A stretch of DNA of 64,000 nucleotides, taken from positions 480,001-544,000 of the forward strand of contig JBEKOM010000001.1 in NCBI GenBank assembly GCA_049521795.1. Direction: 5' to 3'. This document shows, piece after piece, positions 1 through 64,000 of this stretch. Source of the DNA: Candidatus Bathyarchaeia archaeon (GTDB lineage Archaea > Thermoproteota > Bathyarchaeia > Bathyarchaeales > Bathycorpusculaceae). The notes below the pieces were generated by a model. It was not told the DNA's origin, ran no database searches, and saw nothing but the letters and a program-made list of their open reading frames with translations. The position numbers and the translations under genes are program-made. Numbering within the stretch: position 1 is the stretch's first letter; every line of letters begins with the position of its first letter.

Positions 1-622
1 CGAGCGTTTCTTCTCTTTGCTTGCTCACTATGGATATGACCATCGGCGCGGTGCGTCTCGTTTGTTCGTCAAACTCTTTCAGCGTTTTAGGTGTTATCTT
101 CTCTATCGTGTTGGGGTATCCTGTAACAGGGTGGCCTAGACGGTTCCGTGGGAACGCTGCTTCCCAAACGTTTGTCATCGACGCTGTCATCGGGTCTTGC
201 ATAATCTTCTCGTACGCGAGTCTTTGGGAAGCCTTTTCTTTGTCAAGTTCTGACCTTGGAAAAGACGGAAACGCGTACAGTTCAGCTAGGAGTTTGAGGC
301 ATTCTTCTAATTTCTTGGAAGGAACCTGGGCCCGGAGAAGCATATAATCTCGGTCAGTCAGAGCCTCGACCGTTGCGCCTAAGCGGTCCAATGCCGCCTG
401 CAAAGCCAGAGGGCCAAGTTTCGATGTCAGCCTCAAACGCATGGAGTTGTCTGTGCACGCGCAACCTTCTATGGGGTCACTGTAGGAACCTCTTCCGACA
501 AGAAACACAACTGATGCAGAACGCAGAAACCCGTTAGAAAGCGCAACGACGTTGACTCCTTCTGAAACCTCCCTGACCAGAACTGGAAAAGCGACCACCC
601 GCCACCTTTTTCTTGAAGCCAT
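1..622 (-). CDS. M16 (insulinase/pitrilysin) family peptidase-like protein, probably non-catalytic subunit; runs off window start
   Basis: Manual translation from ATG 622: ...ASVVFLVGRGSYSDPIEGCACTDNSM...LDRLGATVEALTDRDYM...FPRSELDKEK...LGHPVTGYPNTIEKITPKTLKEF. M16 pattern, but HxxEH is absent. Not in ORF track because it is open at the edge. Confidence 0.7.
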   Translation of the reverse strand, partial: MASRKRWRVVAFPVLVREVSEGVNVVALSNGFLRSASVVFLVGRGSYSDPIEGCACTDNSMRLRLTSKLGPLALQAALDRLGATVEALTDRDYMLLRAQVPSKKLEECLKLLAELYAFPSFPRSELDKEKASQRLAYEKIMQDPMTASMTNVWEAAFPRNRLGHPVTGYPNTIEKITPKTLKEFDEQTRRTAPMVISIVSKQREETL

Positions 623-642
623 TCCTCTAAAAGCTTTTTCTC

Positions 643-654
643 CAGCGCGCGCTG
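643..654. repeat. (CG)4 palindrome CAGCGCGCGCTG at the left boundary of accessory patch 1
   Basis: Perfect 12-bp palindrome, 6 bp past the stop of the PLD gene and just upstream of the M16 gene start. Confidence 0.85.
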
Positions 655-660
655 CTTTCT

Positions 661-1782
661 CTATGGAAGAGTTTTGAGAAGATATTTCCAGAGCCAAGCC
701 TCTTCTACGAGTTTGAGGGTTCCTTGTTTTCCCAACGTGTCGACAATTCTCTGATCAGTTCTGCCCGGCCATTGCTTGTACCATCTGTATTTCACTTTGA
801 TTCGATGAGCATAACTGATACGTCCAGTCTCTTCATACATGTATTCAGGCTCTGCTTCTACTTCAGCGATTCCTAAAACTCTCGATTCCGAATACACGAT
901 GAAGACGTCGCCCTTTGAGATTTCGTTTCTAAAGGCCCATAGCTGTTTTGTTGTGTAGTTAACGTCGGTTTCTCTAGGCCAAATCTTATTCCAAATTTCT
1001 TCGGCTGTTTTGTCTACTGCTTCTCTGAGTTGGTCTTTGGTTTTGAAGTTGCCCAGATTGCCAATTTCATTCCATCCCATTGCCACGATTCCCTCCCCGT
1101 CTTCGTCGATTGCTTGAACCCATTCATCCCAGCAATTTGCGTCTTTGCCAGGAGCGATTTTCCAAATTTTGTTCGGTCTCATACTCTCCAGTTCATATCG
1201 CCTCAGCCTTGGAGATGGTAAGTCGTCTTCATTTGAAGTGCCATAGGGAGTTGTCTCAGTTCTTTGAGTGAAGCGGCGTTCGTATTTATCAACGTCCTTC
1301 CTCTTCAGAGGAGGTGCTGTGTCAAAGTAATCCGAGAAGAACTGCTCTGCGTTCTTTATGACCTCAGGTTCCGGATCTTCTACCAGAATGTTGGCTTCAG
1401 CGTTCGTGCTCTGCGCGGGTTCGGTCAGATTTGCTGAGCCTACGACGATGGATGTGGGGTTGCCGTGGAATATAAGTAGTTTCGGATGGAAACCACAGGA
1501 ATTCCATTTTCTGACGATGACATTGTTCTGTTTTGAGAGGTTCAGTAGTGCTTGAGCTGACTCTTTATCGGTTATGGCATATCGACTTGAAAGGCCGAAA
1601 ACGATCCTAAACGATCCGTTCCTTTTGAGCAGCGAATTGACACTCTTCATCAGGGTTTGCAGTCCGCCTATTTTGACGTATGCCATGGCTACGTCAAGGC
1701 TTGATGATCTTTGAAGTAATGCGGGCAGCTTGTAGGCGAGTGCAGGTCCGTCGAGAAATTCAACCTTCATGATTTGCCCCAC
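661..1782 (-). CDS. PLD (HKD)-family nuclease fused to a C-terminal EVE/PUA-like domain; putative modification-dependent restriction endonuclease
   Basis: HPKLLIF...VGSANLT...N.EAN PLD nuclease motif; C-terminal WKIAPG...WDEW...IVAMGW...GDVFIVY...VLGIAEV...HRIKVKY resembles McrB-N/EVE-like readers. Confidence 0.75.
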   Translation of the reverse strand: MGQIMKVEFLDGPALAYKLPALLQRSSSLDVAMAYVKIGGLQTLMKSVNSLLKRNGSFRIVFGLSSRYAITDKESAQALLNLSKQNNVIVRKWNSCGFHPKLLIFHGNPTSIVVGSANLTEPAQSTNAEANILVEDPEPEVIKNAEQFFSDYFDTAPPLKRKDVDKYERRFTQRTETTPYGTSNEDDLPSPRLRRYELESMRPNKIWKIAPGKDANCWDEWVQAIDEDGEGIVAMGWNEIGNLGNFKTKDQLREAVDKTAEEIWNKIWPRETDVNYTTKQLWAFRNEISKGDVFIVYSESRVLGIAEVEAEPEYMYEETGRISYAHRIKVKYRWYKQWPGRTDQRIVDTLGKQGTLKLVEEAWLWKYLLKTLP

Positions 1783-1879
1783 CGAATCCAGAGAAATTAG
1801 TTGGTATCAATTATCATATATTGTTAGCTATTTGGGGACGCCGAGTTCTCAGAATCTCAACGCGGAATGTAAGCGTGTC

Positions 1880-2140
1880 GCGCGCGCTAAGCTTCAATTG
1901 CCCTTTGTACTTTTTCTCCGTCCAATATTTCGCTGATTGTTCAGAATCAACCATCATTTGAGGTTCAGAAGTGATATCAACGACTGAATAGATCCCGCTT
2001 TCTTTTCCGGACATCCAAATCAGACCGATATGGCCGCGTGGATTTTCGTGTTTGTAGCGGCTGACAAGCCAAACGTCCTCAACCATGGCCTCGTCTGCAT
2101 GAGCATTGAGAACGTCATATTTCAGCGGGTTCGACTGATG
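1880..2140 (-). pseudogene. EVE-domain remnant, truncated at both ends
   Basis: HQSNPLKYDVLNA...DVWLVSRYK...LIWMSGKESGIYSVVDITSEP is EVE-like. It is preceded in frame by TAG, and homology ends at the CGCGCGCGC at 1879-1887. Confidence 0.65.
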
Positions 2141-2223
2141 CTAAAGTGAGCGCACTAGCCTTAGGTTCATCGGTGATGTGCATGCGACGATAATGTTCAA
2201 ATCCATGTGTCCGACAACTCATT

Positions 2224-3651
2224 ATGCGTGATTTGAGTTTGACGGAGATATCGTCTATAAAGCCAGATCTACAGTTTGGACCGCGATTATTTGTCAGCTA
2301 TTCGCATGAAGACAGGGGATTCGTGAACAGGTTGGCACTCGACCTCAAGTCTCGAAATGTCGACCTCTGGATGGATATGTACGAGATAAAGGGGGGAGAG
2401 TCAATTCTACAGTCGATAGAGGATGCAATCAAACACACTGACATCTTTCTCGTTGTTTTGTCTGCACACTCCCTGAATTCAAAATGGGTTCATAATGAGC
2501 TACTCATGATAAGTCAACTAGTAATCACGCAGGAGAAGATCCTAATCCCTATAGTTGCAGATAAGTGCGACGTACCCCTATTTCTAGCAACACGCAAATG
2601 GATCGACTTCGCACATCAATATGAACTTGCCCTGAATGAGCTATTATCGTCTTTGGAACATTGGGGACTTTGGAAAAAAGACAAGGTGCTAGGTGCAATG
2701 TTAGAAGATCTAGAAAAGAAAGAATCCTCTGAGAAAGGACTCTCAAATGGCTACACGGCGATTGGCAGAATCGCTTTTCAGATAGGCTTGTATGGCGAGG
2801 CAAAAGAGATCCTAGAAAAAGGGATGAGACTTGACCCAACCAACTCCGACCCTGTTCATTTGCGAGCGATTGTCCTGATAAAGTGCGGTCAGTTCACAGA
2901 GGCAGAGGCCATTCTTAGAAACCTAAGTTCCGAAGGTCCCCAAAAAGAGCGAGCATTTTTCAATCTTGCTTGTCTCTATTCTAGATGGGCCCAGGTGGCT
3001 GGTGACCAAGATCGTCGCATACGTGAAAGATGCTTGAAACAATGTTATGAAAACTTGACCAAAGCGTTCAGATTCAAAATTGTAGAATGGCTAAAAACTT
3101 ATGGGCATCGAAGAGATCCTATGGGAGACATACTAGGAGATCCTGACCTAGCTTATGGCATAAGAGCATATCCTAAAATCGAGAAATATCTGAAGATCAA
3201 AGCAAGGCAATATAGGCATCGATGGTCAGCTCGGCAGGTCTGCGGAGGCGGCGGAGGTTGTCTAGTGGGGCAAGCGAAGGTCCTCTTGAAAGGGGGAAAA
3301 GAAATTCCAATCGAAGACATACGCTGCGGACAAGAAGTAGTCAGCAACACTATTGGGAACAACTCTCAAGTTTCAATGATTTGGAGAAAAATGCGATCTC
3401 TGGCTGACCAAGGTGTATGCATAAACAACAAATTAACAACAACTAATGGACAGCGAATTCTCACGACCAAAGGTTGGCAAGAAGCTGATCAACTTCACGT
3501 AGGAGACATGATGTTAGGCCCTGGAAGAAGGACTGAAAGAATCCGAAAAATCGAAAGATGGATCGGTGCTCGAGCTGTCTTCCAACTCGGTCTAGAGGGC
3601 AGACCATTTTTCACAGCCGACCAGGTTCTAGTACATAACCTTAAAGATTAA
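2224..3651 (+). CDS. TIR - TPR - poly-Gly - Hint (intein-like) fusion protein
   Basis: TIR: FVSYSHED...WMD..EIKGGESI...FLVVLS..SLNSKWVHNEL. TPR: AKEILEKGMRLDP, AFFNLACLYS. Then GGGGG|CLVGQAKV...IPIEDIRCGQEV...KGWQEADQLHVGD...ADQVLVHN-LKD, a Hint domain at 3259-3639. Confidence 0.85.
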   Translation: MRDLSLTEISSIKPDLQFGPRLFVSYSHEDRGFVNRLALDLKSRNVDLWMDMYEIKGGESILQSIEDAIKHTDIFLVVLSAHSLNSKWVHNELLMISQLVITQEKILIPIVADKCDVPLFLATRKWIDFAHQYELALNELLSSLEHWGLWKKDKVLGAMLEDLEKKESSEKGLSNGYTAIGRIAFQIGLYGEAKEILEKGMRLDPTNSDPVHLRAIVLIKCGQFTEAEAILRNLSSEGPQKERAFFNLACLYSRWAQVAGDQDRRIRERCLKQCYENLTKAFRFKIVEWLKTYGHRRDPMGDILGDPDLAYGIRAYPKIEKYLKIKARQYRHRWSARQVCGGGGGCLVGQAKVLLKGGKEIPIEDIRCGQEVVSNTIGNNSQVSMIWRKMRSLADQGVCINNKLTTTNGQRILTTKGWQEADQLHVGDMMLGPGRRTERIRKIERWIGARAVFQLGLEGRPFFTADQVLVHNLKD

Positions 3652-3948
3652 TAGCGTGCGCTTTAAGAAAAAAGAAGGGGTTGTGCGGAATATCGTGGAG
3701 ATATCTCCACTTGGATGTGCAAATGGGAATTTACATTCTCGCGCGCATACGCTAAGTTGAGATGGACCTGCACGTCTGCGACTGCGATATGCCCATTCTG
3801 ACTCAAATCAAATTGCGCGCTAGGAAACGACAAAAAGGAGCAAGAGGCCCATAATATCGCGCTCTAATCTGGGCTTGGGTTCTCTCCCAACCTATTTATT
3901 TCTCCCCAACAAAATGAATCATGAAAAGGATTCTAGGAGTAGAGACAT

Positions 3949-4932
3949 TTGGAAATCAAAGAGCCGTATAACACTGGTGTCGAAGAAGTGTTCTCGAACT
4001 TCTCAAAAGATCCTTGTCTTGGGAAACATTGTGTAATCGAATGCCCAGTGGGCTTCACATGCATTCGTGCTGTGCCTCCACGTTCAGGGGAGTTCAGACT
4101 AGATCTCAGTCTCTGCAACTTGAAATGCCCCTTTTGTTGGACCATCAACAAGCCACACCCATGGTATTATGGAGAGATATTTGAACATGTCAAGTGCAGA
4201 TTCGACAAGTTCTGCAGGTCGAATTTGAATGTTAGCATAGGATATCTGAGGATTACTGGGGGAGAGCCCATTTTAACGGAGGGAAGAGCACGTCATCTGC
4301 TTAGCCTATTTCAGTTGATAGATGATGACCTGAAGCGGGAAGATTTCTATGCGATTTGGAAGACCAGAAAATCACCTGAGAACTTGGAGGGGAGAAAAAA
4401 CATAAAAATCCAAACGAATGGGATAACTATCTCAAAAATCGTGGACCTTTTCGTTGACAAGCTGATCAGTTTCAAAAACATATCTCTAACGTTTGAGGTA
4501 TCATTGAAAGGAACCAATCCATATGAGTTTCAAATACTGTCAGGTGGGTTCCCGAGTGAAAGATTCTTCGAACAGATAAAGGCAATAGATAGATTGTTGG
4601 ACTGTGAAGATCAAGGTTTCCCAGTATTCGTCCGGGGTATTCTCGGAATCTTTCACAGTGCTCAATATGATCTAGTCTTTGAAGAAAACGGAAAGAGGAT
4701 GATGCTAGATCCATGCAGAGAGTTCAAGAAAATCGTCAGTAGACTTCAAAGTATGCCAAGATGTCGGGAACGAGTATATGTGGAACCATTGAGGTTTACT
4801 GCCCAAATGAAAGAAGCAGAAGAGACATGTAGAAATCTAAGAATCGTTGCAGACTCGAGAGTTGGCAGGTATATCAAACCAGGAAAGAAGATTCGTCTCA
4901 AAGACACATATTTGGAGAAAATGCTGAGTTAG
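3949..4932 (+). CDS. Radical SAM protein of unknown function
   Basis: CNLKCPFC (CxxxCxxC), RITGGEP, IQTNG, FEVSLKG; extra N-terminal Cys cluster; AGGAG upstream of the TTG start. Confidence 0.85.
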   Translation: MEIKEPYNTGVEEVFSNFSKDPCLGKHCVIECPVGFTCIRAVPPRSGEFRLDLSLCNLKCPFCWTINKPHPWYYGEIFEHVKCRFDKFCRSNLNVSIGYLRITGGEPILTEGRARHLLSLFQLIDDDLKREDFYAIWKTRKSPENLEGRKNIKIQTNGITISKIVDLFVDKLISFKNISLTFEVSLKGTNPYEFQILSGGFPSERFFEQIKAIDRLLDCEDQGFPVFVRGILGIFHSAQYDLVFEENGKRMMLDPCREFKKIVSRLQSMPRCRERVYVEPLRFTAQMKEAEETCRNLRIVADSRVGRYIKPGKKIRLKDTYLEKMLS

Positions 4933-5091
4933 ACGCAGGTCAATGGTGCGATCCGAGCGACAAGCGAACCACTTCGCGCGCTATGCAAAGAAACGCGCGC
5001 GCTCGTTTAGTTCTTCATTCGTGTATCCCATAAATGTTCCCTCATAGCAACTTATTTATCTACAACTTTAAATGTTTTAAAATGATGACAT

Positions 5092-5352
5092 ATGCCGAGA
5101 AAATTTAAGGTTGAAAAGGCTCATTGTAAGCGTCACGATGTGAATTTTGAAAAGCTTATCCAAGCTAGGGTTTCATGTCCCCGATACCAGCAATGTCGAG
5201 AAGAGGCAATCGCACGCCATGAAGGCAATATCGCTGAGGCTAAACAAGAAGCAGAAAAGAAAGGAAGACCGTTGGTGGCGGTGAAAGCTGTTCTTCAGAT
5301 AGTGTGTCCTTACGAAGAACCGACGCAAGATATTCCTGAACATTTTCCATGA
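5092..5352 (+). CDS. Small Cys-containing hypothetical protein
   Basis: ATG ORF of 86 aa after an AT-rich promoter-like tract; C..H, CP...C and CP residues. Confidence 0.55.
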   Translation: MPRKFKVEKAHCKRHDVNFEKLIQARVSCPRYQQCREEAIARHEGNIAEAKQEAEKKGRPLVAVKAVLQIVCPYEEPTQDIPEHFP

Positions 5353-5402
5353 ATCTCCCTGGTCATTCGAGTAGGAGGAGCTTAAAGGGTCAATTGACAG
5401 GG

Positions 5403-5764
5403 ATGTTAGGTTCTCTTGACAAGATGTTCGAAAGTCTGACGGCTCTGCTAGCTTTCATGGTCGCAGCGATACTTGGTATTCTTTTCTGGATGGTTAAGAC
5501 TCCGAATGATTTTTGAATATTATTGAGGTTTGCGGCTTCATTGGTCGTCCCATTTATCGTAATGGTTCTTTTCTGGTTTTGGACCGCCCTCACTTCGACA
5601 GAAGAAATGAAAATTCGTCTGAAGTTGATTGCTTGGAGTAAGCTATCATTCATCTTTATGTATTATGTTGTGATTTTCTCAGTTCTTGTCTTGCTGAAAC
5701 TGATAGCAGACTTCCCAATATTGAGTGCATTCGTACTCATGGGAATAGTGACTTTGGCGCGCGC
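5403..5764 (+). pseudogene. Membrane protein pseudogene (in-frame TGA at 5514-5516; 3' end cut at a (CG)4 site)
   Basis: ATG 5403 MLGSLDKMFESLTALLAFMVAAILGILFWMVKTPNDF*ILLRFAASLVVP... continues in frame into track ORF 5523-5771; hydrophobic helices end at GCGCGCGC 5757-5764. Confidence 0.6.
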
Positions 5765-6402
5765 TTGTTAAACGGCGTTCTATCTTTCCTATCATAATTC
5801 CTCAGGTCAATTAAGAGAACCTTCTTATGAGAAAGCCATGCTGTTAGAAAATCTCTCACGAACTGTCGTCTTCCTTTCACACCGCCTAATCCAGCGTCAA
5901 AAACCTTCAATAACGACAAACCAGTAGGCATTTCAAACTCTCTTATCTCCCCAGTCTTCTGGAAATGTATGATAGCTCGAACTTGATATTCTGGAAGCTT
6001 CTTAAGAAGAATCTCCACTGGATTCGTAAACGCCAAATCTTCGCCACTCACAAACCTACAGAGTATCTCATTCAAGAAACGCACATACAGTTTCCCAGAA
6101 GGACTGTCCCACAAAGGCTCGAACTGTTGAAAGAAAGCTTCCGTGCCTAACCATTGAGTTGAAACAGCTTCGTCGCCAAAAAAGTTCTCAAACGCATTTC
6201 TAAGCGCGGTTTTTCCAATTCCCTGTTGACCCATTACAGCTATGAATTGCGAATTTTGAGTAGCTAAATCGTTTCTCAAGTCCTCAGTCGCTTGAGTCCA
6301 ATAATAATTTGAATTCCAATTGTCTTCTGCTCTGGTATGTCGCGCCCACGCATATTGCTCTTCGTATCTAATTATCTGACTAATTCCAGAATTTGTTTTC
6401 AT
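5757..6402 (-). pseudogene. P-loop NTPase, 3'-truncated just after Walker B
   Basis: Walker A GQQGIGKT and Walker B VLLID; the frame reaches the (CG)4 at 5757-5764 about 14 codons later and stops. Confidence 0.65.
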
Positions 6403-6473
6403 TTTTGCAGAGGGGTTAGAAGGGTTTGGAGGCCCAGAATCGTCTTCGTATCCAATTATCTCTGGAGATTTTT

Positions 6474-6803
6474 CTATTGTTGATTAGATGCCACTTTCTT
6501 ACTTCCCGTTTTATCCTCTGTGGCAACGAAATGTTTTTCTGGGATTGGATAGATACTTAGATGCGATTTGTCATTATCCCCATCGTCAACATCCATAACA
6601 GAGTGTATGTCTTCCTGCAACGCTTGTCGCTGTTTCTCCGATAGCTCTCTGTCCTCAGAATCTTCATTCATCTTCCGCCTTTTGTCTAGCAGCTCAAGCA
6701 AGCGCCTTTCTTGCTCCTGACTTCTTGTTTCTGTTGGCATTTTAGACAAAAGGTCAAGTTCCTTCTCGTCTGAATCCGAGAAATGGAAAGGCCTACTACT
6801 CAT
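6474..6803 (-). CDS. Acidic/coiled-coil hypothetical protein; possibly the frameshifted N-terminus of the downstream NTPase
   Basis: ATG 6803 after GGTGGGGTGG; the NTPase frame is open from about 6483 (STIEKSPEIIGYEDD...MKTNS). Confidence 0.45.
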   Translation of the reverse strand: MSSRPFHFSDSDEKELDLLSKMPTETRSQEQERRLLELLDKRRKMNEDSEDRELSEKQRQALQEDIHSVMDVDDGDNDKSHLSIYPIPEKHFVATEDKTGSKKVASNQQ

Positions 6804-6978
6804 TGCCACCCCACCTTGGTATGAGCACGCCCTAGGCACTGACGACCGTAAGTCTGACAAATGTGAAAAGAAAAGGAGGGGATTGCGCGGGAGATGTCGC
6901 CACAGTGCTTAAGATAAAACTTTACCCCCAAACCCAAAATAGAAATATTTTTCAAATAGCTATTCATACGTAGCTTGT

Positions 6979-7323
6979 ATGGAAACCGAAGATTCTGAAA
7001 TAAATTGCCCTTTTTGCAAGACGCCTATGACCGAAGGATACGCTTCGCTGCAGGGCGCAATCAACGCCGTGGTCTATTTCAGCAAAAAGAGCATGTCGTG
7101 GGGACCAGGATTATTGTCAGCGTTAGGCAAAGAAAGAGAAACGATACTTGACAATATTTCTTCGCAGGAACACGCGAGACCAGCTTACAAATGTGATAAC
7201 TGTAATGCTGTTCTCCTCAGAGGAACGGCAAGTCCGACACAGGCTGATTATGCCGAGGCTAAAGACCTTGAAAAAGAAAAAGAAGATTTGCGGGACAACG
7301 TTCGCATGATGCAAGGATTCTAA
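6979..7323 (+). CDS. Zinc-ribbon protein (PF20097/DUF6487-like)
   Basis: CPFCKTPMTEGY...AYKCDNCNAVL. Confidence 0.7.
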   Translation: METEDSEINCPFCKTPMTEGYASLQGAINAVVYFSKKSMSWGPGLLSALGKERETILDNISSQEHARPAYKCDNCNAVLLRGTASPTQADYAEAKDLEKEKEDLRDNVRMMQGF

Positions 7324-7581
7324 TAGCTTTGCACGCGATAGCGTGTCTATAGGGTGGGTGGGATAAAACTTTGCCCTTTTTCTTCTTGTTCCTCTACTTC
7401 TCTTGTTACTATTAATTATCTCTCTTGCTTTCCTACACCTTGGCACAAACATAAAAACAAAAACAAGAAAAGACAGACACGGACGGACATACACGTAGAC
7501 AAAGTTGAAATAGGAAGTGTTCAGTGAAAGACACATTGACTGAACGTATCATTTAGAGGCTTGGGCAGTTCGGTGATATTT

Positions 7582-7623
7582 GTGATTGATGCTGAGAATC
7601 TGACAAAGAGATTTGGCGATCTG
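7582..7623 (+). pseudogene. N-terminal remnant of an ABC transporter ATP-binding gene
   Basis: GGTGA RBS, then (V/M)IDAENLTKRFGDL; homology is lost after that. Confidence 0.5.
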
Positions 7624-8035
7624 GACAGAAAAGAGCTCAATATAACGCCTTTTTCTTTCCGCAACCTGTTAGTTGACGAAGATCTCAATGAGAGCTAGTC
7701 ATGAAGTCCTCCGATTCTGAGTTCCCTTGCCTGTCCTTCTTGACATAGCAAGCGCCCTTGTTGCGTTTCTTATGTTTTTTGGGACGCGAGCGCGCACGTG
7801 AAAAACGAGGGAGAAATGAAGGGAGAAAGGAGAAAGGAAAAGTTTTCTCCCACGCATTTCATTAAGTTATGAAGTGTCAATCTGCGATTTAATTCTACGT
7901 TTTTGTACGCGTGTGCAAACGATTTGAACAGCGCGCGCTTTCCGACGACCGTGCGCGCAGAAGAAAGCCACTTTCTCGAGCCCGCGCTATACTTTATTAT
8001 ACTGGAAGAAAGGCAAAAAACTGGAAGGACGCGTT

Positions 8036-9361
8036 TTGGGGAAAGCGAAGAACGCTCGGGAAAGTTGGCAGAGTGCGGCCCAAACTCCGGATCTACAGAG
8101 TGGATCAGAGAGAACAAAGCACGGCGCCTGGGTCAATGCTGTTCTTCCCTTTAACGTCGCCTTAGGGCCTGTTGGAACTCTAATTCAGCTTCTCATACTC
8201 AACCTGCACGGAACGGTAATTGATGTTGGCTTAGCTGTCACTCTTTTCAACGCGGTCAGTGTGCCCTCCGCAGTAGTGTGGGGTTTTGTCACAGATCGCT
8301 TCCATAGGAGAAAGACGATAATCGTCGTAAGCTACTTGGTGACAGCTGGGGTTCTGGTTTCGTTTCTTTTTGCAACCACAGGATACGTTGTTTCATTGCT
8401 GTACGCGTTGTTTTCGTTTGTATCGTCCGCTTCAACGACGCCGCTGAATCTTCTCATCATGGAGACGGAGAGCAAGCAGAAGTGGGCGACCGCCTTCGCC
8501 AGGTTCTCCATGATCACGAGCATCGGCAACACTGTGGGGTTGATGCTGAGCGTGGCTTTGGGATTTTTCTTTTCTTTGAATTACCTCGTGCTTCTTTTGG
8601 CTATTCTCACCGTAGTATCTGCGGTTCTTGCTGTGTTGATGATACAGGAGCCCAGCGTGATCTTCGAGCGAAACGTCATCGTGTTGAACAAACCGAGCTT
8701 CTTCCAGCGGCTTCAAGCTGTCCCTTTATTCTTCCTCAGGGTTCCCCGTTTGAGCGATTTCAGAAGAGTTTTCAGGAACCTAAGGTACGAACTTACTCGA
8801 CAGATGCCTATTCTCTACTTCTCAATCTTCATGTTCTACTTCGCGTCGGGACTCTTCAACACTTCAATTGTTGCCTCTCTGCAGGCGAATAGCCTTTCCA
8901 GCTTCCTGATTTTCCTCGTCATGACTATAATGATGCTGGCCCAGATAGTGGCGTTCAAGTATTCGGGACCTTACACTGAAAAGAGGTCGCTGGTGAAAAC
9001 ATCTGTGGAAGGGCTCGTGCTCAGGTCCGCATGTTATGGGGTTCTGGGAGTGTCATTGTACATGATTTCTGGACTGTGGTTTTTGATTCCTGTCTTGATT
9101 TTCTATCCACTCGGGGCAGGTGTTGCCTTCTCGCTGTATTACACTGCGTCCAACACGATGGTGTTCAACACGCTTAGCGGGGCGAGGCAGGGTCAATCCT
9201 TAGGAGTGTACAGTGCACTTGTGGGAATCGCCAGTCTTGTGGGTTCGGCGGTTTCAGGGTTTACGTCTTTTTTCCTCGGCTTCTCCACGACATTCATCCT
9301 AGCTGCTGCGTTCATGGGATCATCCGCATGGCTTGCCTCATTACTGGAGCATTCTAAATAG
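8036..9361 (+). CDS. MFS transporter
   Basis: About 12 TM helices; motif A WGFVTDRFHRRK. Confidence 0.9.
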   Translation: MGKAKNARESWQSAAQTPDLQSGSERTKHGAWVNAVLPFNVALGPVGTLIQLLILNLHGTVIDVGLAVTLFNAVSVPSAVVWGFVTDRFHRRKTIIVVSYLVTAGVLVSFLFATTGYVVSLLYALFSFVSSASTTPLNLLIMETESKQKWATAFARFSMITSIGNTVGLMLSVALGFFFSLNYLVLLLAILTVVSAVLAVLMIQEPSVIFERNVIVLNKPSFFQRLQAVPLFFLRVPRLSDFRRVFRNLRYELTRQMPILYFSIFMFYFASGLFNTSIVASLQANSLSSFLIFLVMTIMMLAQIVAFKYSGPYTEKRSLVKTSVEGLVLRSACYGVLGVSLYMISGLWFLIPVLIFYPLGAGVAFSLYYTASNTMVFNTLSGARQGQSLGVYSALVGIASLVGSAVSGFTSFFLGFSTTFILAAAFMGSSAWLASLLEHSK

Positions 9362-9519
9362 CGCGAGCAGAGACAGACAAAGAGAAACAAAAACTCAAAT
9401 TCTAACTACTCTTACCGTTCAGACCACATAAAGACTAAATTCTGCCAGCAGTTCATTCGCGCGCGCTAATTGTAAATTGGAAATCGATTGAAAATGAGCT
9501 TTTTCATCCACCGTAGATT

Positions 9520-9876
9520 CTATTCTTCTGCTTCGTTCTTTTTCATCCGGGCTTTCACAAGCTTCTTTATGAGTGGAACGGGAATTTTTCTGTCCAACTG
9601 AAGGTGGACGGCTGATTTGGTGGTCTCGTAACCCGCTAGAACATTCTTGTGTTCCTCGATAACAGGAGGACGTATGTAGAGTCCAATGTGCGCCTTCTGA
9701 AGACCAAACCAAGCCAGCCGCCCTTTATAATCATAGTAAGGCATTCTGTAACTGATACTTTCGTGGGCAGACGGAGCTGCTTCCCGGATTGCTGCCCGAA
9801 CCTCTCTCAGTTTATCCTGCACTTCTTCGGGAGCTGCCGATATGTACTCATCTACATTCTTCGCCGCTTTATCCAT
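9520..9876 (-). CDS. DUF1801 (YdhG-like) protein
   Basis: VDEYISAAPEEVQDKL..VRAAIREAAP.A.ESISYRMPYY...IPVPLIKKLVK. Confidence 0.85.
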   Translation of the reverse strand: MDKAAKNVDEYISAAPEEVQDKLREVRAAIREAAPSAHESISYRMPYYDYKGRLAWFGLQKAHIGLYIRPPVIEEHKNVLAGYETTKSAVHLQLDRKIPVPLIKKLVKARMKKNEAEE

Positions 9877-10144
9877 GGTTGAATTACAGGCTTGAAATTA
9901 TTTTAAACCTTTTGAAAAGAAAAGCTAGTCGCGGAGACAATACAAAAGACTCCACAGAATTGATTAGCAGAAAGGAAAAAATAACCACTTCACATGAGCC
10001 CGCTAAATGACAAACAAGTTCTCTTTGACGCGAGAGCACGCAGTTTGGAACTAGTTTTTCCTATGCCTGATGAGTCGACACAGAAAGATTCATACGGGAT
10101 CAGAATCTATAGGTCATGCAAGATTTGTGAGGATGGATGTTTGA

Positions 10145-10507
10145 ATGCCGATTTCGGACACGCGTAAGTGGAAGGTCAACAAGCCTGCCGAGGAAGTACG
10201 GAAGACAGTTGTGAATACTCTGGCCAGTAAGAAGGCGACGCTCTTGGAAGCTAGCACGACAAGGATTGAAGCCAAGATTGGATCAGAAGCGAAAACACGG
10301 TTTCTCGGAGGTATCTTTGTGTCCAAAGAGACGCTTCCTGTGAAGATGACAATGCAGATTAATGAGACAGGGGGAGAATCGGAAATAAACGCGACGATCA
10401 TGGACAATCTAGGGGTCGGACTCAGGACAGGCATGGAGGGCAAGTACAAGGAGTACATACAAAGTCTGTTCAACGAACTAGCCAACGCATTGCAAGTCAA
10501 GAGCTAG
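10145..10507 (+). CDS. Hypothetical protein
   Basis: 120-aa ATG ORF with natural composition. Confidence 0.6.
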   Translation: MPISDTRKWKVNKPAEEVRKTVVNTLASKKATLLEASTTRIEAKIGSEAKTRFLGGIFVSKETLPVKMTMQINETGGESEINATIMDNLGVGLRTGMEGKYKEYIQSLFNELANALQVKS

Positions 10508-10833
10508 CTGACCCCAATTATTTGGATAAGCTCATCATCGTGTGAGTACGCCTCTTTAGAATCTGCCGGAAGTCATTTGAAGATCTTGAACCCGTCTGTG
10601 TAGGCGTTCTCGTGTCCGCTGGCTTGCTGGAAGTGCCAGACGCGCTTTGAGCATGGCGATTTTCATGTTTACCCAGATGATTTGCAAAATCAGACAATGA
10701 AAAACGAAGTTAGATTAGCGACAAACATTCAACGATTTTGCCTTGGCGCGCGCGAACCAGAAGACAACCTTTCACGTAGTTTCAAAGCAGTAAATCCTAA
10801 TTCTTAAATATCGCTTGAACCTCTAATGAAATT

Positions 10834-11220
10834 ATGGTTAGGAGAAAGCGTGTTCCTTCAGTTAGTAACACTATTTTTGGAACGCCTAAGATAAGAACGG
10901 TAAAGAATCCTCTCAAGGTCGGTTTTCCCAGTCTTTACCCAAGTCAACCTAGAAAGGATTCGAGAAGGTCTTTTTCTTCAACTCAAAGAAAACAGATTCT
11001 ATATCAGCAAGACAATAAGTGTGCAAGGTGCCATAAGAAACTTGACCCTAGAGCGACACATTTTCATCATGCTAAGCCGTGGTCTTCTGGTGGAAGAACA
11101 AAAGTCGAAAACGGAAGAGGATTATGTGCAAGTTGCCATGAAATTCTATCGCATGGAGAACGATTGAAGAAAGTGGATAAGAAAAGAAAGAAAAGAGAGC
11201 CTTCATTGAGTCTATTTTAG
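10834..11220 (+). CDS. HNH endonuclease
   Basis: CARC...HFHH.KPWSSGG.T..ENGRGLCASCH. Confidence 0.9.
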   Translation: MVRRKRVPSVSNTIFGTPKIRTVKNPLKVGFPSLYPSQPRKDSRRSFSSTQRKQILYQQDNKCARCHKKLDPRATHFHHAKPWSSGGRTKVENGRGLCASCHEILSHGERLKKVDKKRKKREPSLSLF

Positions 11221-11478
11221 TGTTGAAGCATGCCTCAGAATGAACGTTTTTGTTGGTTCATATTTGGATCCAAATATCCATGGTACGTTGAAACCTAGGA
11301 GGGGTAGATCCCTCCCGTCAGGAAGAGAAAGTGCGACTATGGGTTTGCGCTTGGAAGCCGGGGATGGTAGTTGGACCCTAGGGCGCGGGCTAGGGGCCAT
11401 CTGGCACGTTGTGTTCAGGATTCGGACAGCAAATAAGAAATAAAAACAGGAGGATATATAGAACGTGGGGCAACGGGT

Positions 11479-13026
11479 TTGACGGATATCGTTTTGGTTT
11501 TCGAGGTTCATCAGCCTCACAGGATAAAGAAGAGCTTCTACTGGGACAACAAGGTCTTCAAACGCGTGAAGAAGGAAGAACTCTTCGAGTACTACTTCGA
11601 CACGGCAGTGAACAAGGAGATCTTTGACAGGGCCAGCAAGAAGTGTTACTTCCCGTCCAACAACATTCTGCTTGAACTGGTCGACAGGTACAGGAACGAG
11701 AGAAAAAAGGTTAAAGTGTCCTTCAGCGTTTCCGGAGTCTTCTTGGAACAGTGCGAGATGTTCAACAAGGACCTGCTTGAATCGTTCAAACAGCTTGCAC
11801 AAACGGGGCAGGTTGAATTTCTGAGCCAGACCTATTATCATTCGCTTGCTAGCTTGTACCCGGAGAGAGAAGAGTTCATCGAACAGGTGAAGATGCACCA
11901 GCAGATAATGCGAGACCTGCTTGACTACACTCCGCTGGTCTTCGAGAACACAGAACTGCTCTACAACAACGCCGTGGCTCGCACTGTGGAAAAGCTGGGG
12001 TACAAGGGAATCTTCACCGAGGGCGTCGAGAGGATACTGCAGGGAAAGTCGCCGAACTACCTCTACTCGCCGAAGGACAGCAAGAAGATCAAGGTCTTCC
12101 TGCGCAATTACAAGCTGACAGACGACATCGGGTTCAGGTTTTCAGCAAGATGGTGGAACGAGTGGCCGCTGACCGCGGACAAGTACGCGAGTTGGCTGGC
12201 AGGCACACCGGGAAACTGCATCAGCATCTTTCCAGACTACGAAACCTTCGGAGAGCACCACTGGCCAGAAACAGGCATCCACGATTTCCTCAGGCACCTG
12301 CCAACCGAGATTTTGAAGTGGTGGAACCTCCACATGTCCACGCCGTCAGAAGTGGTAGAAAAGTACGCCTCTGCAGGGGAGATCGACGTCCCAGAACTCG
12401 GAGGAACCGTTTCCTGGGCAGACTTAGAGAGGGACGCAAGCTGCTGGCTCGGCAACGCTATGCAGTGGGCCTACTACACGAGCTTAAGACGGTTAGAACC
12501 GCTTGTCAAAGAGGCAGAGGACAAAGATTTCTTAAAGACCTGGAGGTACTTCCAGACAAGCGACCACCTTTACTACATGTTCACAGCTGGCGGAGGCCCA
12601 GGTGAAGTTCACTCCTACTTCAGCCCTTTTGGCACGCCGGCAGACGCCTTCGTCACCATGCAGGCTGCGATACTGGATTTTGAAAACAGAGTAAGACTTG
12701 CAACCGTTGTGGCAGATGAGCCGTTCCTCTTCTACACTGGAACGGGCGAAAGATACTATACAGGAACAATGGCTTGGAGTTTAAGGGGGTTTACGCGAGC
12801 CGTTCAGAAGGTCAGCATGAAGTCGGTTGAATTTCACAGCAAACGCGGGGACTTTGCAAGTTGGGCTGAAAAATCGCTCCAGGATCAAGTGCTGGTAAAG
12901 GAATTCAACGAGATAAAGCTTGCCGAAACGGAGGGGGAACAGCTTAGAAACGGAATAGTCAAGGCTTCGAAAAAGAGGCTGAACGATTTGAGGGCTGAAA
13001 TACAGTCAGATACAAGATACTTCTGA
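11479..13026 (+). CDS. GH57 alpha-amylase with a C-terminal DUF5752-like domain
   Basis: FEVHQP, QTYYHSL, FENTEL, DYETFGEHHW, QTSDHLYYM; C-terminal PFLFYTG...SVEFH..RGDFASW. Confidence 0.9.
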   Translation: MTDIVLVFEVHQPHRIKKSFYWDNKVFKRVKKEELFEYYFDTAVNKEIFDRASKKCYFPSNNILLELVDRYRNERKKVKVSFSVSGVFLEQCEMFNKDLLESFKQLAQTGQVEFLSQTYYHSLASLYPEREEFIEQVKMHQQIMRDLLDYTPLVFENTELLYNNAVARTVEKLGYKGIFTEGVERILQGKSPNYLYSPKDSKKIKVFLRNYKLTDDIGFRFSARWWNEWPLTADKYASWLAGTPGNCISIFPDYETFGEHHWPETGIHDFLRHLPTEILKWWNLHMSTPSEVVEKYASAGEIDVPELGGTVSWADLERDASCWLGNAMQWAYYTSLRRLEPLVKEAEDKDFLKTWRYFQTSDHLYYMFTAGGGPGEVHSYFSPFGTPADAFVTMQAAILDFENRVRLATVVADEPFLFYTGTGERYYTGTMAWSLRGFTRAVQKVSMKSVEFHSKRGDFASWAEKSLQDQVLVKEFNEIKLAETEGEQLRNGIVKASKKRLNDLRAEIQSDTRYF

Positions 13027-13100
13027 CTTGCGCGCACGGTTGGGTTTATAAGAAAAACTCGTGAAGAATACAGGGTCGTAGCTTAACACAAGGTGGAAAC

Positions 13101-13352
13101 ATGCGAGAAGAGCTTCCGCTTTCGGAAAAGATTCTGCAAACGCTGCACAACCTGTGCGCGACCGCGCCCGACTTGGCCAGAAGAAGTGAGGAGCTGGCCC
13201 TGGTCTTGAACATCGACATCAACGAGCTGGAGAGAATTCTGGACGGTTACAAGTCTGAAGGTTTTGCGCAGAGCTTCACGGACAATGAGGGAAAGAAGCG
13301 GTACTACTTGACTGGAAGCGGAATAATCAAAGTGTGCGCGCTTTTCACGTAG
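13101..13352 (+). CDS. Small winged-helix protein
   Basis: SEELALVLNI...LERIL...G...KRYYLT..G. Confidence 0.7.
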   Translation: MREELPLSEKILQTLHNLCATAPDLARRSEELALVLNIDINELERILDGYKSEGFAQSFTDNEGKKRYYLTGSGIIKVCALFT

Positions 13353-13362
13353 GGAAAGGCTG

Positions 13363-13986
13363 ATGCGCGAAATAATTTTCTCATGGGAATACCCCCCTAG
13401 AATCGTTGGTCAGCTAGCTGCCTACGTGAAATCGCTTGCCGTGCAACTCGTTTCGAGTCACACGGAACCCTATGTTGTCACTTATGACGATTACTTGACA
13501 GGCGAGTATGATGAACCTGAAGGCGTGAAGACTTTCAGAGTGACGAACCCGGTTCGCACGCACATAGGTGTCCTCACGTGGGTTTTAACCTTGAACCAAG
13601 AGGTTGAAAGAGTGGCCGCCAACATTTACTACGAAAAGAGTAAGCAGGTGGACCTCATAGACGTCCATGACTGGCACTTCATACCTGCCGCGGTCACGTT
13701 GAAGAAAGCGCTGAACATCCCTTTTGTGTATTCGGTTGAAAGCCTAGAGGACCATCGTTCTCACGGTTCCAATTCACCCTTCAACATGGCCATTAAGAGC
13801 ATCGAATGGCTCGGCATGTACGAAGCCTCTAGGCTGGTTGTGAAGTCTGAATGGATGCGAAACGAAGCCTTCAGGCTTTACAGAGTGCCCAATGAAAAGA
13901 TGAACGTGATTCCACCGGAGTCCCCAGCTTGGATGAAGGGCATCCTGGCAGTTTACAAGAACACCGCGGAGGCTGGAGCATCTTGA
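13363..13986 (+). CDS. Glycosyltransferase family 4, N-terminal domain only
   Basis: SWEYPPRIVGQL, VHDWH; colinear with the N-half of the next gene but lacks the C-terminal Rossmann domain. Confidence 0.8.
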   Translation: MREIIFSWEYPPRIVGQLAAYVKSLAVQLVSSHTEPYVVTYDDYLTGEYDEPEGVKTFRVTNPVRTHIGVLTWVLTLNQEVERVAANIYYEKSKQVDLIDVHDWHFIPAAVTLKKALNIPFVYSVESLEDHRSHGSNSPFNMAIKSIEWLGMYEASRLVVKSEWMRNEAFRLYRVPNEKMNVIPPESPAWMKGILAVYKNTAEAGAS

Positions 13987-15203
13987 TGGACCGCGACTTA
14001 ACCGTTATGATGCTCACCTGGGAGTTCCCGCCGAGAATCATCGGGGGAATATCTCCGCACGTCTATTACCTTTCAAAAAGCTTGGCGAGAAACGGCGTCA
14101 AGGTCTACGTGGTTACGTGCGATTTTCCCGGCGCGCCACGGCACGAAGTGTTGGACGGTGTAGAAGTCTTTCGAATAGACTCGTACAAGAGCCCGTCACC
14201 CGACTTTGCAACGTGGGTCTACTTGATGAACATGAACATGCAGAAAGAAGCTGCGGCTCTCGCCAAGAGCTTAAAGTTCAAGGTGGACCTGTTTCACGCT
14301 CACGATTGGCTTGTTGCAACCGCAGGGATCGGCCTAAAACACGTGTTCAGACGGCCACTGTTTGCAACTATGCACTCGACTGAAATCGGGCGCAGAAACG
14401 GAATTCACTCGGACTACGAAAGGATGATTCATGAGACAGAAGCCTGGCTCACGTACGAAGCATGGAAGGTCATATGCTGCAGCGACTACATGGTCTCACA
14501 CGTGCGATGGGCCTTCGGGCTGCCCCCAGACAAGATGATGATGATTCCGAACGGCGTCAACACTGACATCTACGCTGCAGTTAAGAAAAACGAGCTAAGC
14601 CAGTTCAGAAGCAGATTCGCTTTGCCCGAAGAAAAAATCGTACTCTTCGTCGGCAGACTAGTCCACGAAAAAGGAGTCCACGTGCTCGTCAACGCAGCTC
14701 CGAAGGTGCTGGAAAAAGTCAACGCGAAAATCATAATCGTCGGCAACGGGTACATGAAAGAGCAGCTTTCGGGAATAGTGAAGGGTATGGGAATAGCCCA
14801 CAAAGTCATGTTCACAGGGTTCGTTGACGATGAAACGCTTCGAGCGCTGCAAACGTGCGCGGACGTTTCCGTTGTGCCGTCTCTTTTTGAACCCTTCGGA
14901 ATAGTTGCGCTCGAGGCCATGGCTGCAAAAAGCCCCGTTGTGGTCTCCGACACAGGCGGCTTAGCAGAAATAGTTAACCACGACGTGGACGGCGTCAAGG
15001 TCTATCCAGGCAACCCTGATTCGCTGGCCTGGGGAATAACCAAAGTTTTGACAGACGAAGCGTACGCGAATAGTCTGAGAAACAACGCGCACAAGAAGAT
15101 CCAGGAAAAGTACAACTGGGACAGAATAGCTCATCAGACCATGAGCGCCTACAAAGCCGTCTTAGGCGAGTATTCAAAGAGCTTCTGGGCTCAGACGAGT
15201 TGA
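13986..15203 (+). CDS. GT4 glycosyltransferase (glycogen synthase-like)
   Basis: TWEFPPRIIGG, HAHDW, FVGRL..EKG, PSLFEPFGIVALEAMA; start overlaps the previous stop (TGATG). Confidence 0.9.
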   Translation: MDRDLTVMMLTWEFPPRIIGGISPHVYYLSKSLARNGVKVYVVTCDFPGAPRHEVLDGVEVFRIDSYKSPSPDFATWVYLMNMNMQKEAAALAKSLKFKVDLFHAHDWLVATAGIGLKHVFRRPLFATMHSTEIGRRNGIHSDYERMIHETEAWLTYEAWKVICCSDYMVSHVRWAFGLPPDKMMMIPNGVNTDIYAAVKKNELSQFRSRFALPEEKIVLFVGRLVHEKGVHVLVNAAPKVLEKVNAKIIIVGNGYMKEQLSGIVKGMGIAHKVMFTGFVDDETLRALQTCADVSVVPSLFEPFGIVALEAMAAKSPVVVSDTGGLAEIVNHDVDGVKVYPGNPDSLAWGITKVLTDEAYANSLRNNAHKKIQEKYNWDRIAHQTMSAYKAVLGEYSKSFWAQTS

Positions 15204-15225
15204 CCAGGCATATTCTCAGCATAGG

Positions 15226-16182
15226 TCATGGAAACGTCGGTTTGATGGCCTTGTGTCCGCATGCGTCAGCACATTTCATGCAGTAGATGCATTCAGGATG
15301 GCTGAACTTCTCCCATGGCAGCTCCAGTATCGGTACGCGCGTTGGGCACACTTGGACGCATTCTCCGCAACCGCCTTTCTCGCACTTGAATGGTTCTCGT
15401 CGAAGGCCGATGAAGCTGAACCTGTTCATTATGGCCAAGAAGGCTCCATGCGGGCAGAAGTACCTGCACCAGCTTCTTGGAACGTAGACGGCGAAGATGA
15501 GAACGATGATCATGATTGCGGCTTGAACCCAGAAGAGCGGAGGCAGGATCGAAAGTGTGGACAGAACGTCTGAGCCCAGGTTCGGAAGACCTGAAGAATG
15601 AAAACTCTGGATCGCTCTCGGCACGGTTGAAAACAGCGTGTCTGAAGGGCTCACGGCGGTGAACGGAGCCTGCCCGAAGACGCCGAACGCATATTGGTAA
15701 GAACCCATACCGTTCAAGGCTAACGCGTAAAGAACCGCAGGAATAAGCAGCGCAAGTGCCAGAATGACGTACTTCGCGTAAACCAGGCTCTCGTGCGTTC
15801 TGGCTGACAGGTCAGTCTGCTTGCGACGAATGAAACCCGCCAAGTCTTGAACGAAACCGAAGGGACAAACCCAGCCGCACAGCGCCCTTCCAATCAACAC
15901 ACCGACTATCAGAAACGAGGCCAAAGCGAGCCATGGAAAAACGGCGAACGCAACGTTCCATCCGCTTACCATAAGCTGTATAGTCGTGAAAGCGTCGCCG
16001 ACAGTGGTTCCTCTGAGCCCCCCCGTCCACAAAACTGGAAGCAAAAGCGGAAGCACGCCTAGGTTGAAGATTATCGTGCTAAAGAACAGAAACGAAAACA
16101 GCTGAATTACTCGGCGAGGCGTGTTGTACTCCAGTAGCTTTGCCTTGACTGCTTCGGTCTTCAATCGTCGCGCCTTCTCCAT
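15226..16182 (-). CDS. NapH/MauN-type membrane polyferredoxin
   Basis: GRALCGWVCPFG, KYVIL, RSWCRYFCP.G and two C-terminal 4Fe-4S motifs. Confidence 0.85.
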   Translation of the reverse strand: MEKARRLKTEAVKAKLLEYNTPRRVIQLFSFLFFSTIIFNLGVLPLLLPVLWTGGLRGTTVGDAFTTIQLMVSGWNVAFAVFPWLALASFLIVGVLIGRALCGWVCPFGFVQDLAGFIRRKQTDLSARTHESLVYAKYVILALALLIPAVLYALALNGMGSYQYAFGVFGQAPFTAVSPSDTLFSTVPRAIQSFHSSGLPNLGSDVLSTLSILPPLFWVQAAIMIIVLIFAVYVPRSWCRYFCPHGAFLAIMNRFSFIGLRREPFKCEKGGCGECVQVCPTRVPILELPWEKFSHPECIYCMKCADACGHKAIKPTFP

Positions 16183-16402
16183 GCTCTAGACAAGGTCCGA
16201 GTTATTTGTTTTCCGATGACTTTAAGGCTTTCTGCAAAATGACACTGTCAAGTCTTTTGACCCTATTCGAGCTGACCAAAAGATGGCCTTTAGCCCTAAG
16301 GCAACCAGCAGAATCTTAGGCAATTATGAAGAAGAAAGTTACGTTGGAAAGGACGGACGCAGCACTTGTTCAGAGAAGTGATGATGTGAAAAAGAAATGT
16401 GC

Positions 16403-16750
16403 CTATGCTTCTTTCAAAAGCTGCTTCATCTCACTGACGAAGCATGCTCCTTTCCTAGGTTTCTCCACATGTGACGTCTGGACCAGACCGTAAGTCGACC
16501 AGACGTCCTCAAGAATCTTTCTTTCGATGACGTAGGCCCCGGATTTCAAGAAGTCTTCCAGCCCTTCGGCGAAGAGCTCGAGCTTCTCGCTCACCTCATT
16601 GCGTTTGACCGAGTACCTGCGTTCTAGGTGCTTATAGATCAGATGTGTGGCCTCTCTGCCGAATATCTGAGTCAGGACTCTTTCGATGATTTTTGAGACC
16701 TTGTCGTCCTTCGCGTCGGTTTGCTGCGCTACGGTCTGCATTTGAGTCAC
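16403..16750 (-). CDS. DUF3227-like archaeal protein
   Basis: VLTQIFGREAT..IYKHLE...F.EGLE.FL.SGA.VIE..IL. Confidence 0.65.
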   Translation of the reverse strand: MTQMQTVAQQTDAKDDKVSKIIERVLTQIFGREATHLIYKHLERRYSVKRNEVSEKLELFAEGLEDFLKSGAYVIERKILEDVWSTYGLVQTSHVEKPRKGACFVSEMKQLLKEA

Positions 16751-16833
16751 TCGCCATATCTGGTCTCTTGCGACTAAATAAGCCTTCCCGTAGACTTGAA
16801 CGACAGATGTACAGAGAAAGCACGGACAGGAGG

Positions 16834-18123
16834 CTAAAAAGTGAAGTCTGTAAGGTTCAACTGTTGAACTCTTCTCGGAACAACCTGCTCCGTCTGAGGC
16901 TCGTTCGAGATTATCAGTTGCCCGTATACGCCGTCGTAGCCCGGCACAACCTTAGCCTTTCCTTCTCGAACCCTGACCACCGCATCGGCAACTTCCCCGC
17001 CGGCGACCGCGCTCAGTTCTTCCCTCGAAGCGCCTATGAGAACCGCGTACTCATCGCCGAACCGTTCAACCAGTGGGTTGTAGATGTTCCAAACCTTCTG
17101 CGCATAAGGTGAATCTGTTCCGAGTACTGTTGCGATGATTTCCGAGAGCGGAAGCAGGCGCATGAAACCAATCGCGCCGTCAGGTTGAAAACCCTCCGGC
17201 CGGTCAGCGAGCTCCTCGACTCTCTGCTCAACGCCCTTTGTGAGTTGTCTGCGGCAGACTGGACAAACGTTCGCAAACTTCATAGCTTCATGGGCCGAGA
17301 GCGCCACGCGGCAGTTTCTGTGTCCTGTCCAATGGTATTTTCCGTAGGCGGGGTCTGTTTCGATCGTAAACTTGAAGTGCCGCTTGTCCTTCAACCGAAT
17401 AGCTTCTGTCACTCCGCTGTAGCTCGGCCTTTCCAGATCAAAGACGTTGGCTTCTCTGCCGATCCGCCATGGCCAAAAGCTGTGGCAGTCACTGTTTGAG
17501 ACCAGCGTGAACTTGTCGAGCCTGCTTAGACGCCAGTTCATAGGCGGGTCCGATGAGAGGCCGGTTTCCAAAGCGTGAATATGCTTAGTCATGTCTTGAT
17601 AGCATTCTTCAACGGTGTCGAAGCCGCTGAAGGCTCCGAAGATGCTGAACCAAGGTGTCCAAGCGTGAGCGGGAAAGACCATGTTGTCACTTGAAACTTC
17701 CATTACTTCTTCAACCAAGGTTGCTGGGTCAACGTTCAACGTCGGTCTGCCATCTGTCTGCAGGTTTCCCCACTTTGACAGCCTATCGTTTACTTGGGCG
17801 GCGGTTTGCAAGCTCGGAGTTAGGATAACGTGGTGAACCTTTTTTGTCTCACTCTTGTACGTGAAGACCGTGCTGACCTCGGTTGTCATCATGAAACGAA
17901 TCGGTGACTCTGTGTTGTTTGCTAGTTTGTACAGGCTTGTTTCCGGCTCTGGAACGAGATTTTGACTCAGCTCTTCAAACCATTTTGGATGCGTGAAGTC
18001 TCCAGTGCCGACGATGTTCAAGCCTTTCACCATGGCAAAACGAGCTATCTCCTCGACGCACATCTTTTCGCTGGTCGCGCGACTGTAACGACTGTGAATG
18101 TGTAGGTCAGCTATCACCCTCAA
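16834..18123 (-). CDS. Endonuclease Q family (PHP domain, TIGR00375-like)
   Basis: ADLHIHSRYSRATS, GTGDFTHP, PAHAWTPW, ETGLSSD, NSDCHS, GKYH..GHR.C, CPVC, GYDGVYG; TTG start after GGTGA. Confidence 0.88.
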   Translation of the reverse strand: MRVIADLHIHSRYSRATSEKMCVEEIARFAMVKGLNIVGTGDFTHPKWFEELSQNLVPEPETSLYKLANNTESPIRFMMTTEVSTVFTYKSETKKVHHVILTPSLQTAAQVNDRLSKWGNLQTDGRPTLNVDPATLVEEVMEVSSDNMVFPAHAWTPWFSIFGAFSGFDTVEECYQDMTKHIHALETGLSSDPPMNWRLSRLDKFTLVSNSDCHSFWPWRIGREANVFDLERPSYSGVTEAIRLKDKRHFKFTIETDPAYGKYHWTGHRNCRVALSAHEAMKFANVCPVCRRQLTKGVEQRVEELADRPEGFQPDGAIGFMRLLPLSEIIATVLGTDSPYAQKVWNIYNPLVERFGDEYAVLIGASREELSAVAGGEVADAVVRVREGKAKVVPGYDGVYGQLIISNEPQTEQVVPRRVQQLNLTDFTF

Positions 18124-18402
18124 CCTGTTCACCCGACCTGAATTTTCTTCCGAGCGCCTTCTCTGCGATCTTTTCAACGTCGATGTTCAGTGAGAACAAA
18201 AAGAGAGGAATGCCGAGCAATGCTTCAACAGACCACAGGTTTGAACCCTTCGAAGCCTCTGTTAGTAGCTGAAATTAATAAAGCAACCGCCGACCTCCTT
18301 CTGGTCCCGTAATAACGCCACATGTATAGTAGCTCGCTGAGCATCACGTTTAAATCAAGGCGTGTCCTACCAGAATCTTCAAGTCTTTTGAGAGGCTCAC
18401 AG

Positions 18403-18933
18403 TTGACGCCTAAAAGAGAACCGATCTGGATAGCAAGAGAACTGTCCAGATGCAGCGGGTGCAGGAAATGTGAGATTGCATGCTCGCTTTTCCATGAAAA
18501 CCGCGTTTGGCCCGAGGCATCCATGATCAGGGTCTTCATGCTGGTTCCTGGGCTGGAGTTTCCGCATTTCTGCGCTCAGTGTGAGGATTATCCCTGTGTA
18601 GAATCGTGTCCAGTTGGCGCTCTCTCGGTGAGTAAGAAGACCGGTGCAGTTCTGGTGGACAATGAAAAGTGCACGACTTGTGGGCAGTGTATTGATGCTT
18701 GTCCGGGCAGGATTCCGCACATGCACCCGAGGGAGAAGCACATCATTATCTGTGACCTGTGCAACGGCAACCCGCAGTGCGTGAAGGTCTGTCGGGAAGG
18801 AAGCTGGAACGTGCTTAGGACAGTTGAAAGGAAGGATGAAACTGCTTACAAGCTCTATGCGCGGAAACCGGAGGAAGTGACGCGAGATTTGGCCGCCAAG
18901 ATCTACGGTGAGAAGGGGGATGAATACCTGTGA
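18403..18933 (+). CDS. 4Fe-4S dicluster protein (AOR small subunit)
   Basis: CSGCRKCEIAC, CAQC...CVESCP, CTTCGQCIDACP, CDLC...CVKVC. Confidence 0.9.
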   Translation: MTPKREPIWIARELSRCSGCRKCEIACSLFHENRVWPEASMIRVFMLVPGLEFPHFCAQCEDYPCVESCPVGALSVSKKTGAVLVDNEKCTTCGQCIDACPGRIPHMHPREKHIIICDLCNGNPQCVKVCREGSWNVLRTVERKDETAYKLYARKPEEVTRDLAAKIYGEKGDEYL

Positions 18934-20807
18934 TTCTGGGGTACGCTGGAAAGTTTCTTGACGTCGACCTTTCAACGCAGACTATCAAGGAAACAAGGTT
19001 CAGCGACGAGATTTTGCGAGATTATGTTGGTGGTAGAGGGTTAGCCTCGAAGATTCTGTGGGACAGGCTGGGCGATAGATGGGAAAGAGTAGACCCTTTG
19101 GGACCTGATAATCTATTGTTGCTCTTAACTGGGCCGCTGACCGGGTATTTTCCTGGAGGCAGAACGTGTGTGTCTGGCAAGTCTCCGCAGAGCAACGGGG
19201 TCATTGGCTCAACGCTTTCGGGCGAGTTTGGGGTTGAGTTGAGGTGTGCAGGTTTTGACGGCGTAATCGTCAGCGGTGAATCAGAGAAGCCAGTTTACCT
19301 GTTCGTCAAGGATTCAGACGTTGAGCTTCGAGACGCCAGCCACGTTTGGGGCAAAGATGGGAAGCAGACAGTCACCGTGCTGACTAAGGAAGGTAGGCAG
19401 CTCCTGAATGAGCGTTATCGCCGATTCGGCGAGTGGAAGGAGCCTGCGATGCTGTACGTCGGTCCAGCCGGCGAAAACAAGGTGCGAACCGCTGTTGTGA
19501 TGACGAAGTGGTCGCACGCTGCGGGTTACGGCGGTTACGGAGCGGTCATGGGCTCCAAGAAGCTCAAGGCAGTCGTTGTCAAGGGGACGGGTCCGCTGCC
19601 GGAGGCCGCTGACATCGGCAGAGTGAAGAAGCTGATCAGGAGCGTGTGCGACGATGTGTACGAGGGGGAGATGTGGAGGCGCTGGGGAACCGGCGGAGGA
19701 GGCTACTATTTCGGAGCGAAGACGAGTTCTGAGCCGGTGCGCAACTGGCAGGAGGAGTGGCATGATGAGAAGGGCTACGGCGTTGACAAGTTTGAGAACC
19801 GCTTCTGGATGAAGCAGTACTGGGGCGACTTCGGCTGCCCGACGACTTGCCTGAAGCTTGCTGTTATAAAGGATGGAAAGTACAAAGGAGCGATAACCGA
19901 CAACCCTGACTATGAGATGCAGGCCTACCTAGGACCGAACTTGGGCATCTTCGTGCCTGAGGAGAACGTGTTTCTCTCGTCGCTCGTTGACGATTTGGGC
20001 CTTTGCGGCATACAGACGGGCAACGTGATGGGCTTTGCGGCTGAGCTGTATCAGAGAGGAATACTGAAGAAAGAGGACTTGGACGGTTTAGAGCTCAAAT
20101 GGGGCAACGCGGAAGCCTTCGCGGCTCTGGCCAAGAAGATCGCTTTCCGAAAGGGCATAGGTGACGTGCTGGCCGAAGGAACGTACCGCGCAGCGTTGAA
20201 GCTCGGGAAGATGAAGAAGAAGAACCTGTTGCCCTACGCTGTGCAGTCCAAGGGCGTAAGCATCGGCGCACACGGAATCCGCAGTGGGAAAGACTTTCCT
20301 GAAATCATCTCCTACGCCTGCGGAGTCCAATGCGGAGACCACACATCGCTAACGGGACTGCCGCTAGAGAGGAACAGCGAGCTGATGGAGACTTTCAACG
20401 ATTCAGGAGTCTTCTGCAGCTTCAACAGCTTCGCAGGGCCGACGAGAGTTCGCTTCGACTTCTACTCTGCGGTCACAGGTGTAAAATTGACGAAAAAAGA
20501 GTGGTGCACGAACAAAGCTTTGAAGACACTGCAGCTTCAGAGGACGCTGCTGCTGCTAGGCGGACCCGACGCAACGTGGAACCCAAAGGAGGATGATGAC
20601 AACCCTCCGAGGTTCTACGAGCCCTTACCATCAGGACCCAAGAAGGGGAAGACAGCAGACAGGGCTGCAGTCGAAGAGTACAAACAAAGATACTACACAG
20701 CGGTCGGCTGGGACGAGAACGGTATACCAACATCGGAGATTCTCACAAAACTCGGCCTGAAAGACGTTGACAAAGCGTTGAAAAAGCGAATTCGCTCTGT
20801 AATATGA
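18930..20807 (+). CDS. Tungsten aldehyde:ferredoxin oxidoreductase family
   Basis: YVGGRGLA, TGPLTG, GPAGEN, GAVMGSKKLKA, DDLGL, YY..VGWDENGIP. Confidence 0.92.
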   Translation: MILGYAGKFLDVDLSTQTIKETRFSDEILRDYVGGRGLASKILWDRLGDRWERVDPLGPDNLLLLLTGPLTGYFPGGRTCVSGKSPQSNGVIGSTLSGEFGVELRCAGFDGVIVSGESEKPVYLFVKDSDVELRDASHVWGKDGKQTVTVLTKEGRQLLNERYRRFGEWKEPAMLYVGPAGENKVRTAVVMTKWSHAAGYGGYGAVMGSKKLKAVVVKGTGPLPEAADIGRVKKLIRSVCDDVYEGEMWRRWGTGGGGYYFGAKTSSEPVRNWQEEWHDEKGYGVDKFENRFWMKQYWGDFGCPTTCLKLAVIKDGKYKGAITDNPDYEMQAYLGPNLGIFVPEENVFLSSLVDDLGLCGIQTGNVMGFAAELYQRGILKKEDLDGLELKWGNAEAFAALAKKIAFRKGIGDVLAEGTYRAALKLGKMKKKNLLPYAVQSKGVSIGAHGIRSGKDFPEIISYACGVQCGDHTSLTGLPLERNSELMETFNDSGVFCSFNSFAGPTRVRFDFYSAVTGVKLTKKEWCTNKALKTLQLQRTLLLLGGPDATWNPKEDDDNPPRFYEPLPSGPKKGKTADRAAVEEYKQRYYTAVGWDENGIPTSEILTKLGLKDVDKALKKRIRSVI

Positions 20808-20989
20808 GAAATCCCCCAGAGAACGCGTCGACAGCCCCTGCTCAGAAAAAACCGAGGGGGAGAGGGCTAAGCGCGTTAGACCGGTGAAAAAGCGAAACCG
20901 GGAAATGTTAACTCCTTCAGTTGCACCTCTGCCCACCGTCATGCTGACTCTTCTAAGAAGAACGTGTTGTTACGTATTCTTGAAGGCTC

Positions 20990-22066
20990 TCAGCGTTGTC
21001 TCTTCCCTTGGATGAATTCCTCAACAGCCTGCTTGGCCATCGCGTCCGGAACTTGGATCGGCGGGTGCTTAAAGGCGTAAGAAGATATGCTCAATAGTGC
21101 TCCTCCGATTTTGCGGTCCAATGCGATTTTGACTGCTCGTATTATGTCGATCACGACTCCGGCGCTGTTCGGTGAGTCTTCAACTTCAAGCTTCACCGAC
21201 ATTGTTAAGGGTCTGTCGCCGAATTTTCTTCCCTTCAGCCACAAATAGCAGATCTTCTTGTTTCCCAGGAACGGCACGTAATCTGAGGGTCCTATGCGGG
21301 TGGGCAAGTCGTACGGAACCATGCTCGTCACGGCTTCGGTCTTGCTGATCCGCTTAGTCTTCAACCGTTCCTCGACCGTCATGTTCAGAAAGTCGGTGTC
21401 TCCGCCGAGGTTCAGCTGATAAGTCTCATCGATGATCACGCCCCTGTCCACGCACAGTTTAGCGATATTTCTGTGCAGGATGGTGGCTCCTAACTGGCTC
21501 TTGATGTCGTCTCCAGCGATTGGAAGTCCTCTTTCCTCAAACTTTTTGCTCCATGACCCGTCCGAGGCGATGAACTCGGGCATGCAGTTGATGAAGGCGC
21601 AACCAGCGTCCAAGGCTGATTGAGCGTAGAATCGAGCGGCTTTGTGGCTTCCCACAGGCAGATAGTTCACGAGTATCTGCGCCTTGGACTCCTTCAAAAC
21701 GTCGACGACGTGTTCGGGGCCAACTTCGTTCTTGTAGACGTTGAACACCTTCTTCATGTGTTCAGCCGCTCCGTCGAGAACTGGGCCTCCCGTAACTTTG
21801 ACGTCTAAGGTGGGCACGTCTGCAAATTTCTCGCAGCAGTTCGGCGCGGTAAAAATGGCTTCAGACAAGTCTTTTCCGATCTTGTCCTTGTTCACCTCAA
21901 AGGCTGCGACGAACTTCACATCCCTTATGTGGTACGGGCCAAAACTGACGTGCATCAAGCCTGGCACGTTCGTGTTTTCCTTTGCGTTCTTGTAATACTG
22001 AACTCCTTGAATGAGAGCCGAGGCAGAATTGCCCACACCGACCAGCGCGACACGAATTTCTGGCAA
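20990..22066 (-). CDS. ino1: myo-inositol-1-phosphate synthase
   Basis: VGVGNSAS, GDDIKSQLGAT, YQLNLGGDTDF, DSPNSAG. Confidence 0.95.
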   Translation of the reverse strand: MPEIRVALVGVGNSASALIQGVQYYKNAKENTNVPGLMHVSFGPYHIRDVKFVAAFEVNKDKIGKDLSEAIFTAPNCCEKFADVPTLDVKVTGGPVLDGAAEHMKKVFNVYKNEVGPEHVVDVLKESKAQILVNYLPVGSHKAARFYAQSALDAGCAFINCMPEFIASDGSWSKKFEERGLPIAGDDIKSQLGATILHRNIAKLCVDRGVIIDETYQLNLGGDTDFLNMTVEERLKTKRISKTEAVTSMVPYDLPTRIGPSDYVPFLGNKKICYLWLKGRKFGDRPLTMSVKLEVEDSPNSAGVVIDIIRAVKIALDRKIGGALLSISSYAFKHPPIQVPDAMAKQAVEEFIQGKRQR

Positions 22067-22198
22067 GCTACGTTTTCTCCTTCAACACTCTCTTCGGTTT
22101 AAGGCTTTAACAGACGTCTGATGTATAACTTTTTCTGGAAAGACAAAATTAAAATGGAACTTAAACCAGTTAGACAACACGAGAGAACGGTGAACGTT

Positions 22199-22567
22199 AT
22201 GAGTGAAGGCGAAGTTTCAGTGAAATACGAGCCTTTCAAGGAAATCGTGATCATGGAGAAGGATTTCTTCGCGAACGCTGATGAGATAGCGAGGTTTGCG
22301 TCTATAATCGCCGGCGGCAAAGCTGCGGGCCTGTACTGGGCTGAAGGCGTGGTTTTTCTGTACTTTCCCTTGCCAGCATCAACAGAGGTCACTGCGAAAA
22401 TGCTGGTTGAAAAGGGACGCGTCTACTGGACTTTCCTCGGCTATTCCTTTATGCCTAAGTACCAGGCGGTGATCGAGACGCGAGAAAAAATGATCGTGCC
22501 CGTTGTCGATATGACGTCTAACGCGTTGATCAAGAAAGTTGCAGTTTGGCTGAAGGAGCAAAAATAA
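22199..22567 (+). CDS. Conserved archaeal hypothetical protein
   Basis: KYEPFKEIVI...LYWAEGVVF...IVPVVD. Confidence 0.7.
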   Translation: MSEGEVSVKYEPFKEIVIMEKDFFANADEIARFASIIAGGKAAGLYWAEGVVFLYFPLPASTEVTAKMLVEKGRVYWTFLGYSFMPKYQAVIETREKMIVPVVDMTSNALIKKVAVWLKEQK

Positions 22568-22629
22568 TCGCTTTTTTGTCCCCGGGTTTTTCTTTCAACA
22601 TGTAAACCTGTTGCAGGAGTCTTGGTTGC

Positions 22630-23016
22630 TTGAAGACGCTGTGTCTGAAAGGAAGGGTCTTCTCGGGCATAGGTGAAGGAGCAGAATTCCTTAACCTTTC
22701 CTGGGCTAGAAAACAGATAGAAGAAAAGTTGGGTTTCACGCCTTATTCTGGAACACTGAACGTACGGCTTGATGAGAAGAGCATCAAAACGAAGAGAGCC
22801 TTGACGAAAGCGACAGGGGTGGAAATCTTGCCTGCTTCTGGCTATTGCCGTGCAAGAATCTTCAAGGCAAGCATGATGAAGGTGAAGTGTGCAGCTCTTA
22901 TCCTGGAAGTTCCCGGTTACCCAGAAGATATCATTGAATTGATTTCATCAACAAACCTGAGAGAAAAGCTTCATCTTGCCGATGGCAGCCCGGTTGACGT
23001 TAAAGTCACGTTTTGA
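22630..23016 (+). CDS. ribK: CTP-dependent riboflavin kinase
   Basis: GRVFSGIGEG, LGFTPYSGTLNV, IELISSTNLREKL.L.DG. Confidence 0.9.
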   Translation: MKTLCLKGRVFSGIGEGAEFLNLSWARKQIEEKLGFTPYSGTLNVRLDEKSIKTKRALTKATGVEILPASGYCRARIFKASMMKVKCAALILEVPGYPEDIIELISSTNLREKLHLADGSPVDVKVTF

Positions 23017-24526
23017 CCTGTTTCCTTCGTTTCTTCTCACAGAAGTTCTTGATGTACTCTTCAAGGTAGCCCTTCTTCTGCAGGTAGAGTCCGTACCTTA
23101 CAAGACTGTTCATCGCTCTTGCAGCGTCTTCCGGCGATGAATAAGCAGGAACACCTAACCCGTCAAACCTTAGGCGTATGCTCAGGGCCATTTCTGTCTC
23201 GCCGATGTCGCACGCAACCATCGGCTTTTCATAGTTGCCTGCGACCTTGGCGACCATATCGATGTAGTCTTCTCTCAGAGCGGGAGTCTGATGCAGGCCC
23301 ATCATTATTACGCCATGGATATCTGGGTCTTGGAAGACGATGTCTGTTGCAAGCTCAAACATTTCCGACGTGCCTGAACCCGTCACGTCCACGGGGTTGA
23401 GGTTTGTCGCAAACTTCGGAAGCTTGCCTTCAATCTTCAACTTCTCAAACTTTGCAACCGTTTCTTCTGAGAAGCGTTTGACGTTCAACCCCACTGCTCC
23501 GCACTCGTCAACCGCCATTATACCCGGTCCTCCTGCATCCGTGATCACCGCAACGTTTTCCCCTTTAGCAGGCATCTGCATCGACAACGCCTTTCCAGCG
23601 TGGAAGAACTCATCCATATCCCTTGCCCTGAGAACGCCCGTCTGCTGGAAGGCAGCATCATAGATTCTGTCCGACCCGGCTATGGCGCCAGTGTGCGACG
23701 CTGCAGCTCGTGCACCAGCCTCTGTTCTTCCAGATTTTATGGCAACGACAGGCTTTTTCCTAGTTATTTCTTCCGCTGCTTCAAGAAACCTTCTGCCATG
23801 TTTTATGTCCTCAACGTATAGCAGTACCACGGTTGTTTCTTTGTCGTGGCACAGGTAGCGAAGCATCTCCGCCTCGTCCACGTCGATCTTGTTGCCGAAA
23901 CTCACGAATTTGCTGGCTCCCGTGTGTAAACCCGCCAAATAGTCAAGAGCCGCTGCGCCGAAAGCGCCGCTCTGACTGACGATCGCTATGTTGCCCGGCA
24001 AGGGGCGCGGTGTCGCAACGACCTCGTCTCCGGTTATAAGAACCTTTGTTTCTGGCAGGAAAAGCATGTCGACTCCTGTTCTGGAATCGTACACACCGAG
24101 ACAGTTGGGTCCGAGAACCCGAATTCCAGCCTTCTTAGCTATGGCTGCAACTTCACTCTCGAGCTCACGGTTTCCCACCTCGGCGAAACCAGCGCTGATT
24201 ATGACGGCTGCTTTGACCTTCTTTTCAGCCGCTTCCCTCATGACCTGGGGCACAGCGCTTGCTGGGACAACGATGACGACCAGCTCAAGGTCTCCTGAGA
24301 TCTTGCTCAAGTTCGGGAAACACTTGATGCCCAGTATCGATTTTTCGTTTGGGTTAACCGCGTACAATTCGCCCTTGAAAACCTGTCTGGTCTTGTTCTC
24401 AACGAAATTCTTGAATATGATCTGTCCAGCTTTTTCTATTTTCTTCGTAGCTCCCACGATTGCGACGGAGCGGGGGTCAAAAAAAGCTTTCAGCGCTTTC
24501 GTTTCATCTTCCATCGACGTTTTCAC
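23006..24526 (-). CDS. acdA: Acetate/acyl-CoA ligase (ADP-forming) alpha subunit
   Basis: FDPRSVAIVGAT, LGPNCLG, SQSGA, AAASHTG, NPVD. Confidence 0.9.
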   Translation of the reverse strand: MKTSMEDETKALKAFFDPRSVAIVGATKKIEKAGQIIFKNFVENKTRQVFKGELYAVNPNEKSILGIKCFPNLSKISGDLELVVIVVPASAVPQVMREAAEKKVKAAVIISAGFAEVGNRELESEVAAIAKKAGIRVLGPNCLGVYDSRTGVDMLFLPETKVLITGDEVVATPRPLPGNIAIVSQSGAFGAAALDYLAGLHTGASKFVSFGNKIDVDEAEMLRYLCHDKETTVVLLYVEDIKHGRRFLEAAEEITRKKPVVAIKSGRTEAGARAAASHTGAIAGSDRIYDAAFQQTGVLRARDMDEFFHAGKALSMQMPAKGENVAVITDAGGPGIMAVDECGAVGLNVKRFSEETVAKFEKLKIEGKLPKFATNLNPVDVTGSGTSEMFELATDIVFQDPDIHGVIMMGLHQTPALREDYIDMVAKVAGNYEKPMVACDIGETEMALSIRLRFDGLGVPAYSSPEDAARAMNSLVRYGLYLQKKGYLEEYIKNFCEKKRRKQVKT

Positions 24527-24535
24527 CCTCGCTTC

Positions 24536-25378
24536 CTAGCGCTTGCTTCTAACAATAACTATGGGTTTATGCTTTACTGTCTGAAGCATTTCCCAGCTCA
24601 CATCAGTCAAGGCCACTTTGAAGTTTCTTGCCATATCCCACACGGTTCGTCCAGCGCCGAAGCCTCTCGAACGATTTGCCAATTCGGCAATTTCCAAAGC
24701 TTCTTCGACCCTCAGCTTTCGCCCAGAAACGGCCAAAGGCGTTGCTCTCTTCTTGAGCTTGAAGAACCGGCCAGCAACGTACGCTGCGAACCCTCCGAAA
24801 CAGTGTATGCCCTCAATCGGCCTTGGGCGCGGCGTAAAATGGAAACACTTCAAAGAATACGTTTTGTCAGTGTCAACGATCATGACACCCACTTTTTTCT
24901 GCAGTCCGAGCCATACTCGCTCGCGTATCGTCTCAGCTATTATGTTAGCATCATTCAAGGGCAGACTGACATAAGCGTACGGCAAGTTACTGCCATCAAT
25001 ACCGCCTTCAGACCCGAACATAAGAGTCTGCAGCAAACCTGCGTGTTGAAGCGCAACCTGCTTGTGACGGCTCCCCATCTCCGCTGGATATTCTCGGATA
25101 TGCTCAAGCAATGTTCTTCTAAGATGGCACATCGGTCCTAGAAAGTAGCCCCAGACCGTGCGCATCCAAAATGCGGCGATAAACCTTGCACCTAGGCCTG
25201 GTTCCACTTGGTTTTCGTCCACTATGTTGTTCCGAGCTGTTGAGATTGCCTTCTCTGAGACGACGATGAAGTCGTCATCAGCAATCCTTCCTCTAACGGA
25301 CCTGAGTATCTCTTCCAAGTAGTCTTGCCTAGGTTTCCAATACTTTGTGACAACTGGTAGAACCCTGTACCCGGTCAT
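24536..25378 (-). CDS. CofE-like (F420:glutamate ligase family) protein
   Basis: VVSEKAIS, GGIDGSN, VMIVDTD, P.VIVR. Confidence 0.75.
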   Translation of the reverse strand: MTGYRVLPVVTKYWKPRQDYLEEILRSVRGRIADDDFIVVSEKAISTARNNIVDENQVEPGLGARFIAAFWMRTVWGYFLGPMCHLRRTLLEHIREYPAEMGSRHKQVALQHAGLLQTLMFGSEGGIDGSNLPYAYVSLPLNDANIIAETIRERVWLGLQKKVGVMIVDTDKTYSLKCFHFTPRPRPIEGIHCFGGFAAYVAGRFFKLKKRATPLAVSGRKLRVEEALEIAELANRSRGFGAGRTVWDMARNFKVALTDVSWEMLQTVKHKPIVIVRSKR

Positions 25379-25416
25379 TCGTATCGCGTCTGTGTTCAGA
25401 ACCGGAACTTGTCCAC

Positions 25417-26115
25417 TTACAAACGGCTGAACTTCTCTCTTATTTCCGAGACGTTGCACTCTGCCGGCTTCATCTTCCCTTCGGTGCAGTAGCCCAGCTC
25501 AACGCAGGTCGGCCCGCAGTTTTCGAACAATGCAGGTGCAGCTTTTTTTGCCTGTTTCAGCATTTCAACGGCGACTTTTCTTATCTCCCACTGTGCGCGA
25601 GCGCAGCATCTTAGGTTGAAGAAGTGACGCAGTTCTCTGGCGTTCATCGTCACGATAATGTTGGTTTTGGCAGCGTTGGGGAGAATGAACCTTGCGTCTT
25701 CCTTCGGAATTTCCATCTTCAAGAGCTTGCGGTATGCTTCAGAAATGTTCTCCAACGCGGCATCGAAGGTTTTCTTTGCTTGTGGGCTGCACGCGATGCT
25801 GGGAGGCGTCACATACTTTTCCAACGTGTCATAGGCCACGTAGCGCTGGCTCTGTTGCGTGTACGAGGCTATGCGGTGTCTGACCAGCTGATGTGTCATG
25901 CCCCTTGAAACGTCCTCGACACTGAACGTGAAGGATGCGTGTTCGATGACTGAAGCGTGTCCGTAGCCTGTTACTTTCCTGATTTTCTTTTTAGCCGTTT
26001 CAGAATCCATTTTTTCAAGTATCTCTGAGGGTTTTTCACTCTTTATCGTCGTTAGCGCTGCGGTTCCGCACAGCAGCTCCGCATCTGCTGTGCAACGGAG
26101 GAGCTTGACCTTCAA
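25417..26115 (-). CDS. thyX: FAD-dependent thymidylate synthase
   Basis: GHASVIEH, HQLVRHRIASYTQQSQRY, EDAR..LP, LR...AQWEIR. Confidence 0.95.
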   Translation of the reverse strand: MKVKLLRCTADAELLCGTAALTTIKSEKPSEILEKMDSETAKKKIRKVTGYGHASVIEHASFTFSVEDVSRGMTHQLVRHRIASYTQQSQRYVAYDTLEKYVTPPSIACSPQAKKTFDAALENISEAYRKLLKMEIPKEDARFILPNAAKTNIIVTMNARELRHFFNLRCCARAQWEIRKVAVEMLKQAKKAAPALFENCGPTCVELGYCTEGKMKPAECNVSEIREKFSRL

Positions 26116-26326
26116 CTCTCAACTCACCTTCAAAGTCTGATGTGAAAGTGATAGATAATTGAGGAAACCCGTATAAATCATCTACCCGAGGACAAGCTAC
26201 GGCATCAAGGGAAGCAGAAGGTATGTAAGAGCCGAGCAAGAAGTGAAAAACTCTGAAAGCCTTGTGATCACGAGGTGAGCTTATCTGTTTCTGATGAGGA
26301 GCTGAATGGAAGTGATTCTTTTCTTG

Positions 26327-27388
26327 CTAAACGTGAGTGTAAACGCGGTCAGTCGTGTATTTTCCGCTTTGCATCTCTTCGTCTATTTCGCGTAGCAGCA
26401 TTATCCGCTTGAAGGTTGGCGGGTGTGTTGAGAACCAGCTGTTTATTGTCCTCCAAGTGGATTTCGCTTCTTTTTCCATTGCAAGTTCCAATTCTTTTTC
26501 GTCCAAGACTCCGTCATGGTCCAGGTCGTACTCTTCTTTCTTGTCCGATATCTCCTGCATCTCTTGTTTGGCCAGTGAGGGGTCACTTATGTAGAAGGCT
26601 CTTACGCCGGACGGTGCTTTTGGTGAAAGTGAGAGTCCGTACGTGATCTTCGTAAGGGCGCTTTCAAGGTTTCTGGGTGCCTTCGTCACGTAGGCTGAGT
26701 AGGCGTCTGCGTAGTGTTCTCGCAGTCTGCTGAGTCTCATTACGCAGAGCAGTGAGACTATGTAGACGACGTAGGAAAGGATTCCGACTACGATCAAAGC
26801 TGCTCCCACGTCGCCTTCGTTTTTTTGTCTTGACCTGCCTGATAATAACGCTGCTTCTGTTGTTCCTCTTGCGATGAGATACGCAACTAGTGGCAGTGCT
26901 GAAAGCACCGTCATGACGATGTAGTCCTTGTGTTTCAAGTGCCCCAGTTCGTGTCCGATCACGCCTTTAACCTCGTCTTCGTTCAGGTCTTTTAGAAGTC
27001 CTTCGTGGAAGGCGAGGGTTGCGCTGTTCGATGTTCTTCCGAACACAAACGCGTTGGGCGTTTTGTCGGGCACCACGGCGAGTTTCGGCATCGGTATTTT
27101 ACTCTCGTCTGCCAGTTCCTTTACTGTAGATTCAAGCCAAGGGTTTTCACCAGGCTTCAAGTACTGCAAGTGGGTTGACATTCTGACAAGAGCTGGTCCG
27201 ATAAGGTACTGAAACAGGATGAAAACGATTGGAAGAGCCAAAATGAGGACTATCCAAATGGATAGACTTATGTCCACGACGAACAATTGGACGATAAAAA
27301 TTATTACTGCTAGGAACGTGGCGAAAATGAGGGCCACCAAAAAAATGCTTGTTCCCATTGCAAGCTTCAGTTGACCAAGTCCGGCCAA
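26327..27388 (-). CDS. htpX: HtpX/M48 zinc metalloprotease with an EF-hand-like insert
   Basis: PNAFVFG, HELGH, SRLREHYAD, FSTHPP; DLDHDGVLDEKE loop. Confidence 0.88.
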   Translation of the reverse strand: MAGLGQLKLAMGTSIFLVALIFATFLAVIIFIVQLFVVDISLSIWIVLILALPIVFILFQYLIGPALVRMSTHLQYLKPGENPWLESTVKELADESKIPMPKLAVVPDKTPNAFVFGRTSNSATLAFHEGLLKDLNEDEVKGVIGHELGHLKHKDYIVMTVLSALPLVAYLIARGTTEAALLSGRSRQKNEGDVGAALIVVGILSYVVYIVSLLCVMRLSRLREHYADAYSAYVTKAPRNLESALTKITYGLSLSPKAPSGVRAFYISDPSLAKQEMQEISDKKEEYDLDHDGVLDEKELELAMEKEAKSTWRTINSWFSTHPPTFKRIMLLREIDEEMQSGKYTTDRVYTHV

Positions 27389-27669
27389 TATTCTTCCTCT
27401 GTTTCTTTATCACAGAAAACCGTCAGAGACTTAAAGTTTTCTAACGAGGCGAAAGAGAAAGACTAAGGTTTACGATTCATGTGCAACCTAGCGCGCTAGT
27501 GTTTCCGTTTCATCGCTTGTTTTTCATTCAGAAGAGTTGCAGCAAAGTATCAGATGAGTCGCCAATCGTCTTTCTTTCAATTATTGATTCTGTATTCACA
27601 ACTCTCTTATGCAGCGTGTTTCCTAAGAAACGTGTTCGATATTCCGTGCGTACGCGGATAGGGGAGTCG

Positions 27670-30420
27670 ATGCTGATGACGGAGCCAACAATCCAACAGA
27701 AAGTTGATTCTACTGGAGTACTCCTGAATCTGACCGATGGGGAGCACGTGCATGTCTTACATGTGGACGATGATTCCTGCTGTTTGAAGGTCGCCAAAGA
27801 GTGCTTAGAGCTGCAAGGCAAACTTCGGGTAGACACTGCGCTATCTGTCGATGAAGCTGTCGAAAAAATGAAGAACGAGAAGTACGACGTGGTCATTTGC
27901 GACTACGCGATGCCAGGGAAAGACGGTCTTGAGTTTCTGAAAGACCTGCGGGAAGCTGGAAACGACATTCCATTCATTATATTCACTGGGGAAGGCAGAG
28001 AAGAAGTTGCAATCAGGGCGTTAAATCTTGGCGCCGACCGATATTTCAACAAAGTAGGCGAGCCAGGAACAGTGTACGGTGAACTGGCGCACAGCGTACT
28101 CCAAGTCGTTAAGGGCAGAAAAAGAGAGGAGGCGCTTGGAGCCAGTGAAGACTATCTGAAAGCAATACTTTCTTCTATCTTCACAGGGGTTCTGATCATA
28201 GATGCAGAAACGCATGAAATCATGGACGTGAATTCCAACGCGTTAGAAGCAATAGGCGCTTCAAGAGAGCATGTAATCGGAAGAGTGTGCCACAACTTCA
28301 TCTGTCCAGCTCAAAAGGGAAAATGTCCGATCACTGACTTGAGAGAGACTGTTGACAAGTCAGAACGCGTGTTGCAAAGAGCAGACGGCGGAAAGATTCC
28401 GATTCTTAAGACTGTTGTGACGATGACGTGGAAAGGCCACAAGTACATGGTGGAAAGCTTCGTCGACATCACCGAACGCAAAAAAGTCGAACGAGCGTTG
28501 CGGGAGAACCAGGAGAAGTTCAAACAACTGTTCATGGATAGTCCTGAAGCAGCTGTTTACACAGACCCAAATTCCCGTATCTCAGACGTCAACCCTCGCT
28601 TCACGGAACTCTTTGGGTACTCACTAGATGAGGTCAAAGGAAAAAACATTAACCATGTTGTTGTGCAGGACGACAAGATTGAAGAGGCAGAAATGCTGGA
28701 CAGAACGTCCTTAGAAGGATGTCTTTATCACGAAACCGTCAGAAAGAGGAAAGACGGATCCTTAGTTCCAGTTTCGATTTCCGTTGCTCCAATCACGTTT
28801 GAAGGCAAAACAATCGGAACTGTCGGGCTGTACAGGGACATTACAGAAAGGAAACATTATGAAAGAAGCCTTTCAGCCTTGAACAACTACAGTCAGAGCC
28901 TAAACATGGCAAACAGCGTGCAAGAAATCTGCGGGCTCGCCCTGGACGCTGCACAGAAAACTCTGGGATTCAAATTCGCCGACTTTCTCGTAATAGAAGG
29001 AAAAAATCTCCACTTAGTAGAAAATCGAGGACGCTCCAAGGACTTCACAGTCACCCTGCCAATGGATGGGGACAGAGGCGTCACGGTCAAAGTGGCAAAA
29101 ACAGGTGAAACTATTCTCGTTCGAGATACCAGTGAAGAAGCGGCTTATGTCAAATTCGGAGAAAACATCCACTCAGAACTCGCCGTGCCCATAAAGGTTG
29201 GGAACGAAGTTCTCGGAGTTTTAAACGTGGAAAGCAATGAATGGAATGCTTTCAACGAAAAAGATCAGGAACTCCTTGAAATCTTGGCGTCGCACGCTGC
29301 CACTGCAATGATCAAACTAGAATATTCTAAGAATCTGGAAGCCTATGCGCAGGAAATTCGGGAGAGTCAACAGAAGTTTGAGAAACTGTTCATGGACAAT
29401 CCTGAAGCAATGGTCTATATGGATTCAAGTTTTTGCATCCTGGAGATCAATCCGCACTTCACCAAACTCTTCGGATATTCTCCAGCCGAGGTCAGGGGCA
29501 AACACATCAACGACATGATAGTGCCAACGGACAGAATGGAACAGGCTAAAATGTTCGACGAAAGGGCCAGTAAGGGAGAGACGTATCATGAGGACACCGT
29601 TAGAAAGAGGAAGGATGGGACTCTGATTCCGGTTGCCTTTTCGACGGCTCCCATAGCCGTTGGAGGTCAGATCATAAACCACACGGCGGTGTACAAGGAC
29701 ATTTCTCAGCTGAAGAAGGCAGAGGAAGGGTTGAGACAGACGCTGAAAAGGCTGGAAACGATGAACGAAAAACTGTGCGTCGTCGGCAGGCTGAGTCGGC
29801 ATGACGTTCGAAACAAACTCTCCGCAGTTGTCGGGAACACATACTTAGCGAAAAAGAAGCTGCCTGCAAACAGTGACGTCCTAGAATATCTCGCAGGGAT
29901 AGAAACAGCTGTTCTGCAAGCGGTGAGGATTTTCGATTTTGCAAGAGCATACGAGATGCTAGGAGCTGAAGAATTAGTGTACGTAGGTGCAGAGAAAACC
30001 ATTAACGAGGCTGTTTCGCTCTTTTCCGACCTGCACGGCGTAAAAGTGACGAACGAATGTCATGGTTTACACCTTCTAGCTGACTCTCTGTTAAGAGAGC
30101 TCTTCTACAATCTTATCGATAATTCATTGAAGTACGGAAAAAAGATCACCCAAATCAGAATTTGCTACGAGAAAAGCGAAGACCAGCTCAGACTCGTTTA
30201 TGAAGATGACGGCGTCGGCATAACTCCCGATGAGAAACTCAACCTTTTCAAGGAAGGAATCGGAAAAGGCACCGGCTACGGCCTGTATCTCACCAAGAAA
30301 ATGATGGAAGTCTACGGCTGGACAATACAGGAAACAGGTCAAACTGGACAAGGAGCCCGATTCCTCATAACCGTACCTACCATAAACGAAAAAGGGAAAG
30401 CAAACTACAAGCTCGACTAG
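27670..30420 (+). CDS. REC-PAS-PAS-GAF-PAS histidine kinase
   Basis: VLHVDDD...CDYAMPGKDG; three PAS domains; SELAVP GAF; RHDVRN H-box, NLIDNS, DDGVG, GYGL. Confidence 0.92.
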   Translation: MLMTEPTIQQKVDSTGVLLNLTDGEHVHVLHVDDDSCCLKVAKECLELQGKLRVDTALSVDEAVEKMKNEKYDVVICDYAMPGKDGLEFLKDLREAGNDIPFIIFTGEGREEVAIRALNLGADRYFNKVGEPGTVYGELAHSVLQVVKGRKREEALGASEDYLKAILSSIFTGVLIIDAETHEIMDVNSNALEAIGASREHVIGRVCHNFICPAQKGKCPITDLRETVDKSERVLQRADGGKIPILKTVVTMTWKGHKYMVESFVDITERKKVERALRENQEKFKQLFMDSPEAAVYTDPNSRISDVNPRFTELFGYSLDEVKGKNINHVVVQDDKIEEAEMLDRTSLEGCLYHETVRKRKDGSLVPVSISVAPITFEGKTIGTVGLYRDITERKHYERSLSALNNYSQSLNMANSVQEICGLALDAAQKTLGFKFADFLVIEGKNLHLVENRGRSKDFTVTLPMDGDRGVTVKVAKTGETILVRDTSEEAAYVKFGENIHSELAVPIKVGNEVLGVLNVESNEWNAFNEKDQELLEILASHAATAMIKLEYSKNLEAYAQEIRESQQKFEKLFMDNPEAMVYMDSSFCILEINPHFTKLFGYSPAEVRGKHINDMIVPTDRMEQAKMFDERASKGETYHEDTVRKRKDGTLIPVAFSTAPIAVGGQIINHTAVYKDISQLKKAEEGLRQTLKRLETMNEKLCVVGRLSRHDVRNKLSAVVGNTYLAKKKLPANSDVLEYLAGIETAVLQAVRIFDFARAYEMLGAEELVYVGAEKTINEAVSLFSDLHGVKVTNECHGLHLLADSLLRELFYNLIDNSLKYGKKITQIRICYEKSEDQLRLVYEDDGVGITPDEKLNLFKEGIGKGTGYGLYLTKKMMEVYGWTIQETGQTGQGARFLITVPTINEKGKANYKLD

Positions 30421-30649
30421 TTCCTCGTCACAAGTCAAATCATTTAAGCATCCAGTGTTCGCGGTTTTTACCAGAAAATTCGCGCTCCAATTTTAGCCAT
30501 ACCTCCACAAACGCTCAAATCATGCCTTCTTGACCGAAATAAGTCTGCATAATGCCTGCGTTTAGTGATGCTCCAGCCAGGCCTTGAATCATGCAGACGC
30601 GTGCACATCACTGCGCCAATGGGTACAGACACATTTCAGAACATAACTC

Positions 30650-31939
30650 TTATCGTCGCAGAGTCTCTTCGAGCCTGAAGTACATCGCTGCGCCTATCCC
30701 TCTGCCTACGGTTGAGATGAAATAGACGATCTGTAGCCCTGCAACCAAGCCGAACAAGCCTATCATGTAGTCTGATAAGTATCCGCCGATGAGTGAGCCG
30801 AAGAAAGTCACTATGCCCATGATGAGGTTGAATACTGCTGTGAAGCTTCCGCGAGATTCTGCCGGGGAGACATCAATCAGATAGGCTGTTATCGATGCTG
30901 ACCCCAGAGCTTGGGAGAAACCCCAAAAGACCCCTACAATTATCAGCGAGTTGACACTTGGAAACAGTGCGTACGCCAGAGGCACTGTTACGAGGCTGAA
31001 CCTGAAGAACACCATCAGTGGCTTTCTCCCAACAGTGTCCGCAAGCCGTCCAGCCCAACCTTGGAAGATTATGGTTATGACAGTTTGAACCACGCTCAGC
31101 AGGGCTATTTGCAGCCAGGAAGCGTTCAAGATCCTGATCTGAGTAATAGCGAACAGTGGCCAAGCGATGGACATGGAAAAGTTGAACACTCCTTCCACGT
31201 AACAGTACCTTACGAAGCTGGGCGTCTTCTTGGCAGACTTCAAAATGTCGAACACGTCCGTGGTCACGTTCCGTTTCAAGTCCAGTCTGGCCGCGTTGCC
31301 TTTCTCCTTTATTTTCAGCATGACTAACGATGATGCCACTCCGAAGACTGCGGCAACAACCAGTGGAACGAAAAGCACTTGTTGGATTGTTCCGTGGATG
31401 TATATCATGAAGATGCCTGAGGCCAGAGTGGCAACTGTTCCCCCTATTGAAGCCCAATAGTTGATCGACGCGTTTTCCTTTCCCAATCTGAGATGGGGAA
31501 CCAAGTCTCCTATCAGAGCCGTCCAAGCCGGGGTTGCCATCGAACCTAAGAGCGCTTGGATTGCCAAAAGCACGATGAGCTGACCTGCGTTCGTCACGAA
31601 TATCATCGGAACCCACAGGAATGACAGGATCAGTCCGCCGAAGACGATGAAGGACACTCTGCGTTTGCTTCTGTCACTCATTATTCCCCAGAAAACCTGC
31701 ATAAGATTGTTCGTGATGTTAGTTGAGGATTGAAACCAACCCATGTCCGAGGAAGAAGCGCCGAGGTCCACAGCGTAAGCACCCATAAAAGGGTTCACCA
31801 TTCCGCCGCTTATCGAATTAACAACCGACCTTGCATACAGAGGTTTCAGGTCCGACTCAGTCCTCTTCTCCTCTGAGGTTTCCTTCCTTTCCACTGTGAC
31901 TTCACACACATTCAGTTTTGATTCTCCACTTAGAAGCAA
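30650..31939 (-). CDS. MFS transporter
   Basis: WGIMSDRSKRR and GRLADTVGRK; about 12 TM helices. Confidence 0.9.
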   Translation of the reverse strand: MLLSGESKLNVCEVTVERKETSEEKRTESDLKPLYARSVVNSISGGMVNPFMGAYAVDLGASSSDMGWFQSSTNITNNLMQVFWGIMSDRSKRRVSFIVFGGLILSFLWVPMIFVTNAGQLIVLLAIQALLGSMATPAWTALIGDLVPHLRLGKENASINYWASIGGTVATLASGIFMIYIHGTIQQVLFVPLVVAAVFGVASSLVMLKIKEKGNAARLDLKRNVTTDVFDILKSAKKTPSFVRYCYVEGVFNFSMSIAWPLFAITQIRILNASWLQIALLSVVQTVITIIFQGWAGRLADTVGRKPLMVFFRFSLVTVPLAYALFPSVNSLIIVGVFWGFSQALGSASITAYLIDVSPAESRGSFTAVFNLIMGIVTFFGSLIGGYLSDYMIGLFGLVAGLQIVYFISTVGRGIGAAMYFRLEETLRR

Positions 31940-32195
31940 AGCGGACTTAAAAACCGATGTGCTCCATGATCACTTCAAGCGAACACAGAACTTGCCAACA
32001 TCCGTCTTAGCCAAAGTCTGGACAACCGAAGGTCACGTTAGAGGAGGTTTTTCATTGACTTTCTGTTTGTCTGAGGCTTTACCGCGAAAAGGAAAGGATT
32101 CTTGCAATAAAGGCTGCACCAGTCATTATAGTCAAAGTCCATTGCATGAACAAGAAAACCAACAATATGCAGTCGGGGAACTTTGAACTTTGGTA

Positions 32196-32308
32196 TGGTG
32201 CTCCGGCCGGGATTTGGACCCGGGTCCGCGGCTTTCTCCCAGTTGCCAGAGTCGAGAGGCCGCTATACATGATCCCTTCAAGGTTTGACCGAACTATACT
32301 ACCGGAGC
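32196..32308 (-). tRNA. tRNA-Glu(CTC) with two BHB introns and encoded CCA
   Basis: GCTCCGG acceptor...GCGGC-CT-CTC-G^A-GCCGC...CCGGAGC-ACCA; introns at 32269-32284 (16 nt, D-arm, about 21/22) and 32234-32252 (19 nt, 37/38). Confidence 0.9.
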
Positions 32309-32554
32309 ACTGCACAAGACTACTCGCGTTCGAAGTATATTTTCGTTCTTCTAGTTATAGTGTTGCTGATCGTTCTGTGACGTTTGTTCTGCCTGTGGAA
32401 GTGGCAAAGGATTTCTTGATTGACAAAGTGTTGAAACTATGAAGGAGATGCACAGACTCTGGCTTGCTGTTGCCGCGCGAAGAAGCTCACAGTGTGAAGT
32501 TAGTGTATGGTTGAGAAAAATGGATGGAAGATATAGAAAAATTAAGGGATGTTT

Positions 32555-34210
32555 TTAGTCTTCGCCTTCGGGCATTTCGCCGCCGGGTGGTTTTCCTGCT
32601 CCCGGTCCTTCTTTCGGCTTGGTGGCTGCTATGACGTCGTCTATGCGGAGTATCATTGCAGCGGATTCTGTGGCTGACTTCACTGCCTGCTCTTTCACTA
32701 CTAGGGGTTCGACCACGCCTTTGTCGCGCATGTTTTCGACTTTTCCAGTGAAGACGTTTATGCCTTTGTGTTGGCCGTCTGTTTTCTCGTGTGCGGCTCT
32801 GAGTTCGACGATTACGTCTACCGGTTCGAGTCCAGCGTTTTCAGCCAAGGCTTTGGGTATCACTTCGATGGCGTCAGCGAAGGCTTCTATCGCGAGCTGT
32901 TCTCTTCCGCCAACGTTTATGGCGTACTTTCGAAGTTCTTTAGCCATTTCGACTTCCACTGCGCCGCCGCCTGCAACTATCCTGTTGTTTTCTATGACGT
33001 CTGAAACCACTGACAGCGCGTCGGTCATTGCTCTTTCAGCTTCGTCGACCATTCTTTCTAGTCCAGCGCGTATAATGATGGCGACTGAGCGGGGGTCTTT
33101 GCATTTCTCCACGAAAATCATCTTGTCTTCGCCGAGTTTGCGTTCCTCCACAAGGCCCGCCGTTCCCAGATCCTGGACTTTCAAGTCGGTGAGGTTCGTG
33201 ATTATTCTTCCGCCAGTGGCTCTTGCCAGCTTCTCCATGTCTGACTGTTTCACTCTTCTTGCTGCGAGTATTCCATCTTTTGCGAGGAAGTGTTGCGCCA
33301 TGTCGTCGATGCCTTTCTGGCAGAAAACCACGTTCGCGCCTGAGGCTTTGATCTTTTCAACCATGTCTTGCAGCATCTTGTTTTCTTGGTCTAGGAAGGC
33401 TTTCATCTGGTTTGGGTCGCGTATCCGTATTTCAGCGCTGATCTCTGTCTTCTCAATTTCGAGTGCAGCGTCCAGCAGTGCTATCTTCGCTCTTTCGACT
33501 TGTTTAGGCATGCCGGAGTGGACTACTTCCTTGTCTATGACTAGGCCTTTGACGAGTTGTGATTCGAAGAGGCTCTTTCCCGTTTTCTTCGTAACTTGAA
33601 CGTTGTCTATGTCGGCGACGTTTCTGTCTCCGCGTTTTTCAACTATCTGCATCACCGCGTCGATTGCCATGTCTGCAAGGTGGTCTTTCGCCGCGCCTAC
33701 TGCCTTGCTTGCCATCGATGTCACGGCGACTTTTTTGAGTGTCGCACGGTCTTCTATGTCGACTTCTATCGACGTGTTGTTTATCGTTTCAACCGCCTTT
33801 TCGGCTGCCTTGCGGTAGCCGCTGACAATTATCGTAGGGTGGATGTTCTGCTCCAAGAGATCTTCGGCCTTTTTGAGCAGTTCCCCTGCCAACACGACGG
33901 CGGTTGTCGTTCCGTCGCCCACCATGTCGTCTTGAGTTTTCGCGATTTCCACCATCATCTTCGCTGCTGGATGGTCAACTTCTATCTCGTTCAGTATCGT
34001 GGCTCCGTCGTTTGTTATAGTGATGTCTCCAAGGCTGTCAATGAGCATCTTGTCCATGCCGCGTGGTCCCAAAGTCGTCTTCAAGACTTCACCGACTATT
34101 CTTGCGGCCATTATATTGTTTCTCTGAGCTTCCTTACCTCTGTTCCGTGACGTTCCTTCCTTCAGGATCAGGACCGGTTGTCCCGACGCTGTTGTCGTTA
34201 AATATGCCAT
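32555..34210 (-). CDS. Thermosome (group II chaperonin) subunit
   Basis: [33 protein letters not shown]. Confidence 0.97.
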
Positions 34211-34424
34211 TCATACCCTCCGTTCAAGGTTAGAATTCTACTAATCGGGAATAAGCAAAAATGCTCAATAATATAAATCTTGCCTCTGCATGTCTGCTTC
34301 TGTGAATAGAGTTGCTCCATTCGTGGGCGAAACTGCACAGGGTATGCACACGTTGTTTTGTGTTTACTGTGGTGCAACGGTTTAAATTTCGGCTTGCTTT
34401 TTCATTTTTCTAGGCGGTTAAGTC

Positions 34425-34718
34425 TTGCGTGTCTCAGTGCGGTTCTTCACTATTCTCAGGGAGATCACAGGCGAGAAAGAGGAAACCTTCCAGTTTCCAA
34501 AGGATGAAGAGGTGACGGTGAACCGTGTTCTCATGCGATTGAGTGAGAAATATGGCAAAGCCTTTGACGAGTACGTTTACGATCATAGAACTAATGAGGT
34601 TAAGGGTTTCCTGCAGTTTCTCGTGAACGGCAGAAGCGTGTCTTCTCCTAACGGCACGGAAACTGAGCTTTCGGATGGAGATATTCTTGCGATAGTTCCA
34701 CCTGTTAGCGGCGGCTAA
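34425..34718 (+). CDS. MoaD/ThiS/SAMP ubiquitin-like protein
   Basis: LVNG...L.DGD...PPVSGG C-terminus. Confidence 0.9.
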   Translation: MRVSVRFFTILREITGEKEETFQFPKDEEVTVNRVLMRLSEKYGKAFDEYVYDHRTNEVKGFLQFLVNGRSVSSPNGTETELSDGDILAIVPPVSGG

Positions 34719-34802
34719 CGTCCGTTCATTGTTTAGTCTGCGGTTAGTTTACGGTTTGCGTCTTGGGCATTTACTAGTTTTTGTGGGTCAGGAACACGTG
34801 CT

Positions 34803-36584
34803 TCATGCTCCCCAGAAGGGCACTTTCTTTCTCATGAGGTTGACGTACTCGTTGAGTGCTTCAAGCTCTTCTGGGGTCAGCTTTTCTGTGAACTTTGCCT
34901 GTAGCACTTTGGCGTGCTTTTCAGGGATTTTGACGTACAGCACGTCTTTTTCGAATATGTGTCTTCCAAAAATGGGCTTGTCGACTGACACTGCCACCTG
35001 CATTCCTTGTCCGGCATTTGAGAGGGCTTCTCCTTTTTCTTGTATCTGCTGGATTTCGCCGATTTCTTCGCCGTTTTCAGCTCTCACGAGCCCATATTTG
35101 GGCTTGATGTTTCCTGCGAGGATTTCGACGCCGAATATGGCGGGTTTGGCTCTTCGGAACACGTAGCCTTCCATGACTCTAAGCTTGGCGGGTTTGACGA
35201 GGGCGTCGAAGTCTTCTTCGAGTCCGGCTTCGCGTTTCCCTTTGAACCATGCAAGATAGTTCTCAATGACATGGTAGATTATTCTGTCTGCGAATATCGT
35301 TATGCCTCTGCTCTTGGCCTCTTCTTCCGCGTCGGGCAGGGTTCTGACGTTGAAGGCTAATATGGCGCCGTACAGGGGTTCATGTTCCTTCACAGCGGCT
35401 GATTCGGCAACGTCTCGTTTCGATATGTCTCCAACATCTGCCAGTCGGATGGGCACCTTGTTCTGTTTGAGTATGTCTGCAATCGCCTCAAGTGAGCCAA
35501 GTGTGTCTGCTTTCACTACAACTCCATCGATATCCGTTGAGATTCTGATTTTTCCAATTTCCTCGGTGATCAACTTGGCGTACTTTTCTGGTTCGGCACC
35601 TTTGGGAACAGCGTACAGAGTTGCGCCTGCTAAGACTCCTTCAAGGTCCGGCGCGACTATCTTGACTCCTGCCGCGGCGGAAACAGAGTCGACCGAGGAG
35701 AACTTGTCCCTTGGGTCTCTGATCTCGTCCAGCGGTTTGGGGACAAGAATCGCACGTGTCCGTGTTACTATTGGTTTTTCTTTGCCACCTACGACGATCA
35801 AGTCGTCTTTCTGCAGCACACCGTCGTAGATTATGGTGTTGAGGGTAAGTCCGAGCCCAATTTCCTCCTTCACTTCAAGAATTGTGCCCTTTGCTGGGCC
35901 TTTAGTGGTCTGAAGACGCTTCTTGAGGTACTGCTGTGCAAGTCCGATGAGCACCATGATGAGTTCGGTTATGCCCTCGCCTGTCTTAGCGCTAGTCGGC
36001 ACTACTGCTACGGTAGTAGTGAATTCTCTCACGTGGTCGAAGCGATCTGTTTTGAACCCCAACCGGGAGAATGTGCCTATGATGTCGTATATTCTGTTGT
36101 CCAGGTCCTCCCTGACGTAGGGGTCTTGCAGCGGATAGGTCTTAGAAAAAGGGGTGTCTGGTTGGGACTTCCAGCCTGGTACGCGGTCAATCATGTTCGC
36201 TGCGACTATGAACGGAGTTTTCCGGGCTTTGAGAATCTCGATGCATTCGTAGGTTTGAGCTTCGAGCCCTCGGAGAACGTTAATCACCAGAATGGCTATG
36301 TCTGCGACGCTGCCGCCTCTTCTGCGAAGGTTCGTGAAAACCTCGTGTCCCGGCGTGTCGACGATGAGCAGGCCGGGGATTTCTATTTCGCCCTTGATTC
36401 CGGAAATCTGGGAACCCACGAGCTGAGCCAGAGTCTCAGCTGGGAAGAAGCTGGCGCCGATGTGCTGAGTGATTCCGCCGACTTCGCGGGCCTGAACGCT
36501 TGTTTTACGGATCTTATCCAGAAGAGAAGTCTTGCCGCTGTCAACATGGCCGAGAACGCACACGATTGGTTGACGAATCGGCAT
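34803..36584 (-). CDS. infB: Translation initiation factor aIF5B/IF-2
   Basis: GHVDSGKT, GGITQHIGA, DTPGHE, KADTLGSLEA. Confidence 0.96.
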   Translation of the reverse strand: MPIRQPIVCVLGHVDSGKTSLLDKIRKTSVQAREVGGITQHIGASFFPAETLAQLVGSQISGIKGEIEIPGLLIVDTPGHEVFTNLRRRGGSVADIAILVINVLRGLEAQTYECIEILKARKTPFIVAANMIDRVPGWKSQPDTPFSKTYPLQDPYVREDLDNRIYDIIGTFSRLGFKTDRFDHVREFTTTVAVVPTSAKTGEGITELIMVLIGLAQQYLKKRLQTTKGPAKGTILEVKEEIGLGLTLNTIIYDGVLQKDDLIVVGGKEKPIVTRTRAILVPKPLDEIRDPRDKFSSVDSVSAAAGVKIVAPDLEGVLAGATLYAVPKGAEPEKYAKLITEEIGKIRISTDIDGVVVKADTLGSLEAIADILKQNKVPIRLADVGDISKRDVAESAAVKEHEPLYGAILAFNVRTLPDAEEEAKSRGITIFADRIIYHVIENYLAWFKGKREAGLEEDFDALVKPAKLRVMEGYVFRRAKPAIFGVEILAGNIKPKYGLVRAENGEEIGEIQQIQEKGEALSNAGQGMQVAVSVDKPIFGRHIFEKDVLYVKIPEKHAKVLQAKFTEKLTPEELEALNEYVNLMRKKVPFWGA

Positions 36585-36680
36585 CTTAATCTTCTTCCTG
36601 CCCCAGCGATGAACAAGCCGTTTTCCGACTGTTTGCTGAAAATTAATAAACTATTACCCTAATAAATGCTCATCTGAGGA

Positions 36681-37007
36681 TTGCAGAGTTTGCCGTACTG
36701 CTCGAAGTGTGGAGCGAAGTTGACTGATGAAGATAAGTTCTGCACTGTTTGCGGTACGAAGGTCACCAAAGTTGCGCGAGAGGAGTTCGCGGTTTCTTCT
36801 GATAATCTCATTCAAAGGGTCAGAGAGCTGCTTCACGAAGGAAACGTAACCAGGATAATCGTCGAAGATATGAACGGGCAGGTTCTTCTTGAAATACCTG
36901 CCACTGTCGGAGTCATCGGCGCCATCATTGCGCCTTGGCTTGCAGCCTTAGGCGTCATAGCTGCTCTGGCCACGAAATGCAGGATAGTCGTTGAAAGAAG
37001 AGAATAG
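36681..37007 (+). CDS. Zinc ribbon + DUF4342 protein
   Basis: YCSKCG...FCTVCG; ELLHEGNVTRIIV...LEIP. Confidence 0.8.
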   Translation: MQSLPYCSKCGAKLTDEDKFCTVCGTKVTKVAREEFAVSSDNLIQRVRELLHEGNVTRIIVEDMNGQVLLEIPATVGVIGAIIAPWLAALGVIAALATKCRIVVERRE

Positions 37008-37008
37008 C

Positions 37009-37209
37009 CTACTCAGTCGTCTTGGCTATCATCAAAACTAATCCTACCGCCACGAGGAGAAGGCACAGGAAACTGAAGAAACCCGTGAACGCGCCCAGAG
37101 TCGAGGCGCTTGTGACGGTGTAGTACAAAGCAAAAAGGCCCACAACAAAGGCTATGAAGCCGAAGAATTTTTCAGCCAAGCCTATCCCGAAACCGCCTTC
37201 ATCACTCAT
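37009..37209 (-). CDS. Small two-TM membrane protein
   Basis: 66-aa ATG ORF with two hydrophobic helices. Confidence 0.6.
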   Translation of the reverse strand: MSDEGGFGIGLAEKFFGFIAFVVGLFALYYTVTSASTLGAFTGFFSFLCLLLVAVGLVLMIAKTTE

Positions 37210-37361
37210 TTCAGTCCATTCCTTCCGACATGCTTCCAGATAGAAAGATGCACAGTTATTTTATGCTTTCGCTAGAAGCGTACCCTACATGAAAGCCCTG
37301 ACGAGAAGTCTTTCGTTTTCCCTGAAACGTCTAAGATTAGTGCGCGTCAAGTGACGGGGTT

Positions 37362-38426
37362 TCACTTCGTTTCTTCAAGCTTGTTCGGCAGGTATTCGTC
37401 CACAATGTACGTTAGGCCGTATCTGCTGAACGCCTCTTGCTCCGCCTTCTTTTTGATTTTCATAAAGGTCTTGATCTCTCTGCGCCACAACGGGTCTTTG
37501 TAACGTGGGTCCTTCTGCAGTTCATACAGCCTCTTCATGTCCACGTCGTCAAGCGGGTCGGTTGGAAGCTTGTAGTCAACGATGTCTGTTGCCCAGACTC
37601 CGCTCCATTTGGCGTCAGGCGTGTTCAACTCTCTCAAGTGCGCAGCGTTCGCAGAGCCTGAGATTATGACCATGGCGATGTGCATTCCCCAGGGGTCGCC
37701 GTCTGTGAAGATGAACACGGGAAGGTTCAGCTCCTCGTTCAGTCTTCTTATGAAGTGTCTCGTCGCCCTGGGCGCCTGGCCGGCTGTTAACACTAGAATA
37801 GCGTTGTGCTTCTTGTGCACGTTTTCTTCGATGAACCTTGTGAACAGGCCGCCTTTCTCGATGGCTATTACTTTGTCTGCAGAGGTCTTGACAAATTCGG
37901 ACGAGGTCAGAGCCGGTCCGATGAGTACGCCATCGGGGTGCGAAGTCAGATCCAGAGTCTTGCCTTCATAACCCGGCACAGTGTACTCTATCGTCAGGTC
38001 GCCGAAGACTGCTGAGCGCTCTTCTGGAAAGATGTTGAAGTCTTCTCTTGAAAACCCTAGAACCGTTTCCAAGTCTGTTATGATGTTGTTTGATTCCTGC
38101 TGGTCCTTGAACGTCATCTCGTATGCCTGCGCCGAGTAGTAGACATCTCTTAGAGTTGACGTTTTGCGCTGCGAAGAAAGCTCGTTGGAGAACAGTGCCG
38201 CCCATACCAGCTGGGTGAACGGTTTCACGTGGCTGATGTTGCGTGCGTTTCTGCGAACCCTCCTGTCGCCTAATATGAACTGTCTGAGCTTCTCATCGTA
38301 CATTATGTTGTCCGTAGAGCGGCTCGGCATGTCTATTGACGGAAAGACTCCCTTGTCAAGCTGATCATAGATTGTGCCGCCGAGAGTCTCAAGGCCAGCT
38401 AGAACTTCTTTCTTCCTTTCACTCAC
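37362..38426 (-). CDS. top6A: DNA topoisomerase VI subunit A
   Basis: TLRDVYY, IEKGG, DGDPWG, KAEQEA; GTG start just after the top6B stop. Confidence 0.95.
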   Translation of the reverse strand: MSERKKEVLAGLETLGGTIYDQLDKGVFPSIDMPSRSTDNIMYDEKLRQFILGDRRVRRNARNISHVKPFTQLVWAALFSNELSSQRKTSTLRDVYYSAQAYEMTFKDQQESNNIITDLETVLGFSREDFNIFPEERSAVFGDLTIEYTVPGYEGKTLDLTSHPDGVLIGPALTSSEFVKTSADKVIAIEKGGLFTRFIEENVHKKHNAILVLTAGQAPRATRHFIRRLNEELNLPVFIFTDGDPWGMHIAMVIISGSANAAHLRELNTPDAKWSGVWATDIVDYKLPTDPLDDVDMKRLYELQKDPRYKDPLWRREIKTFMKIKKKAEQEAFSRYGLTYIVDEYLPNKLEETK

Positions 38427-38427
38427 A

Positions 38428-39961
38428 CTAATCCTGTTCTTCTTCTTCCGTTCCATACTTTCTCACACTCGCTAAAAGCTTCTCAATATCGGGTATCTTC
38501 TCCTTGCACGCAAGCTGAGTCGAAAACTGAGCAATTCTAGGAAGATACTTGCTGAAAACGCCCAGCCTCTTCCGTTCCCTGTCAACATGCTCCCTTCTTG
38601 ACAGGAAAAGCTGGAGTTGCCGAGCAACTTCTCGCAGCCCATTTGCAATTTCCCTTCTGACCTCAGGCCTATCGGCGATGAACTCTTTGCCAACCGTCTT
38701 GTACGGGACCTTTGTGCTGCAGATGTGCACCAGAATTGCTATTGGCATTTCAGGAGTGGCATGGTACCTGCGCCAGTTCATCGCCGAGATCACTCTGAGC
38801 GAAACGTCGTTCGCCTCATCATACAAAAGTGGGATTCTGTTTGCAAAACGATAGACGATGAAAGCTCCCCTGCTTGGGACCTCTCCCCCGTAGGCTATGC
38901 CTATTTCGATGATGAACGGGTGCCCAGCGTACGTGGCCGGCTTCCGCTGATGAACAGCCAAAAACTCTGGCTTCAGCTCCTTCGAGACTCCGGTTTTCAG
39001 CAAGTCCTCGCCGAGAGGAGACAGGCAGCTTGCGTCCGGCGGCAGAAATTCCTTGAACCTTTTCATCATATGCATGAGTCTAACGATTTCTTCGTGAGTA
39101 AGTTTTTTCGGGTTTTTGGACGGGCTTAGTTCGCTGAACTCTAAGAACTTCTGCGCGGTGATTTCACCGACACGGTGGAAATGGTTCTTCAAGAAGTCAA
39201 GCATGTTCCTGTATGGCGTGATCTGTATCAACCGTTGAAGCAGTTCCACGTCCACCCCGTACGGATGCGGTTTCGTCTCCTTCGGCGGAACCGGCATATC
39301 CTTGGTGACTCTGGTGAACTTGTACAGCCTGCCCTTTGGGTCTACGAACATCAGGTTTGCGTACGGGTTCACCATGGCCGTCTGCTTGAGGTAATCCAAG
39401 ATCTTCGGCATCGCCCTGAAATAGTCCCCTTCAAGCGTAAACTCGACGACGGTTCCACGCCACAAATCCTTGTTTATCAGAACCTTTCTGTCAAGAATCA
39501 CTGGGCGGTTCCGCTGAATGTCGATCATGAGCTTGTACATGTAGGTCTTCGAGATGCCCGTGCTGGAGATTATCGTGGCCGGCTGATGCGTCGTGATCTG
39601 TCCATACAGAATCGCCATCTTGCCGCCCAAGCCGAACGTTCCCCTCTGCTGCTTAAGCTTGTACTTCGAACCGAAAAGAATCTGTCCAAAGGCAGAAGGA
39701 ATGTGCTTAGGCGGAACCCCGATGCCGTTGTCCTCAACCCGCAACTTGTAAATCTGAGTCTCCGGGGTGGCCTCACCCTCGTAGGACAAGCGAACATACA
39801 CGTCCGGCGGTAATCGGTGGCTTTCCGCTGCGTCCAGCGAGTTCTCCACCAACTCCCTCACTGCCACGAAAATGGCTCTAGACGGATTCGTAAACCCAGC
39901 AATGTCCCTGTTACGGTAGAAAAAAGTCCGCTGCGCTTATTTCCTCAAAAGTCTGAGCCAT
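38428..39961 (-). CDS. top6B: DNA topoisomerase VI subunit B (apparent +1 frameshift at 39920-39925)
   Basis: RELVENSLDA, EDNGIG, RGTFGLG, RFANRIPL. MAQTFEEISAADF from ATG 39961 joins FYRNRDIAGFTNP only if one T is removed. Confidence 0.9.
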
Positions 39962-40115
39962 ATATATCCCCCCTTTAGGTCTCTCTGGCGCAGACACTTC
40001 TGAACGTTCATGTCTTTGAGCCTCCCAGCCACTAAGAGTTTCCCAGCCTTCTCTTAAATCAGATATTCTCTACCATACAACCCGCTCGTTCTTTAACTTA
40101 ACTACCACCAACTTG

Positions 40116-40538
40116 TCATTTTTCGTAGGGAAAAGGGAAAAGCTCCCCGAGGGTCTTTACCTCAACTGTTTCAGGCGCAATCTTGCCTCTTTCAGTCTGT
40201 GCCATGAGAATCTTTATTTCAGAATTCTCGGCAAAATCGTGGATGTACTGCAGGCAGGCTCCGCAGGGTATTGGCGTCCGTGGCTTTTCCTCGTTCGTCA
40301 CGATGGCTATTTCCATGATTCTGCGGTTTCCATGCAAGACCGCATGGTCTATCGCACATCTCTCTGCACAGGTGCCGAGCCCAGAAACCCAGCTTTCAAC
40401 GTTGCAGCCAACGTACACTTTTCCGTCTTCTGCAAGCACAGCCGCGCCGACTCTGAAGCCCCACAGGACGTGTGAATTCTTTATAGCCTGCGAGGCGGCT
40501 TCCAACAACTTCGTCTCTATTTCTCCGATTCTAGACAT
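40116..40538 (-). CDS. cdd: Cytidine deaminase
   Basis: GCNVE, CAERCAI, PCGAC. Confidence 0.9.
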   Translation of the reverse strand: MSRIGEIETKLLEAASQAIKNSHVLWGFRVGAAVLAEDGKVYVGCNVESWVSGLGTCAERCAIDHAVLHGNRRIMEIAIVTNEEKPRTPIPCGACLQYIHDFAENSEIKILMAQTERGKIAPETVEVKTLGELFPFPYEK

Positions 40539-40554
40539 AATTGCTTCCTAGGCC

Positions 40555-42342
40555 CTATTTCCTATGAGTGCGAACATAATAGTATTCTCCGATCTCTTTT
40601 TGAAACTTGTCAAGCTTCGACCCATCTTTGTTAACCCTGGGCCTCTTCGTGGCTGGGTCTCTTCTAAAGGTCACTTCCATCTCTTTCAGAAACATGTTCA
40701 TCCCCCTCCTCAAACTCGTAGGCGGGTTAGCAGTGCCCTCGGCTCCAGGTTTTCCCGTGAAAACCATCAAGTGGTCCGCAATGAAGTCCTGTGTGACCAC
40801 GTCGTGCTCGACTACGAGGCCAGTTACGTTTCGGCTCTCGACGACCCTTCGAATGGCTCTCGCCATGCTCAAACGTTCCTCAACGTCCAAGTACGCGCTC
40901 GGCTCGTCCAGCAGGTAAAGTTCAGCCTCGCGGGACAAGCACGATGCGATTGCAACTTCCTGCAGTTCTCCTCCGCTGAGTTCGGCCACGTTCCTGTCCA
41001 TAAGCGGGTTCACCTTCAGAGGCTGAAGTATCTCAGTTCTGTACCAACCTGAAGAAAAATTCTCTTTGGCAACATTCCTCAGGAGTTCCTGAACTGTGCC
41101 CTCATACTCTGCAGAAATGTACTGCGGCTTGTAGCTGACTTTCAATTGGTCAAACCCTCTCCCATCATCCGCTTTCTCGATTCCAGCCAGAATCTTTACA
41201 AAAGTCGTCTTACCGATGCCGTTGGCACCCAGTATTCCGACTATTTCGCCCCTCTTGATCTCGCCACCCTGGACGACCAGCTTGAACCCCTTGTAAGTCT
41301 TCTCTATTTGATCCCATGCGAGCAGCGTTTGACCCGCGCCTGCGCTCTGCGTTGGCGGTTTCTCGTGGAAGACTATTGCTTCCTTTCTGAAGCGAACGTT
41401 CTCGTCTGGAATGTAACCCTCAAGATAGATGTTGATGCCAGTTCTGACACCATGAACGTTAGACACTACGCCGTAGACGCCCGGTTCTCCGTAGAAAACG
41501 CAGATCTGATCCGACAAGTAATCGATTATTGCCAGGTCGTGTTCCGCCACTATAACCGTCTTCTGAGCTGACGTTAGGCTTCTTATGGCCTTGGCAACCT
41601 GAAGTCTCTGACTAACGTCCAAGTAGCTTGAAGGCTCATCGAAGAGGTAGACGTCTGCCTCTCGACACATCGCAGCAGTGACTGCCAAGCGTTGCAGTTC
41701 GCCGCCGCTTAGGACTTCGAGGGGCCGGTCCCACAGCGGCTTAAGTTCCAACTGCTCTGCCACGGTGTCCATTAAGCCTCTTTCATCCACTTTTTCGAGC
41801 AGTTCGCCGACTTTTCCAGAAACAGCCTTCGGGATCTTGTCAACGTACTGCGGTTTGTGCGAGACCGTCAGCTTGTTCTCACTCATTCTTAGGAAATAGT
41901 CCTGAAGCGTTGAACCTCTGAAGTGCTGGATTATGTCGTTCCACGAAGGTGGCTCTGCGTAGTTACCAAGGTTCAGCTTCACTTCTCCTGAAAGTATTCT
42001 CAACGTAGTCGTCTTGCCAATTCCGTTCTGCCCGAGCAGCCCTAAAACCATTCCAGGAGAAGGCGTTGGAAGCCTGTAAAGCTTGAAACTGTTCTCTCCG
42101 AAGCGGTGGCTGCAGTCTTTCTCCAGCTCGTCCGGTAAGTTGACTATAGAAATGGCGTTAAACGGACACTTCCTGACGCATATTCCGCATCCCGTGCACA
42201 GAGACTCCACGATCACCGCTTTCTCGCCCTCAAATCGTATAGCCTCTATCTTTGTTCGAACGATCGGACAAAAACGGTGACACAGTTTGTTGCAGCGTTT
42301 CGGCTTGCACCTGTCCAGTTCTAACACTGCAACCCTTGTCAT
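40555..42342 (-). CDS. Ribosome recycling ATPase ABCE1/RLI
   Basis: N-terminal Fe-S domain and two ABC domains (GQNGIGKTT, LSGGELQ). Confidence 0.96.
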   Translation of the reverse strand: MTRVAVLELDRCKPKRCNKLCHRFCPIVRTKIEAIRFEGEKAVIVESLCTGCGICVRKCPFNAISIVNLPDELEKDCSHRFGENSFKLYRLPTPSPGMVLGLLGQNGIGKTTTLRILSGEVKLNLGNYAEPPSWNDIIQHFRGSTLQDYFLRMSENKLTVSHKPQYVDKIPKAVSGKVGELLEKVDERGLMDTVAEQLELKPLWDRPLEVLSGGELQRLAVTAAMCREADVYLFDEPSSYLDVSQRLQVAKAIRSLTSAQKTVIVAEHDLAIIDYLSDQICVFYGEPGVYGVVSNVHGVRTGINIYLEGYIPDENVRFRKEAIVFHEKPPTQSAGAGQTLLAWDQIEKTYKGFKLVVQGGEIKRGEIVGILGANGIGKTTFVKILAGIEKADDGRGFDQLKVSYKPQYISAEYEGTVQELLRNVAKENFSSGWYRTEILQPLKVNPLMDRNVAELSGGELQEVAIASCLSREAELYLLDEPSAYLDVEERLSMARAIRRVVESRNVTGLVVEHDVVTQDFIADHLMVFTGKPGAEGTANPPTSLRRGMNMFLKEMEVTFRRDPATKRPRVNKDGSKLDKFQKEIGEYYYVRTHRK

Positions 42343-42469
42343 GGTCGACCCGCTAGTGAAGGCTCGCCGCTAGTGGTTTATAAATGTGAACCTTAAAAAC
42401 AGCAAACGAAATTGTCGCACTCTTCAAAGTAAAAGAAAAAGCACAGGAGTGCCTGCTGCTTACTCATCC

Positions 42470-42544
42470 TTACCACTCTTCTTCTTCCCAGTCCTCGTCT
42501 TCTTCCAAGTCTTCCTCTTCTTCCCAATCTTCTTCAAACACCAC
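42470..42544 (-). CDS. Tiny acidic Trp-containing peptide M(V)FEEDWEEEEDLEEDEDWEEEEW
   Basis: GGAGGTGA Shine-Dalgarno at 42550-42557, GTG starts at 42544/42541, TAA at 42470, T-rich tract downstream. Confidence 0.65.
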   Translation of the reverse strand: MVFEEDWEEEEDLEEDEDWEEEEW

Positions 42545-42660
42545 TTTTTTCACCTCCCAACAATAGGATGGGTAGAGTGAGAGCAGCTTAGAAATCTTTA
42601 AGGATTATCATTCGTCAGTTGTCGAGAACCAAGCCTGAGGACATGTTTCCCTCAGATTTT

Positions 42661-43632
42661 TCAGGGAGTTTCTTTCACGATTCTTCCCGTCAAAGAGGCT
42701 ACAGGCTTCTTGACTTCCGGCGTTAAATAAGCCCAGCACATGTTCGGTGAGTTGTGCGCCGCTCCAAATCTTCCTTGCATGTCGATAGCAGCCAGTCCCA
42801 TGGCATTGTATCCTGTTGGTAGTCTTTTGTTCACCAATTTTATCGCGAGCTCAACGGCTTCCTCCCCCGACTTTCCACCTTCCATGTGGTTGCAAACAGT
42901 CTTCGCCAGAACAAGCCGCATAGCTATTTCGCCGACACCTGTGGCTGAACAGGCACCTGCTTGGTTGTCCGCGTAAGTGCCGCATCCGATTATCGGAGAA
43001 TCGCCGATTCTTCCAGGGAGCTTCAGCGGAAAACCTCCCGTTGAAGTTGCTGCTGCCACGTTCCCGTTTTTGTCCAAGGCGACTGCGCCCACAGTTTCGA
43101 GGCAAAACAGTTCCGGATGCTTCTTGACCAGTTCGGCAAGTCTTGGAAGTTCAAACCTTCCTTCGAGCAGGGCTTTCTTCTGCTCTTCGTAATACCTCAA
43201 CCTGAGCTCAGTCACAGGGTTTCTTCTGGGAAGGTTGTGTAGCTTGGCAAGCTTCTCCGCTCCTTCACCGACAACGAACACGTGGTCAGTCTCTTCCATG
43301 ACTATTCTCGCTAAACGCACTGGGTTCTTGATGTCTCGCAAGAGTCCAGTAGCCCCAGCTTGGAGTGTTTTCCCATCCATGATCGATGCCTCCATCTCAA
43401 CCTGCTTGTCAATGTTAAGGCTTGAGCCGTAGCCCGCGTTGAATACTCCATGGTCTTCCATAGCGGCAACCGCCTCCATCACACTGTCAACCGCTTCTCC
43501 GCCGCTCTTCAAGACATCATAGCCAGCAATAGCAGCCTTCTTAACTCCGACAATGCCAGGCTGGCTGCGCTCAGGCTGCCAGTGCCCCGCGCCACCGTGA
43601 ACAACCATTATTGGTTTCGGCACTCTACTCAT
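42661..43632 (-). CDS. Isoaspartyl peptidase/L-asparaginase
   Basis: HGGAG, FNAGYGS, ETVGAVA, TSTGG, GRIGDSP. Confidence 0.93.
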   Translation of the reverse strand: MSRVPKPIMVVHGGAGHWQPERSQPGIVGVKKAAIAGYDVLKSGGEAVDSVMEAVAAMEDHGVFNAGYGSSLNIDKQVEMEASIMDGKTLQAGATGLLRDIKNPVRLARIVMEETDHVFVVGEGAEKLAKLHNLPRRNPVTELRLRYYEEQKKALLEGRFELPRLAELVKKHPELFCLETVGAVALDKNGNVAAATSTGGFPLKLPGRIGDSPIIGCGTYADNQAGACSATGVGEIAMRLVLAKTVCNHMEGGKSGEEAVELAIKLVNKRLPTGYNAMGLAAIDMQGRFGAAHNSPNMCWAYLTPEVKKPVASLTGRIVKETP

Positions 43633-43737
43633 CTTCCTTCCCCCTTAGGCTTGAATAGTTGACCTAATCGATCAGAATTTAAGCCTAATGCTGCAAACCG
43701 TCAAAATGATTAAATCGCTGACGCCGAACATTACTCT

Positions 43738-43802
43738 TGGGATGATGTGAGGCGACGGCTAGGAGCCTCTGGCGATGAAAAAGCCATTTACCGAACTGAC
43801 CA
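43738..43802 (+). ncRNA. Putative C/D box guide sRNA
   Basis: ATGATGT (C), guide, AGGA (D'), GCGATGA (C'), guide, CTGA (D); TTAAAT about 25 bp upstream. Confidence 0.55.
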
Positions 43803-43859
43803 CACATCAACTTGAAACAGTTAAATTTCTGCGAAACAACTGAGGCAGTGGTGCGAACA

Positions 43860-44384
43860 GTGCTCAAAGAATTCAACCTTCTGGCGACCACTTATCGAAG
43901 AGACGAGGGCCACGCTCGTTCTGAGTTGCGCTACCTGCTTGAACAGATAGGTGACAAAACCGCGGTTGTCGACAGAACAGGTGTTTCAGGGTTGATCGTC
44001 GCCAAGACAGCCCTCGACCCATACGACGCGATAAGAAGATTTCGCGAAATTCTGCAAGAGCGTCCGTACGAGTTTCGCTACATGCTGAGAGTGATTCCCA
44101 TAGAAAAGGTTGTGCAAACCGGTTTGGAGCAAATTCAAGACGCCGCCAAAGAACTTGGTTTGAAAGTAGCTGAGGGCGAGACTTTCAGAGTTAAGGTTGA
44201 GAAGCGTTTCACAGAAACACATTCCAGAGACATAATCGAAGCAGCTGCCGGGGTTATCAAAAGAAAAGTGAACTTGACCAAGCCTGACAAGATCCTGCTG
44301 GTCGAGGTTGTGGGTGGGCTGACAGGAGTGTCAATAGCAAAACCGGATGAGATCCTATCTGTCCTGAAGGAGAAAGTGCTCTAG
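43860..44384 (+). CDS. THUMP-domain protein
   Basis: RVIPIEKVV, ETFRVKVEKR, KVNLTKPDKILLVEV. Confidence 0.88.
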   Translation: MLKEFNLLATTYRRDEGHARSELRYLLEQIGDKTAVVDRTGVSGLIVAKTALDPYDAIRRFREILQERPYEFRYMLRVIPIEKVVQTGLEQIQDAAKELGLKVAEGETFRVKVEKRFTETHSRDIIEAAAGVIKRKVNLTKPDKILLVEVVGGLTGVSIAKPDEILSVLKEKVL

Positions 44385-44385
44385 C

Positions 44386-44952
44386 CTAACGCTGAGTGGC
44401 CAACAAGGCCATCCTCTCAACGACAAGGTCGGTCATGGCTTTATTCACATCATTCTTTTCTATGACTGTTCTGAGCTCTGCCTCTGAAATATCGAAGACC
44501 TTTTGAATCGTTGCCACTTTGTCCTTTGACAGTTTAAGAACTCTCTCATCACTTTGACCGCCGATGTTCTTCGAAACCATTGAGAGGGCCGACTCCACTT
44601 TACGAGGTTCTTTTCCAATTATCAACACCGCGACGTCCGAGGAGGTCGCTGCGATTCCAACAAGCTCCACTGCCCTCGTTATCTGCCGTTCGGCTGCAGC
44701 GTACAGCAAAGTCTCCATAGCCAGACTCTTCGAAATGTTTTCCTTGTTTTTGAAAGCTGTGAGTGCGTTCAAGGCGGCAAAGTATAGGTGCTGCCACGTG
44801 GCAACGCGTCTCGCATCAAAGAATTGAACCTCAATACCCGCTGGTTTTGCCTTGCTGACCTTGTCCAAGAATTCTTTGGCTTGACTGATTTTCACGTTTT
44901 TAAAGCCGCATATCTCTGCATAAATCTTGAACTCTTCTATCCGCTTCAGCAC
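44386..44952 (-). CDS. cgi121: KEOPS subunit Cgi121
   Basis: HLYFAA.NA..AF...NISKSLAME.LLYAA.ERQI..A. Confidence 0.88.
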   Translation of the reverse strand: MLKRIEEFKIYAEICGFKNVKISQAKEFLDKVSKAKPAGIEVQFFDARRVATWQHLYFAALNALTAFKNKENISKSLAMETLLYAAAERQITRAVELVGIAATSSDVAVLIIGKEPRKVESALSMVSKNIGGQSDERVLKLSKDKVATIQKVFDISEAELRTVIEKNDVNKAMTDLVVERMALLATQR

Positions 44953-45569
44953 CTTTCTTCCTCAAGGATTTCCTTCAGGAACCTTTTGATCAGTGGGTCT
45001 GGTACGCCAGCTTTTCTGAGCTTTTCAGTTTCTTCTTCTACAGGTTTCCCGTTTTCATTGCATTCCTTGGTGATTTTGCGAATCGTTTCCTTCACTTCCC
45101 AAGGGAAGATTATCCAGTCACTGGTCTCCTTCGAGTGGTAGTCGGGTTTGACGGTGCTCCACGGTTTGCAGTACACCGTAGCTGTTCTCGCTTCTACAGC
45201 ACCTTGCTCGATAATGTGTTCCTTCACCAGCTTCAGAGTCTTCCCAGTGTCCGCAACCTCGTCTACAATCAACACTCTCTTTCCTGCAACCGCAACCGAT
45301 ATCGGTTGGGTCAATGCAGGTTCAGATTTTGTCTCTCCAACGCCAAGATAAAACTCGACTCTAACATTCGCGAGGTTCGGGTTGCTCAGCAAGTCAGACA
45401 GAACCCGCGCAGGAGGCCACCCTCCCCTTGAAACACCCACGATCATGTCTGGTTTGAAGCCGTCTTTTCTTATTGTGTCGGCCAAGTCTAGGAGCATGTC
45501 GTATATTTGATTCCAAGACGGAGCTTCAAACTTCAGTTTCAAGGACAAAACGTCTTCCTTTTGCTTCAT
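44946..45569 (-). CDS. Purine phosphoribosyltransferase
   Basis: VSRGG, VLIVDEVADTGKT, WIIFPWE. Confidence 0.9.
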   Translation of the reverse strand: MKQKEDVLSLKLKFEAPSWNQIYDMLLDLADTIRKDGFKPDMIVGVSRGGWPPARVLSDLLSNPNLANVRVEFYLGVGETKSEPALTQPISVAVAGKRVLIVDEVADTGKTLKLVKEHIIEQGAVEARTATVYCKPWSTVKPDYHSKETSDWIIFPWEVKETIRKITKECNENGKPVEEETEKLRKAGVPDPLIKRFLKEILEEERC

Positions 45570-45618
45570 AGAGTCGGCTGAGACCTTATAAATCTAGAAG
45601 CCCAAGTGCGCCGCTTGG

Positions 45619-46050
45619 CTAGGAAATGTAGAATAGATCCTGTTTGCGCCCTTCCCCGATCTGTCTGATCAGCTCGTACTGAGCTTCTAAGAGTATCTTC
45701 AGCTTTTCAACATCGTTCTTGGCATCCTCAATTTCATTGGTCTTTTCAATAAGCTCCGATTTCTGAAGCTGCTCTCCGATTTTGGCGATTGATATTTGCA
45801 GAATCTTGACTTTGAAAGCGAACATCTGAAGAATGTACAGAAGGCTCAGCTCAGAAGACCACCTTTCCAACTGGTCGTACTCCAACGTTTTCATGAGCGA
45901 AGCCTGAACTTTCTGTGTTTCAGACGCTTTCCCAGACTTGAGTGTTGCATCGTAACTTTCTATCCTCTTTAAGGACGCACCTTTGTTCTCGTCAAATAGT
46001 TTCTGCGTTCTTGAGGCCGTTTTTCTCAATATCTCCAAGATTTCATCCAT
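45619..46050 (-). CDS. Hypothetical coiled-coil protein
   Basis: Helical composition, ATG ORF. Confidence 0.6.
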   Translation of the reverse strand: MDEILEILRKTASRTQKLFDENKGASLKRIESYDATLKSGKASETQKVQASLMKTLEYDQLERWSSELSLLYILQMFAFKVKILQISIAKIGEQLQKSELIEKTNEIEDAKNDVEKLKILLEAQYELIRQIGEGRKQDLFYIS

Positions 46051-46354
46051 AATGACTCCAACTCTGCCTTCGCTTCCACAAGGACACTTCACCGCATGCT
46101 TGACACGCGTTGTCTACACTATACTCAAAGCCTTTCTAAGGTTTTTCCTATCCGCCTCACTAATTTCGTATCGGTTTTTCACTTCGGTTCGCAGAGTATT
46201 ATTGCCGCCGAGGTGAATCACGTCTTCTGACCTAGACAATTCCGATCTTCGCGACGCATAAGTGTTCACTTTGAAAATCGCAAACAAAGACTGGGTGATC
46301 GCAAGAAGAGTCTGGCAATCTTAATTACCTCGTGTTGCGAGTTATTTTAAGCTG

Positions 46355-47284
46355 GTGAGATGGCGTTTGGAGATTGTCGAGTGTGTTCCGAATTTCAGCA
46401 CTTCAGACCCTAAGGTTGTAAAATCAATTCTCAACGAACTCAAGAAGACCAAGAACGCTTTCTTGCTTGACCAAACTTATGACGATCATTACAATCGTCT
46501 GGTAGTTTCATTCGTAGGGAGCAAGAAATCGGTTCTTGAAGCCGCGCTGAACATGTCCTTCAAGGCCGTGGAACTGATCGACATGCGGAAACAAAAGGGT
46601 CAGCATCCGAGAATCGGAGCCGTTGATGTTGTCCCGTTCATACCGTCAAAGAATGTGACGATGGAAGATTGTGTTAAACTTGCCAAAGAATTTGGGCAAA
46701 CTTTGGCCAAGAAATGTGGCTTGCCAGTTTACTTGTACGGTGAGGCCGCAGCTGCGCCTGAGCGGAAAGACCTGGATTGGATTCGCGAAGGCGACTATGA
46801 GAAACTTTCTGAAATGATTAGCAAGCCTAAGCGCAAGCCCGACTTTGGTCCATCAAAGCCTCATCGCACGGCTGGCGCCACGATAACGGGGGCCAGAAGG
46901 GTTATGGCCGGCTTCAACGTCAACGTGGGCACCTCGGACCTTAAAGTCGCCAAGAAGATCGCGAAGGCTCTGCACGCAACTAAGGGAGGCTTCACGAACG
47001 TTAAAGCTATGGCCGCGTCCCTTCCGGACAAGAACGTTACACAGATAGGCATGAGCATAAGCGATTTCGAGAAGACTCCTCTCTACCGCGTGTTCGAAGC
47101 GCTCAAGGTAGAGGCTGCACGCTACAACGTGCCAATAGTAGGCTCAGAATTCTGCGGTATGGCGCCCTTGAAAATCCTCATTGACGTGGCAGGATACTAC
47201 CTGAAAGTCGACAACCTCACGGAAGACCGCGTGCTGGAGATAGCCATTCAAGACGCCATTGAGAAAGGCGGTGCCTTTGAATAG
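46355..47284 (+). CDS. ftcd: Glutamate formimidoyltransferase (FT domain only)
   Basis: IVECVPNFS, NRLV, GQHPRIGAVDVVPF, PDFGP, GAR. Confidence 0.92.
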   Translation: MRWRLEIVECVPNFSTSDPKVVKSILNELKKTKNAFLLDQTYDDHYNRLVVSFVGSKKSVLEAALNMSFKAVELIDMRKQKGQHPRIGAVDVVPFIPSKNVTMEDCVKLAKEFGQTLAKKCGLPVYLYGEAAAAPERKDLDWIREGDYEKLSEMISKPKRKPDFGPSKPHRTAGATITGARRVMAGFNVNVGTSDLKVAKKIAKALHATKGGFTNVKAMAASLPDKNVTQIGMSISDFEKTPLYRVFEALKVEAARYNVPIVGSEFCGMAPLKILIDVAGYYLKVDNLTEDRVLEIAIQDAIEKGGAFE

Positions 47285-48596
47285 AGCCGTCAGGTCAAAG
47301 GCAAAGGAAAAGGCAGACTTGCTCATTGTCAACGCTAACGAGCTAGTTACACTTGGAGGAAACAACCAGAAACCACGCATCGGTAAGCAGATGCTCGACC
47401 TCGGAATAGTGCGCAACGGTGCTCTAGCGGTTAAAGATGGAACAATTGCCGCAGTCGGAAGCACGTCCGAGATCGCTAAGGTTTACAAGGCTGAAAACGT
47501 CGTGAACGCCAATGGCAAAACAGTGTTGCCGGGCTTCATTGACCCACACACGCATCTTGTTTTTGCGGGTTCAAGAGAGGATGAGTTTCAGATGCGGGTC
47601 GAAGGGGTCCCGTACATGGAGATTCTGGACGCTGGCGGCGGCATCCTGAAGACTGTCAGAGAGACGCGGCGGGCAAGTGTGGAAAAGCTCGTTGAAAACG
47701 GCACTGAGACACTCAACGCAATGTTGGAGCACGGAACAACAACTGTGGAGGCTAAGAGCGGCTACGGGCTGACGACTAAGGACGAGTTAAAGATGCTGGA
47801 GGCCATCCAGCGTCTCAACGAGATGCACACGGTTGACTTGGTTCCAACTTTTCTCGGAGCACACGCCGTTCCTCCGGAATTTTCAAACAGTCCAGAAGAC
47901 TATGTGAGTCTGGTCATCAGCGAGATGATTCCGAAAGTGGCTGGGAAGGGGCTCGCAGAGTTCTGCGACGTTTTTTGCGAGCGAGGAGTCTTCACTCTTG
48001 ACCAGGCTAGGCGAATCTTGGTGGCGGGCAAGAACTCGGGCTTGAAGCCCAGGGTGCACGCTGACGAGATCAGTCTGCTTGGAGGGACAGAACTTGCGGC
48101 CAGCGTCGGAGCGGTCTCAGCGGACCACATGCTTTTTTCTTCAGACAAGGGCATCAAGGCCATGGCTGAGAAAGGAGTTTTGGCCACTTTGCTGCCTGCA
48201 GCGGCATTCAGTCTGATGAGCGGTCGTTACGCGGATGCTCGAAAAATGATCAACTCAGGCGTTCCCGTGGCTTTGGGCACCGATTTCAACCCAAGCTGCT
48301 GGGTTGAGAACCAACAGTTGGTCATCGCCTTCGCCTGTCACTTCATGAAGTTAACTCCGGCTGAAGCCATAACAGCGGCAACGATCAACGCTGCACACGC
48401 TGTTTGCAGAGCGGGCGAAATTGGAAGCCTAGAAGTCGGCAAGAAGGCCGACGTAATCGTTCTGAACGGGCCAAACCACAAGTTCCTCGGGTACCGCTTT
48501 GGCGTGAACTTGGTTGACAAAGTGATCAAGAACGGCAGGCTCGTTGTCGACAATGAAGCAAGTCGAAGCGATTTCCGCCTTTTAGAAGAACAGTAA
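47259..48596 (+). CDS. hutI: Imidazolonepropionase
   Basis: DPHTHLVF.GSR.DEF, EAKSGYGL, HADE, GTDFNP. Confidence 0.95.
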   Translation: MRKAVPLNRAVRSKAKEKADLLIVNANELVTLGGNNQKPRIGKQMLDLGIVRNGALAVKDGTIAAVGSTSEIAKVYKAENVVNANGKTVLPGFIDPHTHLVFAGSREDEFQMRVEGVPYMEILDAGGGILKTVRETRRASVEKLVENGTETLNAMLEHGTTTVEAKSGYGLTTKDELKMLEAIQRLNEMHTVDLVPTFLGAHAVPPEFSNSPEDYVSLVISEMIPKVAGKGLAEFCDVFCERGVFTLDQARRILVAGKNSGLKPRVHADEISLLGGTELAASVGAVSADHMLFSSDKGIKAMAEKGVLATLLPAAAFSLMSGRYADARKMINSGVPVALGTDFNPSCWVENQQLVIAFACHFMKLTPAEAITAATINAAHAVCRAGEIGSLEVGKKADVIVLNGPNHKFLGYRFGVNLVDKVIKNGRLVVDNEASRSDFRLLEEQ

Positions 48597-48681
48597 TTGT
48601 GGGCGTCCTCAGCCCCTTAGGGCTTTAGAGGACTGGGCAAAGAATTAAAGTGCGGTTACATATTTTGGAGACTGGTGAACC

Positions 48682-50343
48682 ATGTTGGCCAAGCTTAGTA
48701 GGCCTATTCGATGCCTGACTGGGCACGAGCTGCATTGCAAGAACTGGCAGATTGAAGGAGTTTTGCGGATGCTCTGCAACGTTCTTGACCCGGATGTGGC
48801 CAAAGATCCTGACAGGCTTATTGTTTACGGTGGAACCGGTCGGGCTGCTCGGAGCTGGGAGTGTTTCGATCGCATAGTCGAAACGTTAACCGAACTCGAA
48901 ACCGATGAAACGATGCTCATCCAAAGCGGCAAGCCTGTGGCAGTTTTCAAGACGCACGAGTGGGCTCCAAGGGCTCTGATAGTCAACGCTATGCTCGTGC
49001 CAAAGTGGGCCAACTGGGACTATTTCTACGAGTTAGAGCAGAAAGGCCTAATCATGTATGGACAGATGACCGCCGGCTCTTGGGCCTACATTGGAACGCA
49101 AGGCATCCTGCAGGGCACTTACGAAACCTTAGCGGAGGTCGCTAAGGAACACTTCGGCGGAAGCCTGCGCGGAAAGCTTGTGTTGACCGCAGGTCTGGGT
49201 GAGATGGGCGGAGCTCAGTCTCTGGCCGTCACGATGAACGACGGTGTTGCGCTCATCGTCGAAATAGACAAGCGGGCAATTGACCGCAGGCTCAAGTACG
49301 GATACTTGGAAACATGGACAGACAGCTTGGACGAAGCTGTGAACCTTGCCTTGGAAGCGAAGAAGCAGGGCGTTCCAAGAAGCATCGGCCTGCTGGGCAA
49401 CGCTGCGGAGGTGCATCCTGAACTTCTGAAACGAGGCATCATACCTGACGTCCTGACTGACCAGACTAGCGCGCATGACCCGCTGAACGGCTACTACCCT
49501 GCTGGTCTGAGCAAGGAAGATGCAGACGAGCTGCGAAAGAGCGACCCGAAAGAATACTGCCAACGTGCAAGTTCAAGCATGCGTCTTCAAGTTGAGACCA
49601 TGGTCAGAATGATGCTCAAAGGCGCTGTCACTTTTGATTACGGCAACAACCTGCGAGAACAAGCCAGCAAAGCCGGCTATAAAGACGCCTTCTCGTTCCC
49701 AGGTTTCGTGATGCGATACATAAGGCCCATGTTCTGCGAGGGCAAGGGCCCGTTCCGTTGGGCGTCACTCGTCGGTAGCGAAGACGACATCTACAAGCTC
49801 GATGACGTCATTCTGAAAGACTTCGCACACAACAAAGAATTGTGCCGCTGGATAAAAAAAGCCAAAGAACAGGTGAAGTTTCAAGGCTTACCAGCTCGGG
49901 TCTGCTGGCTCGGCTTCGGTGAACGAGCAAGGTTTGGAAAAACCATCAACACCATGGTCGCAAACGGAGACATCTCAGGACCCGTTTGGATAGGCCGCGA
50001 CCACTTGGACGGCGGAAGCGTGGCTTCACCGAACCGCGAGACAGAGGGCATGAAAGACGGCAGTGACGCAGTCGCAGATTGGCCTATACTGAACGCTTTG
50101 ATAAACGCTGTCGGCGGCGCCACGTGGGTAAGCGTACATCACGGCGGAGGCGTTGGAATAGGCTACAGCATCCACGCTGGCATGTGCTTGGTTGCGGATG
50201 GAACTAAGGAAATGGAGAAAAGATTAGTCACCGTTCTGACGACCGACCCAGGTTTGGCCATAGTTCGCCACGCAGACGCGGGCTACGAGAACGCGCAAAA
50301 GATAGCCAAAGAGAAAGGCATCAAGATGCCCATGCTTAAGTAG
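48682..50343 (+). CDS. hutU: Urocanate hydratase
   Basis: [41 protein letters not shown]. Confidence 0.97.
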
Positions 50344-50397
50344 GGATGGTCTCAAGTTTGGGCAGTTCACAGTCTGCTGCGCTCTTCTGAAGAGAAT

Positions 50398-51456
50398 CTA
50401 TACTTTGACGATGTTGTATCCGGCAGCCTTGCGTAGCCTGTTCATAACGGCAAGTCCTAGTCCTTCAAGTGGCAGGCCCTCGGCGATGATCACGTCTACT
50501 TTTTCTAGGTCAAACTCTCTGAGAAGCCTGAAAAGGTTTCGAGCGACGGCGGGCAGATCGCTTCTGCTTCCGAGAGACTTTACCACGTCTGCATCGTAGC
50601 ACTGAATGGTCTCATCCGTGCAGAGAACGCCGACTGTGCTCCCTCTGCGCTTGCAGAGCTTCGTCAGCTCGACGACTTTTTCAACTATTGCGGGCAATTC
50701 TCCTTCGACAACCAAGACGTCTGCGTCAGGAGCATAATGCTTATGCTTGACCCCTGGCGAACGAGCCTTCTCAACGGGCAACGGCTTCTCAGCTGTGACA
50801 ACTGGATTGAGCTCTACTCTGCCAAGAGACTTCTTCAACAATTCAAAAGGCGTCCCGCCTGGACGCAGCACCTGAGGCGGGTTAACAGTCAAGTCCAGAA
50901 CAGTGGACTCCACTCCTATGTTTGTCGGCCCAGCATCCAAAACGACATCTATCCTACCGTCAAGGTCATCTAAAACATGCCTTGCCAACGTTGGACTCGG
51001 CTTTCCCGCGAGATTTGCGCTCGGCGCCGAAATTGGACAGTTGCTTTCCCTGATCAGGGCCAATGCAACATTGTGCCTCGGCATTCTTATCGCAACCGTG
51101 TCCAACCCAGCAACAGTCACGTCTGGCACAATCTTCGACCGCCTGAAAATCAACGTTAAGGGTCCAGGCCAGAACTCTCTCATCAGCTTCTCGCCGTCAG
51201 AGGAAACATCCTCAACCAACCTGCGAACATCCCTCACATGACCCACATGCACGATCGGAGGGTTATCAAGCGGACGCTTCTTCGCCTCAAAAAGAGCCAT
51301 AACAGCCTTCGCGTTCAAAGCATCCGCCCCAAGACCATACACGGTTTCAGTTGGAAAAGCCACTAACCCGCCTCTTCGAACCAAACCTGCCGCTACGCGA
51401 ACCTTTTCCATGTCGGGCTCTTGAGCGTCCACTTTGAGCGTTATAGTCTTCTTCAT
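50398..51456 (-). CDS. sua5: Threonylcarbamoyl-AMP synthase Sua5
   Basis: FPTETVYGLG, APSAN..G.PSPT, HYAP, NRL.KAA. Confidence 0.95.
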   Translation of the reverse strand: MKKTITLKVDAQEPDMEKVRVAAGLVRRGGLVAFPTETVYGLGADALNAKAVMALFEAKKRPLDNPPIVHVGHVRDVRRLVEDVSSDGEKLMREFWPGPLTLIFRRSKIVPDVTVAGLDTVAIRMPRHNVALALIRESNCPISAPSANLAGKPSPTLARHVLDDLDGRIDVVLDAGPTNIGVESTVLDLTVNPPQVLRPGGTPFELLKKSLGRVELNPVVTAEKPLPVEKARSPGVKHKHYAPDADVLVVEGELPAIVEKVVELTKLCKRRGSTVGVLCTDETIQCYDADVVKSLGSRSDLPAVARNLFRLLREFDLEKVDVIIAEGLPLEGLGLAVMNRLRKAAGYNIVKV

Positions 51457-51793
51457 CAAAACCATAAAGTGAAAACTGCACATTTAAACTTCTTTCAAAA
51501 AGAAACCTGAAAAGCCCAGGCACTTCTCTGCCATCTCAACGTCTGCATGAAGAACGCTGCCTGGCGAGGATGGGTCAACGCAACTCGCAACGCGTCCTTG
51601 AAGAAAACATTCAATGAACCATTGAGAACCTTGCCAAAGTCAAGCTCGCTGTTTGTTTTGTAAGCCGAAGGCATTCATGAAACCTCGACCATCAGCAAGG
51701 CCAAACCGTCGCTCAAATACATTCCGTTGGGGCATCCACTTTCTGATGAGCAAGCTTGAGCGCTTGATTTCTGGGCATGCGCGCTTTGGACAG

Positions 51794-52153
51794 CTACGGT
51801 TTTCGGAGGGCTTTTTGGATGGTTTCGTATGCTTGTCTCACATTTTGGCCGCTACTGATTATTGAGACTTCCTTGGTTGTTTCTGCCTCTCGGTATTGAA
51901 TGTAGAGGCCCTTGTTTAGGAAAAAGCCGAACTGTTCCATCGAAACTATGCTGGCGTACGTCACTTGGAAGCTGGCCTTGTCTTTGAAGAAAGGGAGGCT
52001 TCCTCTGTGTACTCCGTATATCCGCCTGTCTGTGAACACAACCCTTGTGATGTTTCTGGCTACGGGCGTGAAGAACTCTGGACGACTGAAGCATATTCTA
52101 ACGCCCATTGGACCGAAAGAGTAAAGCTCCTTTTCCTGTGGCTCACTGCTCAT
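51794..52153 (-). CDS. Hypothetical PH-like (bPH/GRAM) protein
   Basis: VVFTDRRI...F...YASI.SME...LYIQY pattern; GGTGA upstream. Confidence 0.55.
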   Translation of the reverse strand: MSSEPQEKELYSFGPMGVRICFSRPEFFTPVARNITRVVFTDRRIYGVHRGSLPFFKDKASFQVTYASIVSMEQFGFFLNKGLYIQYREAETTKEVSIISSGQNVRQAYETIQKALRKP

Positions 52154-52254
52154 GTTTTCCGTTCACCTGAAGTTTCGTTGAAACAAGGGTGTCATCGGTC
52201 TGTGTGCAGTGTTGAACTTAAGGTTTTTCTGGGCTCCGAAGTCCTAGCTCAGTT

Positions 52255-52330
52255 AGGGGAGTGTTCAGTTTCTCAGCCAATTCTCTGTCGTTCATCCTGG
52301 GTTCTCGATCAACTTGAAAAGGATGATTGT
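52255..52330 (-). pseudogene. Lrp/AsnC-like HTH remnant
   Basis: ILFKLIENP/RMNDRELAEKLNTP* across a 1-nt frameshift. Confidence 0.4.
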
Positions 52331-52479
52331 AAGAGGTAAGTCCGATCTGAGACTATTCTTGGCATCGGATCAAGTATGAGGGCTGTAGCGCGCGACTCTC
52401 GAAATGCCAAATCAGCCTACCACTAGATTAGGTCTCGTCGTCAAACCTGTATAAGCGCGCGCGAAAGGACTCGACAAGA

Positions 52480-53727
52480 TTAAGGGTCTGAACCCACGTA
52501 TAGTCTAAAACTGCCGCTTATGAGTATCGTGTCCAAAATGTTGACTATGCCATCATTGCTTACGTCTGCCGCAGGGTTCCAATTCGGATCCCCAGGCGAG
52601 GACCCGAAAGCGTTGGCTGCGGTTATAGCGTCTAGGATGTTGACGCTGCCGTCGTCGTTGACGTCGCCAAACAACCTGACCTTTACGAGCACGAGACTGG
52701 ACATAACGTTGTTCGTGATGTTGGCTTCGCCTAGAATCGTGCTTGCAACGGCCGTGATATTATACCAGTGAGAGGGCTGAGCACCTGTGCTGTTCCAAAC
52801 AAACCTGAGCACAAGAGTCCCGTTTGGAGGCAAATTCGTGACTGGCTGAGTCCCGATAGTGACGTTGGCCGGTATTGCAGTAGCGTTGAGCGCATACAAG
52901 CTGACCGTGAAGTTTTCAGTCGCTTCGCCCAAGTTTGCGACGGTAACGTTGACGCCGGCATGACAAAGCTTGCCCTGATAAACCCAATCAGCATCAGGCA
53001 CGACTTCAGTGACAGCCACGTCACGTAACATCGCAGCCTCCAGACTCAGGGTGCAGTTTGTCGTCTGACCTTGATGCACAACAGCCAACGTGGTGTTTGA
53101 CAAATACCCAGTCATGCTCGCGGTCACAGTGTAATTCCCCGCCGTAACGTTGTAGAACGTCCAGTTTCCACTGTTTCCAGTTATGTTCCAATGTGTTTCT
53201 GGTCCCTGAATAGAAACGTTTGCACCGACGATCGGGTTTAACGTTGCAGCGTCAATCACAGTTACCATGAGATTGCCCTGGTTGGGCACAGAAACGGCCT
53301 GTAGGCTCAGGGTGCAGTTTGTCGTTAGGTCTGGATTTACTATAGCCAGCGTACTGTTTGGCAGATACCCACTCATGGTGGCGGTGACATTGTAGGTTCC
53401 TGACGTGACGCTGTAGAACGTCCAATTTCCACTATTTCCAGTAATGTTCCAGTGCGTTTCCGGCCCCTGAATCGAAACGTTCGCACCGACAATCGGGTTT
53501 AACGTTGCAGCATCAACCACATCCACCATAAGATTGCCCTGGTAAAAAGGCACGCACAGCGTGCGCGAGAGACCTTTGCCGATCGCAGTGTTTATGTCTA
53601 TTTGAGAAGCTGCAGATGTCTTTGGAGTTAATACGACAAAGGTTGAAAGAAGAATCGCTGATATAATTATGAGAGAAGCTACCTTTCCAAGCGAAGCTAC
53701 CTTCCTCACTACTCCATCCCCTCCCAC
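52480..53727 (-). CDS. Secreted/surface protein: signal peptide, two carboxypeptidase-regulatory-like repeats, CARDB, dockerin
   Basis: Hydrophobic N-terminus; duplicated 87-aa unit; RDVAVT..NVTVANLG; GDVNDDGSVNILD...ADVSNDGIVNILD. Confidence 0.85.
   Translation of the reverse strand: MGGDGVVRKVASLGKVASLIIISAILLSTFVVLTPKTSAASQIDINTAIGKGLSRTLCVPFYQGNLMVDVVDAATLNPIVGANVSIQGPETHWNITGNSGNWTFYSVTSGTYNVTATMSGYLPNSTLAIVNPDLTTNCTLSLQAVSVPNQGNLMVTVIDAATLNPIVGANVSIQGPETHWNITGNSGNWTFYNVTAGNYTVTASMTGYLSNTTLAVVHQGQTTNCTLSLEAAMLRDVAVTEVVPDADWVYQGKLCHAGVNVTVANLGEATENFTVSLYALNATAIPANVTIGTQPVTNLPPNGTLVLRFVWNSTGAQPSHWYNITAVASTILGEANITNNVMSSLVLVKVRLFGDVNDDGSVNILDAITAANAFGSSPGDPNWNPAADVSNDGIVNILDTILISGSFRLYVGSDP
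53036..53541. repeat. Intragenic tandem duplication, period 261 bp
   Basis: GATTGCCCTG at 53271 and 53532; DAATLNPIVGANVSIQGPETHWNITGNSGNWTFY is identical in both units. Confidence 0.9.
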
Positions 53728-53842
53728 GTCTACATTCTATACAAATAGGCGCGTACTCTTATGGTTTTCTGAATCGGGTCATAAAGGAATGTTCCATGTT
53801 GACTGAACAATAAAGCTCGAAACGATCCCCGTTCAGCGCGCG

Positions 53843-53976
53843 CTAAACGTTCCCAACAAGCAGGCGTCCCATCGCTGCATCCATGTTGATGGTGCGTCTT
53901 GTCTTCTTCGTTTTGTGCTGCACCTTAAGGCTCCAGATGGGCAGCAGAACCAGTTCCCTTGACTCTGACTTTACGC
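53843..53976 (-). pseudogene. C-terminal remnant of an unknown gene
   Basis: SRELVLLPIWSLKVQHKTKKTRRTINMDAAMGRLLVGNV*; no start codon; the stop overlaps GCGCGCGC 53836-53843. Confidence 0.45.
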
Positions 53977-54187
53977 CTCACAAACCAAGTCCTTGGACCC
54001 ACCCGACAGCCCCCCATCCAACATGAACATCCACAGCGTTTTCAACAATGCCGGCTCACTGTATATACAAAATGTATATGCAAAACGTATAAGCTCTTGC
54101 GCGCGCTCCGTTCTCTTTCTCACAGTGCCTTTCCTGACACTATCAATTATCTCGGATCGACACAAAGGCGAGCTTGCACGCACGCTA

Positions 54188-54583
54188 CTAGAGACTTTCA
54201 ACTCTTATTTTCGTGCCACTCTTGACCTGCCTGAACAGTTCAAGATCGCCGGTTACCTTTCCAATGATGTTCACCGGGCTGTAGGGCTGCGATTTTCCGT
54301 GGAAGATGCATATCGCGCTTCCCATGGGCCAGAACGCGATTGTCCCAGTTTCAACGGTGGCTTTTGCTTTTTCTTCGCCCATCTTGACAGGAGTTTCAAA
54401 GTACACCTCTTCTTTCCACAGGGCCGCTCTTCCCTCTATCGGCAGTTTCCGAACTATCATGTCTATCGTTCTCGGAGCCAAGAAACGCACAAGCTCTCCT
54501 TCGGTTTCACCCATTCCTTCAACCGTGAACTTCACTTTTACCCGAGAGACTTCTCCTTTCTCTTCATTTTTCTCTTCACTCAT
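54188..54583 (-). CDS. Cyclophilin-like fold protein (DUF369-like)
   Basis: W.EEVYF, GTIAFWP.G.AICIF.G, PVNIIG. Confidence 0.85.
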   Translation of the reverse strand: MSEEKNEEKGEVSRVKVKFTVEGMGETEGELVRFLAPRTIDMIVRKLPIEGRAALWKEEVYFETPVKMGEEKAKATVETGTIAFWPMGSAICIFHGKSQPYSPVNIIGKVTGDLELFRQVKSGTKIRVESL

Positions 54584-55914
54584 AGCTTCTTCACACTCTT
54601 TTCGATGAACTCGTCCAAGACGTGCTCAAGCGAAACGGGCCCCAGAACTTTAAGCTCATAATTGACCCTTACCGTTGGCTGCTTGATCGTTATCACCCTT
54701 CTCAAATCTATGGGCGTGCCGATCACTACGACGTCACACGGAGTGCGGTCGATAGTCTCTTTGAGCTCAGCTACCTGTTTTCCACCGTAGCCCAACGCAG
54801 GAAGTACTGCACCTAGATGCCTGTACTTTTCATACGCCGCCTTAATCGAACCCACAGCGTAGGGCCTCGGATCGACGATTGCCCCTGCTCCGAACTTCTG
54901 CGCAAATATCACTCCGGCTCCATAGGGCATGCTTCCGTGAGTGATCGTAGGTCCATCCTCAATCACAAGCACACGTTTGCCCCTGACAGCCTCCGGCTTA
55001 TCAGCGGTTATCGGAGAAGCAGCTTCCAAAACCGTTGCGCCTGGATTGACCATCTTAATGTTTTCCTTAACCAACTTAACTTTCTGCGGATCAGCAGTGT
55101 CAACCTTGTTTATTATTATGATGTCGGCCATTCGGAGGTTTGCCTCGCCAGGATGGTAAGCCAGCTCATGACCAGCTCTATGAGGGTCAGCCAAAACAAT
55201 GAGCAGATCTGGCTTGTAGAAGGACAAATCATTGTTGCCGCCATCCCAAACTATTACGTCTGCCTCTTCCTCTGCCTCGTGCAGTATTTTTTCGTAGTCA
55301 ACTCCAGCGTAGACAATTATGCCGTTGTCGATGTGCGGCTCATACTCCTCTCTCTCCTCAATCGTGCAGTTATACCTGTCCAGATCCTCATAAGAGGCAA
55401 ATCGTTCACAGACTTGCTTCGTCAGGTCTCCATAAGGCATCGGATGCCTGATTGCTACAACATTCAAACCCTTGCTCTTCAGAATCTTGCCAACTTGGCG
55501 TGAAGTTTGACTCTTTCCTGATCCGGTTCTGACCGCGCAGACCGCAATCACTGGCACTTTTGCCTTCAGCATCGTCGTCTTCGGCCCCATTAACCGAAAG
55601 TCTGCGCCGTTTGCAAGCACGATAGAAGCCTTGTGCATGACGTATTCATGCGAAACGTCACTGTAAGCGAAAACAACCTGGTCAACATCGTGGTCTCTTA
55701 TCAGCTTAGGAAGTTCTTCCTCTTGATAAATTGGTATACCATCTGGATACCTTGAACCTGCAAGCTCCGGCGGATAGTTTCTCCCTCCTATCCCAGGGAT
55801 CTGCGTTGCCGTGAAAGCTACAACCTCATAAGCATCGTTGTTTCTGAAGTAGACGTTAAAGTTATGGAAGTCCCTACCAGCCGCGCCCATTATAATAACT
55901 CTCGTCTTGTGCAT
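54580..55914 (-). CDS. COG2403 'GTPase' / cDPG-synthetase-like protein; probable arginine synthetase
   Basis: GAAGRDFHNFN, AFTATQIP, RTGSGKS, EEREEYEPH, DGGNND, EDGPT. Confidence 0.8.
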   Translation of the reverse strand: MHKTRVIIMGAAGRDFHNFNVYFRNNDAYEVVAFTATQIPGIGGRNYPPELAGSRYPDGIPIYQEEELPKLIRDHDVDQVVFAYSDVSHEYVMHKASIVLANGADFRLMGPKTTMLKAKVPVIAVCAVRTGSGKSQTSRQVGKILKSKGLNVVAIRHPMPYGDLTKQVCERFASYEDLDRYNCTIEEREEYEPHIDNGIIVYAGVDYEKILHEAEEEADVIVWDGGNNDLSFYKPDLLIVLADPHRAGHELAYHPGEANLRMADIIIINKVDTADPQKVKLVKENIKMVNPGATVLEAASPITADKPEAVRGKRVLVIEDGPTITHGSMPYGAGVIFAQKFGAGAIVDPRPYAVGSIKAAYEKYRHLGAVLPALGYGGKQVAELKETIDRTPCDVVVIGTPIDLRRVITIKQPTVRVNYELKVLGPVSLEHVLDEFIEKSVKKL

Positions 55915-55994
55915 AAACGATTCCTCTCAAAACCCAGATCAGGTGGGGGTTCAATACTAGCCGCTAATTCTATTTAAACCTAGCGTGGACAAAA

Positions 55995-57098
55995 CTACCG
56001 TAACAGCCTTTGCACCGTTTCTCCTATGAAATCTATCTGTTTCGACGTTACACCGGGATGAACTGGTAATGAGAACACTTGTTTTGAAACCGCTTCCGTC
56101 ACGGGCAGTCTACACTTTCCAAACCTCCGGTAGTACGACATTAGATGAACGGGATTCACATAACAAACGAAAGCTCCAATTCCCTCCTTCTTCAAGTCTT
56201 CAACAAGCTTGTCCCTGTTTGCACTTTTCGCGCCCTTCAGCCTCACAGTGTAAAGATACCAACTGGGCTTGAAGCCCTTAGGTTCCACGGGCAACTTCAA
56301 CCTCGTTTTTTCAAGCAGTTTGCTCAGTCTTCTTGCGTTCTCACGTCTTCTAGCGACGAATCTTGGCAGTTTCTTCAGTTGCACACATCCTATGGCCGCT
56401 TCCATCTCTGGCATATGATAGTTATGTCCCAGCATCAGAGACATGTACTTCTTCTTCTCTCCGTGACTTCGCAAGTACCGAGCGGTCTCTGCAATCTTCG
56501 CGTCGTTCGTAGTGATCATTCCGCCCTCACCTGTGGTAATGTTCTTGCTTCCATAGAAACTCCAGCAGGCAGCATCAGCGAAGACTCCGACTGGTTTCCC
56601 AAAATACGTGGCTCCATGGGCTTGAGCAGCGTCCTCAACGATTTTCAGTCCATGCTTATCAGCGACTTCCCTAATGGGTTTCATGTCAGCAGGCATGCCG
56701 TAAAGGTCAACTGGCATAACAGCCTTAGTCTTCCTGGTTACAGCCCTTTCGATATTTCTGGCAGAAACGGTGTAGGTGTCTGGGTCAATGTCGACGAAAA
56801 CAGGCTTAGCTCCTTTGAAGACAGCAACCTCGGCTGTTGCCACAAACGTGAAGCTTGGCATAATAACCTCGTCGCCAGGCTTAACACCAGCTGCTGCAAG
56901 AGCTGAGTGCAAAGCAGCTGTTCCAGAGTTAAGGGCTATAGCATACTTTGCCTTCACGAATTCTCCATACGAATGCTCAAACTCCGTAACCATTGGACCA
57001 GCGCCGAGTCCGTTGGTCAGCAATCCGCTTTTCAGAACCTTAGTGACAGCGTCGATTTCCTCTTTCCCTATCTGAGGCTGGTTGATTTGAATCATCAT
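55995..57098 (-). CDS. DegT/DnrJ/EryC1/StrS aminotransferase
   Basis: NSGTAALH, FTFVAT, EDAAQAHG, SFYGSKNITTGEGG. Confidence 0.93.
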   Translation of the reverse strand: MMIQINQPQIGKEEIDAVTKVLKSGLLTNGLGAGPMVTEFEHSYGEFVKAKYAIALNSGTAALHSALAAAGVKPGDEVIMPSFTFVATAEVAVFKGAKPVFVDIDPDTYTVSARNIERAVTRKTKAVMPVDLYGMPADMKPIREVADKHGLKIVEDAAQAHGATYFGKPVGVFADAACWSFYGSKNITTGEGGMITTNDAKIAETARYLRSHGEKKKYMSLMLGHNYHMPEMEAAIGCVQLKKLPRFVARRRENARRLSKLLEKTRLKLPVEPKGFKPSWYLYTVRLKGAKSANRDKLVEDLKKEGIGAFVCYVNPVHLMSYYRRFGKCRLPVTEAVSKQVFSLPVHPGVTSKQIDFIGETVQRLLR

Positions 57099-57179
57099 GT
57101 CGCCACGCGCTAGTATAATATTCATTGGCTAATAACCTATGCGCATGACTTTCTCTCTGCCGCCAGAATTTCATAAGAC

Positions 57180-57824
57180 CTAAAAGGTTGAAAAACTACC
57201 CAAGTTCTGGATCCTGTTCAGAAACTCTTCCTTTTCCTTCTCCACTTCTGCCTTCTTTCTTGTCAGAAAATCCAATTCCTCGGATATCTCTTCTAGCCAC
57301 CGTTTAATAGCTAAGCCGCATTCTTCATCACTCTCCCTAGACAAGTACGAAGAAACGTCGCAAGGTACCCCCCTCTTCAACAGGCCCAATGGATAATTGA
57401 TGAGCTGATATTTTGAGAACGGAAAGAAATGCCTAGTCGTACGAGGTTCCATGAGTTGCCTATCAAGTCCCGCCGAGATAACCCTCTCAACAGCAATCTC
57501 TTCATTCGGATCACTCGTGTATTGATGAATCCTTCTTCTTCCAACGCGAATCGCTGGCTTTTGGAAAACGTCAACTAGCAACACTGGTATTGACTTGCAG
57601 CCAATGCTCTTGAGCGCTAGCCAACGATGCATTCCGTCTAGGATGACGCGTGTCCTTTCGTCAGCCACTATGGGATACCTGAGCACTCCATCCCTGAGTA
57701 TTTCACGTCTAAGAAACTCCAAGTAGACGGGAGAACCCTTTTCATGTGGTCTGAGTTGGTCAATTTGTAACAAGACCACTCTATTGAATCTTGAATTTTC
57801 AGTTCTCAGAACACTTGATGTCAA
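57180..57824 (-). CDS. ParB/Srx-domain protein, SerK/SbnI-like
   Basis: LRPHE, YPIVAD...VILDGMHRWLAL, PRTTRH. Confidence 0.7.
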   Translation of the reverse strand: MTSSVLRTENSRFNRVVLLQIDQLRPHEKGSPVYLEFLRREILRDGVLRYPIVADERTRVILDGMHRWLALKSIGCKSIPVLLVDVFQKPAIRVGRRRIHQYTSDPNEEIAVERVISAGLDRQLMEPRTTRHFFPFSKYQLINYPLGLLKRGVPCDVSSYLSRESDEECGLAIKRWLEEISEELDFLTRKKAEVEKEKEEFLNRIQNLGSFSTF

Positions 57825-57839
57825 TGGTTTCCAATTCTC

Positions 57840-59204
57840 CTAATGGCTGAACGTGGGAACTTCGATTTTCTCCGGTTCGTACTCTACGAGTTTTCCGGCA
57901 AGAAACTGCTCATACGCTGACAGGTCAAGCAAGCCGTGCCCACTGTAATTCATCGCGATTATTCTCTTTTCACCAGTCTTCTTGCATCTCAGAGCCTCGT
58001 CTACGACAAATTTCAGGCTGTGAGCCGTTTCAGGAGCCGTTATCATGCCTTCCGTTTGAGCCAGCAGCTTCGCGGCCTCGAAAATCTCTACTTGACCGTA
58101 CGCAACTGACCTTGCATAGCCTTTATGGATCAGGTACGATATCAACGGCGCCATCCCGTGATATCTTAAACCACCCGCATGGACTGGGGGACACGCATAA
58201 TCGTGTCCAATCGTCAGCATCTTGATGAGCGGAGTCATCTTGCCAGTGTCACCGTGGTCATAAGTGTAAATACCTCTGGTCGTGTGCGGAATCGCCTTCG
58301 ATTCGCATGCAACAAACTCCGTGCTTGTTTTTCCTCTGAGCTTATCCCTCATGAACGGGAAGCAGAAACCACCATAGTTGGAACCGCCGCCTATGCAACC
58401 GCAGACCACGCTTGGGCTTATGTCTAAGAGTTCAAACTGTTTTTTGGCCTCCAACCCCACGATGGTTTGATGCATCAAAACATGGTTCAGCACTGAGCCA
58501 AGCGAATATCTGGTATCGTCATGAGCGAGAGTGTCTTCTATGGCTTCAGTGATCGCTATGCCAAGTGTCCCAGGAAGGTTCGGATTCTCTTTAAGCAGCT
58601 TCCTGCCGAAGCTTGTCTGGTCGCTTGGCGATGGGAACATCTCAGCTCCGTACAGTTGCGCTATCGTTCTCCTGCCAGGCTTCTGTTCATAGCTCACTCG
58701 GACCATGTATATTCGGCATTTCAACCCAAAAAGCCGGGTTGCCAAGGCCAAGGCTGTTCCCCACTGCCCTGCGCCTGTCTCAGTGGCAAGTCTTTCGACC
58801 CCTTGTTTCTTGTTGTAGTAGGCTTGCGCGATGGCCGTGTTGGTCTTGTGGCTCCCCGTGGGACTGAAGTTTTCACACTTGAAGTATATCTGCGCAGGCG
58901 TCTTCAAGAACTTCTCAAGCCTGCGTGCACGGTAAAGCGGAGTTGGACGCGGAAGCCCGAGATACGCGTCAAGCACATCATTCGGTATTGGGATGAAGCG
59001 TTCCGCTGAAACCTCTTGTTTGACAAGTTCTTTCGCAAATATCCTTTCAAGCATCTCTGGACCTATCGGCTTCAGCGTTGTTGGATCCAACGGAGGTGCC
59101 AGAGGTTCTGGCAGATCGGCTTGTATGTTGTACCAAGATGTGGGTATGTCGTCTGGGCTCAAGTTTGTCACATATTCTGCGTTTTTGTGCGATTGCTGTG
59201 TCAT
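57840..59204 (-). CDS. trpB2: Tryptophan synthase beta type 2
   Basis: WYNI.ADLP, PTGSHK.N, TETGAGQWG, LGSVLNHV, GGGSN, HAGGLRYHG, SGHG. Confidence 0.93.
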   Translation of the reverse strand: MTQQSHKNAEYVTNLSPDDIPTSWYNIQADLPEPLAPPLDPTTLKPIGPEMLERIFAKELVKQEVSAERFIPIPNDVLDAYLGLPRPTPLYRARRLEKFLKTPAQIYFKCENFSPTGSHKTNTAIAQAYYNKKQGVERLATETGAGQWGTALALATRLFGLKCRIYMVRVSYEQKPGRRTIAQLYGAEMFPSPSDQTSFGRKLLKENPNLPGTLGIAITEAIEDTLAHDDTRYSLGSVLNHVLMHQTIVGLEAKKQFELLDISPSVVCGCIGGGSNYGGFCFPFMRDKLRGKTSTEFVACESKAIPHTTRGIYTYDHGDTGKMTPLIKMLTIGHDYACPPVHAGGLRYHGMAPLISYLIHKGYARSVAYGQVEIFEAAKLLAQTEGMITAPETAHSLKFVVDEALRCKKTGEKRIIAMNYSGHGLLDLSAYEQFLAGKLVEYEPEKIEVPTFSH

Positions 59205-59314
59205 TTTAGGTTCTCCAATGAACATTTACATACATTGATGCTATTTAGCATACTCAAGACGGCAAGAACATATTTATACTTTGTTGCACAAAAATGTACA
59301 CGGGGCCAGCTGCC

Positions 59315-59818
59315 ATGTGGAGTAACGTGAAGAAATATTTCGAGGGGCATCCTGAGAGGCTCAGTGTAACCCGCGTTCTCATCGAGAATGGACTCAGTGC
59401 AAGGAGCGGGAAGATTTACCTTAACGAGATCGAGATTCCGCCAGTGCGTGTGGCCCGGGCTGCAGGGGTGGACAGGAGAACTGTCAAGGAGACATTGAAC
59501 GCAATAAAATCTGACCGTGAACTTAGGTTGATATTTGAGGGCATAAGATCTTCTGGACTTTCACTCAAGGAGATTGCTAAGCATTTGAACTTGGGAGTGG
59601 TCGAAATAACACCTGTCGATGCGAAGATCCCGGGAATACTAGCCAGCTCCGCAATGATTTTGGCGAAGAATGGTTTGAGCATAAGACAGGCAATCGTGGA
59701 CGACCCCGAGCTTTCACCCGAACCCAAACTTTCACTGATCGTTGAAAAGAAAATCCCAGGGGAACTCATTCCTGAGCTACTGAATGTGAAAGGAGTGGCC
59801 AAAGTCTCAGTGTACTAG
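59315..59818 (+). CDS. HTH-ACT regulator of amino-acid metabolism (COG2150-like)
   Basis: ARAAGVDRRTV; PGILA...SIRQAIVDDPEL; divergent from trpB2. Confidence 0.85.
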   Translation: MWSNVKKYFEGHPERLSVTRVLIENGLSARSGKIYLNEIEIPPVRVARAAGVDRRTVKETLNAIKSDRELRLIFEGIRSSGLSLKEIAKHLNLGVVEITPVDAKIPGILASSAMILAKNGLSIRQAIVDDPELSPEPKLSLIVEKKIPGELIPELLNVKGVAKVSVY

Positions 59819-59979
59819 GCGGTCAAGAGCAGTTGTCGCGTTCTAAGTAGAACTGTGTTTTGAACAGCCTATTTCATGTTGCTTTTTTCCAACGTTGAAA
59901 TCACCATGCTTTCGGCAGAAAAGATAATAGAGAGCAGCAAGGGCAATTAAACAGGAGCAACGTTATGGATGGCTAACTG

Positions 59980-61959
59980 ATGGCAAGGATAGGCGTGTAC
60001 GTCTGCCACTGCGGCTCAAACATCGCTGGTGTTGTTGATGTGGAAAAAGTGGTGGAATACGCCAAAACTCTGCCAGATGTTGTGATAGCCAAGCATTACG
60101 CTTACATGTGTTCTGAACCTGGACAACAACTTATTCAAGATGATATTGAAGACCAAAAACTTGACAGAATAGTGATTGCAACATGCTCACCTCGCATGCA
60201 CGAAGAAACGTTCCGCAGAGCAGTTGCAGAAGCTGGACTAAACCCATACCTTACTGAGATAGTCAACTTGCGAGAACAAGTCTCGTGGGCGCACACTCGT
60301 GAGCCTGAGAAGGCAACAGAAAAGGCTGAAGCGCTCGTTAGGATGGGTGCGGCTCGCGCGAGGCTTCTGGAGCCGTTAGAGAAACGCAAGATGCGCGTTG
60401 AAAGGGGCGTCTTGGTCTTAGGCGGCGGCATAGCTGGCATGCAAGCCTCGCTTGACTTGGCCAATGCAGGTTTCAAAGTTTACCTAGTCGAGAAAGCCCC
60501 CAGCATAGGCGGAAAGATGGCCCAGCTGGACAAGACTTTTCCGACGATGGACTGTTCAATGTGCATTCTTGCTCCGAAAATGATAGATTGTGCGCACCAC
60601 CCGAATGTTAAACTACTCACCTACTCGGAAGTCAAAGACGTAAAGGGCTCGGTCGGCAATTTCAAGGTGACGGTTCTCAGAAAGCCGAGATACGTTGACG
60701 AGAAAAAGTGCACCGGATGCCTGATCTGCTCGGAGAACTGCCCCGCAGAAGCGCAGAGCGAGTTTGATGAGTGCATAGGAGTGAGAAAGGCGATCTACAT
60801 GCCCTTCATGCAAGCGGTTCCCAGAGTGCCAGTAATAGACAAGGAAAGTTGCGTTGAGTGCGGTCTTTGCGAGAAGGTCTGTCCTGCCGATGCCGTCAAC
60901 AGGGCGCAGAAACCGGAAGAGATCGAGCTCAACGTTGGAGCAATCGTCGTTTCAACTGGCTTCGATGTTTTCGACCCTTCGGTGATTCCGCAGTACGGAT
61001 ACAAACGATTCAAGAACGTAATAACAGCCATGGAACTTGAACGCCTTGTATGCGCATCTGGCCCGACAGGAGGACATCTGACAAGACTTTCGGACGGGAA
61101 GATACCCAGAAGCATAGCTTTCATACAATGCGTGGGCTCTCGAGACAGACGCTTCCACGAGTACTGCTGCCGCGTGGGATGCATGGTGACGCTCAAGCAG
61201 GCAATCTTGGCCCGCGAGAAGATCCCGGGCGACTTGAAGATATACACGTGTTTCATTGACCTTCGAGCGTTCGGCAAGGGCTACGAGGAATTCTATAGGC
61301 GCGCAAGGGACATGGACATAGATTTCGTGGCTGGCTTACCCTCTGAAATCCACTGCGCAGCGGACGGGTCACTCTACTTCGACGTTTATGACAGGGGAAC
61401 AAACAAGCTCTTAGAAGTTCACGCAGACTTGGTCGTGCTTGGAACGGGACTCGTACCGAGTGGCGACCTCGGGAAAATCAGTGCGCTGTTGCACGCGTCT
61501 AGAAGTGCAGACGGTTTCCTCTTGGAAGCACACCCGAAGCTGCGACCGCTCGAGAGTGCGATGGCAGGCGTGTTTCTCGCAGGAGCGTGTCAAGGACCCA
61601 AGGACATTCCTGACACGGTGGCGCAGGCAAGTGGAGCCGCGGCAAAGGTGATAGACCTGCTTTCAAGCGGAGAGATCGATATTGAACCGTTGAAAGCCGT
61701 GGTTGACAAGGACCTGTGCAGCGGATGCAGGATCTGCGAGTCAATATGTCCTTTTGTCGCTGTAGAGATGAAGTCTGAGCTCGTGAAGGGTGAAGAAAAG
61801 CTAACGGCTGAAGTCGTTGAGGCTGTGTGCCAGGGTTGCGGTCTGTGCAGCTCTGCTTGTCCGACGGGCGCTGTCAAAATCCAGCAATATGGTAACAAGC
61901 AGGTTGTGACTCAAGTTCAAGCAGCACTAGCGGAGACCTGCGCTGAAGGAGGGGTGTGA
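59980..61959 (+). CDS. hdrA: Heterodisulfide reductase subunit A
   Basis: IGVYVCHCG.NI, CSPRMHE, GGGIAG, LDKTFPTMDC, QCVGSRD, GACQGPKDI. Confidence 0.96.
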   Translation: MARIGVYVCHCGSNIAGVVDVEKVVEYAKTLPDVVIAKHYAYMCSEPGQQLIQDDIEDQKLDRIVIATCSPRMHEETFRRAVAEAGLNPYLTEIVNLREQVSWAHTREPEKATEKAEALVRMGAARARLLEPLEKRKMRVERGVLVLGGGIAGMQASLDLANAGFKVYLVEKAPSIGGKMAQLDKTFPTMDCSMCILAPKMIDCAHHPNVKLLTYSEVKDVKGSVGNFKVTVLRKPRYVDEKKCTGCLICSENCPAEAQSEFDECIGVRKAIYMPFMQAVPRVPVIDKESCVECGLCEKVCPADAVNRAQKPEEIELNVGAIVVSTGFDVFDPSVIPQYGYKRFKNVITAMELERLVCASGPTGGHLTRLSDGKIPRSIAFIQCVGSRDRRFHEYCCRVGCMVTLKQAILAREKIPGDLKIYTCFIDLRAFGKGYEEFYRRARDMDIDFVAGLPSEIHCAADGSLYFDVYDRGTNKLLEVHADLVVLGTGLVPSGDLGKISALLHASRSADGFLLEAHPKLRPLESAMAGVFLAGACQGPKDIPDTVAQASGAAAKVIDLLSSGEIDIEPLKAVVDKDLCSGCRICESICPFVAVEMKSELVKGEEKLTAEVVEAVCQGCGLCSSACPTGAVKIQQYGNKQVVTQVQAALAETCAEGGV

Positions 61960-61960
61960 C

Positions 61961-62470
61961 TTGAGTCTCATTGACCTGATGTCAATGGCCAAGCCCAACT
62001 TCGAATTGCGAGACAGAATTCTGCTGAAGCTCGGCGGAAGGGAGCTCGTAAACTGTTACCAGTGTATAAAGTGCACGAGCGGCTGCACGGCTCTGAAGTT
62101 GCTGGAGCTGAAGCCGCACGAAATAGTGAAGCTCGTCAACCTGGGTCTAGTGGAGGATTTGCCATCTTCAGACATAATTTGGACCTGCGTCACATGCTTG
62201 AAATGCGTCCAAAGGTGCCCGCAGAAGGCTTCGCCTTACCACGTGATAATAGCCCTCAGAAACCTTGCCGTTGAAAGAGGGGCAGAAGTGCCCCAGGGAT
62301 ACTTGAAAATCGTTTCACAGATACTGGAGACCGGGTTGGCAGAGCCTCCTCAGAAGATCGTGACCAGAAAGATGGAAACCGTTGACCGCGAATCCGCGAA
62401 ACTGCCGAAGATCAAGCCTCCGAAGCAGACTTTTCAAGCCGCGCTCATGAAGACTATGGAGGAGAAGTAG
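61961..62470 (+). CDS. hdrC: Heterodisulfide reductase subunit C
   Basis: CYQCIKCTSGC, WTCVTCLKCVQRCP. Confidence 0.9.
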   Translation: MSLIDLMSMAKPNFELRDRILLKLGGRELVNCYQCIKCTSGCTALKLLELKPHEIVKLVNLGLVEDLPSSDIIWTCVTCLKCVQRCPQKASPYHVIIALRNLAVERGAEVPQGYLKIVSQILETGLAEPPQKIVTRKMETVDRESAKLPKIKPPKQTFQAALMKTMEEK

Positions 62471-62471
62471 G

Positions 62472-63347
62472 GTGAAAATCGCCGTCTACTGGGGCTGTTG
62501 CATACAGGCTAACCAGTTTGCCTACGAGATGTCGCTTCGGGCAACTCTTCCCAAGTTTGGCGTTGAGCTGGTCGACCTGAGCGAATCCGTCTGCTGCGGC
62601 GACCCGGTGAAGAGCGTCAACGAGGTTGCGGCCAACTTCCTAGCGGCTAGGGTTCTAGCCTTAGCAAACTTAACCGGCCTAGACAGCCTGCTTGTCCCGT
62701 GCAACCGATGCCACTTCACACTCTCTGAAGCTCAGGACACGATGAAGAAGAACCCTCAGACCGCTCAGAAGATCATCAGCTTGCTGAAAGAGGAGGGACT
62801 AGACTACTGCCCGAACATCAAGATCTGGCACACGATCGACCTTCTACACGACTTCGTGGGGTTAGAGAAAATCAGGAAGGCTGTGAAGAAACCTCTCAGC
62901 GGTTTGAAGGTCGCCACTCACGTGGGCTGCCAGGTGATACGTTTTAGTGACTTGGGAAGGGTTGACGATGCAGAGAACCCGCGAAAGCTCGATGAACTGT
63001 TAGAAGCAATCGGTGCTGAAGCCGTGGACTATGCTGAAAAGCTTGATTGCTGCGGGGCGGCGTTGATGCGCAGTCATCCTGATTCCGCCCTTTCCCTTGC
63101 GGGTTCCAAGCTGAAGGCCGTGCAAGGCTTGAACGTTGCAGGTCTGGTCGTATCGTGCCCTGAGTGTCAGCTGATGTTTGACGCGAAGCAGAAGGACGCG
63201 GAGACGACTGTAGGAGTGAAACTCAACGTTCCTGTAGTTTACTACACGCAGCTGCTCGGCCTTGCGCTTGGCATAGGCGAGAGGAAGCTGGGCCTGCACT
63301 TAAATCAAAGCCCGGCAGAACTGCTTCTGACAAAGGTTTCGAGTTAG
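62472..63347 (+). CDS. hdrB: Heterodisulfide reductase subunit B
   Basis: YWGC, CCG (x2), HVGC, CPEC..MFD..Q. Confidence 0.93.
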   Translation: MKIAVYWGCCIQANQFAYEMSLRATLPKFGVELVDLSESVCCGDPVKSVNEVAANFLAARVLALANLTGLDSLLVPCNRCHFTLSEAQDTMKKNPQTAQKIISLLKEEGLDYCPNIKIWHTIDLLHDFVGLEKIRKAVKKPLSGLKVATHVGCQVIRFSDLGRVDDAENPRKLDELLEAIGAEAVDYAEKLDCCGAALMRSHPDSALSLAGSKLKAVQGLNVAGLVVSCPECQLMFDAKQKDAETTVGVKLNVPVVYYTQLLGLALGIGERKLGLHLNQSPAELLLTKVSS

Positions 63348-63405
63348 AGCTGCAAACAACTTTTATATTGGCTTTCGCAAAGCTTTCCATCAAAAGGTGA
63401 AGAAG

Positions 63406-64000
63406 ATGGTTGAATTTGGGTTCACAGAGGAACAGGAACTCTTCCGCAAGGCTGTGCGCGAATGGTGCGAGAAGAACCTGCCCATAGAGAAGATCAGAGA
63501 GATGGACACTCAGGGCTGGATCCCTCAGTCGATGCTTAAGAGCATGGGTGAAATGGGACTGAACATAATGACGGCTCCGGAGGAGCACGGCGGAACAGGC
63601 GCAGACTGGATCACGGCTTGCATTGCAGCAGAGGAGCTTGGCTACGCAGACGTGAGCATCGCGTTGCCAGTGCTTTGGCTGGTGGAATCATCCTGGGGAT
63701 ACGTGGTCGACAGGCATGCAAGCGAAAGGGTCCGCAACGACGTCATACGCCCGGCAATCAGAGGCGAGGCTTTCATAGGTATAGGTTCCACAGAAGCCGG
63801 CGGAGGGTCAGACGTTGCGGCCTTAAAGTCCACAGCAAAGAAAGTGGGAAACGACTGGGTCCTGAACGGTGAAAAAACGTACATAAGCGGCACTGAGGAG
63901 GCAAAGAAGCTCGGCGGCGGCTACTTCGTCCTTGCACGAACATCACCGATATCGCCGGAAGCTGCCCACCGTGGAATGACCGGTTTCTACGTGCCTATGA
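63406..64000 (+). CDS. Acyl-CoA dehydrogenase (partial, runs off window)
   Basis: MVEFGFTEEQELFRKAVREW...PEEHGG...EELGY...STEAGGGSDV...LNGEKTYIS. Confidence 0.92.
   Translation, partial: MVEFGFTEEQELFRKAVREWCEKNLPIEKIREMDTQGWIPQSMLKSMGEMGLNIMTAPEEHGGTGADWITACIAAEELGYADVSIALPVLWLVESSWGYVVDRHASERVRNDVIRPAIRGEAFIGIGSTEAGGGSDVAALKSTAKKVGNDWVLNGEKTYISGTEEAKKLGGGYFVLARTSPISPEAAHRGMTGFYVPM

Follow-up and report, generated by a model that had tools for sequence, protein, structure and literature searches.

The GC palindrome GCGCGCGC looks like a favoured joining point for new genes in a genus of peat Bathyarchaeia

The octamer GCGCGCGC is a highly iterated intergenic palindrome that is specific to one genus of peat Bathyarchaeia. 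It sits where DNA has been inserted, swapped or moved, and thus looks like a favoured joining point for new genes in these archaea. The variable segments that end in or at its copies range from MITEs of ~160-190 bp through one- and two-gene cassettes to blocks of up to 13 kb. The chances are, in our judgement, about even that the palindrome serves as a preferred DNA joint which is cut and rejoined mainly by an IS5 transposase acting in trans, with end-joining or short homology contributing.

The window, that is, the whole 64-kb stretch of DNA analysed here, contained 10 exact matches to GCGCGCGC (starting at 645, 1880, 4995, 5757, 7931, 9459, 10746, 52455, 53836 and 54099), against a mean of 1.10 and a largest value of 5 in 100 dinucleotide-preserving shuffles. 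All ten positions, together with an expectation of about one copy, had been given in an initial annotation of the window and were reproduced. Alternating C/G runs of at least 6 nt were found at 3740-3746, 3815-3820, 4975-4981, 7790-7795, 7953-7958 and 52388-52394, which confirms the shorter variants annotated near 3741, 3815, 4975, 7785-7796 and 7953, while those annotated near 2150, 3654, 3858, 7331, 9361 and 10641 do not form runs of this length. The window scan found no exact octamer between 10754 and 52455, but nine GCGCGC/CGCGCG 6-mers lie in that interval and two more after 54106, so the claim that the core is free of the motif is true of the octamer alone. Since the density of 10 copies per 64 kb is the same as that of the genome as a whole (417 copies in the 2.44 Mb of the focal genome, G000), the excess is a property of the genome and genus and not of the locus, and the motif is not the accessory-patch feature that it had been taken for. 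The local feature is clustering: by arithmetic, the octamer-free 41.6 kb of the window should have held ~7 copies. The features of the islands are as follows.

645..652, GCGCGCGC copy, 9 nt past the stop codon of the PLD gene and ~25 nt before the start of the M16 peptidase gene
653..7745, strain-specific segment with five genes (Pfam)
661-1782, minus strand, PLD nuclease (Pfam)
1879..1887, CGCGCGCGC copy between the PLD and TIR-TPR genes
2224-3651, plus strand, TIR-TPR (Pfam)
3949-4932, plus strand, radical-SAM-like (Pfam)
4975..5002, copy pair, CGCGCGC at 4975-4981 and CGCGCGCGC at 4994-5002, 43-63 nt past the stop of the radical-SAM-like gene
5737-6402, minus strand, AAA fragment (Pfam)
5757..5764, GCGCGCGC copy within the last codons of the AAA-fragment ORF
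6979-7323, plus strand, DUF6487 zinc ribbon (Pfam)
7746..7756, decayed copy TAGCAAGCGCC, right-hand joint of segment 653..7745
7931..7938, GCGCGCGC copy that precedes the MFS gene (8036-9361, plus strand), with 6-mers at 7790-7795 and 7953-7958
9458..9466, CGCGCGCGC copy in the spacer of the convergent MFS and DUF1801 genes
10746..10754, GCGCGCGCG copy, 80 nt ahead of a small HNH endonuclease gene (10834-11220, plus strand)
52388..54106, second patch, with copies at 52388-52394, 52455-52463, 53836-53843 and 54099-54106
52480-53727, minus strand, CarboxypepD_reg/dockerin protein gene, flanked by copies of the second patch

The gene content agreed with that annotated initially, the M16 peptidase, PLD nuclease, TIR-TPR, radical-SAM-like, AAA-fragment, DUF6487 zinc ribbon, MFS, DUF1801, HNH and GH57 genes all being recovered. 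The copy at 645..652 is the left joint of the island, as homology to the related genome G001 extends to window position 653 and then ends, the motif being common to both genomes and the divergence beginning after it. No nucleotide match to segment 653..7745 turned up in 10 genomes of the same genus, and the place of the segment in G001 is taken by 143 bp with three motif copies. Homology to G001 restarts at 7746, where G001 holds an intact TAGCGCGCGCT at the point matching the decayed TAGCAAGCGCC. The copy at 7931..7938 lies within a block (7746-9506) common to G001 at 94% identity, the copy at 9458..9466 is missing from G001, where the flanks align over a 7-nt gap, and the colinear alignment with the compared part of G001 ends at 51532. 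Metagenome contigs from three other, independent samples bridged five of the motif copies without differences, namely those at 645 (sample X2, record 9, 21-1035, 0 differences), 1880 (X2, 1694-2269, and X3, 1270-2080), 5757 (X3, record 21, 5321-5858), 7931 (X4, record 29) and 9459 (X3, record 24, 8725-9592).

Genome-wide, GCGCGCGC is the most over-represented octamer of G000, at 11.6 times the order-3 Markov expectation, and its one-off variants are mildly over-represented. The same octamer again ranks first in G001, at 12.8-fold excess (a single contig with 464 copies), while no octamer exceeded 3.3-fold in 400 kb of a sister genus. All ten other genomes of the genus are motif-rich (29-464 copies), as against 0-14 copies in 26 of the 30 genomes from other genera. 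The consensus is TA-GCGCGCGC-TA with runs of 6-10 nt, TA being present on both sides in only 17 of 191 maximal (GC)4 runs. An A before and a T after the motif, a preference noted initially within the window, was borne out across the genome (of the 417 copies, 192 have A at -1 and 211 have T at +1).

Intergenic DNA, which makes up 18.5% of the genome, holds 343 of the 417 copies, a density of 0.85 per kb compared with 0.033 per kb in coding DNA (~26-fold), the intergenic share depending on gene calls from a crude home-made codon-score ORF picker. Density was highest in convergent spacers (1.13 per kb), followed by tandem (0.87) and divergent spacers (0.63); only ~11% of spacers bear the motif, often in several copies. 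The proposed link to stop codons proved modest, with the copy centre 0-9 nt past the stop boundary in 34 of 417 copies and a stop abutted by 16 of 361 runs. Copies were strongly clustered in 10-kb bins (variance-to-mean ratio 5.7, the highest value among 2000 simulations with the non-coding fraction as weight being 1.74) and are concentrated in flexible islands of low GC content that serve defence and glycosylation. Hot regions include gene-poor stretches and a glycosylation island on contig C13, where gene-motif arrays run in the same orientation and tightly packed operons contain no copies. Within one 412-kb span, density was 0.042 per kb in G001-aligned and 0.19 per kb in unaligned DNA; for intergenic DNA only, the difference was modest (0.23 and 0.51 per kb, with just 9 copies per class).

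Comparison of G000 with G001 placed a G000 octamer within 8 bp of 20 of 245 homology ends, whereas random intergenic positions gave a mean of 2.6 and a maximum of 7 in 300 runs, an ~8-fold excess. An octamer of either genome lay near 38 of the 245 ends, the ten commonest 8-mers at these ends were all motif variants, and GCGCGC occurred at 40 ends compared with 6.5 expected. The motif was present in 9 of 12 translocation-type adjacencies and in only 1 of 6 orientation switches. The initial proposal of the motif as a recombination joint is partly supported; in 57 of 94 indel or replacement events the motif was at neither junction. Three findings had been named as counting against that proposal, and none was obtained outright: breakpoints coincided with the motif far above the random-intergenic null, the junctions were supported by other samples, and the motif was not equally dense in conserved regions, a weak test since the comparison within intergenic DNA rests on 9 copies per class.

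Several inserts have one copy on each side where relatives have a single copy. At C1:208570, G000 and G002 carry a single GCGCGCGC and G001 has 1750 bp between GCGCGC and GCGCGCGC; at C1:477941, G001 has an additional 1255 bp between two GCGCGC; and at C3:43054 of G002 a 163-bp MITE stands where G001 has TAGCGCGCGCTA. From such configurations we infer by parsimony that at least three insertions entered a pre-existing copy. A 13.4-kb insert starts with the motif at a target without it, in two cases GCGCGC was replaced by the insert, and some junctions are degenerate or motif-free on one side. The apparent duplication at insertions ranged between 2 and 6 bp and does not resemble a target-site duplication of fixed length. 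Some cassettes have a cargo of one or two genes, among them a toxin-antitoxin-like pair. On the tree obtained from identities, ((G001,G002),G000), the motif was at the joint of 6 of 14 segments found in a single genome and of 0 of 10 that a single genome lacks (p ~0.02, hypergeometric by hand), and 4 of 10 events polarised as insertions were motif-associated, these being small event counts polarised with three genomes and no outgroup.

GCGCGC forms the ends of a genus-restricted IS5-family element, of its MITEs (160-190 bp) and of its derivatives with cargo, the inverted-repeat ends being GCGCGC-(AT/TA)-GCGTGTTCCTAAATTC and GCGCG-TTGGCTTGTCCCTAAATTC. In G004 a 1.08-kb element encodes a 328-aa DDE_Tnp_1 + DUF772 transposase, an intact copy is also present in G009, and G000 has the transposase as fragments only. 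The 1750-bp insert described above has 21-nt inverted ends that are 86% complementary, contains a nested MITE and carries two ordinary genes. This end pattern was counted 76 times in G002, 38 in G001, 23 in G004 and 15 in G000, and not once in 30 genomes of other genera. Neither G008 (254 copies; assembly 88% complete) nor G005 (128 copies; 93% complete) had such ends or a transposase homologue, and the inverted repeat was seen in none of the ~50 flanks listed for G008. A recognisable inverted-repeat core lay within 45 bp of only 3 of 73 homology ends near GCGCGC and beside only 5 of 361 octamer runs of G000, so this known transposon family accounts for a small minority of the joints. The IS5-family transposon and MITEs with GCGCGC ends had not been foreseen in the initial annotation.

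On the reading that we prefer, DNA would break and rejoin at the self-complementary GC run, most likely through the DDE transposase that the resident IS5-family element supplies in trans, with a further contribution from end-joining or from recombination between copies over short homology. An insertion at a one-copy site leaves a copy on either side, so that flexible islands take the form gene-motif-gene-motif. Bare copies would then be target sites and scars, decaying later through point mutation and slippage of CG units. A passive process, in which an abundant, identical all-G+C 8-10-mer, present in dispensable DNA for some unrelated reason, favours illegitimate recombination and slippage and is recognised by no enzyme, seems to us rather unlikely. 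Overlaps of 6-21 bp at nine of ~29 motif-free simple indels indicate that short-homology events are common in general, run lengths at junctions vary, and conservation of the copies does not measurably exceed that of other intergenic 8-mers (6/10 compared with 0.464). However, such a process leaves the abundance and genus-specificity of the motif unexplained; in its deletion-only form it predicts the motif at losses, where none was seen, and it fits poorly with the 13.4-kb insert and the two replacements of GCGCGC. Quite improbable, too, is the originally proposed site-specific recombinase, which would act in trans on the palindrome as a minimal att site and move circular cassettes as in an integron. 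The one-copy and two-copy configurations, the same-orientation arrays of C13, the small cassettes with their toxin-antitoxin-like pair and the ~10 tyrosine recombinases per genome, several in motif-rich bins, all fit such an enzyme. Yet the analysis turned up no dedicated recombinase, the motif-poor relative G012 has just as many tyrosine recombinases (11), segments between close copies form no repeat or sequence family and fold no better than shuffles (mean z-score -0.3), giving no attC-like structure, a recombinase site of 8-12 bp would be a short one, and some junctions are degenerate or one-sided.

We consider it very unlikely that a restriction-like endonuclease cuts GCGCGC(GC) and lets motif-bounded fragments be pasted into cut targets through their self-complementary ends. 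Donor and target cutting would suit the three kinds of joint (motif on both sides, at the insert end only, or destroyed at the target) and the translocation junctions; but a genome usually avoids the recognition sites of its own restriction systems, here the site is 11.6-fold enriched, no candidate nuclease was identified and no C5 methyltransferase is conserved. Of the co-occurring enzymes that the initial annotation suggested looking for, a C5 methyltransferase is not conserved in the genus, PF00145 being found only in G000 and G002 among 11 genus genomes. Little likelihood likewise attaches to a transcription-unit boundary signal (terminator, insulator or dimeric regulator site), with breakpoints hitting the motif because viable rearrangements end between transcription units. 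The order of spacer densities, the copies just past stops and the copy-free operons of C13 agree with this, but most spacers lack the motif and others have several, it also occurs in 5' regions (e.g. 25 nt before the M16 start), it is gained or lost between species with flanks intact, and its coincidence with homology ends is sharp. Least probable of all is a HIP1-like palindrome made and kept by methylation-dependent repair bias and unrelated to gene capture; the motif is indeed a hyper-abundant, lineage-specific, GC-rich octamer palindrome with a mild excess of one-off variants, but PF00145 is missing from G001 despite its 464 copies, and the motif is 26-fold depleted in coding DNA.

HIP1 (GCGATCGC) has been linked to excision and recombination. 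Like HIP1 and the alternate cyanobacterial palindromes, GCGCGCGC is an 8-bp GC-rich, lineage-specific top octamer with hundreds of copies; unlike HIP1, it is nearly confined to intergenic DNA, is clustered in flexible islands, and belongs to an archaeon with no conserved C5 methyltransferase. Methylation-dependent repair bias has been proposed for HIP1 (Elhai 2015, PMC4390886), an article with no occurrence of GCGCGCGC. REP/BIME elements, palindromes associated with RAYT transposases and targeted by insertion sequences (Tobes and Pareja 2006, PMC1525189), are similarly extragenic, commoner at gene 3' ends, present in hundreds of copies, species- or genus-specific, and tied to mobile-element insertion and rearrangement joints. 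In contrast, GCGCGCGC has only 8-12 conserved bases and no 20-40 nt stem-loop, Y1 (RAYT) transposase was absent from all five genomes searched, and no IS110-type transposase was found. Integron cassette arrays, reported in Archaea too (Ghaly et al. 2022, bioRxiv 10.1101/2022.02.06.479319), likewise have single genes poor in promoters with a short site recurring between them, one site when empty and two around an insert, and toxin-antitoxin-like and defence cargo; the GCGCGCGC arrays, however, lack an attC-like imperfect hairpin and an adjacent integrase or attI, their copies are dispersed over hundreds of places and not gathered in one array, and many junctions are imperfect. With respect to IS5-family elements and MITEs, the ends here differ in that the iterated palindrome itself forms their beginning, target duplications vary in length, and most palindrome copies and motif-bearing joints have no inverted-repeat ends beside them; what is shared is the DDE_Tnp_1 + DUF772 transposase in a short element with inverted ends, the MITEs, and a derivative in which two ordinary genes lie between the same ends.

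The palindrome is a genus-specific, intergenic, island-clustered iterated motif. The initial annotation, made from the window's sequence alone, had listed copies of GCGCGCGC, an 8-bp self-complementary GC palindrome (bare motif TAGCGCGCGCTA), and had ascribed to it an integron-like capture and shuffling of genes. Ten exact copies were confirmed at the positions it gave, where dinucleotide-preserving shuffles led to an expectation of 1.10; six shorter runs of 6-7 nt were verified as well, and the genes of both motif-bearing patches agreed with its list. The window corresponds to C1:480001-544000 of the source genome, and the stretch is also contained in peat and wetland metagenome runs. Throughout the source genome, G000 (2.44 Mb in 69 contigs), GCGCGCGC occurs 417 times and ranks first among all octamers, at 11.6x its order-3 Markov expectation, with its own extensions AGCGCGCG and TAGCGCGC ranking next. 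It was likewise the top octamer (12.8x) in an 800-kb sample of the sister genome G001. The copies in G000 were often preceded by A (192/417 at -1) and followed by T (211/417 at +1), with a weaker bias to T at -2 and A at +2; more than 2 nt away from the 8-mer, on either flank, no conservation was found among them. Run length, a point of comparison with Z-DNA-forming (CG)n tracts, which adopt a left-handed helix, was abruptly limited, with 56 runs of length 10 and three of length 11.

All ten other genomes of the genus carry the motif, with 29-464 copies each, while 26 of the 30 genomes taken from the order's other genera contain 0-14. The exceptions were G024 (227), G030 (53), G019 (30) and G039 (19). 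G024, from another genus of the same family, contained 209 copies of the reversed control CGCGCGCG beside its 227 of GCGCGCGC, and its richness may come from (CG)n or high GC in general and not from the motif of the genus. A different iterated palindrome in a sister genus was discounted, as no octamer exceeded 3.3x in a 400-kb sample of G018. Two other words, CGTTTACG and ACGTTTAC, were mildly over-represented (2-3x) genome-wide in G000 and G001 and also in that motif-free sister genus (G018:C1:1-400000), and may represent a regulatory word common to both genera.

Genes were called in G000 with a crude codon-score ORF picker (2305 genes, 81.5% of the genome), by which 343 of the 417 copies were intergenic, 8 straddled a gene edge and 66 lay within genes, with densities of ~0.85/kb in intergenic and 0.033/kb in coding DNA. 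Convergent spacers had the highest density (1.13/kb), followed by tandem (0.87) and divergent (0.63) spacers, the motif occupying just ~10-15% of spacers, often several times in the same one. A stop codon was abutted by 16 of 361 runs, 10 of which share the G of a TAG stop. The distribution was strongly clustered, with a variance-to-mean ratio of 5.7 in 10-kb bins against at most 1.74 when copies were dealt by non-coding fraction; 109 of the 216 bins held no copy, eight held 10-18, and bin counts fell with both G+C (rho -0.34) and coding fraction (rho -0.44). Pairs less than 200 bp apart numbered 62, with 9.5 expected. On contig C13, a glycosylation island encoding GT2, GT4, epimerases and an Asn-synthase-like gene, almost all spacers that separate transcription units hold 1-4 copies. 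The gene-poor C2:5.8-12 kb carries ~23 runs, and one segment between two copies there corresponds to a C-terminal fragment of a protein encoded elsewhere.

The multi-copy genes suspected of coding for transposases proved to be paralogues of a GT4 glycosyltransferase and of a GNAT acetyltransferase. The former, of 416 aa and 79-91% identical, is found in triplicate in motif-rich places of G000, each copy co-duplicated with a small upstream ORF. The six GNAT paralogues, of ~180 aa and several at contig ends, have a conserved ~25-nt flank (TTTTGCGGAAAAGTTATAGC...) on both sides of the gene.

Paralogous gene copies in G000
C2:4556-5806, 416-aa GT4 glycosyltransferase
C1:395802-397052, 416-aa GT4 glycosyltransferase
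C4:122647-123897, 416-aa GT4 glycosyltransferase
C3:59254, GNAT acetyltransferase
C10:346, GNAT acetyltransferase
C12:43529, GNAT acetyltransferase
C14:20788, GNAT acetyltransferase
C15:396, GNAT acetyltransferase
C7:71304, GNAT acetyltransferase

Comparison of G000 with 800 kb of G001, a single-contig genome of the same genus, yielded 125 non-redundant alignments, which span 541 kb with an identity of 91%, and the motif coincides sharply with the ends of these alignments (homology ends). The octamer in G000 lay within 8 bp of 20 of 245 usable ends, compared with a null mean of 2.6 and a maximum of 7 in 300 runs; for G001 the number was 24, for either genome 38 and for both 6. The commonest 6-mers and 8-mers at homology ends were motif variants throughout. 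GCGCGC was present at 40 ends against 6.5 expected, and in a 14-bp window in either genome at 73 of 245. Only 30 copies in G000 fell within aligned DNA, 12 of them within 15 bp of an alignment end. Among 94 adjacent colinear alignment pairs, the motif marked at least one junction in 37 and neither in 57; it was also present at 9 of 12 translocation-type adjacencies. Inversions at the motif received no support, as it accompanied one of six orientation switches. Across C1:119-531.6 kb, restricting the comparison to intergenic DNA gave 0.23/kb in aligned against 0.51/kb in unaligned sequence, from nine copies per class. Conservation of intergenic copies between the two genomes was 6/10, against 0.464 for all intergenic 8-mers, in what is a small sample, and the changes seen in lost copies were single transitions, indels of a CG unit or clean gaps of 7-8 nt.

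The direction of these events was assessed with 386 kb of a third genome, G002. Pairwise identities (G001-G002 93.4%, G000-G001 91.1%, G000-G002 91.6%) gave the tree ((G001,G002),G000), and each simple indel was classed according to the form, empty or filled, in which the third genome spans its junctions. The ambiguous indels 192768, 193265, 394995, 125313, 326546 and 395003 were left out, as were all those outside the G002 sample. The motif was at the joint of 6 of 14 segments present in one genome only (132727, 208570, 334097, 336056, 154925, 327668) and at none of 10 segments lacking from one genome only (p ~0.02, hypergeometric, by hand). Placed on the tree by parsimony, ten events were insertions into G001 or G002, of which four involved the motif, and four were deletions, of which none did; this polarised set is too small for a test of its own. 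Some insertions entered single pre-existing copies. At 208570, 327668 and 132727 the insert lies in a pre-existing copy and has a copy on each side, at 334097 and 154925 it replaces GCGCGC, and at 336056 a 13.4-kb insert starts with GCGCGCGCG in a target that lacked the motif. At C1:477941 the same copy has three different right-hand neighbours in three genomes. One insert carries a MEDS-domain regulator and a zinc-finger protein; another carries a nucleotidyltransferase and a winged-helix protein.

Within the window, the following segment is missing at the corresponding place in G001 and had no nucleotide match among the ten other genomes of the genus.

Window 653-7745, segment with PLD, TIR-TPR, radical-SAM-like, AAA fragment and zinc ribbon

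After its M16 peptidase gene, G001 has GCGCGCGC, 46 bp, GCGCGCGCGC, 90 bp and GCGCGCGC, and then an MFS block matching window 7746-9506. The left joint of the segment is an intact copy common to both genomes, and the right joint is decayed in G000 and intact in G001. The copy at 9458 is not in G001, the flanks there aligning over a 7-nt gap, and the distance from M16 to GH57 is 31 kb in G001 and 10.8 kb in G000. No tRNA or known RNA was found in the window. At 661-3651, the TIR-TPR protein (TIR_2, E=1.7e-26, with a ThsB-like match) has as its neighbour a nuclease of the PLD family whose N-terminal domain is NgoFVII-like; the two look like a defence pair, and no nucleotide relative of the pair was found in the ten genus genomes.

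The initial annotation had allowed that the joints could be assembly chimeras. This was dismissed, since contigs from three samples besides the probable source bridge the motifs at 645, 1880, 5757, 7931 and 9459 with zero differences. Contigs of four runs showed no alternative joint at the motif in window 1-13000; contigs drop rare variants, and so this absence is uninformative on ongoing recombination. The sole joint seen in them, from 6933 to 7453, sits in another repeat. Short repeats at 7353-7480 (~120 bp), 6909-6939 (~28 bp) and 7887-7933 (~46 bp, abutting the motif at 7931) are found again elsewhere in G000 and in further genomes of the genus, and the extra contig depth and the skipped joint, in one run, map to them. 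A further repeat of ~48 bp at 11256-11307 (within 11238-11391), just upstream of the GH57 gene, has dozens of copies per genus genome, with more than 25 among the matches listed for G008; it is a point where many metagenome contigs stop or fork, and no Rfam or tRNA match to it was found.

The motif's hexamer also forms the ends of an IS5-family element restricted to the genus, of its MITEs and of a derivative that carries cargo. The 163-bp insert in G002 proved to be a MITE whose inverted ends, ~46 nt long, start TA|GCGCGCATGCCTGTTCC, and a regular expression picked out the end family GCGCGC-(AT/TA)-GCGTGTTCCTAAATTC. MITEs of a second family, 184 bp long and matched 27 times in G000, have ends GCGCG-TTGGCTTGTCCCTAAATTC. 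The cargo insert of 1750 bp is bounded by inverted ends of 21 nt, complementary at 86%, and a MITE of 175 bp is nested in it. On contig C204 of G004, 1.08 kb between GCGCGC-type inverted ends codes for a 328-aa transposase with DDE_Tnp_1 and DUF772 domains (Pfam E-values 2.4e-20 and 1.4e-10), by which the element was assigned to the IS5 family. This transposase is also intact on contig C18 of G009 (87% identity), frameshifted in G001, broken in G002 and present as fragments in G000, and was not found in G003, G005, G006 or G008. The end pattern was counted 76 times in G002, 38 in G001, 23 in G004, 15 in G000 and 1-3 times in each of G003, G007, G009 and G010, with none in G005, G006, G008 or any of the 30 genomes from other genera.

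The excision of such elements as the origin of all copies was weakened by G008, which has 254 copies and no recognisable element; none of the ~50 G008 flanks listed resembled the inverted repeat. Little of the signal stems from this transposon family, since an inverted-repeat core lay near just three of the 73 ends that bear the motif and five of the 361 runs of the octamer, with chance at 0.4% per window. An ungapped test of 2335 motif pairs detected no inner inverted repeats, and a looser regular expression found the minority family. Duplication at inserts, by GC-run bookkeeping, was 2-6 bp. Taken together, the variable duplication, the scarcity of inverted repeats where DNA is joined and a G008 rich in the motif but free of the element argue that the known transposon gives only part of the explanation. 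A MITE or long repeat as a general explanation was ruled out by the lack of conservation past 2 nt of flank. Some complete MITEs among nine listed have TA on both sides. An IS630/Tc1-type transposase, suggested by TA flanks, was considered and rejected (PF13358, 0/5 genomes); IS110 transposases were likewise absent from five genomes.

We suggest that DNA would be broken and joined at the GC run. An IS5-family transposase may act in trans on GCGCGC-ended DNA, and the bare copies may represent targets, scars or a mixture of the two. Less probably, the joints may be owed to short homology acting passively, to a recombinase dedicated to the motif or to a nuclease specific for it. No recombinase was found in window 1-12 kb, and PF00589 tyrosine recombinases number 9-15 per genome, with 11 in the motif-poor G012. 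A bolder reading, which we regard as rather unlikely, is that the 8-bp word is a universal gene-capture adaptor of the genus. A nuclease or transposase recognising hardly anything beyond (GC)3-4 would cut both donors and targets, so that any gene could be pasted between two copies, forming an integron-like platform without attC hairpins or an adjacent integrase; the IS5-like elements and MITEs with GCGCGC ends would either be related to this machinery or parasitise it.

A full-text literature search found no description of GCGCGCGC in archaea or of intergenic palindromes in Bathyarchaeia. As far as that literature shows, this would be the first archaeal highly iterated palindrome tied to recombination joints, and HIP1 and REP phenomena would reach beyond bacteria. 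To our knowledge, how archaea assemble and reshuffle flexible islands of defence, cell-surface and transport genes is largely unknown, and genetic manipulation of Bathyarchaeia is not yet possible. The motif flags 16-30% of synteny breakpoints within the genus, and it surrounds cassettes in defence and glycosylation islands, making it a possible metagenome marker of recently exchanged DNA. It also offers a concrete substrate for biochemistry on the IS5-like transposases that are intact in G004 and G009, and, if the minimal 8-bp site is enough for insertion, a possible engineering tool for these organisms.

Several known systems invite comparison. Sequences of the DUS/USS type are enriched in the core genome and depleted in recently acquired islands; in contrast, the motif was denser in unaligned (0.19/kb) than in aligned DNA (0.042/kb) of C1:119-531.6 kb. 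As with HIP1, it is an octameric palindrome many-fold over-represented through one lineage. HIP1-type palindromes, however, are accompanied wherever abundant by a cognate orphan DNA methyltransferase, and a C5 methyltransferase (PF00145) was present in just 2 of 11 genus genomes. REP sequences are extragenic imperfect palindromes with a stem-loop, served by a Y1 (IS200/IS605-like) RAYT transposase; the motif, unlike these, has no stem-loop and no conservation past 2 nt of flank, and PF01797 was found in 0/5 genomes. In integrons, attC sites are imperfect, hairpin-folding inverted repeats of ~55-140 nt at the 3' end of each cassette, an IntI-type tyrosine recombinase and attI adjoin the array, and the core site is duplicated when a cassette inserts. 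The arrangement seen at C1:208570, C1:477941 and G002 C3:43054, with a single site where the locus is empty and a pair flanking the insert, is integron-like. The initial annotation's view that attC hairpins are lacking was borne out by 113 segments between close pairs (20-220 nt), with a mean fold z-score of -0.30 and 8% below -2. Few segments between close copies share sequence, and they form no sequence family and no structure; attC-like hairpins at motif pairs were ruled out by the z-scores and this scant sharing. The motif thus fails the defining tests of HIP1 (methyltransferase), REP (stem-loop plus RAYT) and integrons (attC). It nevertheless resembles HIP1 in form and REP in its placement and its attraction of mobile elements, and its arrays resemble integron cassettes.

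Follow-up and report, generated by a model that had tools for sequence, protein, structure and literature searches.

The window, a 64,000-nucleotide stretch of a contig from a Candidatus Bathyarchaeia archaeon, contains a gene whose 475-residue product begins with ATG and combines a TIR domain, a helical TPR adaptor, a polyglycine junction, and a C-terminal Hint domain (Table 1). The gene belongs to an accessory island; in a closed genome of the same genus (G001) the site is empty, and the sequences corresponding to window positions 3–653 and 7746–9506 match at 93–94% and lie only ~144 bp apart. One island neighbor is a PLD-family nuclease whose C-terminal part matches the candidate defense family PDC-S02 (E = 1.6e-12) and DrmC (E = 9.5e-8); another is a radical-SAM-like protein, whose gene is separable from the TIR gene, as seen in a contig with other flanks from another sequencing run. 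The island is best explained as a putative defense-island setting, with the PLD nuclease matching defense families. Pfam and PADLOC searches of the island found no ThsA, Argonaute, STING, or CARF/SAVED partner, and there was no ThsA-like match among the eight proteins scanned between window positions 661 and 7323. Thoeris was considered as an identity for the system and ruled out, because these proteins include no match to ThsA (SIR2/SLOG or Macro).

Table 1. Features of the gene and its island, in window coordinates
Feature	Coordinates	Strand	Basis
Accessory island with the gene, ~7.1 kb	654..7745	.	Empty site in closed same-genus genome G001
PLD-family nuclease (island neighbor)	661..1782	-	PLDc_2 E=1.8e-11; RE_NgoFVII E=4e-6
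Whole ORF, TIR-TPR/helical adaptor-polyGly-Hint-LKD	2224..3651	+	ORF list; Pfam; family alignment
TIR domain, residues 23-141	2290..2646	+	TIR_2 (PF13676) E=1.7e-26
Helical TPR adaptor, residues ~150-335, ending in TPR cap	2671..3228	+	Pfam TPR; all-helical model; hhalign
Cys340 and Gly341-Gly345, polyGly junction	3241..3258	+	Translation; alignment
Hint domain (BIL-like), Cys346 to Asn472, 127 aa	3259..3639	+	Profile search; AlphaFold2; Foldseek; translation
Tail Leu473-Lys474-Asp475 and stop	3640..3651	+	Translation; Lys within +1 to +4 conserved
Radical-SAM-like protein, CNLKCPFC motif (island neighbor)	3949..4932	+	Radical_SAM E=2.1e-5 (below cut-off); pVip E=9.5e-4

The domain order is the one originally predicted: the TIR domain with the glutamate of its WVHNE motif, the TPR repeats, the CGGGGG run, the Hint domain from Cys346 to Asn472, and the closing LKD are all present where they had been placed. 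The fusion is not an assembly artifact, because a contig from another public sequencing run is identical (0 differences) over positions 3216–3726 and because the TIR-TPR-Hint order recurs in six other metagenomic proteins (34–54% identity; found among the best 150 of 3,893 profile matches). All 6/6 full-length homologs in that set of 150 keep the Hint domain, which argues against a one-off chimera. No RNA run was listed as carrying the gene in a search of public sequencing runs. The product is best explained as a cytoplasmic, single-chain protein of probable immune type. A search of the published literature found no description of the TIR-TPR-Hint architecture, supporting the earlier claim that the TIR-TPR-polyglycine-Hint arrangement is undescribed.

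The TIR domain scores 93.5 bits against TIR_2 (cut-off 28) and is thus a member of that family. Glu92 (codon at nt 2497–2499), in the WVHNE motif (nt 2485–2499), is kept in 7/7 family members and pairs with the glutamate of "...nyEl" in 8g83_A, titled NAD(+) hydrolase AbTIR (PDB sequence match), and with that of "...qkEl" in 3h16 (PdTIR), a position that we take to be the catalytic residue of TIR NADases. Because Glu92 is invariant and aligned with the glutamate of the AbTIR NAD+ hydrolase, an active TIR domain, putatively an NADase, is predicted. PADLOC TIR models matching the gene product are PDC-S66, Aga TIR, bSEFIR, and ThsB (the ThsB models match the TIR part only, at E = 5.7e-8 and weaker), and the PDB matches of the TIR part include AbTIR, PdTIR, Cat1, and TIR-APAZ. 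The protein resembles the prokaryotic TIR effectors (Thoeris ThsB, TIR-APAZ/SPARTA, TIR-STING, and AbTIR-like NADases) in its TIR_2 domain and conserved glutamate; to our knowledge, none of these carries a Hint domain.

In the adaptor, three TPR models exceed their cut-offs within residues 176–242: TPR_19 (32.3 bits; cut-off 25), TPR_8 (28.5; 25.7), and TPR_17 (27.7; 24.4). The TPR cap is marked by the motifs FNLACLYS (residues 246–253) and DPMGDILGDPDL (298–309), and residues 161–330 are all-helical in the first, full-length AlphaFold2 model (block-mean pLDDT 67–96). That model, built from three sequences, has a mean pLDDT of 59.6, with a weak TIR domain and a Hint domain below 50, and is unusable for domain packing; a complex prediction for the adaptor (150–336) and the Hint domain (340–475) scored 0.24, where the mark was 0.32.

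Known Hint domains include inteins, the processing domains of Hedgehog proteins, toxin releasers, and, in ciliates, dispensers of ubiquitin. Here the junction reads CGGGGGCLVG (nt 3241–3270), placing the predicted scissile bond between Gly345 and Cys346 (codon at nt 3259–3261); Gly342 and Gly345 are invariant in 7/7 family members. The block-A nucleophile, Cys346, is present and invariant in the family. In block B (TTTNGQ, nt 3436–3453; T407-N-G-Q410), Thr407 of the usual Thr-x-x-His is kept and the histidine is replaced by Gln410 (codon at nt 3451–3453). Block G ends in the His471-Asn472 pair of A-type BIL domains, and the reading frame closes with VHNLKD-stop (nt 3631–3651), so that Leu473 holds the +1 position where a class 1 intein has Cys, Ser, or Thr. 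The translation thus agrees with the original prediction on both the replaced histidine and the missing +1 nucleophile. A true intein, which lies inside a conserved host whose halves are rejoined, was ruled out, since the +1 nucleophile and the C-extein are absent and only three residues follow the Hint domain.

Pfam matches of the Hint region are below threshold (Vint, E = 0.021; Intein_splicing, E = 0.03), and neither PT-HINT nor Hint_2 matches the gene product at E ≤ 0.1. A PDB sequence search with residues 335–475 gave as its best match the DnaB mini-intein 4o1r_A (E = 0.0051), aligned end to end with VHN on VHN. The AlphaFold2 model of the Hint domain, made from a 37-row alignment, has a mean pLDDT of 93.6 and a pTM of 0.87, and Foldseek returned 62 PDB matches for it at E ≤ 1e-3; the matches listed are all BIL, intein, or Hedgehog Hint structures. 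The top match is 6y75, BIL2 of the Tetrahymena BUBL1 locus (TMq 0.83, E = 8.3e-10), followed by mini-inteins and then by the Clostridium thermocellum BIL domain 2lwy (TMq 0.80) and Hedgehog 1at0 (TMq 0.69). As modeled, the Hint fold is real and of BIL type.

A profile built from three Hint regions matched 3,893 proteins at E ≤ 1e-3 (454 at E ≤ 1e-10), the best 150 of which formed our family census. Most of these 150 relatives exceed the PT-HINT cut-off, and the structural neighbors in the ESM Atlas are PT-HINT proteins. PT-HINT proteins (PF07591) are similar in that Hint occurs in conflict-related proteins; they differ in that here the effector is N-terminal, secretion features are absent, and only LKD follows the Hint domain. 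In polymorphic toxins, as Zhang et al. reportedly described in 2012, the Hint domain is followed by a C-terminal toxin, which it releases. A polymorphic toxin was ruled out for the present protein, with its effector on the wrong side and no secretion features.

Within the census of the best 150 of 3,893 matches, a 15-member group with 25–54% identity to the window protein has an effector preceding the Hint domain. The effectors, N-terminal to the module, are TIR_2, Peptidase_C14 (caspase-like), and Mrr_cat (Mrr-type nuclease) domains, as assigned by Pfam. The conserved unit exceeds the Hint domain and comprises TPR cap, polyglycine, and Hint: hhalign comparisons of the TIR family with the caspase fusion P0059 (99.0%, columns 238–469) and the Mrr fusion P0099 (99.2%, columns 205–468) reach upstream into the TPR cap, making the adaptor from residue ~205 onward homologous to the pre-Hint region of both. 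This conserved cap and its sharing with caspase and Mrr fusions had escaped the original prediction. Because the cap is common to both fusions, the Hint domain can be recast as a module that would regulate effectors that are interchangeable, which suggests a one-shot protein switch for cell-killing defense enzymes that has not been described before.

Residues expected to act at the junction are retained across the group: Cys1, block-B7 Thr/Ser, and the terminal His-Asn in 15/15, and Gly(-1) in 14/15. The +1 residue is Ser in one protein (P0015) and never Cys or Thr; a lysine lies within +1 to +4 in 15/15 and at +1 or +2 in 14/15. The catalytic set of the Hint domain is, judging from these sequences, under selection. 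Block-B Gln is found in 13 of the 15 and in only 1 of the 205 domains outside the group, 196 of which have His (best 150 of 3,893). On a tree, the Gln label requires six changes; shuffling gave a mean of 14.7, and 0/500 shuffles were as low. Since Gln is so unevenly distributed and clusters on the tree, it is a lineage trait and not decay. Monophyly of the group is weakly supported (SH-aLRT 68) in a tree from which eight long-branch rows were left out and in which 55 of the remaining rows represent one domain for each protein. Other sites have also changed; the F-block His is replaced by Pro in 10/15, and the F4 Asp/Asn is replaced in most. A redox trap between Cys346 and Cys368 was considered, since every member of the TIR clade keeps Cys368, and was set aside; the caspase and Mrr fusions do not share it.

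The reading that we tentatively favor, at somewhat short of an even chance, is that the Hint domain is a single-turnover switch that controls a death effector and cleaves itself slowly or conditionally. A constant C-terminal module (TPR cap, flexible polyglycine, and BIL-like Hint) would control a variable N-terminal effector, here the TIR domain. In a first step, Cys346 would attack the Gly345 carbonyl in an N–S acyl shift, giving a thioester; this could then react with water, a small nucleophile, or the ε-amine of the conserved tail residue Lys474, and cyclization of Asn472 could free the Hint domain, as in BIL domains without a +1 nucleophile. Once the Hint domain had been lost, a single and irreversible event, the TIR-TPR part would self-associate, destroy NAD+, and abort the infection. 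That its removal would activate rather than inactivate the effector is something we infer purely by reasoning.

The chemistry of the first step bears directly on this reading. According to PMC6333167, the Ssp DnaB intein with Gly(-1) cannot undergo the N–S shift unless it has the block-B His, whose loss is compensated only by bulky residues at -1. Gln with Gly(-1) is thus a combination that is inactive in that intein (PMC6333167), so the N–S shift originally predicted here is unlikely to be fast and spontaneous. Step 1 is expected instead to be slow or dependent on a cue, which would make the Hint domain a latch and not a device for constitutive maturation.

The same loss of the block-B His alongside Gly(-1), together with the replaced F-block His, means that the Hint domain could be dead or could use different chemistry. 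It might then cleave nothing and be a structural, sensing, or oligomerization domain, for example an invader-binding surface, in which Cys1 and His-Asn serve folding or ligand binding. The inactive pairing reported for the intein (PMC6333167), the F-block and F4 replacements, and the sub-threshold Pfam matches, which mark divergence, all point this way. We nevertheless consider an inert domain unlikely: it is hard to explain without junction chemistry why three effector contexts should all have kept Cys1, the His-Asn pair, the block-B Thr/Ser, and Gly(-1), and the strictly terminal place and very short tail (≤10 residues after the Hint domain in 13/15 of the group and in 25/127 proteins outside it; best 150 of 3,893) are more in keeping with a leaving group than with a sensor.

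A further alternative is constitutive maturation or a neutral BIL-type passenger, in which the Hint domain would self-cleave soon after translation or aid folding and play no part in sensing infection, while the TIR domain is regulated elsewhere. BIL domains occur in hypervariable regions of non-conserved proteins, end in His-Asn, and self-cleave at either end (PMC7765530). The A-type BIL domain of C. thermocellum (2lwy) has the same Hint fold, N-terminal Cys, C-terminal His-Asn, and variable host proteins, and the host protein here is likewise variable and non-conserved, being encoded in an accessory island, with the TPR-cap and Hint module found in 0/40 relatives and 0/400 other genomes of the phylum. 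In the wider family, moreover, Hint domains occupy many unrelated contexts, including pilins, alpha-2-macroglobulins, subtilases, and tandem arrays (best 150 of 3,893). The lack of a +1 nucleophile is itself said, by Amitai et al. in 2003 and Dassa et al. in 2004, to be a trait of A-type BIL domains. The present protein nonetheless departs from the A-type motif set, which includes the block-B His, in having Gln410, and further in its strictly C-terminal Hint domain and TPR cap; A-type BIL domains lie in secreted or surface proteins, whereas here the hosts are cytoplasmic effectors of immune type. One would not expect a passenger to stay linked to one particular TPR cap over three effector types, or a change as rare as His to Gln to become fixed in it (13/15 versus 1/205; best 150 of 3,893), and the 127-residue domain contains neither a homing endonuclease nor any other sign of mobility. 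We regard this explanation as very unlikely.

The polyglycine junction had been read as an activated tail, resembling that of ubiquitin, that could be handed on without E1 or E2. In such a scheme a lysine of an invader or host target would attack the Gly345 thioester, and TIR-TPR would be ligated to it without E1, E2, or ATP, the TPR part selecting the target. There is a precedent in the nearest solved structure: BIL2 (6y75) is reported, in PMC8616854, to form a Lys-ε isopeptide and to conjugate the upstream ubiquitin-like domain to ubl5 and a Ras GTPase without ATP. BUBL1 BIL2 of Tetrahymena thermophila (6y75, 6tmm) also shares Cys1, the terminal His-Asn, and a Gly-ended upstream domain, and our profile search itself yielded two polyubiquitin-Hint proteins (P0051 and P0143; ...LRG(A/G)|CF ... 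VHN|MQIF[VL]K) that likewise lack Cys, Ser, or Thr at +1. Gly(-1) would be an unhindered acyl donor, and TPR is a protein-binding fold. Ubiquitin profiles, however, match P0051 and P0143 and not the TIR-TPR-Hint protein; a ubiquitin-like domain stands before and after BIL2 in BUBL1, whereas here the domain directly upstream is TPR, which is not ubiquitin-like, and only LKD follows. The BIL2 of this eukaryote keeps its block-B His (H69), where the archaeal protein has Gln410, and that His is described as key by the BIL2 authors (PMC8616854). The lysine in the protein's own 3–9-residue tail would be a competing intramolecular nucleophile, and there is no obvious gain in tethering a caspase or nuclease to a single target molecule. 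Conjugation is distinctly unlikely in our view. Nor is the glycine run special to this protein, since Gly(-1) is found in 126/220 related Hint domains and runs of at least three Gly in 59/220 (best 150 of 3,893). The sequence is compatible with release and with conjugation.

A combination of the two is conceivable, in which the module of TPR cap, polyglycine, and Gln-type Hint would serve prokaryotic immunity as a covalent device that is triggered and used once. The TPR part would bind an infection cue and so unlock a latent N–S shift, and the effector would be released or else ligated, in the manner of ubiquitin yet without E1, E2, or ATP, to an invader lysine. We think this quite improbable. 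In a still more speculative variant, by analogy with complement C3 and alpha-2-macroglobulin, Gln410, at the site from which the His normally contacts Cys1, could form an internal thioester with Cys346.

Returning to the self-cleaving switch, two better-known systems resemble it in outline. Hedgehog/Hog proteins (1at0) likewise join an effector or signaling part through Gly-Cys to a C-terminal Hint domain that cleaves at its own N-terminus. Hedgehog is not known to have a His-Asn end, which the protein here has; conversely, the sterol/adduct-recognition region of Hedgehog/Hog is absent here (three residues follow the Hint domain), as is the block-B His. A Hedgehog-type sterol transferase was ruled out on the absence of the adduct-recognition region. 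In the immune proteins NLRP1 and CARD8, the internal FIIND cleaves itself, and release of the death effector depends on this; its fold (ZU5-UPA) and chemistry are unrelated to Hint, and we draw an analogy only and claim no homology.

Prokaryotic immunity is known to employ TIR, caspase, and Mrr domains as death effectors, and the known controls on such effectors include nucleotide signals, proteolytic cascades, and STAND NTPases. If the assignment is correct, a Hint tail shared by the three kinds of effector would mean that effectors can also be silenced and fired through self-cleavage or self-ligation. A natural Hint domain that carries Gln at the site of the "essential" block-B His would likewise inform the catalysis of the N–S acyl shift, and a Gln-type Hint could yield a conditional, intein-like tool.

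Searches for further relatives returned little. A word-indexed homolog search with the Hint region reduced 146 candidates to the protein itself, and one with the module alignment reduced 8,000 candidates to three proteins, all already known; among viral contigs, 0/37 pattern matches to a family-alignment query encoded a relative. A locus search with a single TPR pattern gave 11 loci in genome contigs and 35 in metagenome contigs. Ten loci were examined, and the only true relatives were L028 (P0014) and the truncated L029 (part of P0021); the other eight open frames were generic TPR proteins with the NLAC...DPDL cap motif. Neighborhoods differ between the two loci seen (the window and L028), and since they are not kept, context names no partner or trigger. 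At L028, P0014 adjoins a ThsB-type TIR protein and a TIR-HATPase.

The motifs that the original prediction quoted from the window protein (WVHNE, CGGGGG, TTTNGQ, and HN-LKD) are each present on direct translation, and its account of a predicted Hint domain running from Cys346 to Asn472, with Leu at +1 and the block-B His lost (Gln410 occupies its usual position), matches the translation throughout.

Features of the TIR-TPR-Hint gene, its product, and neighboring island genes
Feature	Window position (nt)	Residues	Strand	Basis or remark
ORF, 475 aa	2224-3651		+	ORF list
TIR_2		23-141		Pfam, E=1.7e-26
TPR		176-242		three Pfam TPR models over cut-off
WVHNE	2485-2499			direct translation
CGGGGGCLVG	3241-3270			direct translation
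TTTNGQ	3436-3453			direct translation
VHNLKD-stop	3631-3651			direct translation
PLD-family nuclease (PLDc_2, RE_NgoFVII N-terminal PLD)	661-1782		-	island
90-aa ORF, weak EVE-domain match (E=0.095)	1814-2086		-	follows PLD nuclease
Radical-SAM-like protein, CNLKCPFC cluster motif	3949-4932		+	island; below Pfam cut-off

By sequence comparison and predicted fold, the C-terminal domain is a Hint domain. Pfam gives only sub-threshold matches there (Vint, E=0.021; Intein_splicing, E=0.03); against PDB sequences, residues 335-475 match the NpuDnaB mini-intein 4o1r end to end (E=0.0051), with VHN aligned on VHN. A profile (A2) of the three closest Hint regions, searched against 1.84 billion representative proteins, matched 3,893 at E<=1e-3 and 454 at E<=1e-10. 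A structure model built from 3 sequences had a Hint pLDDT below 50; modeled alone from a 37-row alignment (A3), the domain reached a mean pLDDT of 93.6 and a pTM of 0.87. Foldseek found 62 PDB matches to this model at E<=1e-3, the best being BIL2 of the Tetrahymena BUBL1 locus (6y75/6tmm, TMq 0.80-0.83), followed by the mini-inteins Ssp DnaB, Npu DnaB, and gp41-1, and further by the C. thermocellum BIL (2lwy, TMq 0.80) and Hedgehog (1at0, TMq 0.69); structural neighbors in the ESM Atlas are PT-HINT proteins.

Among the matches listed, seven proteins have the full architecture: the window protein and six metagenomic homologs (P0002, P0003, P0011, P0014, P0015, and P0021) with 34-54% identity to it. 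They fall in singleton or doubleton clusters with no label more specific than "TPR repeat protein" or "hypothetical protein." TIR Glu92 is invariant in all seven, as are, in the Hint area, residues including Gly342, Gly345, Cys346, Cys368, Arg391, Asn401, Gln410, His471, and Asn472. The junction is bridged by a contig from another public run (3216-3726, 0 differences), and apparent Hint-less versions, found as partial matches in two large locus scans, proved to be generic TPR proteins. For these reasons a one-off chimera, which the original prediction would have recognized by homologs lacking the Hint, is not what is seen; all six full-length homologs retain it.

All seven proteins have Cys368 (nt 3325-3327, in "CG[DQE]") and Arg391 (in "WRKMR"), two residues that the caspase and Mrr fusions described below do not share; redox control of Cys346 through Cys368 is a possibility. 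The closest homolog, P0002 (54% identity), carries extra residues 1-~95 before the TIR that resemble a winged-helix DNA-binding domain and may be a true fusion or a mis-called start.

The TIR-TPR-Hint proteins belong to a set of 15 that share a TPR cap, polyglycine, and Hint module (the effector-Hint group) with differing N-termini: TIR_2 plus TPR in seven, including the window protein; TPR only in P0019; Peptidase_C14 in P0059; Mrr_cat in P0093, P0099, P0102, and P0109; and no Pfam match in P0111 and P0119. In profile-profile comparison, the homology of the TIR, caspase, and Mrr fusions extends well upstream of the Hint: the TIR-TPR-Hint family alignment (A4) matched P0059 at 99.0% over columns 238-469 and P0099 at 99.2% over columns 205-468, and an alignment that includes the fusions (A5) has upstream [YF]-x-L-[AE]-A-C and D-P/E-[DE]-L cap motifs in common. 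A constant C-terminal part with interchangeable N-terminal killing domains is the usual signature of conflict systems in comparative genomics, where sensing or regulation falls to the constant part and execution to the variable one.

Within the group, as drawn from the best 150 of the 3,893 profile matches plus earlier proteins, Cys1, block-B Thr/Ser, His-Asn, and a Lys within +1..+4 occur in 15/15 and Gly at -1 in 14/15; block-B Gln is found in 13/15 (1/205 domains outside) and a tail of <=10 aa in 13/15 (25/127 proteins outside). Block-B Gln is concentrated in a small group of Hints. On a FastTree phylogeny of 238 domain rows, built without the Gln column, the Gln label required 6 changes against a shuffled mean of 14.7 (0/500 shuffles had as few), and the smallest clade with 13 Gln-type rows numbers 16 tips; its other members are two Mrr fusions of the His type and a single long-branch row. 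In an IQ-TREE analysis of 70 rows (the 15 members and 55 others sampled at one per protein, eight long-branch rows excluded), the 15 form one side of a branch (SH-aLRT 68), and the 8 TIR/TPR rows group at SH-aLRT 98. The natural His-to-Gln Hint is a noteworthy feature of this family, which is rare; the census of its relatives covers the best 150 of the 3,893 matches.

That census (the best 150 plus earlier proteins, rescanned with the A2 profile) comprises 220 complete domains in 142 proteins, 59 of which have >=2 complete domains. Cys1 is present in 219 of the 220 domains, block-B His in 198 (Gln in 14), the penultimate His in 213, and the terminal Asn in 219; Gly stands at -1 in 126, at least three Gly precede Cys1 in 59, Lys lies at +1 or +2 in 162, and Cys/Ser/Thr is at +1 in only 23. 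Judged from the counts for Gly and +1, the polyglycine junction and absent +1 nucleophile are family traits, not specific to the window gene. The joint VHN-K-GGGG-CF is common in tandem Hint arrays. Pfam contexts among 52 scanned proteins include polyubiquitin-Hint proteins (P0051 and P0143), pilin-like and TadE proteins, one subtilase, and Tim44-like proteins with four Hints.

Three to four Hints lie head to tail (VHN-K-G(2-4)-CF) in P0020, P0035, P0083, P0090, P0106, P0155, and others; the two that were Pfam-scanned, P0020 and P0035, have a Tim44-like domain downstream of the array. Five bacterial alpha-2-macroglobulins (P0078, P0117, P0086, P0129, and P0131) carry a BIL-like Hint that separates the bait-region domain from the A2M domain, with borders GGGG|CF ... 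VHN|[EDQ]KG; a thioester protein with a self-cleaving-type domain in the bait position may merit its own study.

Comparison with known systems ruled out an intein, since neither a +1 nucleophile nor a C-extein is present. A Hog protein would have an adduct-recognition region and a BUBL a ubiquitin-like domain, and in a PT-HINT toxin the effector would lie on the other side of the Hint; these were ruled out too. In its predicted working the window Hint is closest to the A-type BIL/BUBL Hint, from which it differs in lacking the block-B His. The original prediction did not know the architecture from any described system, and no literature description was found of a Hint with a TIR, caspase, restriction endonuclease, conflict, or anti-phage role, although PMC3417536 and PMC3482391 may hold a brief mention; two Aravind-lab surveys make no mention of HINT or inteins.

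Because the reactive residues are fully conserved yet the usual activator, the block-B His, is consistently missing, the Hint may act as a latch, competent but slow or cue-dependent, whose single firing would remove it from the effector-TPR part; this simplest reconciliation is held tentatively, at somewhat under an even chance. A thioester would form, water or the conserved Lys of the tail would resolve it, Asn would cyclize, and the effector would be activated by self-association. Easy catalysis is argued against by Friedel et al., who report that the N-S shift cannot do without block-B His if -1 is the native Gly, that bulky -1 residues make up for its loss, and that Leu fills this position in the naturally His-less Tko CDC21-1 inteins (PMC6333167); in the effector-Hint family, Gln occurs together with a -1 Gly. 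A Hint with this combination could be inert, a reading that is unlikely alongside such complete retention of reactive residues. Conjugation to a foreign lysine has a parallel in BIL2, for which the structure providers describe an isopeptide to a Lys epsilon-amine (PMC8616854); here a conserved lysine lies in the protein's own tail, and such conjugation is quite unlikely. Unregulated maturation would resemble the A-type BIL domains, which a review describes as self-cleaving, with a conserved His-Asn (PMC7765530); with the activator replaced, it is very unlikely. A Cys-Gln thioester is among the readings remaining outside the latch and these three.

The window includes genes for thermosome, aIF-2, RLI, and HdrA2, indicating an archaeal host (assembly of 2.44 Mb, 98.75% complete). 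Positions 3-653 and 7746-9506 match a closed genome of the same genus (G001) at 93-94% and lie ~144 bp apart there; since the flanks nearly adjoin, ~654-7745 is a 7.1-kb accessory insertion. No flanking direct repeats were found, and no integrase was seen. The PLD nuclease matches DrmC, and its C-terminal half matches the candidate defense family PDC-S02; together with the 90-aa ORF, it suggests a restriction enzyme dependent on modification, accompanied by a fragment of a second reader domain. The radical-SAM-like protein bears a weak likeness to prokaryotic viperins (pVip, E=9.5e-4), and the island also encodes a small P-loop protein and a zinc-ribbon protein. Profile scans of the island proteins found no ThsA-, SAVED-, or CARF-type receiver; for this reason, and because the TIR is interchangeable with caspase and nuclease, a TIR that would destroy NAD+ is favored over a signal maker.

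The full architecture occurs in 0/40 relatives and, by module profile, in 0/400 other genomes of the phylum, where 15 other matches, found within 563-1,320-aa open frames, cover the Hint part alone and are taken to be ordinary inteins. At the one other locus with context (L028, encoding P0014), the neighbors are a ThsB-type TIR, a receiver domain, and a TIR-HATPase, and public run X4 holds a ~94% identical radical-SAM copy on a 7.6-kb contig with other flanks; since these contexts differ, the TIR-TPR-Hint gene looks like a self-contained unit. The window's own genome (G000) has a second TIR match (L007, C20:289-681, minus strand; 310-aa open frame, E=6.2e-29 to the TIR part); it matches neither the TPR nor the Hint portion of the profile.

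Short sequences at window 6865-6939, 7352-7494, 7877-7933, and 11238-11391, two of them close to the right island edge, recur in same-genus genomes as dozens of 26-150-nt matches (83-100%). In four metagenome runs their summed contig depth reaches 332x against ~3-7x nearby, with loose ends on both sides; dispersed repeats, MITE-like or regulatory, are the probable explanation.
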